IMG/VR virus record: IMGVR_UViG_3300028802_000007 | Span: 1-64,000 of that record | Strand: one strand, 5' to 3' | Length of the DNA stretch: 64,000 bases | Source: a virus | In this document: positions 1 through 64,000 of the stretch, in pieces | Position numbering within the stretch: position 1 is the first letter of the stretch | Layout of the letters: the number at the start of each line of letters is the position of its first letter | The notes under the pieces: model-generated | Databases searched by the model: none | The model's input: only the letters and a program-made list of their open reading frames with translations | What the model was told of the DNA's origin: nothing | Position numbers and translations under genes: made by a program

Positions 1-359
1 GCGATGCCCGCGTCGTCCAGAAGGCCCTGAAGGGTCTTGATGTACTCCGACGGACTCCGACGATGACGGGCAACGTGAGCCGCCAACGAGATCTTCTCAA
101 GGTTCTCGATCACGTCGTTGGTCTTGTCACCGTCGAGATGATGGATGACGTACCCACGCGGGACCGTTTCCCCGGGATGAGCATCCATCCAGACCTTGAC
201 GGCCCGGTGGAAGTACCGCTTGGCATCCGGGTCCCAGACCCGCCATCGGCCATCGCGGTCCAGGTGCATCCCGCCTTTCCAGTTGGGAGCATCTGGGCCG
301 CGCTTGCCTTTGTTGACGGAGACGTGGGACCGCTTCGGGTAGGACTTCTTCTCAGGCAC
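1..359 (-). CDS. HNH endonuclease (runs off left edge)
   Basis: Not in ORF track; translated by hand from GTG 359 (SD AAAGGAGG): ...PNWKGG...YFHRAVKVW...PRGYVIHHLDGDKTNDVIENLE, an HNH_3-like pattern. Confidence 0.8.
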   Translation of the reverse strand, partial: MPEKKSYPKRSHVSVNKGKRGPDAPNWKGGMHLDRDGRWRVWDPDAKRYFHRAVKVWMDAHPGETVPRGYVIHHLDGDKTNDVIENLEKISLAAHVARHRRSPSEYIKTLQGLLDDAGI

Positions 360-406
360 AGGTGGCCTCCTTTCGGAGACCACTCTACCATGAAGAGTAA
401 CTTACC

Positions 407-898
407 CTAGGCCTCATCGTAGCTATAGTTCACCGTCTGCTGCGTCCAGTTGCCCGGACCAGCAGTAGCGTCCACGCGAAGCTGCATGACCATGTACTTG
501 GTGTACACGCCAGTCTGGCCTGCGGTGAACTGCTGAACGTCCCACGTCGCCTTGTTGCCCGTGGTGAACGTGGTGGCGTTCGTGTTGGCGATCGTCGAGG
601 TCGCCGTGGTCCCGATCTGGTACGTCACATACGCGCCAGTGAAGTTCAGCGTGGTGGACGTGTCCACCGTGCTGTTGAACCACACCTTGAACGACTGGAC
701 GTAGTTCGCCGGGGTCGCGGTGACCTTGAGCCGGATCCACTTCTCATACGAGTTGGTTCCGACCGTGATCGGGTTGGCCTGGCGGTTGGCCAGGGTGTTG
801 GTGGCGTTGTCGGCGGACTCGAGGTCCACACCCGCCACGGAGTCCGTGACGGTTGGCGTGGAACCATTCGAGACGCTGACTACAAGAGTCGCGGCCAT
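407..898 (-). CDS. putative virion structural protein (Thr/Ala-rich, beta-rich)
   Basis: 163-aa ORF directly after portal, SD AAAGGA. Confidence 0.55.
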   Translation of the reverse strand: MAATLVVSVSNGSTPTVTDSVAGVDLESADNATNTLANRQANPITVGTNSYEKWIRLKVTATPANYVQSFKVWFNSTVDTSTTLNFTGAYVTYQIGTTATSTIANTNATTFTTGNKATWDVQQFTAGQTGVYTKYMVMQLRVDATAGPGNWTQQTVNYSYDEA

Positions 899-908
899 GT
901 TGGTCCTT

Positions 909-2270
909 TCAGTCAGTGTTCCCCGTCAGCACGGGATCGATGGCTGAAGCCTTCGGCTTGGATGCCGTCGGCTGGCCCTCACCCGCAGCGGGCTGCTGCT
1001 CAGTGACCTCCTTGGCGGAGGCCACTTCGTCGATGGTCACGACGCCCAGCGACGTGTTCGCCATCAACTTGTTGTAGGGGTTCTCAGGATCGAGCGGATC
1101 TCCAAGCGGGAGACGTCCCTCATCCAGCCGCGCCTCGTTCACGGGCTTCCAAGGCATGCCTGCGAGCGCCAACTTGTTGATGTTGGCCTTTGACATGGAC
1201 TCCTTGATGTTCAACCGCGTGAACCGGAACGCCAGGTTGTTGGCTGCGCCTCCATAGCTCTGATCCCAGACGATCTCCCGGGTGAAGTAGTCCTGGATGA
1301 GCGCGAGCAGGGGCCGGAGTCCCTGGTCCTCGCTCATCTCCTGCTGGACCTCGCCGGTCGCCCGGTTGATGTCCATGGTCAGGCCGATGTCCTGCGGGCT
1401 GATGAGGTACACGGCGCAGATCTTCCGCACCAGGTACTTCAGCCACTCGTCGTACTGCATGTCGCGGTTCGACGGACGGAAGGGGATGAACTTCGCGCCC
1501 TTGGTGCCGCCCAGGAAACCAAGTGCGGATCGGCCAGCCACCTCGGCCCGCCAGTAGCCTTGGAAGGCCTCGACCTGATCCGGTCGGGCTCCCTCGCCAA
1601 GGTCGAAGATGCCATCGGGAGCCGCCTGCTCGACCTGACGGCGGTTGTACTGGGAGCCCGTGACCTCGGCGTCGATGGTCATCTTCAGGGTCTCGAGCGG
1701 CGACAGGCCCAGCACCGAGTAGGTGCGCGGGTTCGCCATGATGTAGAGCATGTCCTCGTTGCGGAAGGGGATGTCGGTCTCAGGGACCGGGTTCCACCAG
1801 TAGCGCGACTCTCGAGGATTGCCGTCCCAGACGGAGCTCACCTTGACCCGGGCACCGTCAACGGCGTGCAGTCCGGCGATCGCGCCGCCAAGCGTGCGCT
1901 CCTTCTCGATGACGCCTGCATCGAGCACCAGGATGTCCTCGATGATGGGCTCGACCCACGAGCGGAAGCTCTCCACGGCGGTGTTGGGCGAGATGAACCG
2001 CTGGCGGATCTCGTTCTTGAGGACCTCGCTCACGTCGGTCGTCCCATCGAACGGGACGATGTCCCACTCGGCGGATGAGACCTGGGACTTGCGGATGCTG
2101 ATGGCCGCCCTAATCCACTCGGAGTGCTCAGCCCAGTTGCGGAAGAGGGCGGAGGTGGACTTCATCACCTTGCCGCGCTCTTGGAAGACGAAGCCACCGC
2201 CGTAGCCAGCGGGGATGTTCTTGGGGCTCGTCCTGTACGAGCGGGTGAGCATGTTGCTGATGACGCCCAT
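909..2270 (-). CDS. portal protein (HK97-like)
   Basis: 453 aa downstream of TerL; portal-like motifs GLSPLETL, RDMQYDEW, ICAVYLISPQDIGL, PVNEARLDEGRLPL. Confidence 0.9.
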   Translation of the reverse strand: MGVISNMLTRSYRTSPKNIPAGYGGGFVFQERGKVMKSTSALFRNWAEHSEWIRAAISIRKSQVSSAEWDIVPFDGTTDVSEVLKNEIRQRFISPNTAVESFRSWVEPIIEDILVLDAGVIEKERTLGGAIAGLHAVDGARVKVSSVWDGNPRESRYWWNPVPETDIPFRNEDMLYIMANPRTYSVLGLSPLETLKMTIDAEVTGSQYNRRQVEQAAPDGIFDLGEGARPDQVEAFQGYWRAEVAGRSALGFLGGTKGAKFIPFRPSNRDMQYDEWLKYLVRKICAVYLISPQDIGLTMDINRATGEVQQEMSEDQGLRPLLALIQDYFTREIVWDQSYGGAANNLAFRFTRLNIKESMSKANINKLALAGMPWKPVNEARLDEGRLPLGDPLDPENPYNKLMANTSLGVVTIDEVASAKEVTEQQPAAGEGQPTASKPKASAIDPVLTGNTD

Positions 2271-2492
2271 CTACTTCAATCCTCGGAAGTGCGCCGCGAT
2301 GAAGTCCGCACTCGCACTGTTGAGGTGGTCGGCTTCCATCTGACGGTTCGCGGCGGTGATGGCCTGCTCGTAGGTCATCGTGTGGGTCTCAAGGCGACCC
2401 ATGATGGGTGCCAGGTATTCAGGGACGAGGCGGATGCCATCGCGGAACTCGACCTCGATCTTCTGGCCGGGGAACACTAGGCCGTCTTCCAT
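2271..2492 (-). CDS. small hypothetical protein
   Basis: Fills TerL-portal gap; alternative GTG start at 2477 overlaps the TerL stop. Confidence 0.6.
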   Translation of the reverse strand: MEDGLVFPGQKIEVEFRDGIRLVPEYLAPIMGRLETHTMTYEQAITAANRQMEADHLNSASADFIAAHFRGLK

Positions 2493-4003
2493 GACACCTT
2501 CCCCGTCTTGTTCATGGACCCGTAGAAGAACTCGGCGCTGGTCAGGTCCATCGAGTAGCCCAGCGCGTCCACGAAGTCGTCGTGGCCCTTGGGGAACGAG
2601 AGGAGCTCCGTCTCGAAGGCGGAGCCTCGGAGGCTCTTGTGGTGGAGGACCTTGTGGGCCTCGTACTTGGCGGCCACGCCGCGAGCTCGAGTCGTCTTGT
2701 CGCCGTCCGCCTTGCGTCCCTCGATCGGGATGTGCGGGTACTCCTCCATCACGTTCTGGATGATGGTGGACTGGGCCTGCACGCTCTCGACGATGACCAG
2801 ACCGATGTTCGGGAACGCCTTCCAGCCGTCGAGGATGAACTCGACGTGGTGGCTCTCGCGCTTGTCGCGGTAGGCCGACAGGACGTAGAAGAAGCCCCGG
2901 TTGGGACAGCCCTTCTGGCAGACGTCCTCGGCGGTCGTCGCCCGGGCGGTGAAGTCGGCCCGCTCACGGGTTGAGAACGCGAGATCGACGCCCATTCTCA
3001 GGTTGTAGGAATGGCCCTCAGGGAGGGTGTCGAAGTGGGTGAACGGGCCCTTGAAGATGTTGCCCTCGAGGAGGCCGCTGATGTCGTTCTGGTAGGCGCA
3101 ACTGAAGAGGGCTGAGCCCATCTCCTCACGCTCTCGGAGCAGGCGATCCACCGGCCAGTACTCCGGCCAGTAGCTGTGCAGATCGCCCTTGTCGTCGGGC
3201 TGGAGAGCGGACACGACGTGGCTCTCCCAGCCGAAGCCACCCTGGGCTGTCGGGGTGAAGAACTGCTCATACAGGTCGGCCTCCCCCCAGCGGGTGCCGA
3301 TGACGATGACCACCCCGTCGGGGGCCAGGCAGGGCTTGAGCGTCTTCTTGAACCAGACCTCGACCGCCTCGCGCTGATCCACCGTCTGGGTGTTCTCCTC
3401 GTCGAGGATGTCGTCCATCAGGATGATGTCGAACCGCTTGCTGATGATGGCCCCGCCCACGCCGACCGCGAAGCAGGACACGTCCTTGGAGCCGTGCCAC
3501 CGACTGCCACTTCGGAGCCACTCCTTGTCGGTCCACTTCGAGCTCGACGGACCGCAGTCAGGGAAGGTGTCCTTGTGGGCGGCGTTCGCCTCGTAGGTGT
3601 ACTTGATGGCGCGGCTGAAGTCCTTGCCCTGCATGTCGGTGTTGGACACGAGGCCGACCCGCAGATCGGGGTACTTGGCGACCAGCCACGCCAGCAGGAT
3701 CGTGTTGTTCCAGGTCGTCTTGGCTCCGCCGCGAGGCAGCAGCCACACGCCGTGGCTGCGGGCGTAGATGGCCTCGAGGGTCTGGCTCACCATCTTGCGG
3801 TGGTGCTCCGCCGGCTGGTAGCCGAAGACGTACTCGCCATAGGCGAAGACCGCGTCCGGTCCGTCAGTTCGTGCGAGCTCTCTCAACGCGTGGGAGCGGA
3901 GAGCTTGCCACGCTTCCGGCGTCAGCGCCGCGTCCTCGAGAAGCTTCGACAAGGGCCCTGAGGAAGTCTGGGTCGTCGGAGGCGGCAGAGAGGTTGATGC
4001 CAA
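2477..4003 (-). CDS. terL: terminase large subunit
   Basis: Walker A LPRGGAKTT, Walker B DIILMDD, coupling motif GTRW, nuclease GVDLA and HDDFVDAL; start uncertain (overlaps TerS). Confidence 0.93.
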   Translation of the reverse strand: MASTSLPPPTTQTSSGPLSKLLEDAALTPEAWQALRSHALRELARTDGPDAVFAYGEYVFGYQPAEHHRKMVSQTLEAIYARSHGVWLLPRGGAKTTWNNTILLAWLVAKYPDLRVGLVSNTDMQGKDFSRAIKYTYEANAAHKDTFPDCGPSSSKWTDKEWLRSGSRWHGSKDVSCFAVGVGGAIISKRFDIILMDDILDEENTQTVDQREAVEVWFKKTLKPCLAPDGVVIVIGTRWGEADLYEQFFTPTAQGGFGWESHVVSALQPDDKGDLHSYWPEYWPVDRLLREREEMGSALFSCAYQNDISGLLEGNIFKGPFTHFDTLPEGHSYNLRMGVDLAFSTRERADFTARATTAEDVCQKGCPNRGFFYVLSAYRDKRESHHVEFILDGWKAFPNIGLVIVESVQAQSTIIQNVMEEYPHIPIEGRKADGDKTTRARGVAAKYEAHKVLHHKSLRGSAFETELLSFPKGHDDFVDALGYSMDLTSAEFFYGSMNKTGKVSWKTA

Positions 4004-4436
4004 GCGATCGCTCCTCGTTGATGGTGGACGGCTTGCCGAAGAGGACCTGGAGGCGGTCGATCAACTGGGCGACGTCTTGGGGTCGGATGACGATAAGCGG
4101 CTCATCGGCCCACACACCGCCGCGCTCCCGCCGGACGGTGCGCTTGAGGTCTTCGCGCATGCGCCCGATGGCCTCGTCGATGGCGTCGATGGCGTTGTCG
4201 CGGACGCGGGCTTCCTTGGCGATCCGCTTGCCCTCGTCGTCGGCGAGGAGCGAGAGGGCCTTGTTCTGGGAGCGGTTGCGGAACTCCTCGCGCTTCTTGG
4301 CCCAGCCGCGCTTCTTGGACGCCTCCATGATCATGGAGTGCGTGCTCATGCCGACGGAGTCCGCCAGCTCGCGCAGGCCCATGTCGCCCTGGATGTATTC
4401 GAGCTCGAGGGCGTCGTAGTCCCACTTCTTGTTCAA
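3864..4436 (-). CDS. terS: terminase small subunit
   Basis: N-terminal HTH (WDYDALELEYIQGDMGLRELADSVG..KRGW) plus helical body, immediately upstream of TerL. Confidence 0.75.
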   Translation of the reverse strand: MNKKWDYDALELEYIQGDMGLRELADSVGMSTHSMIMEASKKRGWAKKREEFRNRSQNKALSLLADDEGKRIAKEARVRDNAIDAIDEAIGRMREDLKRTVRRERGGVWADEPLIVIRPQDVAQLIDRLQVLFGKPSTINEERSLGINLSAASDDPDFLRALVEASRGRGADAGSVASSPLPRVERARTN

Positions 4437-4768
4437 CGGATCTCCCTGGTCACCACGCCGGACATGCCCGGGATGCTGACCGTGACCTCTGTGATGCGGG
4501 GGTGGGCCAGCAGCAACTGCTCGGTGATCCAGGCGGCAATGCTGTCGAGGCGCTCGGAGCCGCCGTACAGCATCTCCGACAGCGTGTGGAGATGGAGCCC
4601 ACGGGTCACCGTGAACAGGTCGGCGTACAGGGTCAGGCAGGGCCCGGCGAGGTCGGCGACTTCATCGACGGTGACGGTAAAGGTGTGTCCGTGGAGGTGC
4701 GGCCCTTCGCGCTCCACATCGCGGTGGGTGGAGTCGAAGGTGACCGTGGCTCGGGCTGTGGTGATCAA
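4433..4768 (-). CDS. QueD/6-pyruvoyl-tetrahydropterin synthase-like protein (divergent)
   Basis: TTG start 4768 with GGGGGA SD; FDSTH...LHGHTFTVTV Zn motif, IAAWI and VTV in T-fold spacing. Confidence 0.65.
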   Translation of the reverse strand: MITTARATVTFDSTHRDVEREGPHLHGHTFTVTVDEVADLAGPCLTLYADLFTVTRGLHLHTLSEMLYGGSERLDSIAAWITEQLLLAHPRITEVTVSIPGMSGVVTREIR

Positions 4769-4779
4769 AGATCCCCCAG

Positions 4780-4818
4780 AAAAAAGGGACGGACCGACCA
4801 TCACTGGTCGGCCCGTCC
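4780..4818 (-). terminator. intrinsic terminator
   Basis: Minus strand GGACGGGCCGACCA-GUGA-UGGUCGGUCCGUCC followed by CUUUUUU. Confidence 0.8.
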
Positions 4819-4895
4819 ATTCGGGAACCGTGGACTCGCTGCGCCTATCTACTGGAGGTCAACCAAAAGAGTAGGGGCGCGAGGCGGTGAGACCC
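4780..4895 (-). ncRNA. putative small RNA antisense to the shared early-gene RBS motif
   Basis: Extended -10 TGGTACAAC (4911-4903), long interrupted stem-loop with loop UCUUUUGGUUGACCUCCA, then terminator; no credible ORF. Confidence 0.6.
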
Positions 4896-4902
4896 ATATG
4901 AA

Positions 4903-4935
4903 GTTGTACCACGCGCACAGTACAGGGCGCGTGGT
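4903..4935 (-). promoter_or_regulatory. putative extended -10 promoter overlapped by an inverted repeat
   Basis: TG-G-TACAAC; IR ACCACGCGC/GCGCGTGGT (4908-4935) covers the spacer/-35 zone. Confidence 0.4.
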
Positions 4936-4942
4936 CGGTTTG

Positions 4943-5212
4943 CTAGGTGTCCTGGTCGTCTTTGCCCGCCGAAAGATCGGTGAAGCGGTCGTTCTCGACG
5001 TCGTATCGCCAGTCGATAGCGTACGCGGCTTGGGGCAGGAGCACCACGCTCCCGTCGCTCAGGCACACGATGCCGTGCAACTGGCGGTTCGCCTTGGTCG
5101 CCGGGGGCTCGAACGCGAAGCCCAGCAGCAACCCGACCGGGTGCTCTGTTTCGATCGGGTAGAGGTCGGCTCGGAGGGTCACCCGGAGGGGTTCGTCGAA
5201 GAGCGCGGTCAC
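4943..5212 (-). CDS. hypothetical protein
   Basis: GTG 5212 overlaps upstream stop (GTGA). Confidence 0.6.
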   Translation of the reverse strand: MTALFDEPLRVTLRADLYPIETEHPVGLLLGFAFEPPATKANRQLHGIVCLSDGSVVLLPQAAYAIDWRYDVENDRFTDLSAGKDDQDT

Positions 5213-5298
5213 CAGACCAGTGCCCCGAACACGACGCCGACGGCGAACCAGAAGACCGCGAACGCGGCGAGCTTGTTCTGGGTGTCGATCTTGATCAT
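5209..5298 (-). CDS. small membrane peptide
   Basis: MIKIDTQNKLAAFAVFWFAVGVVFGALVW, ATGA-coupled. Confidence 0.5.
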   Translation of the reverse strand: MIKIDTQNKLAAFAVFWFAVGVVFGALVW

Positions 5299-5504
5299 CG
5301 GATGCCTGCGTCCTTGGCGCACAGCTTGGGGCTCTGGTAGAGGTCCCCAAGGCCGACAGCGTAGACCACCCGACGGTGGCCGCAGGCGGCGCACTTCTGG
5401 CGGCGGTGACGCTGGAGGCTCACGGCGATGTTGACGACGAGGGGCCCGTAGTTGACATCGACGGGAGAGAGCCCAGCGGCGATCTGGCCCGGGGCCCCGA
5501 TCAC
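5295..5504 (-). CDS. small Zn-binding hypothetical protein
   Basis: CAAC...LCAKD; coupled to neighbours. Confidence 0.55.
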   Translation of the reverse strand: MIGAPGQIAAGLSPVDVNYGPLVVNIAVSLQRHRRQKCAACGHRRVVYAVGLGDLYQSPKLCAKDAGIR

Positions 5505-5839
5505 GCCCGGACCCTCACCTTCGCCTTGGACTTCGCGGCGGGCTTCGGGACGGCCCTCACCGGGTTGTAGGGAGCAACGGCTGCGGCCTCCTCAGGCGTG
5601 GTGATGATGTGACCGGCACCGGCATCCCGGTTGGCCTGCGTGTCGGGGACGAGGGAGGTCTCGTAGATCTTGACCTCCTTGATGGGAGCGGCGTCCACGC
5701 TGATGGTTCGACCAGCCGTGGCATCACGAGCCGCCTGAGCGATGAACGCTGAGACGCTGATGCCCTGGTCGAGGCAGTGGTGTCGGAGGGCGACCCAATC
5801 GTCGTCATCCAGATAGAAGCTGTGCTGACGGACGGTCAA
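5501..5839 (-). CDS. ribbon-helix-helix DNA-binding protein
   Basis: TTG 5839; RQHSFYLDDDDWVALRHHCLDQGISVSAFIAQAA, CopG/Arc-like pattern. Confidence 0.65.
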   Translation of the reverse strand: MTVRQHSFYLDDDDWVALRHHCLDQGISVSAFIAQAARDATAGRTISVDAAPIKEVKIYETSLVPDTQANRDAGAGHIITTPEEAAAVAPYNPVRAVPKPAAKSKAKVRVRA

Positions 5840-6033
5840 CGCACCATTCTCCTTTCGAGGTAGGCGAGCACGTCGGTCCGCCTGTACTTGCGCCAGCCCC
5901 GATCTCCCTGCTGGAAGTACGGGAGCTCCGTCGGGGGAAGACGTTTGACGGTGGAGCGGTCCACCCCCAGCAGAGCGGCTGTCTCGCTCGAGGTCAGCCA
6001 CCGGGTGGACTCATGCTGCTGGGGGTGGATCAT
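5836..6033 (-). CDS. excisionase/MerR-like HTH DNA-binding protein
   Basis: WLTSSETAALLGVDRSTVKRL...ELPY...GWRKYRRTDVLAYL. Confidence 0.8.
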   Translation of the reverse strand: MIHPQQHESTRWLTSSETAALLGVDRSTVKRLPPTELPYFQQGDRGWRKYRRTDVLAYLERRMVR

Positions 6034-6035
6034 GG

Positions 6036-6950
6036 CTACTTGCGCTTCGCCGTCAGGACCACCGCGCTGAGGCTGGACAGAGCCAGCATCAGGACGAGGA
6101 ACGGAACGACGGGGCTGGAGCTGTTCGACGACGATCCGACGGTATCGGTCGGCGGCAACTCCTCGGTCGGAGTGGTCGGGGGCGGGGTGATGACTGCCGG
6201 GTTGCAGTCGGGGCAGAACACCTCATCCTCGGCGAGGACCTCGGTGTCAGCAGCGTTGCTGACGCTGATGGTGTGGGTGCCCGGCGTGACGAAGATCTCG
6301 CCCACCGTGCCGTCACCGAACACGTCCTGCAAGGTCACCAACTGGCCGTCCACGCGGACGTTCAGCAGCATGATGAGCAGGACGGTTCCGCGAAGCTCGA
6401 TGGCCGACTTGCCGACCGGGATCGGCAGGCCGGTCTCGGGGCAGACCTCGACGCTGAACTCACCGATGACGATCGGAGTCGGGGTCGGGGTGGGAGTCGG
6501 CGTGGGTGTGGGCGTGGGGCAGGCTCCCTCGGCATCAGGCTCGAGCTGCGGATCGCAGGTCGGGGTTGGCGTTGGGGTCGGCGTTGGGGTGGGGGTAGGT
6601 GTAGGGGTGGGCGTAGGGGTGGGTGTAGGCGTCGGGGACCCGCCGCCATCGTCCGGGGGCGGGCAGTCGGTGATGGGCGGCTCGTCCTGACCGATGTCGA
6701 GGGCGAGCACGAAGCTGCGGCCCTGGTCGTCAGCGAAGAAGCTGCCCACGACGATGGGGTCGGCCTTGATGGCGGACTCGTCCACGTCGATGGGGTTCTG
6801 GCCGGTCTGGAAGCGTTCGTCGTCTCCGGGCGTGCCGACGTACTTGCACACGAAGTACTTGGTGGCGGTGTCGGTCTCGACCGCGAGCACCGACGGCGCG
6901 ACGGAGAAGAGCAGGCCCGCGATGGCGATCGCGGAGAAGATCCTCTTCAT
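6036..6950 (-). CDS. secreted, surface-anchored protein with Pro-Thr linkers and LPxT-like sorting tail
   Basis: Signal peptide [23 protein letters not shown], (PT)n tracts, C-terminal LPPTD + hydrophobic helix + KRK. Confidence 0.75.
6478..6636. repeat. 6-bp coding microsatellite (Pro-Thr)n, two tracts
   Basis: GGNGTN hexamer arrays on plus strand. Confidence 0.85.
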
Positions 6951-7002
6951 ATTCCCTCCAACAGGAATGTGGGGCACAACGGGGTCGCGGGGACTCAGTT
7001 CC

Positions 7003-7323
7003 TCATCGGCTCTCCGCTTGGTACTGCTCGATGCCGCTCAGACGCGGCTCGTCGGGGGGATAGACGGGGGCGGACGACTTGTCGAGGCCGGTGTGGTGGA
7101 TGTGGGCCTCGAGGCGGCGGAGCCGGCTCTCGATGTCGGGCTCCCGCCGGTCCTCGTAGGACAGCGGGATGACGTTGCCGCCGACGACCAACGCCTGCGG
7201 GTGGGTGCCGGTGGTCTTCCACCACTCCTCCCAGTAGTTGCGGATCTCCTCCACCTGGGACGCGCTGACCTCAGGTCCGGCGTCGAGGATGTAGCGTTCG
7301 TCGGTGAGGCGGATGAGTTTCAT
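7003..7323 (-). CDS. hypothetical protein
   Basis: 106-aa ORF, ATGA-coupled. Confidence 0.6.
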
Positions 7324-7655
7324 GCGTTCCCCCTGATGGCCGTGTCGAGGATGTCGTCGATGTCGGCGAGCAGCACGGCTGGCTTGCCCGCGACCGGGAT
7401 GATGGATGCGTTGTGGAGGTCGATCTTCAGCTCGCGCAGGGCGATCTTGCGGCCCTCGATCATGCCGTCGCCGTAGTTCATCGCGGCATCCGTGGCCGCC
7501 CGGTCGTCGTCGTAGACCGGCATGATGTCGCGAGGCGTGCCGTCCTCATCGACGAAGTAGCGGATGTCGGCGTTGCACTGCCAGCAGGGGCCCTCCACGT
7601 CGTAGCCGTGGCGCTTCTCGTTGTAGGTCCGCTTCTCCTCGGCCCGCTCACTCAC
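7320..7655 (-). CDS. hypothetical protein
   Basis: GTG 7655 with GGAGGA SD; CWQC. Confidence 0.55.
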   Translation of the reverse strand: MSERAEEKRTYNEKRHGYDVEGPCWQCNADIRYFVDEDGTPRDIMPVYDDDRAATDAAMNYGDGMIEGRKIALRELKIDLHNASIIPVAGKPAVLLADIDDILDTAIRGNA

Positions 7656-7734
7656 ATGGTCCTCCCGACGGTGGCGTAGAAGAGCAGACCCAAGATGACG
7701 ATGACGGCGATGAGCAGGGTCACGTTGATGGCCT

Positions 7735-8142
7735 TCACAGCGGCACCCACAGCACTTCATCGACCCGCCGGCGGAGCCACTCGAGGTCGGTCTCGGGGTG
7801 ATGGATCATGTCGCGGACCTTGGTCTTGCCGATGGCCTTGACGGTGCCGTCCTTCTTGTACAGGTAGGTCTGCTCCAAGGTCCACTTCTGGCCGGTGGCG
7901 GGAACCGCCACGCTGTTGCTGGTCTGGACGAACTCACCGTCGATGGTCCGGGCGTTGCTGGTGATCTTGTGGCTGGCACCGTAGTCCGGCACGAGCCACG
8001 AACGCTGGGTGTCGCCGAAGGCGGTCACCTCGATCGCCCCGCCCTCGACGGGTGAGTGGATCTGCATGGCGAGCTCGCGTTCGAGGTCGCGGGCAGACAG
8101 GTCCCCGTAGGGCCGCTTCGGGTCCTTGTTGAACTTGCTCAC
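7735..8142 (-). CDS. hypothetical protein
   Basis: GTGA-coupled; ends ETDLEWLRRRVDEVLWVPL. Confidence 0.6.
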   Translation of the reverse strand: MSKFNKDPKRPYGDLSARDLERELAMQIHSPVEGGAIEVTAFGDTQRSWLVPDYGASHKITSNARTIDGEFVQTSNSVAVPATGQKWTLEQTYLYKKDGTVKAIGKTKVRDMIHHPETDLEWLRRRVDEVLWVPL

Positions 8143-8483
8143 GCCGGAACCCAACTGACCTCCGCGACGCGGCGCTTGAGCCAGGCCATGTCCGACTCAG
8201 GCTTGGGCGTCTTGACGGTAGGCGGCAGGCCCGGGAAGCCGGTGATGACGGGGCTCGTGGCGTACACGTTGCCGTTCTCGCCGTAGCTGAAGGTCAGGGT
8301 GGATGTCGTGGCGGTGCTGCTGCTGAGGGTGCTGCCGTTGTAGATGAGGTAGTTGCCGACCATTGCTGCTCTCTCCCGCATCTCGTTGATGGTCTCGTAG
8401 AGGCCGGGGACCAGAACGTGGTCCCCCAGCCACTTCGAGGAGTAGACCGGCAGTCCGAAGACCCGGTCTGCCGGTCCGCTCAC
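8139..8483 (-). CDS. hypothetical protein
   Basis: Ends ESDMAWLKRRVAEVSWVPA. Confidence 0.6.
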   Translation of the reverse strand: MSGPADRVFGLPVYSSKWLGDHVLVPGLYETINEMRERAAMVGNYLIYNGSTLSSSTATTSTLTFSYGENGNVYATSPVITGFPGLPPTVKTPKPESDMAWLKRRVAEVSWVPA

Positions 8484-8993
8484 CTATTCGGTCGTCTTGG
8501 ACGACTTGGTGGTCTCGGTGATCTTGCGATCGACGGTGACCGTGGGCAGGCGCTCGAGGACCTGAGCCATCAGATCCTTGAGGTAGCCGACCTCCTTCTT
8601 GAACCGCTCCTCGCGGAAGTCCATCTCCTTCTTGAACGCCTCGCGCTCGAGCTTCAGGTTCTCGGTCTTGACCTCGAGCACCGCTTCGGCGCGAGCCGTC
8701 TCGATGCCCTTCATGGCCTGCTCGGCCTCGAACTCCTGGCGCTTCCGCTCAAGACCCACCATGTGGGTGACCTCGCGCTTCTCGCGAGCGTTGTTCTCGA
8801 TGATCCGGTCCTTGTCGATGGACAGAGCGGCGATCTGCTCCTGAAGCTCGGTGACGCGCTCGGTGAGCTCCTTCTCCTTGCCCTTGACCTTGAGGGTCGC
8901 CTCAAGCTTGGCGATGGAGCCGCGCAGCTCGAGGACGGTCTCCGACAGTTGTGCCTCGAGTGCGATCTTGGGATCGGGCTTTCGCTGGAACAT
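8484..8993 (-). CDS. coiled-coil protein
   Basis: E/K-rich heptads; RBS AGGAGGTCAACC-ATG. Confidence 0.75.
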   Translation of the reverse strand: MFQRKPDPKIALEAQLSETVLELRGSIAKLEATLKVKGKEKELTERVTELQEQIAALSIDKDRIIENNAREKREVTHMVGLERKRQEFEAEQAMKGIETARAEAVLEVKTENLKLEREAFKKEMDFREERFKKEVGYLKDLMAQVLERLPTVTVDRKITETTKSSKTTE

Positions 8994-9041
8994 GGTTGAC
9001 CTCCTGAAGGATCAGTCGTGGTTTGGTACTAGCCTACGATA

Positions 9042-9452
9042 CTACGAAGACACCTCCTTATCCGGGGTGGGGTTGGCGAGGGCGGCGACGACGCGGGCAG
9101 CAATCTCATTGCATCGGCCACCGTCCAGTTCCTCGCCTTGATGCCCGTCCTCGTTGGGGGTCAGTTGCTGATGTATCACGTAGGCAACGTCGTCCACGTC
9201 CAGCGGTGGGGTGGCGGGGCGGGAGAGGGCGAGCGCGTCGAACAGGTCGAGCGCGATGCTCTCCCATGCGGCGAGGCTGGGGTTGTCCATCGTTGCCGTG
9301 ATGCGGTCGTGGAACGGTCGCAGCGCCGCGTCAGCCTCTGCGCTCGACTCGGGGGTGGGCGCTAGACGCACCGGATGCGACCGCTTGGGCGCATATCCCG
9401 GTTCGTAGTCGTGAACGAGGCGAACGCGGTTGCCGCAATCGTCGCACATCAT
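9042..9452 (-). CDS. hypothetical protein
   Basis: 136-aa ORF; SD lies within the 22-bp repeat. Confidence 0.55.
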   Translation of the reverse strand: MMCDDCGNRVRLVHDYEPGYAPKRSHPVRLAPTPESSAEADAALRPFHDRITATMDNPSLAAWESIALDLFDALALSRPATPPLDVDDVAYVIHQQLTPNEDGHQGEELDGGRCNEIAARVVAALANPTPDKEVSS

Positions 9453-9480
9453 CGTCCTGCTCCTTCCTGCCCGCCACCCG

Positions 9481-9576
9481 TCATCGTGCCAGTACCGTCG
9501 GGATGAGTGCGATGCCGTAGATGAGGCCGATGAACGCCCCGACCTTCAAGCCCCACAGAACGTCCTTGCGGCTCAT
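9481..9576 (-). CDS. small membrane peptide
   Basis: MSRKDVLWGLKVGAFIGLIYGIALIPTVLAR. Confidence 0.5.
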   Translation of the reverse strand: MSRKDVLWGLKVGAFIGLIYGIALIPTVLAR

Positions 9577-9740
9577 CGGTCGGCTCCTTCCTGCCCGCCA
9601 CCCGGCCACCCGTCCTTGGGCATATCGCAGACCGCGCAGAACTCGGGGCGGCGGCTGTCCCACTTGCCGAAGACGTGCGTGTGACGCTGGCGGTGCATCT
9701 GCCCCGGCTCGGGCTTGCCGTCCTTCCGTGGCTCGTTCAC
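9573..9740 (-). CDS. small hypothetical protein (CxxC)
   Basis: GTG after the repeat SD; CAVC; ends GGGQEGADR. Confidence 0.5.
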   Translation of the reverse strand: MNEPRKDGKPEPGQMHRQRHTHVFGKWDSRRPEFCAVCDMPKDGWPGGGQEGADR

Positions 9741-9913
9741 TTGGCTCCTTCCTGCCCGCCACCCGTGGGAACCGGGGCGGTTCGTACGGTTCGCAGACCG
9801 CGACACGGGAGGCAGGTGTAGACCTTCGTATTCGGCCCGAAGTCCCAGTCGAGGTCGCGCTTCCACTCGTGCTTGTGCTTCGGATCGTCGGTCTGACGGA
9901 TGCGCCCCGTCAT
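9737..9913 (-). CDS. small hypothetical protein (CxxC)
   Basis: ATGA-coupled; HKHEW..CLPC; ends GGGQEGAK. Confidence 0.5.
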   Translation of the reverse strand: MTGRIRQTDDPKHKHEWKRDLDWDFGPNTKVYTCLPCRGLRTVRTAPVPTGGGQEGAK

Positions 9914-10134
9914 CGCCCGCCACCCGTGGCAAGCTCGTCTGTCCTGGGATCGGTCGCCCAGTCGTCGGACGCTAGCGCGTCGAGGGCGTCTGCGTACCTG
10001 GCGACGATGCTGTCGGTCAGCCGCTCGATGAGCCTCCGACGACGCCAGCGCGAGACCGCCGGATGGAGGAACTCGTTGAAGGCCATGCCCAGGAAGAACA
10101 TGCCAGCGGCAGCGAGGATGGCGGCGAACTTCAC
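9910..10134 (-). CDS. small membrane protein
   Basis: N-terminal hydrophobic helix followed by RWRRRR. Confidence 0.55.
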   Translation of the reverse strand: MKFAAILAAAGMFFLGMAFNEFLHPAVSRWRRRRLIERLTDSIVARYADALDALASDDWATDPRTDELATGGGR

Positions 10135-10445
10135 CGCTCGATGCCCAGGATGAGCAGCACGCCGTCGATGATGTCCGCATCGGATGCGTTCTTGTTGTGC
10201 TCGAGGAACCACACGATCTCGGTCTTCTGGTTGCGGCGAAGGGCCTCCGTCGCGAGCTCGGCTCCTCGAGTCCGCGCCTGGGACTCGATGGACACGATGT
10301 GCGGTCGGATGGCCGTCGGAGCGATGCGGGTCAGCTCATCGGGCCAGCGGATGTCGGCCTCGGCCAGCCACAGGTCCAGACGACGTCCGGCCTCCGTCGC
10401 CGGCTCCACGATCTTGACCGGCACCTTGTCGGCGCAATCTCTCAT
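10131..10445 (-). CDS. hypothetical protein
   Basis: RBS TGGAGGTCAACG-ATG. Confidence 0.65.
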   Translation of the reverse strand: MRDCADKVPVKIVEPATEAGRRLDLWLAEADIRWPDELTRIAPTAIRPHIVSIESQARTRGAELATEALRRNQKTEIVWFLEHNKNASDADIIDGVLLILGIER

Positions 10446-10539
10446 CGTTGACCTCCAAGAACGAACGCCAGGACGGCGATAGCCAGGATCATGGCCGCAC
10501 AGCCTAGCCCGTCGGCCAGACGCTCCTGCCAAGTGTCCT

Positions 10540-10806
10540 TCATCCCAACGCCGCTCGAAGGGCACCGAACCTGTCGCGATGGATACGCAGGCACTCGTCG
10601 CATTCGTCGGTCGGCCAGTTGGGATGCTCATGCGAACCGCGATGGTCGATCGGCTGGAGGAGGGCCTGGGCCGCCGCTCGCAGCTCTCCGTCGAGCAGGT
10701 ACGGGTTCTGCTCGATGGCTCGTGCCGCGACGTACGCGACGGTGCCCTTGTTCTTGCGGGTGAAGGAAACCACCCACTCCACCTGATCAGATCCGTCGAA
10801 GGCCAT
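10540..10806 (-). CDS. hypothetical protein
   Basis: 88-aa ORF, TGATG-coupled; CDEC. Confidence 0.6.
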   Translation of the reverse strand: MAFDGSDQVEWVVSFTRKNKGTVAYVAARAIEQNPYLLDGELRAAAQALLQPIDHRGSHEHPNWPTDECDECLRIHRDRFGALRAALG

Positions 10807-11057
10807 CAGAGTTCACGCACGGCGGCGGCCATCGCGATCCTGGCCTCGTACTCCTCTGTCCCGTGGTCGTACTGGTCCATGCCGCGCAGACCATCTCCAT
10901 AGACCTCGATGGGACCATAGTACCGATCCAGCCAGGTCCTCACGACGCCCACCGCCGCCTCAGCCCGGCGAACCCGCTCCTCGAGCAGCATCCACGCATC
11001 CGGCGGGTGAACCAGCTCATCCCCGCCCTCGAACGCTGTTTTTTCGCGATCAGGCAC
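10806..11057 (-). CDS. hypothetical protein, first gene of leftward early operon
   Basis: GTG with GAGGAGG SD just downstream of the leftward promoter. Confidence 0.65.
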   Translation of the reverse strand: MPDREKTAFEGGDELVHPPDAWMLLEERVRRAEAAVGVVRTWLDRYYGPIEVYGDGLRGMDQYDHGTEEYEARIAMAAAVREL

Positions 11058-11086
11058 TGCACCCTCCTCTACAGCCGTACCGCCGT

Positions 11087-11115
11087 AGCATCGTGTCTGG
11101 GTACTGTCGTGTCAA
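11087..11115 (-). promoter_or_regulatory. leftward sigma70-type promoter
   Basis: TTGACA-17 nt-GATGCT upstream of gene 10806..11057. Confidence 0.6.
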
Positions 11116-11381
11116 GTGGGGATGGTGGTGGTTGGATGGATGGTTTTGGTCGGTCGGATGCGAGAAAAGTGCGCCGCTCGACGCCCAAAGCAGCCCCCCG
11201 GGAAGTCGCCGACCGGGGGGGGGCCGGTCCCCGGGGGCCGCATGCTACGGTTCTCCCAGAGGCTCTAGGATCAACGGAGCCGCCGGTGGAGGGTGTCAGG
11301 TGGGGAGCGGTTCCACACAGGGGGTCCAACGCCACCTTGGTACCATACGGGGGCTCCTGCGCGACCTGGGCCCCTGAGCTA

Positions 11382-11420
11382 ACCGTAGCAAGCGTAGCAG
11401 TGCTACGCAGCATGCTACGC
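11382..11420. repeat. CGTAGCA iteron/palindrome cluster in divergent control region
   Basis: ACCGTAGCAAGCGTAGCA-G-TGCTACGC-AGCA-TGCTACGC. Confidence 0.7.
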
Positions 11421-11617
11421 AAGGGCGAGGTCGGCGGGCAGAGGTCGTCGAGGGCGTCGTCGCCGGATCGCGAGCGTTCCACCAGTCGGAGGGCTAGCAG
11501 TGGTGGGGCACGAGGATGGCGGCGACTCGACCGCCGGTCCCGGGTCGTGCTCTAGGGTGGGCTGTCCCTGCGGCTAGGATCACACCGGGTGACCCACCGA
11601 CAGGACCTTCGCCCAGC

Positions 11618-11647
11618 TTGACACCCCCACCACAGATGGAGGACAAT
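11618..11647 (+). promoter_or_regulatory. rightward sigma70-type promoter
   Basis: TTGACA-18 nt-GACAAT upstream of first rightward gene. Confidence 0.6.
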
Positions 11648-11693
11648 CAGGGCCGACAGGGCGACCCGCCCCCCGCACTCTGGAGGTCAACCA

Positions 11694-11816
11694 GTGACTC
11701 GCAAGGCACGAACCATCGCGGCGAACAAGTCCCGCCCCATCCCCGCCTGTGACGCCTGTGGCCGTCGTGGGGATACCGACCACGTCTGCTCCGACCGACA
11801 GGCCGTCGCCCGATGA
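11694..11816 (+). CDS. small Zn-finger-like early protein
   Basis: GTG after CTGGAGGTCAACCA; CDAC..HVC; below ORF-track cutoff. Confidence 0.55.
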   Translation: MTRKARTIAANKSRPIPACDACGRRGDTDHVCSDRQAVAR

Positions 11817-11989
11817 CGACCACCGAACGGGACATGCTCACCGACGAGCGCCAAGCCCTCCTCGACCGCCTCGTGCGGGTGGACCTCGTGTCCGAAGGTC
11901 TGGGCGTGCTGGAGCGGGCGCTTGAGCGCCGCGCCCTTCGTCAGCGCATCGATGAGATTGACGCCCTCCTGACGGCGACCGTCCGATGA
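11813..11989 (+). CDS. small hypothetical protein
   Basis: 58-aa ORF, ATGA overlaps at both ends. Confidence 0.55.
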   Translation: MTTTERDMLTDERQALLDRLVRVDLVSEGLGVLERALERRALRQRIDEIDALLTATVR

Positions 11990-12435
11990 CCGACATCGAC
12001 CTGTGCGTCTGCGGCCATGAGGGCTGGGAGGGCCACACCCACGACGACAACATGTGCCTGACCCCCGGCTGCTGGTGCGGCGTCGTCAAGGCCCAGCAGG
12101 GTGCCTCCCTCCACCCGGTGGGCGACCGCTGGATGGTCCGCATCGTGACCGAACCGCTGGGCCTCCTCTGGCACGGGATGGAGCGGGACTGGACCCGCAC
12201 CCGCCAGACCTACGAGGAGGGCACCATCGTCGAGGTCTACGACCGCAAGTACGTCGAGGGCTTCAGCCCCATCGGCCAGTTCGTCACCGCCTACGGTGCC
12301 CGGACCCTCCTCTCCCCCCGTGGTGCCCACGCCCTCTCCCTCCATGGCGGCATCCCTGAGTGGACCCTGACCCGCGACGAGGTCACCACCCTGATGGGGC
12401 TCATCGTCCAGTACGGCGACATCCGCCTCGACTGA
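11986..12435 (+). CDS. hypothetical early protein
   Basis: 149 aa, N-terminal Cys/His cluster. Confidence 0.7.
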   Translation: MTDIDLCVCGHEGWEGHTHDDNMCLTPGCWCGVVKAQQGASLHPVGDRWMVRIVTEPLGLLWHGMERDWTRTRQTYEEGTIVEVYDRKYVEGFSPIGQFVTAYGARTLLSPRGAHALSLHGGIPEWTLTRDEVTTLMGLIVQYGDIRLD

Positions 12436-12504
12436 CCCTCACCCCTGACCCCCACCCGGGTCAGGTGCGAGTGCCAGACGGACACTCAGACCAAGGAGGT
12501 CAAC
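12436..12504 (+). promoter_or_regulatory. structured intergenic element, copy 1 of 6
   Basis: CCCTCAC, hairpin CCTGACCC/GGGTCAGG, hairpin GAGTGCC..CACTC, GGAGGTCAAC-ATG. Confidence 0.75.
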
Positions 12505-12879
12505 ATGGACAAGGCACAGGCCAAGGTCGTACAGGTGGCAGTGGGCGAGGCCATCAAGGCCGTCTACGCCCAGCACGGCCTGACCGTCACGTCGTCCCGG
12601 GTCACCTACGACGACTCCACCCTCAACCTGACGGTCAAGGCGACCGTCGCCGATCCGGCGGCGCAAGCCAAGACGTGGGACAACTACGCGCCCGTGTTCG
12701 ACCTCCCTGAGGGCGGCGTCGGCAAGGTCATCACCCTCAACCGCAAGGCCTACCGCATCATCGGGCTGGACCTGAACCGTCGGGCCTACCCGGTGCGGGT
12801 CGAGGACCTCGCCACCGGTCGCCCGGTCCTGTTCAAGGCCCCGGCTGTCGCCCGGGCTCTGGCGTCCCAGACCGCCTGA
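12505..12879 (+). CDS. hypothetical early protein
   Basis: 124 aa with strong RBS. Confidence 0.75.
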   Translation: MDKAQAKVVQVAVGEAIKAVYAQHGLTVTSSRVTYDDSTLNLTVKATVADPAAQAKTWDNYAPVFDLPEGGVGKVITLNRKAYRIIGLDLNRRAYPVRVEDLATGRPVLFKAPAVARALASQTA

Positions 12880-12947
12880 CCCTCACCCCAGCCCCTCACC
12901 CGGGGCTGGTGCGAGCGCCACGTCGGCACTCAAGCAAGGAGGTCAAC
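12880..12947 (+). promoter_or_regulatory. structured intergenic element, copy 2 of 6
   Basis: CCCTCAC, CCAGCCCC/GGGGCTGG, GAGCGCC/GGCACTC, GGAGGTCAAC-ATG. Confidence 0.75.
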
Positions 12948-13301
12948 ATGACCGTCAAGGAACTCATCGAGGCGCTGTCGTCCATGGACGAGGACGCCAC
13001 CATCCGCATCGCGGGCCAGCCCTCCTATCCCATGGAGGCGGAGTTCATCGGGCTGGGGGGCCAGGTTTCCGCCGGATCACCCGACGGCGACGACGAGTGC
13101 GCCGACTGCATGGACCGTCGGTCCGACCACGTCGCCCAGTCCTGCACCCTCAAGGACCTCGACGACGACACGCCCTGCCCGTGCGAGGGGTTCGAGGAGC
13201 CCGCCAAGGACGACGAGTCGGGCGTCTGGCTGGTGGTCGGCGACAACATCGGCTACGGCGTCCCCCGCGAGGTCTACGACACCGCCCGCTACGGCTGGTA
13301 G
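12948..13301 (+). CDS. hypothetical early protein
   Basis: MTVKELIEALSSMDEDATIRIAGQPSYP, with Cys-rich insert. Confidence 0.75.
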   Translation: MTVKELIEALSSMDEDATIRIAGQPSYPMEAEFIGLGGQVSAGSPDGDDECADCMDRRSDHVAQSCTLKDLDDDTPCPCEGFEEPAKDDESGVWLVVGDNIGYGVPREVYDTARYGW

Positions 13302-13308
13302 ACCCTGA

Positions 13309-13379
13309 CCCTCACGGGAGCCCCGGTATCCCCGGGGCTCTGGCGAGCGCCAGATGGGCACTCAGGCAAGGAGGTCAAC
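13309..13379 (+). promoter_or_regulatory. structured intergenic element, copy 3 of 6
   Basis: CCCTCAC, GGAGCCCCGG/CCGGGGCTCT, GAGCGCC/GGCACTC, GGAGGTCAAC-ATG. Confidence 0.75.
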
Positions 13380-13727
13380 ATGGCACTGACGAAACAGGAC
13401 CTAGAGCGGGCCGTCGAGGACGAGCGCCGTCTGGGGTCCGTCGGCTACAACCTCGCGTTCGACCACGGCCAGAGGCTTCAGGCCAAGGGTCGCGCCATCG
13501 TCCTGCGCGAGGCCAACCGTCAGGGCTGGTCGTACGACGACCTCGTCCTGTGGGTGGACTCGAAGTACGGTCGCTGGTTCTGGGACAGCCTGTATGGCTG
13601 TTCTGATCCTGACGGCGCGGCTCAGGCCGTGACCCTCGCATGGGTCGCCCCGGGCGAGGGCGACTACGTCTACCAGCCGACCAGCGTCGAGGCCCACGTC
13701 ACGCGGGTCGAGGCCTACCGGCGATGA
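13380..13727 (+). CDS. hypothetical early protein
   Basis: 115 aa with strong RBS. Confidence 0.7.
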   Translation: MALTKQDLERAVEDERRLGSVGYNLAFDHGQRLQAKGRAIVLREANRQGWSYDDLVLWVDSKYGRWFWDSLYGCSDPDGAAQAVTLAWVAPGEGDYVYQPTSVEAHVTRVEAYRR

Positions 13728-14038
13728 CGTACATGCGGCCATGCCGACGGTGCGGCATCGAGTACGACTTCGACCTTGACCGGACCATGAACGGCCCACA
13801 CGCCCACGGCCCTGAGCCTCGAGGCTGGTCACCGGGCGGCATGACCGTCGCCCGGGAGGGCACCGCCCCCGGGACCCGGGTCCGGCTCATCCACCCCCGC
13901 GAGGGCCTGACCGTCGGTCAGGTGTTCACCGTCGGGTCCACCAGCCCGGAGCATCACTCCCAGAATGGTGGCGGCTACACCATCTACACGACGGACGGCC
14001 AGCACCTCTGGTCCGTCTGGCTGGAGGTCGTCGGGTGA
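13724..14038 (+). CDS. hypothetical protein
   Basis: ATGA-coupled; CRRC. Confidence 0.55.
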   Translation: MTYMRPCRRCGIEYDFDLDRTMNGPHAHGPEPRGWSPGGMTVAREGTAPGTRVRLIHPREGLTVGQVFTVGSTSPEHHSQNGGGYTIYTTDGQHLWSVWLEVVG

Positions 14039-14625
14039 AGGTCCTCGTGGTGTGCGAGTACAGCGGGCGCGTCCGCGACGCCTTCAGGGCGAAGGGGCAC
14101 GAGGCCATCTCGTGCGACCTCCTGCCGACTGAGGTCCCCGGGCCTCACATCGTCGGGGACGCACTGGCTGCGATCCGCGACGTTCAGCCCGACCTCCTCA
14201 TCGCTCACCCGCCCTGCACCTACCTCGCCAACAGTGGCGTCCGGTGGCTGTACGGCGGCAAGGGCACGACCATCGACCCGGTCCGCTGGGGCCAGATGGA
14301 GGAGGGTGCCGCGTTCTTCGCCTCCCTCCTCAACGCTGACGTGCCCATGGTCGCGGTCGAGAACCCGGTCATGCACGGCTACGCCCGGGCCATCATCGGG
14401 CGCGGTCAGGATCAGATTGTCCACCCGTGGCAGCACGGCCATGGCGAGCAGAAGGCGACCGGGCTCTGGCTCCGGGGCCTCCCCCTCCTGCGCCCCTCCG
14501 ACATCGTCGAGGGCCGGGAGCAGCGCGTCTGGCGGATGGGTCCGTCAGCCGACCGATGGAAGGAACGCAGCCGCACCTTCAGCGGCATCGCATCGGCCAT
14601 GGCCGACCAGTGGGGTGACCTGTGA
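14035..14625 (+). CDS. phage DNA cytosine methyltransferase-like protein (short type)
   Basis: KVLVVCEYSGRVRDAF, SCDL, DLLIAHPPC (motif IV), VENP (motif VI), RSRTFSGIASAMADQWG. Confidence 0.8.
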   Translation: MKVLVVCEYSGRVRDAFRAKGHEAISCDLLPTEVPGPHIVGDALAAIRDVQPDLLIAHPPCTYLANSGVRWLYGGKGTTIDPVRWGQMEEGAAFFASLLNADVPMVAVENPVMHGYARAIIGRGQDQIVHPWQHGHGEQKATGLWLRGLPLLRPSDIVEGREQRVWRMGPSADRWKERSRTFSGIASAMADQWGDL

Positions 14626-14876
14626 ACGTGACCTGTACGACATGCCGCAAGGGGCCGCACATCCCGTCGGCACCCGACTACCACCTCTACCGGACGGCGT
14701 CCGTCCGTCCGCCTCGCCCAGCCCTGGCCGTCGCCGGCCCGATCGCGACCGGCGATTGCCCGACATGCGCCCGGGGTGGCTTCGCTCCCAGCCATGACGG
14801 CAGCAGCCGCTGCGAGTCAGGCTCCATCGCATCCGGCGGGACCCGGTCGCACTGCTCCTGCGACACCTGCTTCTGA
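14622..14876 (+). CDS. Cys-rich small protein
   Basis: CTTC, CPTC, HCSCDTCF. Confidence 0.65.
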   Translation: MNVTCTTCRKGPHIPSAPDYHLYRTASVRPPRPALAVAGPIATGDCPTCARGGFAPSHDGSSRCESGSIASGGTRSHCSCDTCF

Positions 14877-14948
14877 CCCTCACCCCTGCCCCTCCATCCG
14901 GGGGCAAGGGCGAGTGCCAGATAGGTACTCAACCATGGAGGTCAACCC
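14877..14948 (+). promoter_or_regulatory. structured intergenic element, copy 4 of 6
   Basis: CCCTCAC, TGCCCC/GGGGCA, GAGTGCC/GGTACTC, TGGAGGTCAACCC-ATG. Confidence 0.75.
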
Positions 14949-15191
14949 ATGACACCGCTCGAACTGGCAACCCGACTGGGCCAGAGCCCAGACCTCGACA
15001 ACCGCATCACGGGCGTCGCCATCATCCTGCGCGGCCTGACCGACGACGACGGCGACCGTCAGGGCTGGCCCATGACTCCCGCCGTTGCGATCCGCGCCGC
15101 GAAGTACATCGGCGTCGAGCCCACCCCGGAACTGGTCGCGGCGGTCCTTGAGTTCGCCCCGTCCCTCCCCGACTTCTACCTCAACCGATGA
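14949..15191 (+). CDS. hypothetical early protein
   Basis: 80 aa with strong RBS. Confidence 0.65.
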   Translation: MTPLELATRLGQSPDLDNRITGVAIILRGLTDDDGDRQGWPMTPAVAIRAAKYIGVEPTPELVAAVLEFAPSLPDFYLNR

Positions 15192-15382
15192 CCGTCCAGC
15201 ATCACGTCACCGCCAACGCCCGGGCGGCGATGGAGAACGACGGCGTCGAGGTTCTGATCCTGACGGCGGAGCAGCGCCGCGACCTCGTCCGCGCCCTGAC
15301 CATCGCCGTTGACACTGAGCTCGAGGCGACCGACCGGTGGGTCGCCCTCATCAACCTCATCCAAACTGGAGCTCCACTTTGA
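15188..15382 (+). CDS. hypothetical protein
   Basis: ATGA-coupled, 64 aa. Confidence 0.55.
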   Translation: MTVQHHVTANARAAMENDGVEVLILTAEQRRDLVRALTIAVDTELEATDRWVALINLIQTGAPL

Positions 15383-15467
15383 GCCTCGCCGACAAGCTGA
15401 GGACCCTCCGCGACGTGACCTTCGTGGTCCTGTGCGTGATCCTGTTCCTCGCCATCGCGAGCCAGCC

Positions 15468-15869
15468 ATGACCGACTTCGAGGACTGCTGGCCGTTCCCC
15501 TGCCGTGACTACCACGCCACCTCAGCTCATCAGGAGGACCCGTGCCTTTGCCGGTGCCATCGGCCAGCGAACGACTACATCGGCCAGGGTGCGGATCAGG
15601 CCACGACGCCTCCACCGGAGGGACATGTACCTGGGCTTGACACGCTGATGGCGAGCCTTCAGACTGACGACATGAGGTCAACCACCGGGCTCCCCCACGA
15701 CTTCGGTCAGGTCTGCGATTGCATCGACTGCGTCGGCTGTGATCACAAGCACGTCGAGCCCGATGACGACGGCCTGTTCCTTCACTTCAACCGGTGCGCC
15801 GACTGCGACCAAGTCGTGGTCCTCACCGCCCCGGACGAAGACGGTCAATCCTTCTGGGAGGTCATGTAG
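15468..15869 (+). CDS. Cys-rich hypothetical protein
   Basis: ATG 15468; several CxC/CxxC pairs. Confidence 0.55.
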   Translation: MTDFEDCWPFPCRDYHATSAHQEDPCLCRCHRPANDYIGQGADQATTPPPEGHVPGLDTLMASLQTDDMRSTTGLPHDFGQVCDCIDCVGCDHKHVEPDDDGLFLHFNRCADCDQVVVLTAPDEDGQSFWEVM

Positions 15870-16208
15870 ATGGGCATCATCATCGAAGGGCACGTCGTGG
15901 TCAGCACCAAGACCCTGACCGGACACAAGGGCCACCACCTGACGGTCGAGGACGACTCGTTCGGGCCTCGCCTGTGGTGCGTCGAGGACGCCGTGGTCGT
16001 CGCGTCGGTCCCTCAGCCCCGGACCGATCTGCCATGCGGCTGCATCGACGTGGCGAGCCACAACGAGGACCTCGCCGTCCAACTCGACCTCCGCAAGAAG
16101 TTCCGCATCCCCAAGTCCACCTGCGTCGGCTGCTATCTGGGCGACGACGGCATCAGCATCCACTCCTGCGCCATCCACCCTGAGAGGTACTGGCCGGAAG
16201 CTTCCTGA
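15870..16208 (+). CDS. hypothetical protein
   Basis: RBS GGAGGTCA; Cys/His rich. Confidence 0.6.
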   Translation: MGIIIEGHVVVSTKTLTGHKGHHLTVEDDSFGPRLWCVEDAVVVASVPQPRTDLPCGCIDVASHNEDLAVQLDLRKKFRIPKSTCVGCYLGDDGISIHSCAIHPERYWPEAS

Positions 16209-16277
16209 CCCTCACCCCAGCCGCCGACCAGCGGCTGGTGCGAGCGCCAGATTGGCACTCATCAACGGAGGTCAGCC
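16209..16277 (+). promoter_or_regulatory. structured intergenic element, copy 5 of 6
   Basis: CCCTCAC, CCAGCCGC/GCGGCTGG, GAGCGCC/GGCACTC, GGAGGTCAGCC-ATG. Confidence 0.75.
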
Positions 16278-16844
16278 ATGACCAAGACCATCGAGTACGA
16301 GGTCCCCGCCTTCAAGGGGTCGCCTCAACTCGCCCACTACGGCGAGTGGGACGGGAACACCCTGCTCCACGCCATCCTCAACGGCGACGGACCGGCGGTC
16401 ACGGAGTTCCTGGCCGGGTTCGTCGCGGATCGCAACACGGAGTTCGACGCGGTCGAGTTGCGGTACGCCATCGTCGCCCGGGCCGTCGAGGCGACGACCG
16501 ACCTCGCCAAGGGCGTCGAGACGACCGGGTTCAAGGCCTTCGCCAATCCCGATCCCAAGGCCAAGTACCGCAAGCCCAAGGTCACCCACGAGGGCGAGGG
16601 CTGCGAGGCCAACTACTGCGACCTCGCCGCCAAGTACCGCCTCCCGGCTCCGCCGGAGGGCTTCGACGGGACCGTCCTCACGCTGGCATGCCAGAAGCAC
16701 GCGGTCGAGGCCATCGACCGTCAGGCCTACTTCGTCGCCCGGGGCGGCAACAGCAGGTACGTCTACCTGACGTCCGACGGACACAGGCAGATCAAGGAGG
16801 CCGCTCGCGACGCGCTCCTCGAAGCCGTCAAGGCCGCCGTCTAG
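16278..16844 (+). CDS. hypothetical early protein
   Basis: 188 aa with strong RBS. Confidence 0.75.
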   Translation: MTKTIEYEVPAFKGSPQLAHYGEWDGNTLLHAILNGDGPAVTEFLAGFVADRNTEFDAVELRYAIVARAVEATTDLAKGVETTGFKAFANPDPKAKYRKPKVTHEGEGCEANYCDLAAKYRLPAPPEGFDGTVLTLACQKHAVEAIDRQAYFVARGGNSRYVYLTSDGHRQIKEAARDALLEAVKAAV

Positions 16845-16915
16845 CCCTCACGCCAGCCCCTGACGGGGGCTGGAGCGAGTGCCACACGGGTGCTCAAGCA
16901 AACAGGAGGTCAGCC
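16845..16915 (+). promoter_or_regulatory. structured intergenic element, copy 6 of 6
   Basis: CCCTCAC, CCAGCCCC/GGGGCTGG, GAGTGCC/GGTGCTC, GGAGGTCAGCC-ATG. Confidence 0.75.
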
Positions 16916-17251
16916 ATGACCCAGAGCGTAGTCAACGTCGATGACCCCAGCGCGGCTGACGGCATCGCCGACATCCGCCCGGATCAGGTTCGGAGCGCCT
17001 ACGACGGACGCGCCAACCGGTGCGCGTGCGGCTGCTCAGGCAACTACTACGGCCCCGGCTACCCGGAGTTCAGCATCGCCACGACCGACCGGATGGTCGG
17101 CCTCATCCTCAAGCGCATGCAGCGCCGCGCCGCCAAGGCCAAGGCCGGCGAGGTCGAGCCACTGTGGACCTTCACCTACTCCGACGGGTCCCGCATGTTC
17201 GCCTACCAGACCGCCTCGCGTCTGATCCGCATCGAGACGGTGGCCCTGTGA
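16916..17251 (+). CDS. hypothetical early protein
   Basis: ATG 16916; SAYDGRANRCACGCSGNYY. Confidence 0.7.
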   Translation: MTQSVVNVDDPSAADGIADIRPDQVRSAYDGRANRCACGCSGNYYGPGYPEFSIATTDRMVGLILKRMQRRAAKAKAGEVEPLWTFTYSDGSRMFAYQTASRLIRIETVAL

Positions 17252-17574
17252 CCGCCGAAGACGAGGCGTGGGAGCGCGAGTGGAACGAGTCCATCGCCCG
17301 GATCAGGGCTGACTTCCCGTCGGGCTGGAGCATCACCGGGTACAAGGGCCACAACACCCACGACGGCGTGGCCTGGGTCGCGACCCTCCGCCTCGACGGC
17401 AAGTCGGTCGCCTTCCTTGAGGACTCAGGTGTCGGTGGCGGAGTCTGGTCCCAGTTCCGCGATCGCGCCGACCGCGAGCTGTTCGACAAGGCCGTCGCCG
17501 ACGTCCTGCCCGACGAGAAGACCGAACCGGAGCAGATGGTCTTCGAGGCCCTCCTCCAGCGGTCAGGCAAGTGA
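17248..17574 (+). CDS. hypothetical protein
   Basis: GTGA-coupled; WVATLRLDGKSVAFLEDSGVGG. Confidence 0.65.
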   Translation: MTAEDEAWEREWNESIARIRADFPSGWSITGYKGHNTHDGVAWVATLRLDGKSVAFLEDSGVGGGVWSQFRDRADRELFDKAVADVLPDEKTEPEQMVFEALLQRSGK

Positions 17575-17743
17575 TGCGGCAGCACCACGCTGGATATCCC
17601 GTCCCGTACTTCGAGCAGGTGCGGGGACGGGACGGCCTGTGGTGGTGGGCCAAGTGCCCGGTCTGCGGGCGCGTGATCCTGAACAAGGACGGCTTCGGAC
17701 CGGCCAACCACTGGCGTCGGATGCAGCGCCGGGAGGAGGCCCA

Positions 17744-18436
17744 GTGAAGGTCCTCGACCTGTACTCCGGTCTGGGCGGCTGGTCGCAGCCAGCCCTCGAC
17801 GAGGGCCACGACGTGGTCCGGGTGGAGTACGACCCTCGCCTCGCGAAGGAGGTCCCGTCGTCGGTTCAGGCCGACATCACGACCCTCCGACCAGCCGACC
17901 TCCTCGACATGATGGGCGGCAAGCCCGACCTGATCCTCGCCTCGCCTCCCTGTGAGGCGTGGTCGGTCATGGTCATCAGCCGCAACTGGTTCCCCGACTA
18001 CACGCCCAAGTCGGATCGGGCTGCGGCTGCGGTCGAGATGGTCAAGCACACCCTGTACCTGATCCACGCCATCGACCCGACGTTCTGGGTCATGGAGAAC
18101 CCTCGCGGCATGATGCGGAAGCACCCGGTCGTCGCCGGACTGGAGCGCCGGTCGGTCACCTACTGCCACTACGGTGAGCAGCGGATGAAGCCGACCGACC
18201 TGTGGTCCGACCGCTGGGCTCCCAGCCTGGTCCTCGCACCGACGTGCAAGAACGGCGACCCCTGTCACGTTCGAGCGCCTCGCGGGTCGATGACCGGCAC
18301 CCAAGGCATGAAGGGCGACCGCAACGGCTACTGGACGAAGTCCCTCATCCCCTACCCGCTGGCACGCGACGTCACCGACGCCGCAGCGGCGGATCTCGAG
18401 GCGGGCCAAGTCGGCTCCAACCTCACGCTCTGGTAA
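17744..18436 (+). CDS. DNA cytosine-C5 methyltransferase
   Basis: GTG 17744 (GGAGGAGG SD); motif I VLDLYSGLGG, IV ASPPC, VI MENP. Confidence 0.85.
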   Translation: MKVLDLYSGLGGWSQPALDEGHDVVRVEYDPRLAKEVPSSVQADITTLRPADLLDMMGGKPDLILASPPCEAWSVMVISRNWFPDYTPKSDRAAAAVEMVKHTLYLIHAIDPTFWVMENPRGMMRKHPVVAGLERRSVTYCHYGEQRMKPTDLWSDRWAPSLVLAPTCKNGDPCHVRAPRGSMTGTQGMKGDRNGYWTKSLIPYPLARDVTDAAAADLEAGQVGSNLTLW

Positions 18437-18447
18437 GGAGGTCAGCC

Positions 18448-18687
18448 ATGCAGTTACACGACTCAGCCAAGGCGGAGAACATCCGCGACATCGCCCGGGA
18501 GCTCCTCGCGAGAGCCGACGAGCTCGACGGCACCATGCCGTGCGAGTGCGGGCACCTCCGCCAGAACCACGACCCGGCGGGTTGGAACGCGGGCTGGTGC
18601 AGCGGAGCCCAGACGACTCGCCGGCCCAGCGGCAGGATCATCGCCGCCGACGGCGACTGCAAGTGCGAGGAGTTCAAGGCATGGTGA
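18448..18687 (+). CDS. Cys-rich hypothetical protein
   Basis: RBS AAGGAGGTCAGCC-ATG; CECGH...CKCEEF. Confidence 0.65.
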   Translation: MQLHDSAKAENIRDIARELLARADELDGTMPCECGHLRQNHDPAGWNAGWCSGAQTTRRPSGRIIAADGDCKCEEFKAW

Positions 18688-18929
18688 CCAAGCTGGTCGG
18701 GAACTGGCGGCGACGCCGGAACACCAAGACCGACACCCACCTCTACTCAGGCAGCGGGCATCACCCGTTCGACCAGCGCCCGATCTGCGGCAAGGCCATC
18801 CGCTACATGACCACCGAACCCATCAAGCCGTGGACCGGCTCACCCCGATCGCGATCCGGCGCGAACGCCGCCCTCCCCTGCACGGAGTGCCTCATCAACG
18901 CCATCGGTCAACGGGACTACTCGAAGTGA
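18681..18929 (+). CDS. hypothetical protein
   Basis: ATG 18681 with GAGGAG SD; ICG..CTEC. Confidence 0.55.
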   Translation: MVTKLVGNWRRRRNTKTDTHLYSGSGHHPFDQRPICGKAIRYMTTEPIKPWTGSPRSRSGANAALPCTECLINAIGQRDYSK

Positions 18930-19064
18930 GCGACGAGGAGGACCTGTGCGCCCGGTGCGGCCACAGCTCTGAGGATCACGGGGGCGGACCCGGCGAGGGC
19001 GAGTACCCGGACCTCCCATGCGACTGCGGCTGTCCCCGCTGGACGGAGGAGGCCGACACCTGAC

Positions 19065-19093
19065 TTGCAATCCACGGGCCCAGGCCCGATACT
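19065..19093 (+). promoter_or_regulatory. putative sigma70-type promoter
   Basis: TTGCAA-17 nt-GATACT in intergenic gap. Confidence 0.5.
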
Positions 19094-19113
19094 CAACACC
19101 GGAGGTCAACCGA

Positions 19114-19389
19114 ATGGACGAGAAGCCCGACCCGACACCACCCAAGCGGTTCTGGAGGGTCACGTTCTGGACACCCGACGGGACAGAGCGCCGTCGCTAC
19201 ATCCGCTGCCCGTACCTCGAGCCCTCGAGTGACTCGCTCGTCAACGTGACGGCGCGTCTGGGCGAACTGGTGTGGACCGGCGTCATCACCAGCTACCGGC
19301 TCAGCCCGGTGCCATCGGCCCGCGTGGCCGCCGTCCGCAATCGCTCAGTGCGATGGAGCGAGGTCGAAGCCTCCCTCCTCGCCGCCTAG
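19114..19389 (+). CDS. hypothetical protein
   Basis: RBS GGAGGTCAACCGA-ATG. Confidence 0.65.
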   Translation: MDEKPDPTPPKRFWRVTFWTPDGTERRRYIRCPYLEPSSDSLVNVTARLGELVWTGVITSYRLSPVPSARVAAVRNRSVRWSEVEASLLAA

Positions 19390-19400
19390 AGGACCATGAC

Positions 19401-19541
19401 ATGCTCATCATCCTGTTCATCACCGGCATCCTCATGTGGGTCATCGGCTCACGTCTGGAGAAGCGCCAGATCGAGGAGCGCGACCGCGAGCTCGACGACT
19501 GGCTCCACCGCCGCAACCGACTGCCGAAGAAGCCTCGATGA
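19401..19541 (+). CDS. small membrane protein
   Basis: N-terminal hydrophobic helix, charged tail. Confidence 0.5.
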   Translation: MLIILFITGILMWVIGSRLEKRQIEERDRELDDWLHRRNRLPKKPR

Positions 19542-19936
19542 AGAGGTCCTACGCGGCCATGGCCGACGAACTGGGACTGGAGTTCTGTGGTGGCGTCCGC
19601 AAGACCGGCCACTACTGCACCCTCGATCACAGCCGTTGGGGCGCGTCCGAACCGGGGCGCGTCCACATGGCCGACGTGCGAGTCACGAAGGCGGGCCTGG
19701 CTCGCTTCCTTGGCCTCGCCGCGATCGCACTTGATCCCAGCCTCAACGACGAGGTGCCGTGGCGGAGGGTCTACCTCCGCACCGTGCGCTCGCGTTATCT
19801 GGCCCAGCAACTGCACGTCCGCGTGCCCGGGCGAGAGCACTACGACTTCGACCGTTCGTTCGTCCTCGCGAGCGTCGCATCCCTCCCGAACAGCGAGCCT
19901 CTTCGGAAGCAAGCGTTCGACTGGGCGCGGCGCTGA
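19538..19936 (+). CDS. hypothetical protein
   Basis: ATGA-coupled, 132 aa. Confidence 0.6.
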   Translation: MKRSYAAMADELGLEFCGGVRKTGHYCTLDHSRWGASEPGRVHMADVRVTKAGLARFLGLAAIALDPSLNDEVPWRRVYLRTVRSRYLAQQLHVRVPGREHYDFDRSFVLASVASLPNSEPLRKQAFDWARR

Positions 19937-19952
19937 TGGGGAGGTGTAACTG

Positions 19953-21356
19953 GTGCGGACCAACGACATGCTCCTGCCCCAGACCGGCCAGCGGGTGCGG
20001 GTGTTCGTGCCACGAGTGTTGCAGCCCGTGCGACTGCGACAACTGGATGTTCGAGGACGCTCGACCTACGTCTGGTGGAACCGACTTGATCTCTGCGTCA
20101 TCCCCTTCAAGAGGAAGGCACACGACGAGTGGCCTATCCAGCACGCCATCGACATCGTCCACGGGGGCGGCTTCGATGTCGCCGATCTCGACGACATCAC
20201 CCTTGGCACCCCATCCGTGGGGCGGCTGAAACAGCAACCCTGGCCCGGGTTCCTCCGCGATGGAGTCCGTGTACCGGTCGAGGAGGAGGACCTATGGCAA
20301 ACCATGACGGGGGCGCAGTACTTCCTGTACCGCGTGTTTGGCGTTGCACCAGATGCTGGGAGGTGGGAACCCGACCAAGTTTCATCATCCTCGACGGGAC
20401 CTACGGGTCCCAGCCCTGCCGCAGCATTCGCTGTGGTGGAGAGAAGCGGATCTTCCACGAAGAGGAGTTCAACGATGACATCAGCACTGAACACACACGA
20501 GTACGTCGCCCCGCACAACAACCCTGAGGTGGCGGCGATCATGGCGGAGAAGGGCGTGGGCCGGAAGCGTGCCTACACCATCCTCCGACAGACCAAGGCC
20601 AAGGCCTTCACCGCTGAGGTGCCCCAGACACAACGGACACAGGTCCTCGCCTCACTGGTGAACCACGCTGGATCGAGCAAGAACGCCAAGGAGCTCCTCG
20701 ACCAGCTTCACGACGACGGCATGAAGATCGACATGCACGACACGGTCAAGACGCTGTGGTCACTTCAGAAGAACCGCTTCGTCTCGTTCCGTGAACGCGG
20801 CAACCCGCCCGGTCTGTACGCCATCAAGGTGACCGACCAGGGACAGGCTGCCTACGCCGACATGCGTGAGCGGCTGGCGGATCAGGAGGTGGACACCTTC
20901 CTCGTGGCTCAGTCCTACCGTCGCCCTGCCGTCGTCGAGGCGGCCATCGCGGCGGAGGCCGAAGCGTCGGTCGCCCTCGACCACGATCCGAAGATGGAGA
21001 CGCAGTCGAGCCTGGATTGGCCGGTCAAGACCAAGGCGGAACGGACCGCCGAAGCCCTAGCACTCAACGGCGAGGTCGTCGTCGAGGACATCCTCCCCGG
21101 CACGCCGGAGTGGGCCGCCTCAGAGGTCGCCCTCGAAGAGCAGCGCCGGTCGGAGTACGGCTTCGACGTGAAGGAGTTCCCGCTCATCTGCGCGATCCGC
21201 GACCGCGCCCGGAAGGAGGCCGTCCTGACGCAGGCGGCGCGGCTCCTCGAGGAAGCCGGCGAGGACGACATCGCCCTCACCGTCATGGGTCGGACCGAGT
21301 ACACCGACCTCGAGCTCGAAGTGAAGACGATGCTCCACAGCATCGGGGAGGTCTAG
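19953..21356 (+). CDS. hypothetical protein with winged-helix-like region; probable internal start at 20475
   Basis: 467-aa ORF; GAGGAG SD before ATG 20475; VKTLWSLQKNRFV...IKVTDQG wHTH-like pattern. Confidence 0.55.
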   Translation: MRTNDMLLPQTGQRVRVFVPRVLQPVRLRQLDVRGRSTYVWWNRLDLCVIPFKRKAHDEWPIQHAIDIVHGGGFDVADLDDITLGTPSVGRLKQQPWPGFLRDGVRVPVEEEDLWQTMTGAQYFLYRVFGVAPDAGRWEPDQVSSSSTGPTGPSPAAAFAVVERSGSSTKRSSTMTSALNTHEYVAPHNNPEVAAIMAEKGVGRKRAYTILRQTKAKAFTAEVPQTQRTQVLASLVNHAGSSKNAKELLDQLHDDGMKIDMHDTVKTLWSLQKNRFVSFRERGNPPGLYAIKVTDQGQAAYADMRERLADQEVDTFLVAQSYRRPAVVEAAIAAEAEASVALDHDPKMETQSSLDWPVKTKAERTAEALALNGEVVVEDILPGTPEWAASEVALEEQRRSEYGFDVKEFPLICAIRDRARKEAVLTQAARLLEEAGEDDIALTVMGRTEYTDLELEVKTMLHSIGEV

Positions 21357-21641
21357 ATGACAGTCACCCTGAAGATCGAGATCACGTCGCCTCTGACGGA
21401 CGAGGACCAGGACCTGATGGCTGGCCTCGCCCTGATGACCGTCGCGATCGCGAACCGTCAGCAGTTCAACGCACAGGCCGACGCTGAGGCGGCGGCTGAG
21501 GCCGAGCCTCAGATCTGCGGCACCTTGGAGTACGTCTCCGAGCCGTCGGGCGACGAGGCCACTGGCCGCGTCTGCATCAGCACTGAGGGTCACGGTGGGC
21601 GGCACAAGTTCCGTCCCACCATCCCGATGGGCATGAACTGA
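21357..21641 (+). CDS. hypothetical protein
   Basis: 94 aa, GGGGAGG SD. Confidence 0.6.
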   Translation: MTVTLKIEITSPLTDEDQDLMAGLALMTVAIANRQQFNAQADAEAAAEAEPQICGTLEYVSEPSGDEATGRVCISTEGHGGRHKFRPTIPMGMN

Positions 21642-21919
21642 TGCCCCAGCCCGCTGAGGGCATGCCCCAGACGGAGGTCGTCCTCCGTCTGCGGGCAGCC
21701 ATCGACACTGCCATCAGGTTCCCCAACCCCAACAACGTGGAGTCGGCCCTCGCCATCACCCGCCTGTACCCGGTGGCGATGCGGTCCACCCACCTTCGCC
21801 ACAACCTGGGTCAGGCCCGCTGGGACTGGCTCACCGACCATGGCTACTACGCCGCCCTCGATCCGTCGTCGGAGGACGACCGGGTGCAGGGCACCATCAC
21901 CCCGGACTACACCGGATGA
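21641..21919 (+). CDS. hypothetical protein
   Basis: TGATG-coupled, 92 aa. Confidence 0.6.
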   Translation: MPQPAEGMPQTEVVLRLRAAIDTAIRFPNPNNVESALAITRLYPVAMRSTHLRHNLGQARWDWLTDHGYYAALDPSSEDDRVQGTITPDYTG

Positions 21920-22004
21920 GCGATGACCTGGCCGCCTTCATCATCGGGGTGGTGATTGGCTGGGCCATCGCCATCACCGCCCTGACGATTGGCTTCCGGC
22001 GACG

Positions 22005-22214
22005 ATGAGCTACCACGAAACCGGGGTGGACGAGGTCCCCCGCTACAGGGCTGCCATCTGGGGGAGGGCGGCCTGCGACCGGTGGGAGGACCACGAGTGG
22101 ATCAGGTTCATCCACGTCTCCCACCCGGGCTACACGTTCTTCGTCCTGTGTCGCCACTGCGGGCGGACGCCGCTGGAGGCGCTCGATGCGCTGCCGTTCG
22201 TCGTCCCGTCGTGA
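22005..22214 (+). CDS. hypothetical protein
   Basis: 69 aa, CRHC. Confidence 0.55.
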   Translation: MSYHETGVDEVPRYRAAIWGRAACDRWEDHEWIRFIHVSHPGYTFFVLCRHCGRTPLEALDALPFVVPS

Positions 22215-22235
22215 CATACAGGTGGCACAGCCGGG

Positions 22236-22961
22236 GTGGAGCATGACGGAGTGAGACCCGTCGTCTACTCCGCATCCTCGGTCAACGCCTACCTGGACTG
22301 CCACCTCCAGTGGTGGTTCACCTACGTCTTGGGCGAGGAAGGCGTCCAGAGCGAGCCGATGCGCGTCGGGATCGAGCTTCACGACGCCGTCGAGCGGCTC
22401 CTCCGAAACCGCGACGACTTCCAAGCGTACTGGCAGGCCGAGACGAGGGATGCCCATCTTGGCGCTCTCGTCAGTGTCTTCGTCGCCGATGTCCTGCCGA
22501 CCTATCGCAACCCGGTCTGGGTCGAGAAGGAGTTCCAGATCGAGGTCAACGGCATCCCGTACAGCGGCATCATCGACTCGCTCGACGAGCAGGACGTGCC
22601 GTGGGGCTTCGAGGACATCCTGCGGGATCTGAAGTCCACCGGGAGCCGGCCCCGGCCCGGGAAGTACACCTTCAACATGCGCGGCTACTGGATGGGGGCC
22701 CGTGACCTCGGTCGCGAACCGGCGGGCATCCAGCTCGACTACATCGTCCGAACCAAGACGCCCTACTACTGGCCGGAGGTCCAGCCTATCCCTGACGACG
22801 ACGACCTCGCCGCCTGGGCCCACACCCTCGAGCTCGTGGCGAACGGCGTCGAGCGAGCCGACTACCGGGCGACCGGGCTGGGGTCCCGCGCCTGTACGAC
22901 CTGTCCCTACGCCGCGATGTGCGGTCCATACCAGAGGTTCAAGGAGGTCACCGATGCCTGA
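22236..22961 (+). CDS. PD-(D/E)XK exonuclease (RecB/Cas4-like recombination nuclease)
   Basis: YSASSVNAYLDC, GIELHDAVE, VEKEF, GIID, RDLKS, C-terminal CTTCPYAAMC. Confidence 0.85.
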   Translation: MEHDGVRPVVYSASSVNAYLDCHLQWWFTYVLGEEGVQSEPMRVGIELHDAVERLLRNRDDFQAYWQAETRDAHLGALVSVFVADVLPTYRNPVWVEKEFQIEVNGIPYSGIIDSLDEQDVPWGFEDILRDLKSTGSRPRPGKYTFNMRGYWMGARDLGREPAGIQLDYIVRTKTPYYWPEVQPIPDDDDLAAWAHTLELVANGVERADYRATGLGSRACTTCPYAAMCGPYQRFKEVTDA

Positions 22962-23775
22962 GGCCAAGACGCAGTCCCTCGCCGCCAAGCTGGCGGAGAT
23001 CATGGGCCAGATGAAGCACGTCAAGAAGGAGGGCTTCAACAAGGCCCAGAACTACAAGTTCGTCCGCGAGACGGACGTCGCCGAGATGGCGTCGGAGCTC
23101 CTCGCGGCCAAGGGCATCTGGGTCCACCAGACGCTCATCGCGGAGGACATGGAGCCCCTGTACACGACCAACTCGGGGGCCCAGATGTGGCTGACCAAGG
23201 TCCAGATCGCGTTCAAGTTCATCGACGGCGCGACCCTCGAGGAGACCCTCCCGCAGACCTTCAGCGGGCACGGTGCCGACACGGGCGACAAGGGCATCTA
23301 CAAGGCCATGACCGGCGCTGAGAAGTACTTCCTGATGAAGTCCTTCCTGATCTCGACCGGTGACGACCCTGAGGCCGACGAGAAGGTGGACAAGGCCGCC
23401 GACGCTGCCGGTGCCGCAACCGCTCCCCGGGTGGTGCGCGGATCGCAGTCCGGCGTCCAGCGCGGAGGCCGCTCCGACGCTGCCACAGCCGCTCAGGTCA
23501 ACGAGGTGGCCCGCTTGGTCAAGGAGTTGAACCTGACTGCCGAGACGGCCCTGCCCATCATCCAGGCCGTTCTGGGCGAGATCCCGGCGGATAAGCAGAA
23601 CATGCGCGACTTCCTCGGATCGAAGAAGTCGGCTGAGGTCGGCAAGCTCATCGAGGCGCTCATGGAGTTCAAGCCCGTCGAGAAGGCGGTCGCGGGCGGC
23701 GACCAAGCGGATCTCGAGGCTCGCGAAGGTCTGGACCTCCGCGACGAGCCCCCGGCGGCCATGGCGGTCGTCTAG
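22954..23775 (+). CDS. ERF-family single-strand annealing recombinase
   Basis: ATG 22954; GFNKAQNYKF, GADTGDKGIYKAMTGAEKYFLMKSFLISTGDDPE; follows the exonuclease. Confidence 0.85.
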   Translation: MPEAKTQSLAAKLAEIMGQMKHVKKEGFNKAQNYKFVRETDVAEMASELLAAKGIWVHQTLIAEDMEPLYTTNSGAQMWLTKVQIAFKFIDGATLEETLPQTFSGHGADTGDKGIYKAMTGAEKYFLMKSFLISTGDDPEADEKVDKAADAAGAATAPRVVRGSQSGVQRGGRSDAATAAQVNEVARLVKELNLTAETALPIIQAVLGEIPADKQNMRDFLGSKKSAEVGKLIEALMEFKPVEKAVAGGDQADLEAREGLDLRDEPPAAMAVV

Positions 23776-23871
23776 ACTTACGGGCCGTCCCTAACGGGTC
23801 GGCATCGGTGACGCGGACCGGATGTCTGACAGCATCCGGTCCCCGCCGCCCTTACTGTCAGGAGGGCTGGT

Positions 23872-24783
23872 TTGTACGATCCCGTCGAGGTGGCGACCTT
23901 CTACGTCGCCATGTTCCCGGCACGAGACGACGTGTACAGCGTCTGGACGCCGGAGTTGCAGGGCTGGCGACCCGTTCGAGAACCGCTCACGCCTCAGATC
24001 ATCCTCGCTGGCCTGACCAAGGCCGGTCCCGCCATCAGCGGCTACATGATCTCCCCGGACTCCTTCACGCACTCATTGGCGATCGACTTCGACACCCCCG
24101 ACGGACTCGAGCAGGGCTTCGCCGTGGCGGCGGCCATGGGCGCAGCGGGCCTCCCGGCCTACGTCGAGACGAGCCGTCGAGGCTCCCATCTGTGGCTGAC
24201 CCTCGATGGTCAGGTGAGCGCGAAAGTGGCCCGCCGAGCCCTGCGGGCGTTTCTCGCCACCGCCCTCGCGGACCCTGAGGATGTTCACATCGAGATCAGG
24301 CCAGGGTCCGACACCATCGCCCCGGGGGGCTTGGGGCATGCACTACGATTGCCGTTCATGCCGCACCCCAAGACCGGTGTCACGCCCCAGTTCATGGACG
24401 CATCCGGCACCGTCATGGGACCCACCATCGCTGCCGCCCTCCTCGACATCAAGTGGGGCGAAGCGAGCATCATTACCGACTGGTCGAAGCGTTGGTCCCC
24501 GGTCACGACCCGGATCAGCAAGGCCTACGCCGACCCCAAGGACTTCGGTCCAGATGAGTACGAGAACGCGTCCGCCTCGCAGATCCTCCGCGAGCTATGG
24601 GGCGCGGACCGGGCAGTCCCCGGGCGCAGCATCCGGTGCCCTGCCCATGACGACAAGGTCGCTTCCCTCAGCATCCTCCGCGACGATCGAAGGGTCATCT
24701 GCAAGAGCCCATCGTGCCCCCTCAACAACGGGGACCACGGACGAGGCACCTTCGAGCTCACCCGTCTCGCCATCCATGTCTGA
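23872..24783 (+). CDS. AEP-type primase with C-terminal Zn-finger
   Basis: AIDFD, ETSRRGSHLW, LRLPFMPHPKTG; C-terminal CPAHDD...CKSPSC. Confidence 0.8.
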   Translation: MYDPVEVATFYVAMFPARDDVYSVWTPELQGWRPVREPLTPQIILAGLTKAGPAISGYMISPDSFTHSLAIDFDTPDGLEQGFAVAAAMGAAGLPAYVETSRRGSHLWLTLDGQVSAKVARRALRAFLATALADPEDVHIEIRPGSDTIAPGGLGHALRLPFMPHPKTGVTPQFMDASGTVMGPTIAAALLDIKWGEASIITDWSKRWSPVTTRISKAYADPKDFGPDEYENASASQILRELWGADRAVPGRSIRCPAHDDKVASLSILRDDRRVICKSPSCPLNNGDHGRGTFELTRLAIHV

Positions 24784-26131
24784 GCCGGAACGGTTCAACT
24801 TCGAGAAGGTCGGTCTGGGCTACCGGGTCTGGCCGACGGATGAAGAGCTCAACTGCGACCTGAAGGTCAGCCACATCAAGCGCAAGGGCGGCGACCTCCA
24901 CGGACTCCTGCGGGTCGGCTGCAAGTTCAAGGGCGTCAAGACCATCAACGGCGTCCTCCACACGACCCGGTTCAACCTGTCGGCGGGCCAGACCCGCAAG
25001 CAGGTGGCGGCGCTTCTCAAGACGAGGACCCCGGGCTTCGAGACCATGGACTGGTTCGACGCCCTCGAGTTCCTCTGCCAGCACGTCGAGGAGGCTGAGT
25101 CCACGGGCGAGCCCATCGTCGAGGTCGGCACCAACCGACCGGAGGCGAAGCGGAACAACCGGATCGCCCTGGACCCGCTGGTCCCGGCCAACGTCGCCTC
25201 GCTCCTGTACGGACCGGGCGGTGCCGGAAAGAGCGTCCTCGCCCTCGCTGGTGCCCTGTCGATCGCCACGAACCACGAAGTCATCCCGGGCATCCCGCCC
25301 GTCATCACCGGCAACGTCCTGTACCTCGACTGGGAGACCGACGCCTACGTCGTCAACGACCGGATCTGGGCACTTTGCACAGGTGCCGGTGTCCAACCGA
25401 CCAACATGTCCTACCGGCGCTGCAACCGACCGCTCGCCGACGACGCCGAAGAGCTGGCGATGCTGGTGGGCTCGCTGAACATCGTGTACATGGTCATCGA
25501 CTCGTGCGGGCCGGCGATGGGCACGTCGGGCGAGTACGGCGACGCGAACGAGAGCACCCTCCGCCTGTTCGAGGCGATCCGGCACATCGGCATCACGACC
25601 CAGATCATCGACCACGTCAGCAAGCAGGAGATGCGATCGCCCAAGGGCAAGGTCACCGGACTCCTGCCCTACGGCTCGATCTACAAGGTCAACCTGTCGC
25701 GTGCCGCGTGGGAGCTCCGCAACGGGACCTCGACGGACGACGAGCAGTTGCACATCACCCTGCACAACACCAAGGCCAACGACAGCCGCCTCCACGAGCC
25801 CATCAGGCTGATGCTCGACTGGGAGGCGGATCGCATCGAGTTCCTCGCCGACCATGGCGAGGTCCAGCAGGTGCGAGAGCCGGTCGGCGACACCTGGCGT
25901 GACAAGCTGCGGAGCTTCCTCGAGGACGAGAACGGCGGGCCCGTCGAGACGTCGGTCGCCGCCAAGATGCTCAACACGACCATCGAGAACATCCGCAACC
26001 AGATCCAGCGATACCCGGGTGACTTCACCCGCCCCGACGGTCAGTCCAGGTCCGTGATGTTGACCCCTCACGGGGCTATCGGCGGGTCCTCGAATGTGGT
26101 CTCTTTCATGGCTGCAAGGGGTCCAGAATGA
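24776..26131 (+). CDS. RepA/AAA_25-type SF4 helicase with C-terminal HTH
   Basis: ATG 24776; Walker A GPGGAGKS, VLYLDWE, Walker B MVIDS, IIDH, PYGS. Confidence 0.85.
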   Translation: MSEPERFNFEKVGLGYRVWPTDEELNCDLKVSHIKRKGGDLHGLLRVGCKFKGVKTINGVLHTTRFNLSAGQTRKQVAALLKTRTPGFETMDWFDALEFLCQHVEEAESTGEPIVEVGTNRPEAKRNNRIALDPLVPANVASLLYGPGGAGKSVLALAGALSIATNHEVIPGIPPVITGNVLYLDWETDAYVVNDRIWALCTGAGVQPTNMSYRRCNRPLADDAEELAMLVGSLNIVYMVIDSCGPAMGTSGEYGDANESTLRLFEAIRHIGITTQIIDHVSKQEMRSPKGKVTGLLPYGSIYKVNLSRAAWELRNGTSTDDEQLHITLHNTKANDSRLHEPIRLMLDWEADRIEFLADHGEVQQVREPVGDTWRDKLRSFLEDENGGPVETSVAAKMLNTTIENIRNQIQRYPGDFTRPDGQSRSVMLTPHGAIGGSSNVVSFMAARGPE

Positions 26132-26133
26132 CC

Positions 26134-26277
26134 TACCGTAGCAGCTACCGTAGCAAGCGTAGCGTAGCAACCGTAGCAGGGGAAAGGAAGCGTAGCGTAG
26201 CAACCCCCTATAAGGGGGGGTTGCTACGCTACGCTTTCTCCCTGTCCCTGCCGTCCCTGCTTGGCCTCGATGCTACG
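26134..26277. other. putative replication origin (iterons plus 21-bp inverted repeat)
   Basis: About ten CGTAGC/GCTACG copies and perfect IR AAGCGTAGCGTAGCAACCCCC (26188-26208 / 26216-26236) right after the helicase. Confidence 0.65.
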
Positions 26278-26293
26278 GTTTGGCGGGTGCCCT

Positions 26294-26662
26294 GTGAGTC
26301 GTAAAGATCCGGTCTCCGACAAGGTGGCTGAAGCTGTTGCCCGACGGGACTTCTACCAGTGCGTCGCACCCCGTCTAGACCAGGTTGGGTGGTGCCATGA
26401 CAAGTGGGGCAATCTGATCACCCGCTGGCCTGACCGGCGGATTGATGCGGACAAGGTGACGTTCGCTCATGTGAAAGAGGCCGACGAACAAGCCATGGGA
26501 TCGCGGGCCAAGTCCGACACCGACCACCTGCTCCTGCTGTGCTGGGGTCATCACCTCGGCTCCGGCGAGAGGGGTGGCTACTGCTGGGGCACCAGCCGAG
26601 CCGGCCTCGAGAAGCAGCGCGGCTACCTGGCCCAGTTCCAGACGAGGACCGTCAGCCGATGA
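26294..26662 (+). CDS. HNH-like nuclease
   Basis: VARRDFYQC...FAHVK...DHLLLLCWGHH. Confidence 0.55.
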   Translation: MSRKDPVSDKVAEAVARRDFYQCVAPRLDQVGWCHDKWGNLITRWPDRRIDADKVTFAHVKEADEQAMGSRAKSDTDHLLLLCWGHHLGSGERGGYCWGTSRAGLEKQRGYLAQFQTRTVSR

Positions 26663-33992: not shown

Positions 33993-34436
33993 GTGGCCCA
34001 GTCCCCCTTCCCAGATGAAGTCATGCGCGAGACCGCCCACTGGGCGGCGTACTTCGCCAACGACTGGAAGCAAGAGTCACCACGGCAGACGCACACATCG
34101 TCGCTAGCTGCCGACGGGACGCCCCAATGGCATCCCGACTTCCTCAAGTGGATCACCCGCGACGAGGACAACAAGCCCTTCCGCCGCAACGGCGAGGAGC
34201 GGCTCCGCACCACCAAGGTCATGCGCCGTCTCCGGCGGGTGGCCGTCCGCGAGTACGAGGTCCTCTACAGGGTCCTCGTCCTTGGCGAGAGGCTGGAGGA
34301 GACGACCATATGGCTCAACGAACGCGCACTCCGCAATGCCATCCCGCTCCAACCAGGAAGAGACGTCCATTACTCCGACAAGGACACCTGGGCCCTCGTC
34401 ATCTGTGGCATCGACTACGCCCGGCAGTACTACTAG
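33993..34436 (+). CDS. hypothetical protein, possible late transcription regulator
   Basis: End of middle operon; MRRL...REYEVLYRVLVLGERLEET loosely resembles sigma region-4 HTH. Confidence 0.4.
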   Translation: MAQSPFPDEVMRETAHWAAYFANDWKQESPRQTHTSSLAADGTPQWHPDFLKWITRDEDNKPFRRNGEERLRTTKVMRRLRRVAVREYEVLYRVLVLGERLEETTIWLNERALRNAIPLQPGRDVHYSDKDTWALVICGIDYARQYY

Positions 34437-34936
34437 CTCTCGTCTTCGCCCTCGTGGCACCGGCCCGGGCAGGAGCTCCGACTCCCTTCACCCCGGTCCC
34501 TGACTCCGCCTTCACGGCGGTGGTGATCCCGCCCTCACCTCACCCGACCCCGATCCAGCTCGTCCTCGAGCCTGTCGTCGAGCGTCCGGTCGTCACCCAA
34601 CCGCCGGTCCCCACGGCGCAGCCCAAGGTCATCACGACGCCGTACAAGGCACCCCTCAGATCAGGCCGGTTCGTCGTCGGTGTGGCGACCTACTACTGCT
34701 GGCCCGCCGGAGGCTCGCGTTGCACCCACGGATACCCCGCCAGCGGCGCGTACGGGGCTGCTGGGCCCGCGCTGCGGGCCGCACTGGGCAACTGGCGTGG
34801 GAAGACCGTCTACGTCAACGGCGTGGCCGTGAGGCTCATTGATTGGTGCGGCTGCGGTGGCGACCACGTCATCGACGTCTACCACTCGACGTGGGTCAAG
34901 ATCCCGAACCAGAGCCACGTCGTCATCCGCTGGTAG
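34310..34936 (+). CDS. secreted RlpA-like double-psi beta-barrel protein
   Basis: ATG 34310 with GGAGGAG SD; signal-like LLALVFALVAPARA, Pro-rich linker, GVATYY..AAGP..VRLIDWC..VIDV. Confidence 0.6.
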   Translation: MAQRTRTPQCHPAPTRKRRPLLRQGHLGPRHLWHRLRPAVLLALVFALVAPARAGAPTPFTPVPDSAFTAVVIPPSPHPTPIQLVLEPVVERPVVTQPPVPTAQPKVITTPYKAPLRSGRFVVGVATYYCWPAGGSRCTHGYPASGAYGAAGPALRAALGNWRGKTVYVNGVAVRLIDWCGCGGDHVIDVYHSTWVKIPNQSHVVIRW

Positions 34937-35389
34937 TCAGCACAGGTCGATGACGTAATAGGCGGCGTAGTACCTGCCCAGATAGCCGGTCCACGCACCA
35001 CCGCCATGGTCGTAGCGGGCGGCGGTCAGGATCGACCAGTGGGCTGGCGAACCCTTCCACTGGGCCATGAACGCGGGCCCGGTGGCGGCGTAGTTGTTCC
35101 AGGCGAGGACCTCGCCGACCAGCCGCCAGCAGACGTGCGCTGCCGACAGGGCAGCCTTGACCGGGCCAAGGTCATGCCACGTCCGTCCGGCGCGGGCCAT
35201 GGTGTAGGCACGCTGAGCTCCGACGACGCACAGCATGTCCATGACCCGCACGTCGGGCGATCGCGAAGCGTTGAGGGCCGTGGTCAGCGACGCGCAGCGC
35301 GAGGCCACGATGGGGCTCGAGGCCCCGGTCGTCTGGGCCGTGCCCAGCAGGAGGGCGGCGGCCAGCAGGGAGGCGAGGGCGACCCGCAT
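34937..35389 (-). CDS. secreted CAP/SCP-domain protein
   Basis: Signal peptide; LNASR, AQRAYTMA..WH, GEVLAW, WKGSPAHWSIL. Confidence 0.8.
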   Translation of the reverse strand: MRVALASLLAAALLLGTAQTTGASSPIVASRCASLTTALNASRSPDVRVMDMLCVVGAQRAYTMARAGRTWHDLGPVKAALSAAHVCWRLVGEVLAWNNYAATGPAFMAQWKGSPAHWSILTAARYDHGGGAWTGYLGRYYAAYYVIDLC

Positions 35390-35607
35390 CAGTGGACGCC
35401 GTTGGATCGGCGACCGGCGATGAAGCCAGCCAGCAGGGCGACGATGACCGAGATGATGCGACCGATGGCGTCAGCCGCTGACACCACGTCTTGTTCAGGG
35501 TGGGTCAGCCTGATGTAAAGGATGGCCGCCGTCGTCATCAGAACCACGACGACGACGACAGCGGTGAGGGCCAAGGCGATGAGATCTGCGGTCGGGCGCT
35601 GCTTCAC
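35389..35607 (-). CDS. two-TM membrane protein (holin-like)
   Basis: Two hydrophobic helices at end of the late operon. Confidence 0.55.
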   Translation of the reverse strand: MKQRPTADLIALALTAVVVVVVLMTTAAILYIRLTHPEQDVVSAADAIGRIISVIVALLAGFIAGRRSNGVH

Positions 35608-35613
35608 GCATGG

Positions 35614-35790
35614 CTACTTTCGCTTCCTTGGCCGCGTCGAGATCAACACTGAGCCGCAGTTGGGACAGGGCTTCATCTTGAAGCCCGGAAGCTTGAGCCA
35701 CCGGAAACCACAGTCGGGCTTCGGGCAGGCCATGGGCAGGCCGTAGTCCTCGGCCCGGATCTTGGGGCGGGCGTTCCCGCCCACGGTCAT
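35614..35790 (-). CDS. small Zn-ribbon protein
   Basis: CPKPDC...CPNCGS. Confidence 0.55.
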   Translation of the reverse strand: MTVGGNARPKIRAEDYGLPMACPKPDCGFRWLKLPGFKMKPCPNCGSVLISTRPRKRK

Positions 35791-35821
35791 GGGGTCAGAT
35801 AGGAGGGCACCCCGTAGGTGC

Positions 35822-36097
35822 TCATTCGGTCGTGGCCCAGCGGAGACCGGCCCGGTACAGAGCCCGGATGCCAGCGCCGATGAGAGCGAAGGCGGCGACC
35901 TGAGGCGTGGCAACGGCAGCGCCGAAGTCCGTGACCTGGACCGCCACGAGGGCGGCTGCGCCGGAGAGCAGCACGTCCGCGACCAGGTCCTTGATGAACT
36001 TCTTGCCGTTGAACGGAGAGACGCCGGTCCCGTCGGTCAGGACGCCGACGACAGCCCCCTGCTTCGGGGCCGGGTCAGGCAGCTTGGGATCAGGCAT
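35822..36097 (-). CDS. putative holin
   Basis: 91 aa with two hydrophobic segments after tail genes. Confidence 0.55.
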   Translation of the reverse strand: MPDPKLPDPAPKQGAVVGVLTDGTGVSPFNGKKFIKDLVADVLLSGAAALVAVQVTDFGAAVATPQVAAFALIGAGIRALYRAGLRWATTE

Positions 36098-36142
36098 TGG
36101 GCACCTCGAACGAAGCGACCTCTCCCGGCTGCCTTGCGGAGT

Positions 36143-37723
36143 CTACGCCGTGCGGGCTTGGCAGTACACGGTTATTCCGCCGGCTGGGGCCGACGTAAGC
36201 GTGAACGAGGCGGCGTCAGGATCGGTCTCGACGAAGGCCACACCCTTGACCAGCGGGGTCATCGTGCCGCCCGATCCGGTGTAAACCTGAAGCGTGCCCG
36301 GGATGTACGGCGGGACGATGTGGAAGAGGGTGCGGCTGCCGTTGGCGGCCTCGACCGCCTCGTCCGCGTAGTACGAACCGTACGGGTAGGAGTCGGACGT
36401 GGCGTCGGTCCCGACGACCGGCTGGGGCTGGGGCTTCGGGCGCATCTTGCGGAGGAACTGCCACCACCAGACGGGGTCCGACATCTGGAGGCCGAACGTG
36501 CCCTCGAACTGGACGAAGGTCACCGGATCGTTGTCGGGGTTGTCCGATGGCAGGGTCGGGAAGGTGATCTTCACCTGACGGAGCGGGACGTTGATGGTGT
36601 ACGGCGTGGCTCCGTTGTCCTCGCTGAAGGACCACAGGTTGAGGGTCGTGACCATGCCCGGGATGAGCTGCTGTCGCTCGCCGCCGGAGATCGGCACGTC
36701 GTGGCTGAACCACGTCAGGACGAACTGGCGATCGGGGTTGACCAGGCCCTGCGCTCCTGTCACGGGCGACGTGCCAGAGGTGGAGCCGCTGATGAGGGCG
36801 TTGGCTCGAGCGGTCACCTCAGCCGAGCTCTTGAAGCGGTCCTCGCCCGGGTGGTTCTCGGCCAACTGCCAGCGACCGTTGTCGGTGATGCTGGTCGCGT
36901 TGCTCTTGTGGGCCATCACGATGGTGCCGTTGGTACCGATAGGCGATCCGCCCCAGATGAAGACCTCGTTGATGACCGACGTGCCGTCGTCGGTGACGGT
37001 GCCGTCACGCCAGCCGATGAAGCTGGTGCCGTCGGGGATGTCGCTGAAGCCCCACGGTGCGGCGGTCGTCTGGAGGGCCAGCCAGTTGAGGTTGGCTCCG
37101 CCGTCCACCCAGTAGATGCAGGCGAGCTGGCCGTGGATCGTGGTCTCGATGACGAGCGAGTCGAGGACCGCACGCATCGTCTCGCCCTGGCTGGGCCAGA
37201 CGTACTTCACGGTGAAGTCGTTGACGTGATCGACCTTGGTGGTCACATCGAGCGTGCCGCCACCACTGAAGCCCAGATCGAAGTACTGCGCGTAGAGGGC
37301 GATGATGTGCTTGTCGTTGCCGTTGGCACCGACGCCGACCGACGGGATGATGTGGGTGTAGTCGGTGGTCCGGCGGAGGACGCGCTTGTCGAGCAGGTGG
37401 TTGTAGTCCACCCCGTCGAGCTGCCATCGGCGACCGGTCACGGGTTCTGACGTGTCGAGCGCCGGAAAGAAGAAGTCGCGGGTGACCTGAGTCACGAAGC
37501 CGCCGAACATCTGGACGGTGCCCAAGGTCATCTCGAGCCTGCCACCCGTGACGAACGAGTGGGTCTGGTTCGGGTCCTTGACCGTGATGTGGAAGGACCC
37601 GGGAACCGCCGCAGCTTGGAGCTCGAAGTAGGCGTCGATGTAGGTGCAGGACGTGGTGATGTCAGTCGTCGTGCCCGACGGGTCGATGTAGATGATGGTG
37701 ATGTCTTCGGGCACCTTGCTCAT
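36143..37723 (-). CDS. minor tail / tail-tip protein
   Basis: 526 aa; resembles the central hub region of the upstream 2077-aa protein. Confidence 0.7.
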   Translation of the reverse strand: MSKVPEDITIIYIDPSGTTTDITTSCTYIDAYFELQAAAVPGSFHITVKDPNQTHSFVTGGRLEMTLGTVQMFGGFVTQVTRDFFFPALDTSEPVTGRRWQLDGVDYNHLLDKRVLRRTTDYTHIIPSVGVGANGNDKHIIALYAQYFDLGFSGGGTLDVTTKVDHVNDFTVKYVWPSQGETMRAVLDSLVIETTIHGQLACIYWVDGGANLNWLALQTTAAPWGFSDIPDGTSFIGWRDGTVTDDGTSVINEVFIWGGSPIGTNGTIVMAHKSNATSITDNGRWQLAENHPGEDRFKSSAEVTARANALISGSTSGTSPVTGAQGLVNPDRQFVLTWFSHDVPISGGERQQLIPGMVTTLNLWSFSEDNGATPYTINVPLRQVKITFPTLPSDNPDNDPVTFVQFEGTFGLQMSDPVWWWQFLRKMRPKPQPQPVVGTDATSDSYPYGSYYADEAVEAANGSRTLFHIVPPYIPGTLQVYTGSGGTMTPLVKGVAFVETDPDAASFTLTSAPAGGITVYCQARTA

Positions 37724-40700
37724 GGGAGGGCTCCGTTCGTGATGTAGGCCATTGTGACGTCGGCGCTCTCCGTCAAGGCTGCGTGCATCGTGATGAGACC
37801 GAAGTCGTCAGCGGTCAGGGTCCACGCCGATCCGCTCTGGAGGATGCCGTTGACGCTGACGAGGGCCGTCCCGGTCAGGATGGAGTTGGTCGCCTGCCAC
37901 AGGGAGTTCACCGGGTACGAGCCGCCCGACGGGGTGTCCAGCGGGGTCAACACGTCGTTCAGCAGGTGCGTGCCTGACGGCACGGAGCCGGGGCCTGACG
38001 GCGGGATGACGGTACAGGTCCCGACTTGGATCTCGCCGATGTTCGTGGTCCCGCTCGTCGCCCCGTTCTGGTTGACGAGGTAGACCCGGTTGTAGTTGTA
38101 GTGCAGCGAGTCGATGGCAACCGCCGCGCCCGCTGGCTTGCTCCCTGCCGAGTCGGGCCAGACGGTGAGGATGCCTGCTGACCCGTCGTACTCGGCGGTG
38201 TACCACGCGCCCGCGATCCAGGAAGAGCCACCTCCGACGTCGGCGAGGCTGAGCGTAAAGATCTGGGCCTGCACGGTCATGCGGATGGTCAGGCCGCCGC
38301 TTGGAGAGAACTGGAAGTACATCTCGATCCACCCGAAGCCCAGCGTGTTCTCGATCCTGAGCAACCACTGGGTGGAACCGCTGCCTCCACCGTTCGGGAG
38401 AGCGGTCGCCATGAGCCGCATGCTCAGGGTGAACCCCGGGTTGGCGAAGGGGACCACGTTCGAGTTGTAGTAGCCAGCGACGCCCAGGCTCTCGGCGAAG
38501 AAGGACGCACCGTTCACGCCGCTGTTCCCGCCACCGACGAACTGGGTCGTATACGCCGTGCCAGACGAACTCGTCCCGATCGTGTTCGTGCTGGTGGTCC
38601 GGTTGAAGTTGTCCCAGACGTAGACGTCAGCGCAGTTGGAGCCGCAGGGCATCCCCTCGTAGTCGAAGCCGATGGGTCCCCAGAAGGTGTCGGTGGTGTA
38701 GTTGGAAGACGACTGAGTGTTGAACCGCGTGTAGCCACCAGTCACGCCAGCCTGCGTCAACTCGACCATCCAGTCGGCGGGCTCGCTCGTGCCCCACCAG
38801 ACCTTGCCCCGACTGACGCTGGCGCTGTACTCCCACTTCAGGTTGATGTTGACGTTGGTGGGCACGTCGGGAATGCCCACAGAGGCAGAGCCCGCACCTG
38901 CCACGGCGAGCTGGAGCTCGCACCCAGCAGGGCTGATCTCCAAGGTCATCCTCCGCTCGCCGCCGGGGACCGGGGAGAAGGGGGCGCTGATCTGCTGGAC
39001 GACGAGACTGAACGCCACTGCGTGGCTACCGAAGGCTGTGCCGTATCGGATGAAGGTCGTACAGGTGAAGTCGTCTCGGAACGGGGCCGCGAAGACCGAG
39101 CCACTGTCTGGGATGTAGGCCATCACGGAGTTAGTGGTGCCACCGCTGTTGAGCGGGACTGCCGCGATCCCGTTCGATACAGCGATGCTGGGGTCACCCG
39201 AACCGTTCACCCACGCTGGACCGCCTTGACTCGGAATGCCCCAGCCGCCCGTCACGACGCGCTGGAAGTTGTCGAAGTTGGACCCGGAACAGGCGCTGAT
39301 GCCGTTGATGTTGAGCTCGTACAGCCGGACGGTCTGGCCGATGTTGGGCAGGAAGAACCAGAAGGTGTTCAGGGGCATCCCGGTGAAGGCCGTGCTCCCA
39401 CAGTCGAGCATGAAACCGGCGGGCTCCGACGCACCCTCCGCCCAGACGTTGGCCTGGACCTGACCACCAGTGATGACCATGTGGAAGTTCCAGATGCCGT
39501 CGTAGGCCAAGTAGGCGGCACCCGTGTTGATGCTGTCACTGACGGCTCCGCCACCCGCATCACTTCCGTACACGGCCCAGTACCCGTCGCCGCCGTCCTT
39601 GTCGATCCAGAAGTCGAAGCCCATATAGTCGTTGAAGAGTTGCGGATTGCCCTCGGACCAGTAGAACTGCGGCTGGGCGTTGTGGTCACCCTCCGTCGTC
39701 GTGTTGGCGATGGACATCTGCCACGTCATATCAACCGCAGACAGGCCCAGGCTGTCCAGCATCATCGTGATGTCCGACCCGCCTGAGCCTGTGTTCTGGG
39801 CCTGCTCAGGGTTGGCCTCAGCGAAGCCGCTGTACACACGGGTGGCACGGTTGATGGCATCGATCTCGTACTGAAGCTGCCCGGGCCCTGCCACCCACAC
39901 CCTGCCGGAGTCGCTCGTGGCCCAGCCACTCACCACAGAGCGGCTGAAGGTGTCGGTGATGCCGCAGTCAGCTTCGGTGCAGCCGGTCTCCTCCTGACCA
40001 CCGACCGGGAGGGGCGTCCCACCGCCACCGCCCAGACCCGGGTAGCCGGTCGGCAACCACGGATCGAACATGCTCCAGACCGCGTCGATCTCCCAACTCA
40101 ACTGGAGGGTGAAGAGCGGGTCGTCCGGCGTCGGCCAGGTGATGGTCATGGTGCGGATCGGGAGGACATCGTCGTGGGTGTCAGGAGCTCCCGGGTAGGC
40201 GGGCGGCATGTAGAACTGGGAGTTGTGGATGTTGACCACGTCGCCGACCGCGAAGACCGGCTCGTAGGTGCGAACCTCGATCGAGCGCATGGGGTTCTTG
40301 GCACCGCGCAGCGAGGCAGGGGAGCCCTCGACAGCCGCTCGAGCCACGGCGTTGGCGGTAGCCTGCTTGTAGATGCCGGAGGTGAAGTTGCCGTACTGCC
40401 AGCGGCCATGGTCGCTCTGGCTGGGGGCACTCTGGTAGCGGGACTTGACGATCTGATTGCTGCCCTTGCCAGCGCCCCAGACGATCGCATCGTTGATCAT
40501 CTCGGTCGCGTCCTCGACGATCCGCGCCTCGCGGTAGCCCACGTCCATCGCGCCCGACGGAGTGTCGGTCAGGGTGTACGGGCTGCTGACGAGGTCGGCA
40601 TCGACGTAGGTCACGACCTTCTGCGGGGTGACGTAGAAGATGGCTCCCGTGTCCCACGACAGGTGGAGCAGCACGTCTCGCAACGTGAAGCCACCTTGGG

Positions 40701-43700
40701 CCACGTTGCCACCGGTCTTGGCCGTCACGCCCTTGATGTCGAGGACGCCCTGACCGACGTGCTGGAAGTTCTTGGTGAAGCCGTCGGTGTCGAAGAACGG
40801 CCAGAGGTTGTTGAGGATGGTGTTGTCGGCGGTCCCAGCGGCGTAGTCCCACGTCCTGCCCGGGTGGGCAGAGTCGTGGAGGATGCGCTTGTCGAGGAAG
40901 CGGTTGTAGTCGCCGCCGACGATGTGGAAGATCCGGGCATCACTCAGCGGGGCCTTCTGGACCGGGAAGGGGAACGCTCTGGTGACCAGCAGGACCCAGC
41001 CGGCCCAGCGCAGGATGCCGCCGATGTAGAGCTCGATCACGTCGCCGGTCTCGAAGGTCAGGTCGTGGTCCTGGTCCACCACGTCGAACTCGCACTCACC
41101 GGTCTGGGCGTTGGTCTTGGCGCTGAACTTGGCCGTCTTCCAGATGACGTGGCCTCGAGACATCTCGACGCCGTTGATGTAGATGCGGGTCGGCACACCG
41201 GTCAGCGGCAGCGTCCCGTTGCCTCCGCCGGACCCACCGCCACCGCCAGATCCGCCACCGCCCCCGGTGCCCGGGATGAACCAGTTGTAGTCGATGGTGA
41301 ACGAGGGCTGGTACGTCAGGTTGATGAGGGCGTTGGCGGTGAAGGTGCCACCGAAGGTGTAGGCGAAGCGGGCGTCAGCGGTGAACGACCCGGTGCGGGT
41401 GCTCTTGAAGAGCGCGTTCGCCGTGAACGTGCCCGTCCGACTGGCCCTGATGGTGGCAGAGGCCCTGAAGTAGCCCTGCGTGATGAAGGCGTCGGCGGTA
41501 TAGGAGCCCGTCCTCGAGGCCTTGATGACGGCCCTGGCCGTGAACGAGCCGGTGCGGGTCGCTCTGATGTAGGCGTCGGCGGTGAAGCGCCTGCTGGCGA
41601 TGACCGCGTTGAGCAGGACTCTGTTGGGGGTGATGCCATAGAGCGCGAAGTTGTCGATCTTGCTGACTTCGCTACCCTCAGGGGAGTAGTAGAAGTCGAG
41701 GAAGGGAACCCCGTTGTTGACCGGGCCCACCTTGTCGTTCATCCGACCCGACGTCAGCGGCGACGACGGCCTCGCAGAGCCGACCTTCCAGACGCGCATC
41801 TCGACGTTCTGGAGAGCGTCGTAGACGAGCTCCGCCGTGTACCACGAGCTCGCATCCAGCGCGAGGGTGGCGTCGGGCACGTTCGGGGAGAAGGACCACT
41901 GACTGGTGCCGACACGCCAGTCACCGGACGTACCGTCCGCCGCGACGTACATGTAGACCGGAGTCGAGGGGTCGTCGAGGTTGATGCCGTACGCCGGGTG
42001 GGCGTTGGACTGGCTCGCCAGCGGCGGCACCCAGAAGTCGAACTGGACGGAGCCTGCTGTCGGACGCGCCCCGAAGCGCCACGACGAGTAGTTGTAGTCG
42101 GCTGGGTGGCCCGTTGGGTGAGCCGGCAGGACGATGCTCGCCCCATCGACGAAGACGTTGTCTGCCGACGACGTGGAGGTGTACGAGTCGTCGTTCGACC
42201 AGACCCACGGAGCCCCAAGCGATCCTGTCCCGGGCCCGACCGACCGGTTGAAGTCGTCACTGAGGACGACCGCGAAGGACTGGGTGATGGTGGCGAGGCG
42301 GATGGCGTCGGCGGTGAAGTAGCCACCGCTTGGGATCTTCAGCCAGGCGTTCGCCGTGAACGAGGCGGTGACGCTCTTCTTGATGGTCGCCGACGCGGTG
42401 TAGGAGCCGGTGCTGATGATCTTGATCCACGCAGACGCCGTGCGCGATCCGGTCTGGGTTCGGAAGCGAACCGCGTTCGCGGTGTACGAACCGGTCTGGG
42501 TGCGCTTGCGGATCGCGTCCGCCGTGAAGGTCGCGGTCTGGGTGCGCCGGGTGAAGGCATCTGCCGTGAACGAGCCGGTGCGGGCGGCGAAGATGACAGC
42601 GTTGGCGGTCAGACTCGAGGTCTGGTTCCGCAGGACGACGGCATTCGCCGTGTACGACCCGGAGCGGGTGACACCGATGACAGCGTTGGCCGTGAAGGAA
42701 CCGGATCGGCTGGCGCGGATCACGGCGTTGGCGGAGAAGGAGGACGCCCCGGACACGAAGAGCTGGGCGTCGGCGGTGAAGGACCCGGCCCGGGTCGCCT
42801 TCAGGACGGCATTCGCGGTCAGGGAACCAGTGACGGGCCTGAGGAGGAACGCGTCCGCCGTGAAGGAGCCAGTGGCAGTGCGCTGGATGACCGCGTCGGC
42901 TGTCGTCGATCCGGTGCGGGTCGCCTTGACCACGGCGTTCGCCGTGAAGGAGCCAGTGCGCGTGGCCTTGATCAGGGCGGCTGCGGTGAAGCTCCCCGTG
43001 CCCGTCGCCTTCAGGATGGCGTTCGCGGTGAAGGTGCCACCCGGGCCCACGCCAGTGCTGATGTAGGCATCGGCGGTGAGGTTCAGCGGCTTGGCGATGA
43101 ACGAGGCACCGATGAGGGCCTTGCGGTTCGCGGCACCACCGGTCGAGCCGATGGTGTACGAGCCTGAAGCAGCCGTCGCGATCTGGTAGTTGACCCCGAT
43201 GGGCGGACGACCGCCGGACTCGAAGTCCTCCGTCATGGAACCAGCCGGGGTCATGCCGACCGGGACGGTGTCGTTCCTCTGGAGGAGGCCGCTGACGAGG
43301 AGGATGACGTCGGCGAGGCCCGGGGTGATGGACTGCGTGCCAGCGGTGGTGAACGAGGACGTCCCGACGAAGGTGTCGAACGCCTTGATGTTCGAGAACT
43401 CCATGACGTCGAACGCGACGTTGTTGGCAGTGCCCGACCAGGTGACCGTGGTCGTCGCCGACAGCGATGTCGTGACGAACTGGTACCACATCACGATGGG
43501 CCAGTCGCCCGCCGTGACACCCGTGTACTCGCGGTCGATCTGTGTCCACGTCCCGTTGTTCAGGGACGCCGTCTCCGCCGTGACGCCGTTCCGCTTGGCG
43601 GAGGCCGCGACGAGGAGGTTGCCGATGGTCGGCGTGGCACCTAGCGTGATGGAGACGTTGGCCGACGCGGTGCCGCTGGACCCGTTGCTCTGGACCTTCG

Positions 43701-43953
43701 TGGCCGCCGTCTGGGAAACCGTCTTGAGGACGGCGTTGGCGGTGAAGGAGGCAGACGTGCCCAGCACCTTGATCACCGCGTTGGCGGTGAAGACGTTGAA
43801 GATCCTTGGGGCTAGGACCTCGACGGCAAGCTGAGTGACCCGGGCGTTGGGTACGCCGTTCTCGAGGGTCTCGGCTGCAAGCTGTGTGACTCGAGCGTTT
43901 GGAGTGCCTAGCTCGAGTGCCTCGATGGCGGCCTGCGTGACGCGGGTCGCCAT
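37720..43953 (-). CDS. large tail-tip/fibre protein with 14-aa FTANA repeats
   Basis: 2077 aa after TMP; repeat tracts, hub-like middle, several DxFxR-starting beta-rich modules. Confidence 0.75.
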   Translation of the reverse strand: MATRVTQAAIEALELGTPNARVTQLAAETLENGVPNARVTQLAVEVLAPRIFNVFTANAVIKVLGTSASFTANAVLKTVSQTAATKVQSNGSSGTASANVSITLGATPTIGNLLVAASAKRNGVTAETASLNNGTWTQIDREYTGVTAGDWPIVMWYQFVTTSLSATTTVTWSGTANNVAFDVMEFSNIKAFDTFVGTSSFTTAGTQSITPGLADVILLVSGLLQRNDTVPVGMTPAGSMTEDFESGGRPPIGVNYQIATAASGSYTIGSTGGAANRKALIGASFIAKPLNLTADAYISTGVGPGGTFTANAILKATGTGSFTAAALIKATRTGSFTANAVVKATRTGSTTADAVIQRTATGSFTADAFLLRPVTGSLTANAVLKATRAGSFTADAQLFVSGASSFSANAVIRASRSGSFTANAVIGVTRSGSYTANAVVLRNQTSSLTANAVIFAARTGSFTADAFTRRTQTATFTADAIRKRTQTGSYTANAVRFRTQTGSRTASAWIKIISTGSYTASATIKKSVTASFTANAWLKIPSGGYFTADAIRLATITQSFAVVLSDDFNRSVGPGTGSLGAPWVWSNDDSYTSTSSADNVFVDGASIVLPAHPTGHPADYNYSSWRFGARPTAGSVQFDFWVPPLASQSNAHPAYGINLDDPSTPVYMYVAADGTSGDWRVGTSQWSFSPNVPDATLALDASSWYTAELVYDALQNVEMRVWKVGSARPSSPLTSGRMNDKVGPVNNGVPFLDFYYSPEGSEVSKIDNFALYGITPNRVLLNAVIASRRFTADAYIRATRTGSFTARAVIKASRTGSYTADAFITQGYFRASATIRASRTGTFTANALFKSTRTGSFTADARFAYTFGGTFTANALINLTYQPSFTIDYNWFIPGTGGGGGSGGGGGSGGGNGTLPLTGVPTRIYINGVEMSRGHVIWKTAKFSAKTNAQTGECEFDVVDQDHDLTFETGDVIELYIGGILRWAGWVLLVTRAFPFPVQKAPLSDARIFHIVGGDYNRFLDKRILHDSAHPGRTWDYAAGTADNTILNNLWPFFDTDGFTKNFQHVGQGVLDIKGVTAKTGGNVAQGGFTLRDVLLHLSWDTGAIFYVTPQKVVTYVDADLVSSPYTLTDTPSGAMDVGYREARIVEDATEMINDAIVWGAGKGSNQIVKSRYQSAPSQSDHGRWQYGNFTSGIYKQATANAVARAAVEGSPASLRGAKNPMRSIEVRTYEPVFAVGDVVNIHNSQFYMPPAYPGAPDTHDDVLPIRTMTITWPTPDDPLFTLQLSWEIDAVWSMFDPWLPTGYPGLGGGGGTPLPVGGQEETGCTEADCGITDTFSRSVVSGWATSDSGRVWVAGPGQLQYEIDAINRATRVYSGFAEANPEQAQNTGSGGSDITMMLDSLGLSAVDMTWQMSIANTTTEGDHNAQPQFYWSEGNPQLFNDYMGFDFWIDKDGGDGYWAVYGSDAGGGAVSDSINTGAAYLAYDGIWNFHMVITGGQVQANVWAEGASEPAGFMLDCGSTAFTGMPLNTFWFFLPNIGQTVRLYELNINGISACSGSNFDNFQRVVTGGWGIPSQGGPAWVNGSGDPSIAVSNGIAAVPLNSGGTTNSVMAYIPDSGSVFAAPFRDDFTCTTFIRYGTAFGSHAVAFSLVVQQISAPFSPVPGGERRMTLEISPAGCELQLAVAGAGSASVGIPDVPTNVNINLKWEYSASVSRGKVWWGTSEPADWMVELTQAGVTGGYTRFNTQSSSNYTTDTFWGPIGFDYEGMPCGSNCADVYVWDNFNRTTSTNTIGTSSSGTAYTTQFVGGGNSGVNGASFFAESLGVAGYYNSNVVPFANPGFTLSMRLMATALPNGGGSGSTQWLLRIENTLGFGWIEMYFQFSPSGGLTIRMTVQAQIFTLSLADVGGGSSWIAGAWYTAEYDGSAGILTVWPDSAGSKPAGAAVAIDSLHYNYNRVYLVNQNGATSGTTNIGEIQVGTCTVIPPSGPGSVPSGTHLLNDVLTPLDTPSGGSYPVNSLWQATNSILTGTALVSVNGILQSGSAWTLTADDFGLITMHAALTESADVTMAYITNGALP

Positions 43954-43956
43954 GGG

Positions 43957-44967
43957 CTACGCGACTTCCTTGGCTCCCGCCTCCATCGCATTGACGGTCG
44001 ATGCCGCCCACGTTGCGCCAGAGGGGTCCAGACGGTCGTAGATCTGCCTGTAGTCGAGATACGAGGCAGTGAGACCAGCGGTCGTGGTGCCGTCGTAGTC
44101 GGTGCTGCTGATGCGGATGACGGGCGCGATCGTCCGGGTCCCGGCGTCGTCCTTGCGGGAGATGAGGTTGGTCTGGACCGCGTAGACGGAGGTCGCCGTG
44201 CCGACGAGGTCGGCCAAGGTGGAGGTCTCCCGGTCGCCCGGGGTGGACGAACTGACGAACGTCGTATCGCCGTCGTGGAGGAGCGGATCGTCCCAGTCGG
44301 TGTAGACGCCGGTCCATGCCGTGTTCGCGCCGTTGCCGTTGGGCATCAGGGTCTCGATGCGGCAGTCACCCATCCAGTCGTTCGTCGGAGACGAGCCGGT
44401 GGTGTCGTTGCAGTAGATGTCATCGACGTACATCTGCTGGCTGTTCCCGGTCTCGAAGCTGAGAGTGTCGATGTTGGTCGAGCCGGTGTTCACGCTCGAG
44501 GCACTCATCTCCGCCGACGAGGACCCGTTCAGGCGGAGCTCGACCGCACCTGTGGAGGCGTTGACCACGCACTTGATGACGGCGTGGTACCAGGTGTTCA
44601 CGACGATGTTGGTGGTGCCCGTCGCGAGCGTCGTCCCGGCGGAGTTGATGAGTCGCAGGAACCGATCCGCACCGCTCACGATGAGGGTCATCCGCAGGAC
44701 GTTGGTGCCAGCGCCGCGCATGTAGAAGTGGGTGTCGGCGGAGGTGACCGCCGTCAGGTAGAAGGCGAAGCCACAGAACAACGTGCTGTACGTCGGCCCA
44801 CCGAGGCTGACATCGCTACGAGCGTTCACGAACCGTCCACTCTGGCCGGAGTTGAAGCGGGTGAACGTCGCGCCAGTCCCGACGGCATTCAGCGCAGCAG
44901 CCCAGCCCTTGATGGTGACTTGGGCGGCGGACAGATGGTCGAACCCTTCCATGAACACGACTGCCAT
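43957..44967 (-). CDS. minor tail protein (lectin/LamG-like beta sandwich)
   Basis: 336 aa directly after TMP; VNTWYH..VELRLNG..MYVDDIY. Confidence 0.65.
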   Translation of the reverse strand: MAVVFMEGFDHLSAAQVTIKGWAAALNAVGTGATFTRFNSGQSGRFVNARSDVSLGGPTYSTLFCGFAFYLTAVTSADTHFYMRGAGTNVLRMTLIVSGADRFLRLINSAGTTLATGTTNIVVNTWYHAVIKCVVNASTGAVELRLNGSSSAEMSASSVNTGSTNIDTLSFETGNSQQMYVDDIYCNDTTGSSPTNDWMGDCRIETLMPNGNGANTAWTGVYTDWDDPLLHDGDTTFVSSSTPGDRETSTLADLVGTATSVYAVQTNLISRKDDAGTRTIAPVIRISSTDYDGTTTAGLTASYLDYRQIYDRLDPSGATWAASTVNAMEAGAKEVA

Positions 44968-44974
44968 CGGACTC

Positions 44975-47900
44975 CTAGCCTCCTGTTGCTGACACGAGGC
45001 CGCGCATGCCCAGCCGTGCGGCCTTGCGGTTGAAGCTGTCCTCGACGGCGCGGACGATCCTGGCGACGGTCGCCTCGCCGGACACGTCGCCCTGGACCGT
45101 CAGGTAGAGGTTCACGCTGATAGGCCCGCCGCCGCCTCCGCCGAAGCCCCCGCCCATCATCATGGATCGTGGATTGCGGAGGATCGCGACGGTCTCAGGG
45201 CCAGCCTCGCCGACCTGAAGGACCGCTCCTCGAGCGTACGAGCCAAGGAAGCCAGCGGCGTGCGGCGTCGTGTTGCCCTGACCGGCCTGCATGTCGCCGA
45301 CGCTGGGCAGCGAGTACGCCTGATACCAGCCGCCGCCCCTGTTCTGCTTGAAGCCCAGCGATGTGTAGATGACCTTGACGGCGGTCTGGACAGCGCCACC
45401 GAACTGGGCGGCGAACTGACCAGCCTGACCAAGGGCACCCGTGAAGCCACCCTCAGCCTGCTGGAGGACGGCCTGGGCCTTGGACTGCGCCTGCGACAGC
45501 TTCATCTGCTGCGCGGCGATGGCCTTCTGGGCTGCCGCGATCGCGACCTGAGCCGCCTGCTCGCTCTTGATCAGCTTGACCGCAGCACCCGTGTCGGTGA
45601 CGCCACGGCTGGCACCGACGGTGAACATGCGCTCCTGGATGTTGAGCTGCTTCTGGGCGATCCGGGCTTCAGCCTCAGCCTGCGCCTGACGAGCGCCGCG
45701 CTCCTCCGACGTGAGGCCCGGGGCTTGGAAGCCAGCCATGGCCGTCTGGAAGTTGATCTGCTTCTGGGTGAGCATGAAGCCGAGCATCGTCTGCTGGCGC
45801 TCGAGGCCACCCATCTCGCCATTGCTGCCGCGACCACCCCCGCCTCGACCAGCGAGCGCCAGCGCGTCCGCGTACGAGCGGTTGGCGAGGCGCAGGTTGT
45901 TGGTGAACTGGGCCCACTGCTGGGCGGTCTGGGTGTTGACGATCTTCGTCTGCCAGCCGGCGATGGCCTTGCCAGCGTCCTGCATCTGGCCGGTGAAGTA
46001 GTCGAACGCCGCCTGCCCGGACTTGAACGTCTGACCACCGACGGTGGTCGGTGCAGCCATGCCGAGCGACGTTGAGGGCAGCGGAGCTCCGGTCACGCCG
46101 GGTCCGATGGGCGCGGTGTACTGGACACCCGGAGCGGTGGGAGCCATCGACACCTGCGTCGTCGGGACACCGATGCCGACGCTGTACGGGCCCTGCATCC
46201 CGGGCTGCTTGCCGATCCAGTCGGACAGGTTCTTCAGAGCCTCCTTGCCCTGGAGGGTCAGGTCGTTCTGGAGGGACTGGGCCTCGGTCAGGGTCTTGGC
46301 GATGTTGATGCCGCCGGGAGCGGAGCCAACGTCCTTGGCGGACACGCCCGGGGGCAGCACGCCAGCAGCGGCGTCCAGGAACGGATGACCAGCGAGCTCC
46401 ATGCCCATCTGGCCGGGGATGCCGATGCTGAGCTGCTGGGCGGTCTGGGCGGAGAGGACCTCGAGCTGCGCTCGCATGCCTCGAGCCTGCTGTGCGGCGA
46501 AGGCCTCCGGCGACTGGGTCATCGCGCCGCCAGCCACGTTCTGCCAGTACTTCGTGGCCTGCTGCATGCTGGTCACGACCTTGCCGTTCGCATCCAGCAG
46601 GACGGTCCCGCTCTTGTAGAGCTCGTCCACGCGATCGGCGTAGTCGGCGTACTTGCCACCGAGAGATCGCTGCGCGTCGGCAGCGTTCTTCATCTGGTCG
46701 AGCAAGTCCTTGTTCTTGGTGATGGTCAGGTGCGTCCCGTCAGCGGCCTCGCCCAGCGCGTCCGTGTACCGGCGAGCCTGCTGGTTGTAGTCCCTGACGG
46801 TGGCGGAGGCGAGCTGCCTGAACACCGGCCCTTGGGCGACCTCTTGCGGCGTCGGCGGGGTCCGGTAGCCGACGCGACCACCCGGGCCCATACCCGGCAG
46901 GTTGCCGACGTAGGCACCGATCTTCGACTCGGCGGACGACATCGGCGTGACCTTCTTGGCCTCGTTCGTGATGGTCATCAGGTCCTTGGTCATGATCTCG
47001 ACGGCACCCTTGCCGCCACCCAAGACCTCAGCCAGAAGGGCTCCGCCGCCGACCCCGCCGTAACCGCCGAAGAGGCCCTCAGGCGCTCCCTTGATGGAGC
47101 CGATGATGCCCTTGCGGACGTCCTCTCCCTGCTGGGCTGCGGCACCGCCGCCCTTGGCGAGGACACCGCCGGTCAGGTACTGCTGGGCGAAGGCACCACC
47201 AGCCGTGCCGATGCCACCCTGACCAAGAGCAGTCGCGAGAGCGGCCTCGACGTTGCCGCCCATCTGACGAGCCGACTCGCCGACGGTCTTGGTGACTTGC
47301 TGGGCGGAGGTGGAGAAGCCCGTGGCCCCGTCCATGAAGCTCTGGGTCGCCTTGATGGTGCCTTCGATGGCGGGCTGGATGACGGCGCTGGCCGCCTGCA
47401 TCGCCAGCCCGTAGCCGGACGTGGCCGCGATGATGACGCCCAAGTTCCTGACGATGCCAGCGTTCGTCGGCATGGTCTTGGCGGTGGCCTTGGTCAGGAC
47501 ATCGAGGCGTTCAGCCTCAGCCTTCTTGGCCTCGCGGATCGGGCCGACGACCTTGCGTAGGCCCTCGTAGTAGTCCTTCTGCTGGATGTTGCCCTTCTGG
47601 AGCTGATCAGCCAGCCCGATCTGCGCCGCCTTACCTGCACCGACCAAGGTGTTGGTCCGAGTGAACGCCTTGTTGTAGGCCGTCTGGGCCTCGACCCGCT
47701 CGCGCTCCGCCTGCGTCATCTGCTTGACGCCACCGAACAGGAACGAGGACACGGCGGCGATCGCGCCGCCAGGGGTGCGGGACGGCAAGACCTTGCCCGC
47801 CCCGGCCCGCATGATGGACAGCTCGTCACCCCTGTTCTCGCGGTCAGGAGTGTAGGCACCGCGACCAGCGCGGGACTTGCGGATGGTGGCGGCGACGACC

Positions 47901-50900
47901 CGGCGTCGCTCCTCCTGCTCCTCAGCCTCGATGGCCGGGAGCGCGGTGTACACGGCGGGGTTCTCGTACGCCTCGCGGGCGGCTTGCTCGCGCTCGAGAC
48001 GCCGGGCCTTGGCGGCGTCCTGCCGGTCCATCTCTTCCTTGTCCCGGCGGCGGGTGTCCCAGCCGGATGCAGCGCCGCGCAGGGCACCGACGTACGGCAC
48101 CGCCCACTTGGGGACGATGATGCCGTCCTGCTCTGGGCTGAAGAAGCTGTTGGCGGGCTTGTTGATCATCCCGGTCTTGGCACCGTCGCGGGCCCCGGGG
48201 ATGCGATCCATGACGAACTTGGGGATGAGGTGGGCGTCCCTGCCAGCGACGAAGCCCTCGCTGCCGTCGCCCTGCTCGTTGACGATGTACAGGCCGCGAC
48301 CGGTGGGCCCGCCTGCGGCGTGATGCTTGACGGTCTTCGCGAAGCGCCCCAAGGCCATCGAGCGCGTGACCGCCTCGAGGGTCTTCATGTCCTGCATGCC
48401 GGGGGCGGCGAGCATCGGGGCTCCGACGCGCTCCATCGGGCGGAAGCCCATCGGATCGGCGTTGTGTCCGAAGAACGGGCCCGGGTAGTCCCCGGACATC
48501 ATGTCCCACCAGTCCTGGGCACCGCTGATCTCACGGGCCTTGTCGAGGTAGGGGCCCACGAAGTCCTGTGCGAGGCGCGATCGTCCGGTGTAGTCGGTCC
48601 TGCCGCGACCTGAGTACAGGGCCTGATACCACTCAGGCATCGAGCGCATCGAGGCGGCCTTCTCGCCGCCGACGATGGGCTTCAGGACTCGCCCGCCTGC
48701 GGCGCGGTGCTGCCTAGCAGCTTGGCTCGCCTGCCACGCCATCATCGCCATGAACGGGTCGTTGGCCCAGCCGACGGCGGTCAGCGCCACCTCGTCGAGG
48801 AAGCCAGCGTGCGGCACCACCGATCCGCCGGCGGCCATGTACTTGGCAAGCTTCGGCGTCCGTCCGGCGGCGAGGTCGGTCTCGGCCTTCTCCTGGATCC
48901 ACAGCGCAGCCTGAAGCGAGACGGGCGGGATGCCCATGTCCTTGGCGACGGTGCGGAAGGCCTTCTCGACACCCGTTCGGACAGGACCGCGACCAGCTTG
49001 GCTGATGGCTCCCTGCGTGCCGGTGCGGAGGGCCCAGCGGTCGATCGTGATGGCGTCGAGGTCACCGCCCGTGTTGAGGAAGAACTGGCCGACCTTGGGC
49101 GTGTGACCCAGGATCGCCCACGGGTCAGCACCCTCGAGGATGGCCTTCGCCTTGCGGTGTGCGTCGAGGGTCGTCTGGTACGGGAACGGCTTGCCTGCCT
49201 GGTTCGCCTGAAGGATGCGGACGGCCTTGGTCTTGTTCGAGGACCACGCTGTCCCGGCGGACAGGGAGGCGGTGATGCCGCGCACCGTCGGCTCCGGCAG
49301 GCCGTACATGTCAGCCTGCTGCTGGATCCACTTCTGCGCTTCGGGATACCACTGGACGCCCATCTCGAGCGACTGGCGGCCATACGGGTTGCCCGGATCG
49401 AGCATGCGCTTGGCGGCGTCGCGGACGTTGCGGAGATACGACCGCTGGCGCTTGGTCATCCCAGCTTCGACCGAACCGCCGATGCCGCGATGGACGCAGC
49501 CAGCGTTGGCGTGGACGGCACCACCGACGCAGCGGTGCATGCCCAGCGACTGCCGGATCTCGTCGGCCTCAGAGTCGTTCTTCTCGATCATCTCCATCGC
49601 TTGGCGGATGAACGAGCCCATGCGCTTGCCGCCCATGGGGTCTTCCGGCCACTCGGTGCGGAAGTTGCCACCGGGCAACTGGTAGCCCATCGGGTCGTAG
49701 ACATCGACTGAGGCGTGGAGGGACTCGCGTGCGGCACCGACCAGCTTGGAGATCTGGGCGGTCGTCGGGAGCCGCGTCATCTCCGCCCCGACTGAGTGGA
49801 GCGGGCTACCCGGACCACTGGTATTGGTGCCCCAGACCCGGATGAAGCCCAGCGACTTCATACGCTCGACGGACTCAGCCTGATCCAAGCCAGGGAACAG
49901 GTCAGCCGACTCGCGGTGGTCGATGCTGCGCTGTCCGCGCAGGTAGTCCGGCTTCCCCTCGCGAGGGACGAAGCGGTCATCTCGGCGCGTGTAGCCCTGC
50001 GCCACATGGCGTCCACTGAAGTCGAGGAACTTGCCGGACGGGGTGATGAAGCCAGCCTCACGGACGTTCTCGGTGACGCCGTAATGCTTGATGGCGGCGG
50101 CCTCGAGGGCCTCAGGATCGCCGCCGTACAGGCTGGTGACTTCGCCGCCGTAGCCACGGTGGCGAGCACGCCACGACTCAGCCACGAACTGGTCGTAGCC
50201 CTGGGACATGGGCCCGTAGTTGGGGTCGCCGCGCAAGCCGGAGATGGTCGAGCCGATCTGACGCATGACCCGACCGGGGCTCTCCTCAGCAGCCCGCTCC
50301 TGCATATAGCGGGTGTGGTGCATCCACGGCTCGTTGTAGGTGGAGAACCGCCGACGGCTGATGTCGCGGCCCACGCCCATGTTGCTGCTGGGCCCGCCGA
50401 TGGTGTACGGACGGGTGGAGCGAGCCAGATTGCCGATCCGTCCTCGAGGGCCCTTGTTCCAGTCGAACCAGTGCTCCGGCAGGAAGGCCTCGACGGCGTA
50501 CTTCTCTCCGTAGTCACCACGGCTCCCCGTCTTGTCACCGGAGAACCAGTTCATGTCGGGCTCGCCGTAGGTGTGACCACGGGCGCTCGAGAGCCTCATG
50601 CCCTGCTGGCGGATCTGCGCGAGCACCTGAGAGGCGGTGGCGTCCGGCGTACCCCGAGTCGAGTGATAGCCACGGGCGTAGCCGGGCGGCACCGGCAGAG
50701 TCCCCAGCGGGGCTGGCATGTCGGTACCCGGCGGCAGCATCGGCGTCCGCGCACCCCGGAAGGCGTGCTGGATGTTCTTCTGCCGCTGCATGATCTGGTA
50801 CTCGAGAGCTGCGAGCTCAGCGGCGTGGCGGCGGTACTGGGCGACGTCCTTCTCGATGAAGCCAGAGGCTCCGGGGCGGAAGACCTCAGGGCGGCGCTCG

Positions 50901-51415
50901 CCGACGATGGTCGGGCGACCCTGCTGGACCGGGCCACCATGCTCGCGCTTGGGCATGATCTGCTCGATGGCCTGTCGGGCGAGGATCTGGCCCTTCTGGG
51001 GGCTCATGCCGCCCATCGACGAGAAGACGGTGCCGATGATGGCCTGCGGGCTGCCGGGGCCCGTCTTGGGGAACTGGGCGGAGACCTGGACCGGGATGGT
51101 GCCCAGACCCTCGGTGATCTTCGTCCGCATGGTGGCGATGGACTTGGAGTCCACGTCGATGGGGACGTGGATGGTCTGGAGGGTCTTGGCAGCCGTGGAC
51201 AGGGCAGCCTGAAGCTGGGCGGGTTCGATCGCGACCTTGATGGTCGTCGGGGTGGAACCCGCCCCAGCCTTCGCCGCTCCAGCGCCAGATGCGGCCTTGG
51301 CCGCCTGCTGCTGGAACGAGTTCAGCTTGCCCTGGGCCGTACCCAGTCCGGCGGAGAAGTTGCTCGCATCGAGCGACAACTTCACGCCGATATTGCTGAC
51401 TTCCTCGTTCGCCAT
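44975..51415 (-). CDS. tape measure protein with internal cargo domains
   Basis: 2146 aa Ala/Gly/Gln-rich after tail chaperone; N-terminal IGVKLSLDASNF, VGE(R/A)xPE motifs, C-terminal VNLYLTVQG. Confidence 0.88.
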   Translation of the reverse strand: MANEEVSNIGVKLSLDASNFSAGLGTAQGKLNSFQQQAAKAASGAGAAKAGAGSTPTTIKVAIEPAQLQAALSTAAKTLQTIHVPIDVDSKSIATMRTKITEGLGTIPVQVSAQFPKTGPGSPQAIIGTVFSSMGGMSPQKGQILARQAIEQIMPKREHGGPVQQGRPTIVGERRPEVFRPGASGFIEKDVAQYRRHAAELAALEYQIMQRQKNIQHAFRGARTPMLPPGTDMPAPLGTLPVPPGYARGYHSTRGTPDATASQVLAQIRQQGMRLSSARGHTYGEPDMNWFSGDKTGSRGDYGEKYAVEAFLPEHWFDWNKGPRGRIGNLARSTRPYTIGGPSSNMGVGRDISRRRFSTYNEPWMHHTRYMQERAAEESPGRVMRQIGSTISGLRGDPNYGPMSQGYDQFVAESWRARHRGYGGEVTSLYGGDPEALEAAAIKHYGVTENVREAGFITPSGKFLDFSGRHVAQGYTRRDDRFVPREGKPDYLRGQRSIDHRESADLFPGLDQAESVERMKSLGFIRVWGTNTSGPGSPLHSVGAEMTRLPTTAQISKLVGAARESLHASVDVYDPMGYQLPGGNFRTEWPEDPMGGKRMGSFIRQAMEMIEKNDSEADEIRQSLGMHRCVGGAVHANAGCVHRGIGGSVEAGMTKRQRSYLRNVRDAAKRMLDPGNPYGRQSLEMGVQWYPEAQKWIQQQADMYGLPEPTVRGITASLSAGTAWSSNKTKAVRILQANQAGKPFPYQTTLDAHRKAKAILEGADPWAILGHTPKVGQFFLNTGGDLDAITIDRWALRTGTQGAISQAGRGPVRTGVEKAFRTVAKDMGIPPVSLQAALWIQEKAETDLAAGRTPKLAKYMAAGGSVVPHAGFLDEVALTAVGWANDPFMAMMAWQASQAARQHRAAGGRVLKPIVGGEKAASMRSMPEWYQALYSGRGRTDYTGRSRLAQDFVGPYLDKAREISGAQDWWDMMSGDYPGPFFGHNADPMGFRPMERVGAPMLAAPGMQDMKTLEAVTRSMALGRFAKTVKHHAAGGPTGRGLYIVNEQGDGSEGFVAGRDAHLIPKFVMDRIPGARDGAKTGMINKPANSFFSPEQDGIIVPKWAVPYVGALRGAASGWDTRRRDKEEMDRQDAAKARRLEREQAAREAYENPAVYTALPAIEAEEQEERRRVVAATIRKSRAGRGAYTPDRENRGDELSIMRAGAGKVLPSRTPGGAIAAVSSFLFGGVKQMTQAERERVEAQTAYNKAFTRTNTLVGAGKAAQIGLADQLQKGNIQQKDYYEGLRKVVGPIREAKKAEAERLDVLTKATAKTMPTNAGIVRNLGVIIAATSGYGLAMQAASAVIQPAIEGTIKATQSFMDGATGFSTSAQQVTKTVGESARQMGGNVEAALATALGQGGIGTAGGAFAQQYLTGGVLAKGGGAAAQQGEDVRKGIIGSIKGAPEGLFGGYGGVGGGALLAEVLGGGKGAVEIMTKDLMTITNEAKKVTPMSSAESKIGAYVGNLPGMGPGGRVGYRTPPTPQEVAQGPVFRQLASATVRDYNQQARRYTDALGEAADGTHLTITKNKDLLDQMKNAADAQRSLGGKYADYADRVDELYKSGTVLLDANGKVVTSMQQATKYWQNVAGGAMTQSPEAFAAQQARGMRAQLEVLSAQTAQQLSIGIPGQMGMELAGHPFLDAAAGVLPPGVSAKDVGSAPGGINIAKTLTEAQSLQNDLTLQGKEALKNLSDWIGKQPGMQGPYSVGIGVPTTQVSMAPTAPGVQYTAPIGPGVTGAPLPSTSLGMAAPTTVGGQTFKSGQAAFDYFTGQMQDAGKAIAGWQTKIVNTQTAQQWAQFTNNLRLANRSYADALALAGRGGGGRGSNGEMGGLERQQTMLGFMLTQKQINFQTAMAGFQAPGLTSEERGARQAQAEAEARIAQKQLNIQERMFTVGASRGVTDTGAAVKLIKSEQAAQVAIAAAQKAIAAQQMKLSQAQSKAQAVLQQAEGGFTGALGQAGQFAAQFGGAVQTAVKVIYTSLGFKQNRGGGWYQAYSLPSVGDMQAGQGNTTPHAAGFLGSYARGAVLQVGEAGPETVAILRNPRSMMMGGGFGGGGGGPISVNLYLTVQGDVSGEATVARIVRAVEDSFNRKAARLGMRGLVSATGG

Positions 51416-51433
51416 CCGAGCACCTCGTGGGTG

Positions 51434-51655
51434 CTACACCGCCTCCCCCTTGAGAGACTTAGCGTTGAGATCGAAGCTTTCGAGACCGTCGAACCCGTCT
51501 TCGTCTTCGACGGGAGCGGGCGTGTTGGCTTCGATCCAGTCCTCGCGCAAGGCCAGGTAGTAGTGAAAAGGGAGCGCCGCCACCTCGTGGGGCCACCTCC
51601 CGTACCGCACCGCGATACGAAAGATGATCTGACGGGTGGTCAGGCGGCGTTTCCC
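51434..51655 (-). CDS. tail assembly chaperone -1 frameshift extension (gpT-like)
   Basis: In-phase slippery G GGA AAC at 51655-51649; the -1 frame is open for 73 codons (IAVRYGRWPHEVAALP) to TAG 51434. Confidence 0.8.
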   Translation of the reverse strand, partial: GKRRLTTRQIIFRIAVRYGRWPHEVAALPFHYYLALREDWIEANTPAPVEDEDGFDGLESFDLNAKSLKGEAV

Positions 51656-52017
51656 GGGGCCGTTCCTTCCTCAGCGTCGTCGCTGACAGCAGGGGTCTCG
51701 TCTTCCGGCTCGTCGCCGTAGTGCATCCGGTTGACGGTGGCGTTGAACTTCATCACCACGCGCATGGGCAGCGCGGCGAGCGCCTCAGCGGACAGCTTCG
51801 GGTCCGTCGAGCACTTCATCACCATGAGCTTGAGCAGGACGGTGTTGTCGATGAACTCGTCCTCGCCACCGCCCGGAGCGATGCGCTTCGTGGTGGCCTT
51901 GCGGACGAGGTCGTCGTAATCGCCGATGGACAGCTCGCGGAAGTGGTACAGAACGCCACGGGCGTTGACCTCTTCCTCGAGGAAGTCGGGAGAGAGCGGC
52001 TGGACCTTAGACGTCAT
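51640..52017 (-). CDS. tail assembly chaperone (gpG-like)
   Basis: 125 aa before TMP; FRELSIGDY; slippery site at 3' end. Confidence 0.8.
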   Translation of the reverse strand: MTSKVQPLSPDFLEEEVNARGVLYHFRELSIGDYDDLVRKATTKRIAPGGGEDEFIDNTVLLKLMVMKCSTDPKLSAEALAALPMRVVMKFNATVNRMHYGDEPEDETPAVSDDAEEGTAPGNAA

Positions 52018-52336
52018 CGAGCGTTACCCCTTCTACCAATAGGCTCGACCCCTGACGCACCATCGCGTAACCCGGGGCCTGGGTGAGCCTGTATTGCTTG
52101 TGCGGCGTGATCGAGACCACGATCCGCTTGACGTACTCCGGGTCGTCCCAAAGGGCGTCGGAGACGAACGAAAACGCGGCGCGGAGATCGTAGAGATCGG
52201 CATCCCGACCCTCGTCACCACGCCGCGTGAGCGTCCAGTTCGCGAACTCCCCGACCTTGGCTCCAAGGAACGGAACGTCCACGATCCCGGCGGGACGATA
52301 CGTCCCCGACCGGAGCAGCTTGAACAGATATGCCAT
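52007..52336 (-). CDS. hypothetical tail-region protein
   Basis: ATG 52336 with GAGGGA SD. Confidence 0.6.
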   Translation of the reverse strand: MAYLFKLLRSGTYRPAGIVDVPFLGAKVGEFANWTLTRRGDEGRDADLYDLRAAFSFVSDALWDDPEYVKRIVVSITPHKQYRLTQAPGYAMVRQGSSLLVEGVTLDDV

Positions 52337-52422
52337 GCGATCCCTCAGAACACTCAGGCAGGCGAGGCCAGCAGCCCGGGAGAGGCCAGAGTAGGCCTCA
52401 CCTGCCCAAGATGGTACGGGGA

Positions 52423-52854
52423 CTAGTTCCCGGTCGTGAAGACCGTCCACGCGCCAGCCGCCCGGAAGTTACCGGTCGTCTTGATCGCGTCCGTGTTGCT
52501 CGCGGTGATCGCGGCGTCCACCAGACCGGGGCCAGAGGCCACGAGGAGGACGGTGCCACCGTTGGTGCCGTCGTCGGCGTAGAGGTAGATGTTGATGCTG
52601 TCGGAGTTGGCGGCGTTGACTTGGTAGTCACCCGACGTGTCCAACAGACCGGCGAAGGTGCCCTGGATGTCCTTCAGACCGACGAGGTACGTCTTGTTGG
52701 TGTCACCGAAGACGGTGGCATCGACGTAGTCGCGGTTGAGGTTCAACGTCCACTCGGTCTTGGTCGTCACCTTGACGCCGACACCGATGCCTCCGTTGAA
52801 GTAGATGGCACCGTTCTTACCGTGGAGCTTGTGGCCCAAGCCGGGTCCAGCCAT
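52423..52854 (-). CDS. major tail tube protein
   Basis: LHGKNGAIY..EWTLNLNRDYVDATVFGD..YLVGLKD. Confidence 0.8.
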   Translation of the reverse strand: MAGPGLGHKLHGKNGAIYFNGGIGVGVKVTTKTEWTLNLNRDYVDATVFGDTNKTYLVGLKDIQGTFAGLLDTSGDYQVNAANSDSINIYLYADDGTNGGTVLLVASGPGLVDAAITASNTDAIKTTGNFRAAGAWTVFTTGN

Positions 52855-52881
52855 GTGGCAGCTCCTTCAGGAGAGAAACGA

Positions 52882-53301
52882 TTACAGGGGCTGGTCGGTC
52901 CAGATGGAGTACGACCCGCCGACCTGATAGATGCGCTTGCCCTGACTGTCCACGTCTGGCCCCGTTGGCAGATCGCTGACGCGACGGCAAAGCATGCTGG
53001 TCTGCCCGTCAACCGTGAGCACAGCCTCGTCGAGTGCTCCGCTGATGAGCGCGTCGATGTTGTTGGCATCGACGGGGTTCACCGCGAAGGTCGAGATGTC
53101 GAACAGCGTGTGGTACTGGAAGCCGTCCCACTGGTAATCCCTTGGGGCAGCGGCCATGAGGTACACGATGAACGGGTACTTGACCTTGCGGGGAGCGATG
53201 CCCTCGTGGATACCGCCTGCGATGGCGGCCATGAGGGGAACAGACGCCCGAAGGTGCTGCACCACCGCTCTCTTGATAGGGGCGGCTGTCGATGTTGCCA
53301 T
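52882..53301 (-). CDS. tail terminator/completion protein (DUF3168-like)
   Basis: ATG 53301; HLRAS..LMA..GGIHEGIAP..YPFIVY. Confidence 0.75.
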   Translation of the reverse strand: MATSTAAPIKRAVVQHLRASVPLMAAIAGGIHEGIAPRKVKYPFIVYLMAAAPRDYQWDGFQYHTLFDISTFAVNPVDANNIDALISGALDEAVLTVDGQTSMLCRRVSDLPTGPDVDSQGKRIYQVGGSYSIWTDQPL

Positions 53302-53311
53302 CAGGCCCCCT

Positions 53312-54034
53312 TCATATCCGCACCACGATCTCGATCTCCGTCGAGGAGCCTCCGGTGCGGGCGGCTTCTCGGACGGCGTCAGCGATGAGCCTGACGACCT
53401 CGTTACGGCTCTCCTCGGCTGCCGGACGAAGGAAGGGTCGGGCTGCGTTGTGACGCGTCCCGAACTCCTGGAACTTCGCGTACGGTGCCGTGGCGATGAC
53501 CCATGCCTCCGCTGTCGTCTTCGACGCTGTCGCTGGCTTGGCGGAGATGCTGCCCCTGAGACGCCCGCCGATACCGGCGTGCCCCCAGGTCGTGAACTGG
53601 GCCCGCATGGTGCGGACCTCGTAGGCTCCCCGGCGATCGAGGACCGTCTTGTGGCCGACGATGCCAGCGGATCGCTGGCGAGCCTCCTGTGCGTCGTACA
53701 ACTCGAGGAGGGCCTGCGCTGCCGACAGCCGGCGCTCCTTCCAGTGGACCGGTGGCTTCCTGCCGATGGACCGCTTGAGCCACACACCCGGGACATCCCC
53801 GGGCTGGACGACGGTCTGTCGGGGAGAGGCGGTGCGGAGGGCGCGGTCCCTGACCGAACGCTCGCCCTCGATCTCGTCGATGCTCTTGTGGCGGATGTGG
53901 TAGCCGCCACCAGCGAAGATGTGGCGGACCGGGGCCTTCGCCCGGGCCAGCGTCGCGACGCGCCTAGCTCCAAGGTCGAGGCCGTGGACAGCCGCTTGGA
54001 AGATGGCGTCCTGGAGCTCCTCGAGGTTGATCAC
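53312..54034 (-). CDS. HK97 gp10-like neck protein with insertion
   Basis: ARAKAPV...GRLRGSI...APYAKFQEFGTRHNAARPFLRPA. Confidence 0.85.
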   Translation of the reverse strand: MINLEELQDAIFQAAVHGLDLGARRVATLARAKAPVRHIFAGGGYHIRHKSIDEIEGERSVRDRALRTASPRQTVVQPGDVPGVWLKRSIGRKPPVHWKERRLSAAQALLELYDAQEARQRSAGIVGHKTVLDRRGAYEVRTMRAQFTTWGHAGIGGRLRGSISAKPATASKTTAEAWVIATAPYAKFQEFGTRHNAARPFLRPAAEESRNEVVRLIADAVREAARTGGSSTEIEIVVRI

Positions 54035-54468
54035 TCACGCAGCCTCAGGTTGCAGTTGACGAGCGCCTTCCAGGTGTTCTCCTTGGTCGTGTCCGACACC
54101 GTGTAGGTCTCGCCCAGGAACTCGAGCTCGTCACCCGGGAGGATGTCGGTCCCGACCGGGCAGCGGAACATGTAGGTGTTCACGGTGACGATCGCGCCCG
54201 TGTCCGGCGTCTGGACCTGAGACGGCGTGCTGTAGAACCAGCCCTTCACCCAGTGCCTGCGGCTGTCGTTGGTCGCGATGTACTCGAGGCCGTCGTCGCC
54301 GTAGGCGTTGGCCGGATCGGACGAGCTCTCGATAGGCGTCCGGCGGAGGACCTGCACGTCCTCGATCATGCCCAGTCGGGCGATGTACTTGCTGATGTAG
54401 TCCACCTGTGCCGGACTGAAGAACCGGTGGGTGGCCGGGTCCATTGGCGGCGGGCCGGAACTCGTCAT
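54031..54468 (-). CDS. head closure / head-tail adaptor
   Basis: PVGTDILPGDELEFLGETYTV; synteny. Confidence 0.7.
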   Translation of the reverse strand: MTSSGPPPMDPATHRFFSPAQVDYISKYIARLGMIEDVQVLRRTPIESSSDPANAYGDDGLEYIATNDSRRHWVKGWFYSTPSQVQTPDTGAIVTVNTYMFRCPVGTDILPGDELEFLGETYTVSDTTKENTWKALVNCNLRLRE

Positions 54469-55415
54469 CGCACTGAGACCCCGTCGAAGCGGTAGGTGGC
54501 GAGCAACGCCGCTGCATCAGGGACCAGAAGCTCGAGGTCCGATGCCCGGGCCCCGCTGGGGACAGACCGGATGATGGGCTTGGTCAGCTTGACCTCACCG
54601 ATCTGGAGGCTCTCGAGCTGGGTCATGCCCCGCGACCGGGTCTCCGACGCCCCGAACAGCCACGCCATGATGTGGCCCGCTGCCAGCGAGATCTCGTTGG
54701 GCAGCTTGTAGTGGTACGCCGCCGAGACCACGTCGGTCGCCTCGAGGTTGGCGTCGAAGACGACCGTGCCCTCGTCGTAGTTGATGGTGAAGCCGGTGGT
54801 GATGACGGCACCGTTCTTCGAGATGACCGGGGCCCCGCCGATGGGCACGCCCCACGCGTCCTCACCGTCCTGATCCGCGTACCACCACTGGTTCGTGGCG
54901 GCCCACGTCTGGCCGTCCTCTGTCTGGAGCGTCTCGCCCGGCTCCGTGAAGTCCCAGCCGTACTCGTAGCTGAAGCGCACGACCGGCGTGGCGAGCCCGA
55001 TGTTGGGGACCACCAGAGCGTTGAACAGTCCGGCGGAGGTCAGGGCGAGGGAGACGACCTCGACGTACCTCTGGCTGCTGTTGATGAACAGACCCGTCGT
55101 GTCCACCTGGACGTACTGGGTGTTCGTGACGTAGATGCGGAACTGGCTCATCCGCTTCACCGGCCAGTGGAACGGGTACGCCCGTCGCTGACCGATGTCG
55201 AAGTCGCTCTCCGGGTAGCGCCACGAGTGCTGCTCTCCCGTGATGGTGCCACCCCGGAAGTCGTGCTGCTGTGGCACACGCGGAACGAGGCAGTAGTTGT
55301 TGACCCAAGTCGTCGCTTGGGCCGCAAGCGAAGCCCACGTCGCCGGATCGTGCTCGCTCATGTCGATACCGAAGCCCATCTTCCTGAACCGGTCATAAGT
55401 GATGTAGGCGGGCAT
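54465..55415 (-). CDS. head-tail connector protein
   Basis: AYITYDRF..ATTWVNNYC..YEYGW..LPNEISLAA..LLATYR; follows capsid. Confidence 0.75.
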   Translation of the reverse strand: MPAYITYDRFRKMGFGIDMSEHDPATWASLAAQATTWVNNYCLVPRVPQQHDFRGGTITGEQHSWRYPESDFDIGQRRAYPFHWPVKRMSQFRIYVTNTQYVQVDTTGLFINSSQRYVEVVSLALTSAGLFNALVVPNIGLATPVVRFSYEYGWDFTEPGETLQTEDGQTWAATNQWWYADQDGEDAWGVPIGGAPVISKNGAVITTGFTINYDEGTVVFDANLEATDVVSAAYHYKLPNEISLAAGHIMAWLFGASETRSRGMTQLESLQIGEVKLTKPIIRSVPSGARASDLELLVPDAAALLATYRFDGVSVR

Positions 55416-55436
55416 CGGAGCTCCTGATGTTGGCGC

Positions 55437-55476
55437 TGGGTCGGCCCTTTAGGAGGGTACAAAAAGGGCCGACCCA
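55437..55476. terminator. 14-bp hairpin after capsid gene (terminator or mRNA stabiliser)
   Basis: TGGGTCGGCCCTTT / AAAGGGCCGACCCA; no clear U tract on minus strand. Confidence 0.5.
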
Positions 55477-55497
55477 AGCGTCAGATGAGGGTTGGGT

Positions 55498-56853
55498 CTA
55501 GACGACCTTCACCCTGATCTTGTTGTTCCACGGCAGGACCTTCACCGCGAGCCCGTTCATCAGGAAGACGATGTACAGGTGGGTGAGCTGGCCCGAGATA
55601 CCGATGGGGATCTCGAGGACCGTGGGACCGGGCGTCCCCAAGTAGGGGAGCGTGATGCTCTCCTCGTCGAGGATGTACAGGTCGCGGACCTTGTTGCCGC
55701 TGTAGGTGGAGGCGTGGTACGAGCTGATCGAGTCGCCAGGGACGACGGCCCACGGGAGCGGGCCTCCGACCGTGTTGATCTGATCGGCCACGACGCCGAC
55801 GCCCAGGTTCACCTGCTGCTCTCCCGCAAGGATGCGGAAGTTCGGGTCCTGCTGCTGGTTGAAGGTGATCTTCTCCGACGGGTGGCTCCAGAGGATGCTG
55901 GAACGGCCACCGGCCTGGATGATCGGCAGGACAGCCGCGTCAGCAGCGACGCGGAAGTTGCCGGTCGTGGTCGGAGCGGTCGCCGGGTCCAGGTTCTGGG
56001 CGTCGGCGCTGTTGAGAAGCTGGCGAAGGCCGGTGAAGGCGTTGGCGTCGTAGAGCCCGAGCTCGTTGTCCGCCGTGCCGCCGGAGTCGCTGGCGTTGCC
56101 CTCGAAGATGGTGGTCTGCATGCGGTGCGCGATGCTCCGCAGGCCACCTTGGAGCTCGATCTGCTCCGGGTTGTAGTTCATCCCACCGGCCATCACAGCG
56201 AACTGCGACTTGAGCGAGATGCCACGCCGGGTCGCCAGGATGGCGATGTTCGTGGTCTTGCGGACGTACGTCGAGGTGTCGTCCGTGACGGTGCCGAGCT
56301 CCGCCATGAACTTCGCGTCGCCGTACGCGGTGATCTGGTTCCAGGCGTGGACGAGGCCGTTCGCCGGCTCCTTCCGCATCCGGTCATAGGCCGGGAAGAT
56401 GCGGATGAAGATCTCGTAGAGCAGCGGCTCCAGGTCCTGCCGGATCAGCGCGGTGGCACCCGTGGTATCGAGGGCCTTGGCGACGTCCGGGTCGAGGGTG
56501 CCGTGCAGTCCGTTGAAGGCGTTCTGGGCCGCGAAGCCTGCGGTGTTCAGCCACAGGTCAAGCGGAACGCCTGTACCGGACTCACGAGCCTGCCGCGAGA
56601 AGAGCGAACCAAGCTGGTTGTCGCTCTTGGTGCGGAGGGTCTCGAAGAGGGTGTCACGCTCGTCAGGCGTGATGTATCGGCGACGGACTTCGGGGTCCGG
56701 CGTCGCTTGCTGCTCGATCGTCTTCGCCACTTCAGGAGCCGGCGCAGCCACGTTGGGCTCGTCGTTCATCTTGGCGAGGGTCGAGCCGATCTGCTCGAGC
56801 GTCTCGGAGTTGCTCTTCAGCAACGCCGCGATCTCCTCGTAGGTCATGGGCAT
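55498..56853 (-). CDS. major capsid protein (HK97 fold)
   Basis: ATG 56853; KALDTTGATALIRQDLE, IFEGN..AFTGLRQ; follows prohead protease. Confidence 0.85.
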   Translation of the reverse strand: MPMTYEEIAALLKSNSETLEQIGSTLAKMNDEPNVAAPAPEVAKTIEQQATPDPEVRRRYITPDERDTLFETLRTKSDNQLGSLFSRQARESGTGVPLDLWLNTAGFAAQNAFNGLHGTLDPDVAKALDTTGATALIRQDLEPLLYEIFIRIFPAYDRMRKEPANGLVHAWNQITAYGDAKFMAELGTVTDDTSTYVRKTTNIAILATRRGISLKSQFAVMAGGMNYNPEQIELQGGLRSIAHRMQTTIFEGNASDSGGTADNELGLYDANAFTGLRQLLNSADAQNLDPATAPTTTGNFRVAADAAVLPIIQAGGRSSILWSHPSEKITFNQQQDPNFRILAGEQQVNLGVGVVADQINTVGGPLPWAVVPGDSISSYHASTYSGNKVRDLYILDEESITLPYLGTPGPTVLEIPIGISGQLTHLYIVFLMNGLAVKVLPWNNKIRVKVV

Positions 56854-56857
56854 GTGT

Positions 56858-58279
56858 TCAATCCTTCTTGAGGAGGTCCACGAACGCCTCTCCATAGACC
56901 GACTTCAGGGACTCGAAGTCCTTGGCAGCGTCGGTCACCTGGGTCCGCTTCCCCATGGGGGTCGCGGCGAGGCGGGTCAACAGGGCAGACATGTCGTTCA
57001 TGGCCTTCTCAGCCAGAACGAGCGCCTGATCGCGCTCCTGCTCCAGACGAACGTTCGCGGTCTTCGCTTCGACCAGCTCGCGGGTGATCGAGAGCATCAA
57101 CTCGTTGTTCGCGTGGATGGACGCCGTCAGGGTCGGCTGGAGATCCAGCTCCTCGACGTTGTCCGCTTCGGCAGGGGCGTCCCCGTTCTCAGGGCTGCTC
57201 TCCTCAGAGGGAGCTTCCTGCGGGGCCGGGGCAGCACCGTCGCTGTCCTCGGTGTCATCGGGAGGCGGAGTCTCGAACTCCGCGAGGTGGGCTGCAAGCT
57301 CCTCACCAGTGAGGGTCGGCTCGTCGCCCTTCGAGGAAGCGTCGTCGTGGGGATGGTTCTCATCCCCGTAGGCGCTCATGTGGGAGTGGTCGTGCTCGCT
57401 GCCCTGCTTGTCATCGACGTGGGTGTGGCCCTCGTCGTGGCTGTGGGCATGCGTGTGGGCGTGGTCGTGGGAATGGACGATGCCGTTCCAGTGCTCGTGG
57501 TTGTGGTCATGCTCGTGAGCATGGGGGTGGGTGTGATCAGCAGGCTTCTTCGCCTTCTCCAACTCCACGTCTTCGTCACTGGTGATCTCCACCATCGTGC
57601 CGTCAGCCGGGGCCTCGATGCCCTCCATGACCTCGCCAGTGCCTTCGCTCTCTTGGACCTCGAGCGGCATCTCGGCGATGTAACCGACCTCGCCGTCGCT
57701 GCGCTCGATGACCTCACCGGTCTCCGGCGGAGCATCGCCATCAGCCCACGACATGGTCAGGCCACCGTTGAGGCTCTTGACCGCGTACTCGACCCAGGAT
57801 CGCGGGTTCGCCGGGACGCCGACGATGGAGGTCTCGAGGAGGTCGATGTGGTCGATGACGTAGCGACCGGACTCCTTGGATCGGGTCGCGCCACCGTCGG
57901 GGATGCGGGCACCGATCGACAGGCCCAGCTTGGTGCCGTTGTCGATGGCCTCCCACGCCTTGACGGCTCGCGGGTTGGCCTCGTTGACCACGATGTCGAA
58001 GACGAGATCCTGGATCTCGGAGTCCTGCGGGTGGGAGCGGAGCACGGCCCGCTCGACCGAACCCGCCACATCCTCCGGCACCTCGTACCGGTGGTTGAGG
58101 AAGATGGTCATGTTGTTGTTGGCGGTGGTCTCCATCTCGGACAGTGCGGTCCGGGTGATGGTGTCGCCGTGGCGGTCCTTGATGGATGACGACGCCACGC
58201 CATGGAACCGCTTCCGTCCGTCGGCGTCGCTCGACGCCTTCAGGAGCGGGACGAAGATCTTGAACGTGCTCTCGGTCAT
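56858..58279 (-). CDS. prohead protease/scaffold fusion with His-rich insert
   Basis: GVASS..DRHGD, FLNH, GLSIG, LLETSIVGVPANP (HK97 S78-type), acidic linker, coiled-coil C-terminus. Confidence 0.88.
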   Translation of the reverse strand: MTESTFKIFVPLLKASSDADGRKRFHGVASSSIKDRHGDTITRTALSEMETTANNNMTIFLNHRYEVPEDVAGSVERAVLRSHPQDSEIQDLVFDIVVNEANPRAVKAWEAIDNGTKLGLSIGARIPDGGATRSKESGRYVIDHIDLLETSIVGVPANPRSWVEYAVKSLNGGLTMSWADGDAPPETGEVIERSDGEVGYIAEMPLEVQESEGTGEVMEGIEAPADGTMVEITSDEDVELEKAKKPADHTHPHAHEHDHNHEHWNGIVHSHDHAHTHAHSHDEGHTHVDDKQGSEHDHSHMSAYGDENHPHDDASSKGDEPTLTGEELAAHLAEFETPPPDDTEDSDGAAPAPQEAPSEESSPENGDAPAEADNVEELDLQPTLTASIHANNELMLSITRELVEAKTANVRLEQERDQALVLAEKAMNDMSALLTRLAATPMGKRTQVTDAAKDFESLKSVYGEAFVDLLKKD

Positions 58280-59550
58280 GTGGCTGCCCCTTCCGATGGG
58301 TCAGTACTGGGCACCGTTGGCTCGAGCTTCTCGAGGGCGGTGATGTACTCATCGAACTTGGACGCGGCCACGTCCCAAGTCGCCAGAGAGCGGATGTGCT
58401 CCACTCCGGCATGGCCGAGATCCCTCTGGAGGCCCTTGGAGCGGAACATCCGCTCGATGGCTTCCGTGAAGGCTGCGATGTCCGGCAGCCATGTGTCCTC
58501 GCCTGACGGCGGGGTGCTCATGTAGCCGCTTGGCTCGAGGAGGATGCCGCCGGGCCCGACGTACTCAGGGATGGCGGAGACGTTCTGGGCGATGACCGGG
58601 GTGCCGCAGGCCAGAGCCTCCATGTTCCCCAGACCAGCGCCCTCTCCTCGAGAGGTGCTGACGACGACATCGAAGGCCGACAGGAGGACGTTCATGTCCT
58701 CGATCGCCCAGCCCTCGAAGCTGTTGTGCAGGCCCGGGAAGTGGAACCGATCCGGCCTCACCTTCTCGGCGTTCCGCAGGAGCATGTCCTGCATCCGCAA
58801 GCCCACGTTCATGGCCTCGTCCTGACAGTGGAACCAGGCCTCGACCTCGCTGTACTTCTCCATCACCGGCCACAGGGCCTTGATGAGCGCGGCGTAGTCC
58901 TTGCGCCCGCTGTTGGTGTCCACTCGACCGACGAGGTACTTGTCAGGGTCGAGTCCGAAGGCCCGCTTGCAGTCGTTCTTCGTCTTGCAGACGATGCCAG
59001 TCGAGGTCGTCTTGGGCTTCTCCCAGATCGGCCAGAACATCTCCTGGTCGATGGCGTGATAGACGAGCTCGCTGGGCTGGTAGAACTTCTGGCCCCACTC
59101 GCTCATGGCGATGACGTTGGTGACCTTGGGCAGGATCGTCGTCCACGTCGGCGGGAGGTTGGTCCCATCGACGGGGATGTAGGCCAGCATGGGCCGGTAC
59201 TGGAGCAAGATCCGGTCCGGGTCCTTGGTGTTGGCGAAGAGCGTGTTCAGGATGACCTGAGGGTCCTGAAGGATGACCACAACGTCGGGATCGACCTTGC
59301 CGAGCATCTCGACGATGCGAGCCCGACCGTAGATGTCGCCTTGAACGATGGTGTCCGGGCGGTACAGGCGGAGCGGCGTGACGTGCGAGTGGTACGGTCG
59401 CTCGCAGTTCCACGAGTCGCCCCGGTAGTTCGTGGCGAGGACGTGGATCTGATGTCCGAAGTCCTCGACCAGCCGCTCGCCGATCGCATGCGTGACCCGT
59501 GAGAAGCCGGTCGTGCAACCGGCATCACTCAGCCAGAGTACCTTCGCCAA
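58276..59550 (-). CDS. GT4-family glycosyltransferase
   Basis: TTG 59550 (GGAGGA SD); TGFSRVT, NSGRKD, STSRGEGAGLGNMEALACGTPVI. Confidence 0.9.
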   Translation of the reverse strand: MAKVLWLSDAGCTTGFSRVTHAIGERLVEDFGHQIHVLATNYRGDSWNCERPYHSHVTPLRLYRPDTIVQGDIYGRARIVEMLGKVDPDVVVILQDPQVILNTLFANTKDPDRILLQYRPMLAYIPVDGTNLPPTWTTILPKVTNVIAMSEWGQKFYQPSELVYHAIDQEMFWPIWEKPKTTSTGIVCKTKNDCKRAFGLDPDKYLVGRVDTNSGRKDYAALIKALWPVMEKYSEVEAWFHCQDEAMNVGLRMQDMLLRNAEKVRPDRFHFPGLHNSFEGWAIEDMNVLLSAFDVVVSTSRGEGAGLGNMEALACGTPVIAQNVSAIPEYVGPGGILLEPSGYMSTPPSGEDTWLPDIAAFTEAIERMFRSKGLQRDLGHAGVEHIRSLATWDVAASKFDEYITALEKLEPTVPSTDPSEGAAT

Positions 59551-59785
59551 GTTCGTCCTCCACGCCCTCTTCAGGGCTGATGGTTCGTCCTGCCGGAAGC
59601 CGGTGCTTCTCGAAGCAGGGCCTGCACAGTTGCAGCGAGGCCTTGGATGTGTTCCTGTGCCAGACGCTGTAGGCCGTCGCGCCCTCAGAGCCGCACAAGA
59701 TGCAGGCCTTGAGCTCACGCTCGATCTTGCGCTGGAGGTCCTCCAACTGACGACGCGTCAGGCTCTTGAGGGCGTCATCCATCAT
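59525..59785 (-). CDS. small Zn-finger protein
   Basis: CILC...LCRPC. Confidence 0.6.
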   Translation of the reverse strand: MMDDALKSLTRRQLEDLQRKIERELKACILCGSEGATAYSVWHRNTSKASLQLCRPCFEKHRLPAGRTISPEEGVEDELGEGTLAE

Positions 59786-60035
59786 CGAGATGCTCCCCGC
59801 CCCAGACCGTCGCGTTGATCCACCGTCGTTCCCGCTGGCGATAGGCCGTGGGATGGTCGGCCTTCCGACGACTCAGGCGGTACAACTCGGCCTGCTGGGC
59901 GAGGTCCTCGTCCAGGACCTGGTGCCGGCTGATCGGCAGTTCACGGGTCCGGGCGGAGTTCCTCCAGTAGCCCGGGTTCCTCGTCCGCCAGCGCCTGACA
60001 GCCTCAGCGTTCTTCTCTGGGTCGGCCCACGGCAT
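59775..60035 (-). CDS. basic hypothetical protein
   Basis: TAATG-coupled; MPWADPEKNAEAVRRWR. Confidence 0.55.
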   Translation of the reverse strand: MPWADPEKNAEAVRRWRTRNPGYWRNSARTRELPISRHQVLDEDLAQQAELYRLSRRKADHPTAYRQRERRWINATVWGGEHLDDG

Positions 60036-60352
60036 TACTGCCGACGGACAGTCACCTGGACCTCCGGGGACGTCGTCTGGACGCGGCCCCCTGGATAAGT
60101 CACTTCCCACTGGACGTTGAAGGTGCCCGGGACCGACAGGTCGTTCGGGCCCCACGAGTAGCTGACGCTGCCTGCGACGGCGCTGAGGACGGTCGCTCCG
60201 GCGTTGACCTGATACCGCTTGTCGGCTGGCTGCTTCATCTGGAAGCGAACCGAGCAGCCGGTCAGGTCGATGATCGAGGAGATGTCGTCCTCCTCGTGGA
60301 TGATCGCCTTGATGTCCGGGGCCGTGTCGCCCTGGACGAAGGTCAGACTCAC
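60035..60352 (-). CDS. BppU-N-like Ig-fold virion adaptor
   Basis: QGDTAP..IDLTGCSVRFQM..GSVSYSW..DLSVPGTF..WEVTYPGG. Confidence 0.7.
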   Translation of the reverse strand: MSLTFVQGDTAPDIKAIIHEEDDISSIIDLTGCSVRFQMKQPADKRYQVNAGATVLSAVAGSVSYSWGPNDLSVPGTFNVQWEVTYPGGRVQTTSPEVQVTVRRQ

Positions 60353-60540
60353 ACGCTCCCTCGCACGAACTCGAGGAGGCCCACGACGATGCCGATGGGC
60401 CAGGCCCACGTCCCAAGGAAGTCACCGACAGACGTGATGACCTCGACGTGGATGGCGGGCAGGACGACCGACAGGAGCAGGCAGATGAGCCCAGCGACGA
60501 AGCCGACGGCCACTGCCCGGATCACTCGGTTGAGCATCAA
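60349..60540 (-). CDS. two-TM membrane protein
   Basis: 63 aa, hydrophobic. Confidence 0.55.
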   Translation of the reverse strand: MMLNRVIRAVAVGFVAGLICLLLSVVLPAIHVEVITSVGDFLGTWAWPIGIVVGLLEFVRGSV

Positions 60541-63500
60541 ACGACCTCCGCATCGAGAGTGAAGTACGACCGGCGCGTCCAGAACCAGGTGAAGTCCATG
60601 GTCCTCGCAGACAGGCTGGGCGCGATGGTCGCCGCGCTCAGGCTGCCCTCGATGGTCCCGGCTGTGGTCGTCCCGGCGATGGTGTCCGCCGTGGTGGTGG
60701 ACTCAATCTCCTGGACGATGTGCCGACTGATGGACGCATCGACGGTGAAGTTGCCGTAGCCCGGACCCGTGATCTGGGCGTCGGCGGTGAAGGACCGCTG
60801 ACCAGCCGCCCCAACGGACGCATCCGCCGTGAACGAGCCAGCCCTTCCGGCCTTGATGATGGCGCGAGCGGTGAACGACCCGGTGCGGACGATCCGCAGC
60901 AGGGCGGATGCCGTGAAGGTCCCGGTCCGGGTCCGCTGGATGACCGCATCGACGAGGAACGTGCCGCCTGCCACGAAGAGCGTGACGTAGGCGTCTGCCG
61001 TGAGCGATCCAGTTCGGAGGGTCGCGATGACAGCGTTGGTGGTCACCCCGCCCGTTCGGGTGGCCCTGATCACCGCATTGGCGGTCAGGGAGCCAGTCGC
61101 TGTTCGCTTCGCGATGGCGTTCGCCGTGAACGAGCCGACCGAGCTCGAGCGCAGGACCGCGTCGGCCCGCATCGTAGCAGACCGCGTGGCACGCACAATA
61201 GCGTCCGCGCTGAATGCGGCGGTGGTTCCGCCAGCGATCCACGCAGCCGCTGTGAAAGTGCCCGTGCTCGTCCGCTTGACTACAGCGTCGGCGACGAAGG
61301 TCCTATTGAAGCTGGCCTTGATAACGGCGGATGCCGTGAACGAGCCCGACCGGCTGGCGAGGACGACGGCGTTGGCCGTGTAGGACCCCGACCGGGTGGC
61401 CTTGATGGTCGCGTCAGCGGTGTACGCACCAGTGCGCGTCGCGAGGATCAGGGCGTTGGCGACGAAGGTGCCTGTGCGGGTTGCCTTGATGACCGCGTCG
61501 CCCTTGAACGAGCCAGCGCCGGCTGTCGGGGAGATGATCCAGGCGTCTGCGGTGAAGGAGCCCGCGAAGGTCCGCCGGATGACGGCATCGGCGGTGAAGG
61601 ACCCGGCCCTCGTGGCCTTGATGACCGCGTTCGCGGTCGTCGAGCCGGTCTGGGACCGCAGGATGAGGGCGGAAGCGGTGAACGAGCCCGCTCGAGTCGC
61701 CTTGATGACCGCATTGGCGCTGAACGAGCCGCTGAACGTCTTCAGCAGCAGGGCGTTGGCCGTGAACGATCCGGTGATGCTCAGGCGCAGGACGACGGCG
61801 TTGACCGTGAACGTCCCGGTCTGGTTGAGCCGCAGGACGATCGCGTTCGCCGTGAACGAGCCTGTTCGAGTGGCCTTGAGGACGGCGTCAGCCGAGAACG
61901 CCCCGGTAGCGGTCCGCTTGACGACGGCAGAGGCGGTGAAGCTGCCGGTGAACGTGGCCCGGATCACGGCGTTGGCCGTGTAGGACCCCGACGCCGTCCT
62001 CAGGATGACCGCGTTGCCAGTGAAGCTACCGGTCAGGGTCTTCTTGATGGCGGCGGAGGCGAGGAAGGCCGCCACACCAACCCCGCCGATCCACGCATCA
62101 ACGGTGTACGTCCCTGTCTGGGTGCGCTTGATGACGGCGTCGGCCCGGAAGCGCGGCATGATGACCGCGTTGGCCGTGTAGGCACCCGTCTGGGTCCGCT
62201 TCAGGACCGCATCCGCCGAGAAGCGCGGCATGATGACGGCGTTGACCGTCAGCGATCCGGCTTGGGTTCGGAAGATGACCGCGTTGGCTGTATACGACCC
62301 CGTCCGGGTCGCCTTGATGGCGGCATCGGCGGTCAGGGAGCCCGTGCGGGTCGCCTTGACGACCGCGTCAGCGAGGAACGTCCCCGTCCGGGTGGACTTG
62401 AGGACAGCGTTGGCCGTGAAGGAGCTCGTCGCGGTCCGGGCCAGCACGGCGTTGGCCGTGAAGCTGCCCGTCTGGGTCCGCAGGATGGTCGCGTTGCCGG
62501 TGAACGAGCCGGATCGGGTCGCGAAGATGACCGCGTTGGCCGTGTACGACCCGCTGATGGTCGCCTTGATCAGGGCAGAGGCGCTGAACGAGCCGGTCAG
62601 GGTCGCCTTGACAACGGCATTGGCAGTGAAGCTGCCGGTGCGCGTGATCTGGACCCAGGCCGACGCCGTGAACGCTCCGGCGATGGTCTTCTTGATGACC
62701 GCATCGGCGGAGAGGGAGCCGGTGCGGGTCAGCCGGATGACCGCGTCTGCGGTGAAGCTCCCGGTCCTCGTCGCCTTGACGACCGCGTTCGCCGTGAAAC
62801 TCGACGTGATGGTCGCCTTGACCACGGCGTTGGCTGTGAAGGTGCCCGTCCGGGTCACGACGATGAGGGCGTTGGCCGTGAAGCTGCCCGTCGCGGTCTT
62901 CAGGACCACCGCATTGGCGGTGAAGGACCCAGTCCTGGTGGACTTGAGAACCGCGTCGGCTGCGAACGAGCCGGTGCGGGTGCTCTTGATGACCGCGTTT
63001 GCCGTGAACGTCCCCGTCTGGGGGCGCAGGATCAGAGCCGATGCCGTGAAGCTTCCGGTGCCGGTCTTCAGGAGGACGGCGTTGGCTGTGTAGCTGCCCG
63101 TGCGTGTGCTCTTGATGGCCGCGTCGGCCTTGAACGAGCCCGTGATGGCCGCCTTGATGACAGCCGCTGCGGTGAACGATCCGGGCTGGGGCCGCAGGAT
63201 GAGAGCGGCTGCGGTGAAGGACCCGGTCTGGGTGCGGAGAACCACCGCGTTGGCAGTGAAGGTGCCGGTTCGAGTCGCCTTCAGGACAGCGTTGGCGGTG
63301 AAGGAACCCGTGACTGTCCGCACGATCGCGGCGTTGGCCGTGAACGAGCTCGAGATGGTCGCCTTGACCACCGCGTTGGCTGTCAGCGAGAAGGCGGTGT
63401 CGGCGACGAAGTAGAAGTCGAAGGCGGTGTCTTCAGCCGACCAGATCGACAGGTTCCAGATGCTCGTGCCGCCGCCCGCGTACACAGACGTGGTGTACAG

Positions 63501-64000: not shown

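Follow-up and report, generated by a model that had tools for sequence, protein, structure and literature searches.

A predicted structured RNA at the head of a metagenomic phage's late operon, with a loop complementary to the ribosome-binding word of early genes

The window analyzed here, a 64,000-nucleotide stretch of an IMG/VR virus record, belongs to the phage designated genome A; the record holds a second genome, B. On its minus strand lies a putative non-coding RNA unit of ~116 nt (4780..4895), with a 5' GGG, a long hairpin, a CCC-GAAU linker, a terminator hairpin, and a U-run. It is followed by the first late gene (4433..4777, minus strand; ~111 amino acids), which has the Shine-Dalgarno (SD) sequence GGGGGA at 4777-4772 and a probable TTG start at 4768, and which matched none of the protein families searched. 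The genes directly behind the unit (2477..4436, minus strand) code for TerS (3864-4436; phrog_1206 at 3.1e-07) and TerL (2477-4003; Terminase_6C at 0.0015, below the Pfam cut-off, although TerL relatives are found), so this is the packaging/late operon; a portal gene (909-2270; Phage_portal at 1.1e-30) comes after them. A protein-family scan places DNA-metabolism genes in the early block. The window phage has no DNA match among isolated phages, where the best TerL identity is 29%, and its clade is metagenome-only.

A promoter-like box, TGTAC..GTGGTACAAC..CATAT (4896..4924, minus strand), is conserved in an alignment of 30 relatives and is present as a single copy in each of genomes A and B. 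The extended -10-like sequence TGGTACAAC at 4911-4903(-) is followed by a GGG start at 4895; the last base of the -10-like hexamer is C, where T is usual, and no -35 box is conserved upstream of the leader. We infer from these features the promoter, its -10 assignment, and the start site at 4895(-). The unit closes with an intrinsic terminator (4780..4818, minus strand) that has a 14-bp stem (GGACGGGCCGACCA/UGGUCGGUCCGUCC), the loop GUGA, and a T-run at 4785-4780; of the 13 terminator-like sites in positions 1-13000, none is stronger than this one, with its 14 pairs (4818-4787) and T-run. Across 36 copies this helix (helix 5) is 98.8% paired and has changes on both sides in 8 of its 14 pairs, and its stem base, GGACGGG/CCCGUC, is common to a wider phage group. 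The first late gene starts ~3 nt past the T-run, leaving no space for a separate promoter. The layout is thus that of a single putative promoter, a short terminated leader, and a late operon directly downstream, as read from the sequence alone. The minus-strand extended -10, the ~116-nt non-coding unit, and the strong terminator had all been proposed by a first-pass annotation made from the letters of the window, and each is recovered here.

The folding energy of the 142-nt stretch is -61.6 kcal/mol (z = -3.68), which none of 200 shuffles equals. The unit includes a long hairpin (4827..4888, minus strand) with an ACCG..CGGU outer stem and inner stems that vary in sequence, and it carries an apical stem-loop (4852..4866, minus strand) in which the stem UUGG/CCAG closes the 7-nt loop UUGACCU (4862-4856); the 11-mer GGUUGACCUCC spans 4864-4854. 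Across 36 distinct copies the proportion of pair cells that are paired is 91.5%, compared with 75.2% in shuffles (0/500 reach 91.5%) and 35 to 49% in register controls in which the partner is slid by one to three columns. Both sides change in 26 of the 39 pairs, including 18 of the 22 in helices 2 to 4 of the long hairpin. G-U pairs are frequent (e.g., UG in 20 copies at columns 45/77), which identifies the RNA strand as the late-gene strand. The first-pass annotation had drawn a long stem, which is retained, with an open 18-nt loop, which is not, because a covarying apical stem of 4 to 5 bp (UUGG/CCAG in the window; CUGG/CCGG, UUGG/CCGA, and UUGG/CCAA elsewhere) closes the 7-nt loop, and that loop recurs in the per-sequence folds of relatives. 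The CUAC/GUAG stem that would close the open loop was set aside, as the comparison of 36 relatives favors the apical stem; the difference between A and B in this region is compensatory in both registers. We also rejected a pairing of the 5' GGGUC with the loop GACCU, suggested by RNAalifold, since GGG/CCC is 97% paired and six relatives begin with GGGA.

Full-length covariance-model matches to the leader element are present in 48 of the 74 sources searched. Rfam 15 gives no match at or above the gathering threshold in the window, and positions 4700-5000 have only chance-level matches at E values up to 10; the 6C sRNA is among the families with no Rfam match to the unit. No tRNA, tmRNA, or known RNA family was found for it. 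On this comparative evidence the leader unit, which heads the packaging/structural operon, is conserved and structured as an RNA of the late-gene strand. It defines a family of structured RNAs that is new, strongly supported by comparison, and absent from Rfam 15. A scan of genome contigs returned 69 pattern matches to the leader, one of which (L210) passes the covariance model. This is a 76.6-kb contig filed in a metagenome-assembled genome labelled Thermotogae; we take it as a phage contig, and its label thus carries no information on the host.

The most conserved part of the leader is its tip. All but one of 36 copies share the sequence TGACCTCC, which is also invariant in the 30/30 copies of an alignment with a mean column identity of 62% and with changing stems. 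Its complement, GGAGGTCAAC, sits directly upstream of early start codons. Genome A has 11 exact copies of GGAGGTCAAC, of which 10 are in sense orientation before a start codon; the sole reversed copy is at 4854-4863, in the leader. The longer word GGAGGTCAACC has 14 matches at up to one mismatch, compared with 2.08 expected, and none of 100 shuffles reaches 14. The best candidate target is CTGGAGGTCAACCA, found at 4852-4865 and at 11680-11693 (plus strand), where it adjoins the GTG of the first early-right open reading frame (ORF) and is a 14/14 complement of UGGUUGACCUCCAG; a sigma-70-like promoter, TTGACA-18-GACAAT, lies upstream at 11618-11647. Other exact copies are at 12495, 12938, 13370, 14937, 19101, and 28412 (early/middle-right candidate targets within 12495..28421, plus strand) and at 8995-9004 and 10447-10456 (early-left, minus strand, each adjoining an ATG), and all eight are 0 to 5 nt upstream of an ATG or GTG. 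The variant GGAGGTCAGC at 16267, 16905, and 18437 and the variant GGAGGTCACC at 22943 (all plus strand) are likewise 0 to 5 nt before an ATG or GTG. Matches of 10 to 14 nt are thus found at nine early start regions with exact GGAGGTCAAC and four with one change. The 14/14 match, the further ribosome-binding-site (RBS) matches (with small shifts in position for three of them), the three variants, and a single copy facing against local transcription were all noted in the first-pass annotation, and all stand. The spacing of the copies to their start codons varies, which indicates that the word itself is conserved, beyond the SD-to-ATG distance. We note that one late gene (67968-68267) carries the motif too. 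The apical hairpin of the predicted RNA is the exact complement of the extended SD sequence of early/middle genes.

Seed complementarity to multiple start regions is also seen in genome B and in the relatives G001, G002, and G003. Among 10-mers, the motif GGAGGTCAAC (or its strand complement) ranks first by frequency in B, G001, and G002 and shares first place in G003, and the loop-bearing A, B, G001, G002, and G003 have 11, 13, 12, 9, and 7 exact copies, respectively; G004, a 19%-complete fragment in which the loop is present, has two. Six loop-less relatives (G005 to G010) have 0, 1, 1, 0, 0, and 0 exact copies, and five of the six have the same terminator-leader module. When reverse-complement 9-mers of each leader are profiled against its own genome, a peak stands at the loop in A, B, G001, G002, and G003 and is the only peak in four of them; the second peak in A, over the 5' arm, is absent in B and matches tandem-repeat words. 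Profiles of G006 to G008 have no comparable peak. The module with the stem base CCCGAAYGGACGGG..CCCGUC but other hairpins is found in L126, L130, L137, L141, L142, and L147; in L067 it has a short leader. Distant TerL relatives (L041, L047, L058 to L066, and G005) yielded no leader of this kind. As judged from this distribution, the terminator-leader module predates the antisense hairpin and is more widespread. Within the main clade the loop sequence is without variation, and the bases flanking the 11-mer, read by eye, show no matched changes in RNA and targets when A, G001, and G002 are compared. In a variant-loop lineage (L025, L029, and L039; loop CCUGACCU), nearby genes carry GGAGGCCAGCGAATG three times, which is not a clean complement. 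L054 has a CCUCC-rich loop.

Calculated interaction energies are a weak test of loop-target pairing. The modelled opening energy is 0.0 kcal/mol for the loop and 5.9 kcal/mol for the 11-mer, and accessibility-corrected energies are -7 to -13.5 kcal/mol at seven early start regions with GGAGGTCAAC or GGAGGTCAGC whose ORFs were kept by the gene caller. Median accessibility-corrected scores are -0.8 kcal/mol for early and +4.0 kcal/mol for late start regions (Mann-Whitney p = 0.0065). At a cut-off of -8 kcal/mol the counts are 6/39 early and 1/34 late, which is not significant (Fisher p = 0.11), and plain duplex energies, calculated with a 34-nt segment, fail to distinguish early genes from late ones (p = 0.10). 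Nested cofolding gives loop-target pairing in 3/39 early and 1/34 late start regions, under a model that is unable to represent pairing from within a hairpin loop. The ORF caller missed motif-bearing genes (e.g., at 11694, 10447, 16915, 18447, and 19111), and early targets are thus undercounted in all of these energy comparisons.

The explanation we favor, and to which we give about an even chance, is that the unit is a trans-acting anti-RBS RNA and also the late-operon leader. The 4895-4780(-) unit would be the terminated leader of a single late (packaging and structural) operon, and late genes would then need read-through of the terminator. Acting in trans would be either the short terminated RNA or longer transcripts that contain its hairpin. 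The accessible loop UUGACCU would nucleate on AGGUCAA inside the extended SD sequence GGAGGUCAACC of early/middle mRNAs, and the duplex would extend to 11 to 14 bp as the 4-bp apical stem opens. With SD and spacer covered, 30S binding would be blocked and early-gene translation would drop; late genes, presumably, would escape through ordinary SD sequences that lack the UCAACC extension. We infer the existence and abundance of the RNA, its pairing in vivo, the sign and timing of its effect, and antitermination. Early-left transcripts might also run in and end at the same terminator, which would produce the hairpin early, so a late switch is a tentative timing. The proposal of a trans-acting small RNA with a whole regulon, put forward in the first-pass annotation, is thus borne out in its conserved structure, its exact SD complement, and the joint occurrence of loop and motif, whereas transcript, timing, and repression are conjectural.

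It is possible, although rather unlikely, that the unit is a leader and nothing else, in which a short terminated transcript is read through by antitermination and the apical hairpin binds a protein or RNA polymerase, the RBS match having no function in trans. The late leader of phage lambda is the model, with pR', the 6S RNA, tR', and Q antitermination; both have a single late promoter (here a putative one) and a short terminated leader, with a very long late operon behind the terminator. One promoter-like box per genome, a strong terminator with the first late gene at once behind it, and the wider distribution of the terminator-leader module all fit. Such a leader gives no reason for the perfect complementarity between its 11 best-conserved bases and the word that recurs most often in the same genomes, or for the joint gain and loss of loop and motif. 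The lambda leader also differs in that the loop here matches a regulon-wide motif, and the lambda 6S leader is not known to have a trans-acting role. No Q-family antiterminator or other antiterminator or sigma family was found among the 30 window proteins scanned (27 with Pfam; 7 of these and 3 more with PHROGs), a set to which many small ORFs do not belong. A leader function of this type is compatible with the anti-RBS RNA as a second role.

The same complementarity and position would serve the reverse direction, in which early mRNAs, present in abundance, pair with the loop while the leader is still nascent and so alter its read-through, its stability, or how the first late gene is translated, such that the leader senses early expression and times the late operon. 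The hairpin of the mycobacteriophage Adephagia (see below), which lies in a long 5' leader with no obvious T-run terminator, is consistent with this arrangement. A single target would suffice for sensing, however, and the extended word is kept at 7 to 13 genes per genome, which argues that each gene benefits as a target; nor did inspection of the folds and the alignment reveal a conserved alternative pairing of the hairpin arms with the terminator. We regard sensing as improbable, to the same degree as a leader without function in trans.

A further possibility is that a phage regulator recognizes GGAGGTCAACC in double-stranded DNA, in the manner of the L5 stoperators, with the leader copy as one more operator. 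The motif is an asymmetric repeated word close to gene starts, and DNA-binding proteins are weighed for the extended repeats of Cluster K phages in the available text of the Cluster K paper (PMC3203893). All non-leader copies before genes are, however, in sense orientation, with a canonical GGAGG within them and at SD distance, and the leader copy sits at the exact tip of a hairpin whose covarying stems with G-U pairs are features of RNA, not of an operator; no phage repressor for the motif was identified. A DNA site is accordingly a very unlikely explanation. Least probable by our estimate, with hardly any chance, is masking in cis of the first late gene's SD sequence by the loop CCUCC on read-through transcripts, since, although the GGAGG-type SD sequences of relatives' first late genes are 60 to 80 nt downstream, pairing there would be 5 bp at most, the conserved GGUUGA has no partner at those variable sites, and the stable terminator hairpin intervenes.

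The proposed anti-RBS RNA shares components with several known systems. The UCCC loops of Staphylococcus aureus RNAIII and Rsa RNAs and the mycobacterial 6C sRNA are C-rich-loop RNAs with which Gram-positive bacteria target SD sequences by pairing, and the likeness extends to a stable hairpin, a C-rich loop directed at the G-rich RBSs of several mRNAs, and the lack of a known chaperone. Those RNAs are host-encoded with short degenerate seeds, whereas this one is phage-encoded with an 11-nt perfect match, and its target word appears to be maintained by selection on the targets. RegA and RegB of T4 also shut off many early mRNAs post-transcriptionally via ribosome-binding regions, but they are proteins (a repressor and a nuclease, respectively). 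The c4 RNA is a phage small RNA that base-pairs with phage mRNA and blocks expression of downstream genes; it acts in lysogenic immunity on a single target operon and is processed out of the transcript that also holds its target. Like c4, the RNA proposed here is phage-encoded and would act by base pairing on phage mRNA made elsewhere, but its candidate targets are ~10 or more separate genes that share a ribosome-binding word, and it heads the late operon. The c4 antisense RNA of phages P1/P7 is named in the available text of PMC8198154. The first-pass annotation knew of no described example; phage antisense RNAs and C-rich-loop RNAs that cover SD sequences are in fact known, and this particular device was not found described in the literature searched. 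Should the pairing operate in this way, a single small RNA would govern ~10 or more phage genes, a set defined only by an extended ribosome-binding word, and control would be physically tied to the start of late transcription, a compact timing device of a type for which we found no description in that literature. A short RNA with its ribosome-binding word may also be a portable tool to switch gene sets.

The closest analogue, itself unexplained, is the start-associated sequences (SAS/ESAS) of Cluster K mycobacteriophages, whose role is stated as not known in the available text of the Cluster K papers (Pope et al. 2011, PMC3203893; PMC11373665), text in which we found no mention of an antisense hairpin for them. 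As described there, and like the window word, they are asymmetric with an SD core inside and are longer than 16S pairing needs, they lie a few bases upstream of where non-structural genes begin, a longer repeated element precedes some copies, and in some genomes a single copy faces the other way. The 13-bp Cluster K word, GGGATAGGAGCCC, differs from the window's GGAGGTCAACC, and the phages are unrelated (Adephagia TerL against the window TerL, E = 1.5). Judged by these sequences, the window system resembles the Cluster K system and is not a member of it. Adephagia has 16 forward start-associated sequences and one reverse, the latter within the 10-nt loop that caps a long hairpin (z = -6.2) in the gap between genes 92 and 93, where late transcription appears to initiate by RNAseq, according to the available text of PMC11373665. 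We suggest tentatively, rating it somewhat below an even chance, that an anti-RBS loop in the late leader is a recurrent early-to-late translation device in phages of high-GC bacteria, with independent origins in the soil clade (GGAGGTCAACC) and in Cluster K1 (GGGATAGGAGCCC). If so, it would explain the start-associated sequences, at least in K1 phages, a question since 2011, and Adephagia would be a tractable test system, as it grows on M. smegmatis, is engineerable, and has existing RNAseq data. The six loop-less relatives of the window phage hold at most a single copy of the motif, but some Cluster K phages do keep theirs: the loop is degenerate or absent in five of nine sampled phages and the motif is retained, so a perfect antisense partner is not required by such motifs. 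Yuna and Pixie are without the loop, and Fefferhead and Phrank, in which it is degenerate, have 11 and 12 exact start-associated sequences, respectively, and ~20 each at up to three mismatches.

The window takes in 64 kb at the start of an IMG/VR record of 130,935 bases, and self-comparison shows that the full record contains two related phage genomes arranged head to tail. Genome A spans ~1 to 74.9 kb and genome B extends from ~75.3 kb to the record end, with the junction near 74.9 to 75.3 kb, outside the window; genome B is cut where genome A reaches the equivalent of 56.4 kb. The record is probably an assembly chimera, and because genome B is colinear with genome A (~70 to 86% identical), a natural relative is available within a single record. 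Leftward genes run from ~11.5 kb to position 1 and continue through the end of genome A down to ~36 kb, coding for TerS and TerL, the portal protein, and structural proteins of very large size. Three late open reading frames (ORFs) are very large: those of ~2,455 aa (60537 to 64000 and beyond the window) and ~2,077 aa (37720 to 43953), both with extensive internal tandem repeats, and one of ~2,146 aa (44975 to 51415). Rightward genes (11.5 to ~36 kb) code for a cytosine methylase, a PD-(D/E)XK nuclease, an ERF recombinase, and an AAA_25 protein. No close isolated relative was found, with the top TerL identity being 29%.

The first-pass annotation proposed that an ~116-nt unit at 4895 to 4780 on the minus strand is a small RNA with a loop antisense to early ribosome-binding sites (RBSs), and all of the sequence features that it listed are present in the DNA on re-check. 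Read 5' to 3', a conserved box (..TGTAGGCTTCGTGGTACAACTGCATA; TGTACTGTGCGCGTGGTACAAC..CATAT in the window), present once each in genomes A and B, is followed by a GGG that presumably marks the 5' end of the leader, then by a long hairpin with arms that vary by lineage and an apical stem of 4 to 5 pairs closing the 7-nt loop UUGACCU. Beyond the hairpin are a CCC paired to the 5' GGG, a GAAY linker, a terminator with a conserved GGACGGG/CCCGUC base and a variable top, and a U-run, and only a few bases on, the first late gene has its Shine-Dalgarno (SD) and start. The stretch folds much more stably than its shuffles (z = -3.68), its 3' end is the strongest terminator-like site within the first 13 kb, and tRNA and Rfam searches of the leader gave no matches. 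In outgroup phages the equivalent position of the box has TTGTTC..TGATAGAGT, which makes a good promoter of the extended -10 type and supports a putative promoter role for the box, although the hexamer in the window clade has a final C. Since the terminator adjoins the first late gene with nothing between, we infer that late expression must cross it and needs read-through.

A TerL search recruited 65 loci (51 to 93% identity) and DNA patterns recruited further ones, and a covariance model trained on four close copies matches the full-length element in 48 of the 74 searched sources. At TerL-anchored loci where distance was measured, it lies ~0.85 to 1.2 kb upstream of TerL and on the TerL strand. 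Among 36 distinct copies, standard pairs occupy 91.5% of pair cells versus 75.2% in column shuffles (0/500 shuffles equal the observed value), in an alignment fitted to the covariance model and so biased toward structure, although the margin is nonetheless large; a control with the partner shifted by 1 to 3 columns is only 35 to 49% paired. Both sides change at 26 of the 39 pairs, the apical stem covaries (UUGG/CCAG, CUGG/CCGG, UUGG/CCGA, and UUGG/CCAA), and independent single-sequence folds reproduce the leader architecture. G-U pairs are frequent, and the folded strand is thus the late-gene strand. We also note a copy (L210, 6790 to 6900) on a 76.6-kb contig filed in a metagenome-assembled genome labeled Thermotogae; its size, and a G+C content of 67% across the element, point to a mis-binned phage genome.

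The loop is constant where the arms are variable: of the 36 copies, 35 keep TGACCTCC unchanged, 32 keep GGTTGACCTCC, and three have GGCCTGACCTCC. Its complement recurs before early genes. Allowing one mismatch, GGAGGTCAACC occurs 14 times in the window versus 2.08 expected, and genome A has 11 exact copies of GGAGGTCAAC, 10 of which are sense oriented and 0 to 5 nt before ATG or GTG, at nine early genes and one late gene (68.3 kb); the remaining copy is reversed and within the leader hairpin. A sigma-70-like promoter (TTGACA-18-GACAAT; 11618 to 11647, plus strand) lies a short way ahead of the first early-right ORF, whose RBS matches the loop at 14/14 positions, and repeats of ~78 nt between early genes (12429 to 12507, 12873 to 12950, 13304 to 13382, and 16204 to 16283) end with the RBS word. 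GGAGGTCAAC tops the 10-mer counts of genome B, of G001 (complete at 77 kb, with terminal repeats and a 72% identical TerL), and of G002, and shares first place in G003. Copies lie 0 to 8 nt before early start codons, and because this spacing varies, it is the word itself that is conserved.

When reverse-complement 9-mers of each leader are profiled against its own genome, A, B, G001, G002, and G003 all show a peak at the loop, and in four of the five this is the sole peak. A further peak, over the hairpin 5' arm (4878 to 4891), occurs in genome A alone; the reverse complement of this arm, GGTCTCACCGCC, matches words that recur many times in the tandem repeats of the 2,455-aa ORF (60 to 65 kb). 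This peak is absent from genome B and thus probably arises by chance. The distant G005 and five genomes that have the terminator-leader module in common with the window phage but bear other hairpins (G006 to G010) have 0 to 1 word copies each, and G006 to G008 lack a comparable peak. Loop and RBS word therefore occur jointly across relatives, which supports a link but is not proof, as shared ancestry makes these events nonindependent. At the equivalent place in L054 (1171 to 1270; TerL 68% identical) is a different, simple hairpin with a CCUCC-rich 17-nt loop, CUUCCUCCACCUCCUCC, containing several anti-SD cores in series, on a contig too short to reach the early genes.

The 7-nt loop is predicted to be fully open in the ensemble, with an opening cost of 5.9 kcal/mol for the 11-mer, and net interaction energies are -7 to -13.5 kcal/mol at seven called early start regions with GGAGGTCAAC or GGAGGTCAGC. 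Scores are lower for early than for late start regions (P = 0.0065), and the late regions have ordinary SDs without the extension, with one exception. The numbers passing a -8 kcal/mol cutoff (6 of 39 early versus 1 of 34 late) do not differ significantly, and cruder energy tests do not separate the two groups.

A terminator-leader module of wider distribution is present at L126 (7372 to 7589), L130 (9227 to 9442), L067 (3791 to 3895), L137, L141, L142, and L147, with the conserved terminator base CCCGAAYGGACGGG..CCCGUC directly before the first late gene; in these phages the leader is short or has a different hairpin, and there is no CCUCC loop. The module predates the antisense hairpin, and for this reason the element would most likely join late-operon control to a trans-acting role, a reading given an even chance. 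The invariant hairpin tip would pair with early RBSs, covering SD and spacer, with repression predicted; early-left transcripts may also carry the same hairpin at their 3' ends. The remaining probability is spread over a leader-only function, regulation in the reverse direction, a DNA site, and action in cis. RNA-RNA pairing is the simplest account, as the invariant tip of a covarying hairpin mirrors the commonest word in the genome, and retention of that word at many genes argues that these would be targets rather than sensors.

Small RNAs with C-rich loops cover SD sequences, and c4 of phage P1 is a phage antisense RNA; the putative leader RNA resembles both in its proposed action, and the lambda late leader in its placement. 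The start-associated sequences of Cluster K mycobacteriophages follow the same logic with a different sequence, and the leader RNA belongs to none of these families. One Cluster K report describes 13-bp start-associated sequences of unknown role and, in four K1 phages, a single reverse site with no gene start attached (PMC3203893). Adephagia offers an independent parallel, with 16 forward sites and one reverse. The reverse site makes up the loop, of 10 nt, in a long hairpin (58,661 to 58,711 of its record; L115, 8661 to 8711) in the gap between genes 92 and 93, from which late transcription reportedly appears to begin (PMC11373665). No similarity was found between the Adephagia and window phage TerL proteins. 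The loop is intact in four of nine Cluster K phages sampled, degenerate in three, and absent in two, and Fefferhead and Phrank have 11 and 12 exact motif copies, respectively, despite degenerate loops, which counts against an obligatory loop-motif link. The hairpin stems covary among Adephagia, Niklas, SgtBeansprout, and Curiosium.

What the first reader, a model, noticed from the sequence alone, without database searches (positions are those of the whole stretch)
12433..16915. Six covarying ~70-nt structured elements between early genes that may couple translation by pairing the upstream stop region with the downstream RBS
Seen: copies at 12436, 12880, 13309, 14877, 16209 and 16845. Each starts at or near the upstream stop and reads (TGA)CCCTCAC, hairpin 1, GC, hairpin 2 (GAGYGCC/GGYRCTC), short A/C linker, GGAGGTCA, start codon. 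Hairpin 1 changes sequence but keeps pairing (CCTGACCC/GGGTCAGG, CCAGCCCC/GGGGCTGG, GGAGCCCCGG/CCGGGGCTCT, CCAGCCGC/GCGGCTGG), which indicates selection on RNA or ssDNA structure. In five of six copies 5' UGACC(C)UC can pair with GAGGUCA, closing a multibranch junction over the SD; this is the same strand the 4780-4895 RNA would supply in trans. There are no U tracts, so they are not terminators. Inference: ribosome-opened translational switches, RNase processing sites, or attC-like recombination sites that shuffle early-gene cassettes.
Basis: partly seen in the sequence, partly recalled or inferred. Interest (0 to 1): 0.8.

Follow-up and report, generated by a model that had tools for sequence, protein, structure and literature searches.

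The report
Stop-anchored hairpin repeats between phage genes
An uncultured phage separates its small early genes with a repeated, folded spacer of about 70 bases that begins on one gene's stop codon and ends at the next gene's ribosome site; it is real, uncatalogued and marks where related phages have reshuffled genes, but its function is untested.

Summary
The six copies are real and sit exactly where reported. The same record holds eight more, because it is two related ~75-kb phage genomes joined in tandem. Other members occur in 27-28 metagenome contigs and in two phage lineages that share almost no proteins. No Rfam family matches.

The anatomy differs from the first description. The conserved flanks CUGACCCUCAC (which holds the stop codon) and GCGAGYGCCAG are imperfect inverted repeats. 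With the variable, strongly covarying stem they form one irregular hairpin of about 21 bp. "Hairpin 2" reuses the 3' flank, so the two folds exclude each other.

The proposed closing helix over the ribosome site forms in about half of this record's copies and in 11 of 47 family copies. It hides the site no better than a shuffled control.

All three gene-order breaks between the two genomes fall inside the array. No recombinase or RNase III gene is present.

My best reading (0.4) is an mRNA punctuation element that also serves as the homology patch for cassette shuffling. No RNA data exist. This scan noted similar stop-anchored hairpin repeats earlier in other uncultured phages (AI notes, unchecked).

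The parts
12432..12504 (+). Element 1, between the genes 11986-12435 and 12505-12879
   Evidence: Sub-features: 5' flank with stop codon 12432-12442; variable hairpin 12444-12465; 3' flank 12467-12477; 3' arm of hairpin 2 12481-12487; SD 12495-12499; start codon 12505. Model score 66.2 bits.
12876..12947 (+). Element 2, between 12505-12879 and 12948-13301
   Evidence: Sub-features: 5' flank 12876-12886; hairpin 12888-12909; 3' flank 12911-12921; hairpin-2 arm 12925-12931; SD 12938-12942; start 12948. Model score 66.3 bits.
13305..13379 (+). Element 3, between 12948-13301 and 13380-13727
   Evidence: Sub-features: 5' flank 13305-13315; hairpin 13317-13341; 3' flank 13343-13353; hairpin-2 arm 13357-13363; SD 13370-13374; start 13380. 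Model score 68.1 bits. Its hairpin is orthologous to the copy before the same gene in the second genome.
14873..14948 (+). Element 4, between 14622-14876 and 14949-15191
   Evidence: Sub-features: 5' flank 14873-14883; hairpin 14885-14908 (one C.A mismatch); 3' flank 14910-14920; hairpin-2 arm 14924-14930; SD 14937-14941; start 14949. Model score 67.1 bits. A contig of run X3 carries about 142 extra letters exactly at 14873-14876 (table 8).
16205..16277 (+). Element 5, between 15870-16208 and 16278-16844
   Evidence: Sub-features: 5' flank 16205-16215; hairpin 16217-16238; 3' flank 16240-16250; hairpin-2 arm 16254-16260; SD 16267-16271; start 16278. Model score 69.3 bits. It is orthologous to the copy at 91514 of the record.
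16841..16915 (+). Element 6, between 16278-16844 and 16916-17251 (TAG instead of TGA)
   Evidence: Sub-features: 5' flank 16841-16851; hairpin 16853-16873; 3' flank 16875-16885; hairpin-2 arm 16889-16895; SD 16905-16909; start 16916. Model score 59.6 bits. Contigs of runs X3 and X4 join 16896 to 17249, so they lack the gene 16916-17251 (table 5).
11618..11647 (+). Sigma-70-like promoter (TTGACA, 18 nt, GACAAT) at the head of the rightward operon that holds the array
   Evidence: It is the only promoter-like site found in 10500-20000, and none lies inside an element. This is a consensus match only, not evidence of function.
22251..23775 (+). Exonuclease (22251-22961) and Erf-type single-strand annealing protein (22954-23775), a candidate engine for exchange at short repeats
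   Evidence: phrog_69 at 2.5e-12 and phrog_155 at 5.4e-26. Pfam ERF is over its cut-off in both genomes of the record. The link to the elements is inferred, not shown.

Best explanation
**What it is.** The element is a strand-specific punctuation unit of the polycistronic early mRNA. It is also the patch of shared sequence at which early-gene cassettes are exchanged.

**Anatomy (shown).**
- The last base of the upstream codon, the stop codon and CCCUCAC form the 5' strand.
- GCGAGYGCCAG forms the 3' strand of an imperfect 11-pair lower stem with fixed mismatches.
- On top sits a variable 8-10-bp stem that keeps pairing while its sequence changes. Together they make an irregular helix of about 20-22 bp.
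- The 3' strand can instead pair with a downstream GGCACUC (hairpin 2), so the unit has two mutually exclusive folds.
- A strong SD and the next start codon follow. The stop-to-start spacer is 65-77 nt in most copies.

**Mechanism (inferred).**
1. A ribosome that terminates on the UGA covers the 5' strand, so the long helix cannot form and the 3' strand folds into hairpin 2.
2. Without a ribosome the long helix forms. It is the length of a substrate for a host double-strand RNase (RNase III type), or it acts as a barrier to 3' exonucleases.
3. Cutting or stalling there would leave the upstream message ending in the variable hairpin. The downstream message would begin with hairpin 2 and an exposed ribosome site.
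4. Each cassette then becomes a self-contained expression unit, whatever its neighbours are.

**At the DNA level (shown as a pattern; the enzyme is inferred).** The repeated units are where gene order and content change between relatives. The likely route is homologous exchange between copies, perhaps by the phage's own Exo/Erf pair.
For: **Fold**
- The upper stem has compensatory changes in 7 of 8 pairs. 0 of 500 shuffles reach the observed covariation score, and the slid controls are far lower.
- Among 56 distinct copies the lower stem shows double compensatory changes at three pairs: U-A once at pair 1, A-U once at pair 2, and U-A once and G-C twice at the innermost pair. It also shows two + strand wobbles.
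- The isolated core folds as the long hairpin in all 14 copies of the record (z -2.8 to -4.1 on the mRNA strand for the six window copies).
- The spacing between the flanks varies from 23 to 35 nt. That fits a folded form better than two sites read on straight duplex DNA.

**Link to translation**
- In 55 of 57 copies a stop codon sits at the same place: TGA in 54 and TAG in 1.
- In 54 of those 55 it closes a frame that is open for at least 48 codons.
- The base before the stop is C in nearly every copy listed and pairs with the G that ends the 3' flank.
- Every copy has the orientation of its flanking genes. The reverse complement scores only about 20 bits against 60-78 for the forward strand.

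**Operon setting**
- One sigma-70-like promoter lies upstream and none inside the elements. No U-tract terminators occur at the elements.

**Shuffling**
- Among 63 reciprocal-best gene pairs of the two genomes, all 3 order breaks lie inside the array (map). The rest of the 56 kb is collinear.
- Contigs of two other runs, from two studies, lack the gene 16916-17251. The joint starts at the last base of hairpin 2.
- Exo and Erf are encoded in the record.
Against: - No RNA evidence of any kind is available.
- The complementary strand folds 5-12 kcal/mol better than the mRNA strand in all 14 copies, because the two fixed A.C mismatches become G.U.
- In the upper stem, C.A cells outnumber G.U cells 9 to 3 on the mRNA strand. 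Selection on the mRNA alone predicts the opposite.
- Hairpin 2 is missing in 16 of 54 distinct copies. In one lineage it is replaced by a direct repeat of the same motif, which looks like a sequence that is read rather than paired.
- The flanks keep their letters across phage lineages with no shared proteins. RNase III is not known to need that (my own knowledge). Most sequences were fetched with a pattern that fixed both flanks, so this invariance is partly built in.
- No RNase III gene is present in the phages, so a host enzyme must be assumed.
- A review reports that structure just after a stop codon lowers translational coupling (PMC12548453, passages read). The element may therefore insulate genes rather than couple them.
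Confidence: 0.4

Rival explanations
1. One reading: a translational switch. The 5' flank (UGACC-CUC) pairs with the SD and its 3' neighbours (GAGGUCA) and closes a three-way junction that hides the ribosome site. A ribosome finishing the upstream gene opens it. This is translational coupling by RNA unfolding.
For: - The helix is in the minimum-energy fold of 7 of the record's 14 copies, 4 of them among the 6 in the window.
- It has summed pair probability >=4 in 7 of the 14.
- The stop codon lies inside the 5' strand, as this model needs.
- GGAGGTCA is enriched. By my own knowledge of the 16S 3' end, it is not the canonical extended SD.
- Coupling over spacings of 52-62 nt through unfolding is on record (PMC12548453, passages).
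Against: - Only 11 of 47 family copies have the helix.
- The SD is paired with mean probability 0.54, against 0.56 with a shuffled 5' flank.
- Four copies in the record keep the full conserved core but lack UCA after the SD.
- The conserved core exists in lineages with a different start-associated motif.
- 20 of the 30 + strand GGAGGTCA sites in the record are not next to an element.
Confidence: 0.17
2. A DNA-level regulatory site. The unit carries three copies of an 11-mer (roughly YTGRCNCTCRY): the 5' flank, the inverted 3' flank and the arm of hairpin 2. A phage or host DNA-binding protein reads them to control early transcription. The variable hairpin acts as a spacer or attenuator, much as ESAS sites in Cluster K mycobacteriophages are now read as promoter plus inverted repeat.
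For: - The letters of the flanks are conserved more than their pairing.
- Hairpin 2 does not covary at its variable pair.
- One lineage has a direct instead of an inverted repeat of the motif.
- The only protein shared by the two lineages is a 65-aa excisionase-like HTH, phrog_66.
- ESAS of phage Adephagia is described as a SigA-like promoter with a 15-bp inverted repeat (PMC11373665, passages).
Against: - No sigma-70-like promoter lies inside the elements.
- The spacing between the outer sites varies from 23 to 35 bp. That changes helical phase on straight DNA.
- Strict co-orientation with the genes, and a stop codon fixed in place and in frame in 54 of 57 copies, are not needed for an operator.
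- The upper and lower stems both covary.
Confidence: 0.15
3. An attC-like recombination site. The folded bottom strand is the substrate of a recombinase supplied in trans, or of the phage annealing protein. Cassettes are cut and pasted at a fixed point in the conserved core.
For: - The layout resembles attC: conserved imperfect inverted ends around a variable palindrome, placed directly after each ORF, with all copies co-oriented.
- The bottom strand is the better-folding one in 14 of 14 copies.
- Cassette order is permuted between relatives.
- Elements are shared by unrelated phages.
Against: - No tyrosine or serine recombinase is present in the record or in the two relatives searched whole, while the controls matched in 14 and 12 of 14 genomes.
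- Genes also move without an element. The methyltransferase-like gene and the gene at 15188 have an element in front in one genome but not in the other.
- Breakpoints fall on either side of the variable hairpin rather than at one point.
- The indel seen in other runs starts after hairpin 2, not in the core.
- ERF is absent from the second lineage.
Confidence: 0.1
4. Plain transcription terminators or attenuators, the stem-loop half of a PeSL-like unit, that lower read-through between early genes.
For: - GC-rich stems of 8-10 bp directly follow the genes.
- The stem-loops of PeSLs were shown to terminate transcription (PMC2839356, abstract and passages).
Against: - No U tract follows the stems. 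The same phage has a canonical hairpin-plus-T-run terminator elsewhere (sequence read; scan).
- No promoter follows to restart transcription.
- This reading does not explain the conserved flanks or the fixed stop codon.
Confidence: 0.08

Closest known systems
PeSLs (promoter-early stem-loops) of T4-type phages: Arbiol et al. 2010, PMC2839356 (abstract and passages read); Comeau et al. 2014, PMC4122927 (abstract read)
   Same: - Both are repeated composite intergenic motifs of about 70 bp.
[quoted passage not shown]
- Both sit between small orphan early genes in a plastic region.
- In both, differences between close relatives map to exchanges between copies.
   Different: - PeSLs are built around a strong sigma-70 promoter, and their stem-loop is a tested terminator. 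Here no promoter is found inside the unit and no U tract follows.
- Here the conserved part is a pair of imperfect inverted flanks that engulf the stop codon.
- Mini-circles were not looked for here.
RNase III processing sites between the early genes of coliphage T7 (R0.3, R0.5, R1, R1.1, R1.3) and of Bacillus phage SP82. Recalled from my own knowledge; no paper was read for this.
   Same: - Both are repeated, related, irregular hairpins of about two helical turns with internal mismatches.
- Both lie between the genes of a polycistronic early transcript.
- In the known cases, cleavage leaves a protective hairpin on the upstream piece.
   Different: - Cleavage is not shown here.
- The primary sequence of the flanks is conserved more strictly.
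- The stop codon is always inside the helix.
- There is a competing second hairpin.
- The host is an unknown high-GC bacterium.
SAS/ESAS of Cluster K mycobacteriophages: Pope et al. 2011, PMC3203893 (passages); Adephagia paper, PMC11373665 (passages); survey of 188 genomes, PMC12699233 (passages)
   Same: - Both have a conserved start-associated motif wider than the SD, at many early genes and all in one orientation.
- About half of those sites are preceded by imperfect inverted repeats around a variable spacer, with the left repeat closer to consensus.
- The function is still called unclear in 2024-2025.
   Different: - ESAS repeats are 17 bp around a spacer of 4-14 bp and contain a SigA-like promoter.
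- Here the repeats are 11 nt around a self-complementary, covarying spacer of 23-35 nt. There is no promoter, and the left repeat holds the stop codon.
- The sequences are unrelated.
Integron attC sites. Features recalled from my own knowledge.
   Same: - Both have conserved imperfect inverted ends around a variable palindrome.
- Both lie right after each cassette ORF, with all copies co-oriented.
- In both the bottom strand folds better.
   Different: - No integrase is present.
- The core sequences are unrelated.
- Breakpoints are not at one fixed nucleotide.
- A ribosome-binding site is part of the unit.
Translational coupling by RNA unfolding (f1 genes VII-IX; E. coli rpmI-rplT), as reviewed in PMC12548453 (passages read)
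   Same: A structure whose 5' strand lies at the end of the upstream ORF can be opened by the terminating ribosome. Spacings of 50-60 nt are known to work.
   Different: - Here the SD is not reliably inside the structure.
- The element is a repeated, portable module rather than a feature specific to one gene pair.

Membership tests
Any Rfam 15 family | Match to a curated covariance model | tested here: not met
   0 matches at gathering score over the whole window. 0 matches at E<=1 over 12400-17000.
PeSL (T4-type phages) | Sigma-70-like early promoter (-35 and -10) inside the motif | tested here: not met
   The consensus scan of 10500-20000 finds one promoter-like site, at 11618-11647, and none inside an element. 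Other promoter types are not covered by the scan.
PeSL (T4-type phages) | Stem-loop between upstream stop and downstream start, among orphan early genes | tested here: met
   The flanking proteins have no Pfam hit in 10 of 10 and only one functional PHROG hit.
PeSL (T4-type phages) | Differences between close relatives explained by exchange between copies | tested here: met
   3 of 3 gene-order breaks among 63 gene pairs lie in the array. There is an indel at the 3' edge of element 6 in contigs of two runs. Circular products were not testable.
Intrinsic terminator | GC-rich hairpin followed by a run of U | tested here: not met
   No terminator-like site is found at any element on the + strand. 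The stems are followed by the conserved 3' flank.
SAS/ESAS of Cluster K mycobacteriophages | 13-bp SAS consensus and 17-bp imperfect inverted repeats with a 4-14-bp spacer that contains a SigA-like promoter | tested here: not met
   The motifs and spacing are different (against the passages), and there is no promoter. Only the general layout is alike.
Integron attC / gene cassette | IntI-type tyrosine recombinase in the element's genome | tested here: not met
   PF00589 gives 0 matches in the record and in two relatives, while the controls matched in 14 of 14 genomes. PF00239 also gives 0. A host enzyme acting in trans cannot be excluded.
Integron attC / gene cassette | Strand-selective folded substrate (the bottom strand) | tested here: inconclusive
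   The bottom strand is more stable in 14 of 14 copies. The rare lower-stem wobble variants favour the top strand.
RNase III processing site (T7 type) | Irregular helix of about 20 bp between cistrons of one transcript | tested here: met
   The predicted helix has 11 lower positions, 1 mismatch and 8-10 upper pairs. A single upstream promoter is predicted. This is prediction only.
RNase III processing site (T7 type) | Cleavage by RNase III at a defined bond | not testable with these tools
   No usable RNA data. No phage-encoded RNase III is found.
Translational coupling by RNA unfolding | The downstream ribosome site is sequestered by pairing with the end of the upstream cistron | tested here: inconclusive
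   Met in 7 of the record's 14 copies and in 11 of 47 family copies. Occlusion of the SD is no greater than with a shuffled 5' flank, 0.54 against 0.56.

The most novel reading that the evidence does not exclude
The elements define an integrase-less, hairpin-delimited cassette system for phage early genes.
- On DNA, the very stable bottom-strand hairpin, or simply the 60-75-bp shared patch, would let the phage's annealing protein or a host enzyme swap, gain and lose single genes between co-infecting phages. These could include phages with no other homology.
- On the mRNA, the same unit would give every incoming gene a ready-made stop, a fold that hands over or insulates the ribosome, and a strong ribosome site. 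Any cassette would then be expressed wherever it lands.
Probability: 0.12. Interest if true: 0.85.

Novelty: new variant of a known kind. Interest (0 to 1): 0.6.

Why it matters
Small early genes are the least understood and fastest-changing part of phage genomes, and they include many host-takeover and anti-defence genes.

This family is shared by unrelated phages, fixed to the stop codon and coincident with every order change between two relatives. If such a portable unit both punctuates the early message and marks the points of exchange, it would explain how these genes are shuffled without losing expression.

It would also give a simple sequence handle for finding cassette arrays in metagenomes, and a compact natural part for building multi-gene operons in high-GC bacteria.

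The unexplained better folding of the non-coding strand is a concrete, testable oddity.

Tried and rejected
**Searches that led nowhere**
- Megablast of 12000-17500 against cultured phages gave no match.
- blastn of one element against the same collection gave only chance hits inside genes, with E >= 0.2.
- The nearest cultured terminase is 29% identical, so no cultured relative could be inspected.
- My first collection pattern was too loose: more than 118 single chance hits.
- The search for related loci with the 188-aa gene between elements 5 and 6 found no relative.
- The 3'-flank-plus-hairpin-2 pattern found nothing in viral contigs.
- The genome-contig scan gave 24 hits. None has a hairpin in register (at most 3 pairs), so all are chance.
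- No RNA holder was listed among the public runs, so transcript ends could not be examined.
- The search of our earlier findings by sequence gave nothing.

**Ideas considered and dropped**
- Stop-codon read-through, selenocysteine insertion or ribosome hopping that fuses neighbouring genes. The start lies in all three phases relative to the stop (18, 12 and 24 of 54).
- Promoters for sigma-70. Sigma-54-like or N4-type hairpin promoters were dropped by inspection only: spacing and stem length do not fit what I recall of them.
- A phage RNA polymerase. None was seen among the 37 window proteins scanned, but not every ORF was scanned.
- nut or put antitermination sites. Fourteen copies in a record of two genomes are too many for what I recall of these systems.
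- A cognate phage protein. The record and the 46,985-base relative share only a 65-aa HTH protein. Most contigs are too short to test co-occurrence.

**Literature**
I found no description of this element. Supplementary files were not opened. The older subscription literature on T7 and SP82 is not in the library and is cited from memory.

Full report

The six copies are at the stated places on the + strand.
- The hairpin-2 pattern occurs 5 times against 0.01 expected.
- The two-flank pattern occurs 14 times forward, never in reverse and never in the backwards control in the whole record.
- A covariance model built later scores these 14 at 59.6-78 bits. It finds no further forward copy in the record's 130,935 bases.

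**What the record is**

A self-comparison shows that 407-56368 is collinear with 75349-130935 at 70-86% identity. The record therefore holds two related phage genomes of about 75 kb in tandem, the second cut off by the contig end. The eight extra copies (86899-92156) are the same early region in the second genome. That gives a built-in comparison.

- Terminase and portal genes lie on the minus strand at the left.
- Exonuclease, Erf, primase/polymerase and methyltransferase genes lie on the + strand to the right of the array.
- One sigma-70-like promoter (11618-11647) heads the rightward operon. No promoter-like or U-tract terminator-like site lies in the elements.
- Ten of ten proteins around the elements have no Pfam hit. 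One is a methyltransferase-like protein.

**A wider family**

A pattern fixing both flanks found:
- three copies in a complete 46,985-base viral contig and one in an 11.5-kb contig;
- 77 metagenome stretches, of which 28 (one doubtful) carry a hairpin in the correct register;
- 24 stretches in bacterial and archaeal genome contigs, none with a hairpin, so all chance.

The 46,985-base phage and two metagenome contigs form a second lineage. It shares no protein with the record except a 65-aa excisionase-like HTH. There the elements again separate ORFs of 60-90 aa beside a primase gene.

**Anatomy**

In a 47-sequence alignment the variable stem has compensatory changes in 7 of 8 pairs and is 94-99% paired. 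No shuffle reaches the observed covariation, and slid controls are far lower.

The new point is that the conserved flanks are themselves imperfect inverted repeats. CUGACCCUCAC pairs with GCGAGYGCCAG in 8 of 11 positions. The mismatches are fixed: A.C, C.Y and A.C, plus one mismatch next to the variable stem.
- Most sequences were fetched with both flanks fixed, so their invariance is partly by construction.
- The secondary copies that the model found in the same contigs are the informative ones. They show double compensatory changes at three lower-stem pairs, two wobbles and a few breaks. That alignment is fitted to the model.
- The isolated core folds as this long hairpin in all 14 copies.
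- Hairpin 2 is present (at least 6 of 7 pairs) in 38 of 54 distinct copies. Its variable pair behaves as if the two sides were independent. In the second lineage the arm is replaced by a direct repeat of the motif. One copy has a clean double compensatory change in hairpin 2.

**The stop codon**

- In 55 of 57 copies a stop codon (54 TGA, 1 TAG) sits at the same position of the 5' flank.
- In 54 of those 55 it closes a frame that is open for at least 48 codons.
- For the 14 copies of the record, and for the secondary copies, this was not imposed by the search.
- In one variant the TGA was lost together with a compensating change in the 3' flank, and a new TGA lies just upstream.
- The spacer from stop to start is 65-77 nt in 42 of 54 copies. 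All three reading phases occur, which rules out fusion by read-through or hopping.

**The closing helix**

It appears in the minimum-energy fold of 7 of the record's 14 copies (4 of the 6 in the window). Its summed probability is >=4 in 11 of 47 family copies, mainly those with GGAGGUCA. The SD is paired no more often than with a shuffled 5' flank, 0.54 against 0.56. It may matter in this phage, but it is not what the family conserves.

**Shuffling**

Between the two genomes the cassettes are permuted.
- Genome A: a0 | a1 | a2 | a3-a6 | a7-a11 | a12 | a13...
- Genome B: a0 | a5,b2 | a3 | a8,b5 | b6,b7 | a1 | a7,b10,a10,a11 | a12 | a14...

Among 63 reciprocal-best pairs over 56 kb, all three order breaks lie in the array. 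Orthologous elements keep their hairpin when both neighbours, or in one case the downstream neighbour, are kept. The hairpin differs in the other cases, so breakpoints lie on both sides of it.

Contigs of two other runs, from two studies, join 16896 to 17249. They therefore lack one gene, and the joint starts at the last base of hairpin 2. Another contig has about 142 extra letters exactly at the CTGA of element 4 (laid at 88% likeness; the sides of the joint are 255 and 93 letters).

No tyrosine or serine recombinase and no RNase III gene is present. ERF is present in the record only.

**An oddity**

The non-coding strand folds 5-12 kcal/mol better in every copy, because the fixed A.C mismatches become G.U. 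In the variable stem, C.A cells outnumber G.U cells 9 to 3.

This points either to a role for the bottom strand or to mismatches that the mRNA needs. A perfect complement of the 5' flank would create an SD-like GAGGG and a GUG just upstream of the real site; that is my inference. I leave it unexplained.

**Reading**

Four features favour a folded nucleic acid acting with translation on the mRNA: strict co-orientation, the fixed stop codon, the variable spacing between the flanks, and covariation in both stems. The helix length and the intercistronic position resemble phage RNase III sites (recalled). The role in gene exchange resembles PeSLs (PMC2839356, PMC4122927). The start-associated motif plus inverted repeats resembles SAS/ESAS (PMC3203893, PMC11373665, PMC12699233).

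It fails a defining feature of PeSL, ESAS, attC and intrinsic terminators, so I file it under none of them. Function remains untested, and my confidence in the punctuation reading is 0.4.

**Earlier notes of this scan**

They describe the second array of this record, and similar stop-anchored hairpin repeats in other uncultured phages, with the same candidate readings. They are unchecked AI notes and I do not count them as support.

Noticed in passing
window 1-64000 and the rest of the record (407-56368 against 75349-130935): The 130,935-base virus record is two related phage genomes of about 75 kb, 70-86% identical, joined head to tail. The second is cut off by the contig end. This could be a true tandem or an assembly join of two strains. 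The completeness figure of 100 for the record should be read with that in mind.
   Followed up: partly
window, 19 sites, e.g. 4854, 11682, 15857, 18437, 19101, 22943, 28412: GGAGGTCA occurs 19 times against 3.9 expected. It lies before many start codons that have no element, including the first gene after the promoter at 11618. It behaves like a start-associated sequence wider than the SD. Earlier notes of the scan link it to a small RNA at 4780-4911 with a complementary loop. I did not test that.
   Followed up: partly
window 37720-43953 and 60537-64000 (the ORF runs on to 67904), minus strand: Two giant ORFs of 2077 and 2455 aa are built largely of 42-nt (14-aa) tandem units. There are dozens of copies at 60-80% identity.
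   Followed up: no
window 5836-6033, minus strand: A 65-aa excisionase-like HTH protein (phrog_66, E 3.6e-6) is the only protein shared with the otherwise unrelated 46,985-base phage that carries the same element. It is also found on contig L149.
   Followed up: partly
window 14873-14876: A contig of run X3 matches up to 14876 and resumes at 14873 after about 142 letters of its own. A related strain therefore has an extra unit inserted exactly at the CTGA of element 4. The letters could not be read (table 8).
   Followed up: no
window 31941-33515, + strand: A 524-aa protein matches phrog_850 'RNA-binding protein' (E 5.7e-57), preceded by a 550-nt non-coding gap. Earlier notes of the scan call it Ro60 with Y-RNA-like units. 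Not examined here.
   Followed up: no
L144, L185 and L239 (second lineage): These phages use another conserved motif before their start codons, an SD followed by ACAGCA. They also follow the 3' flank with a direct repeat of GAGCGCC instead of an inverted arm.
   Followed up: partly
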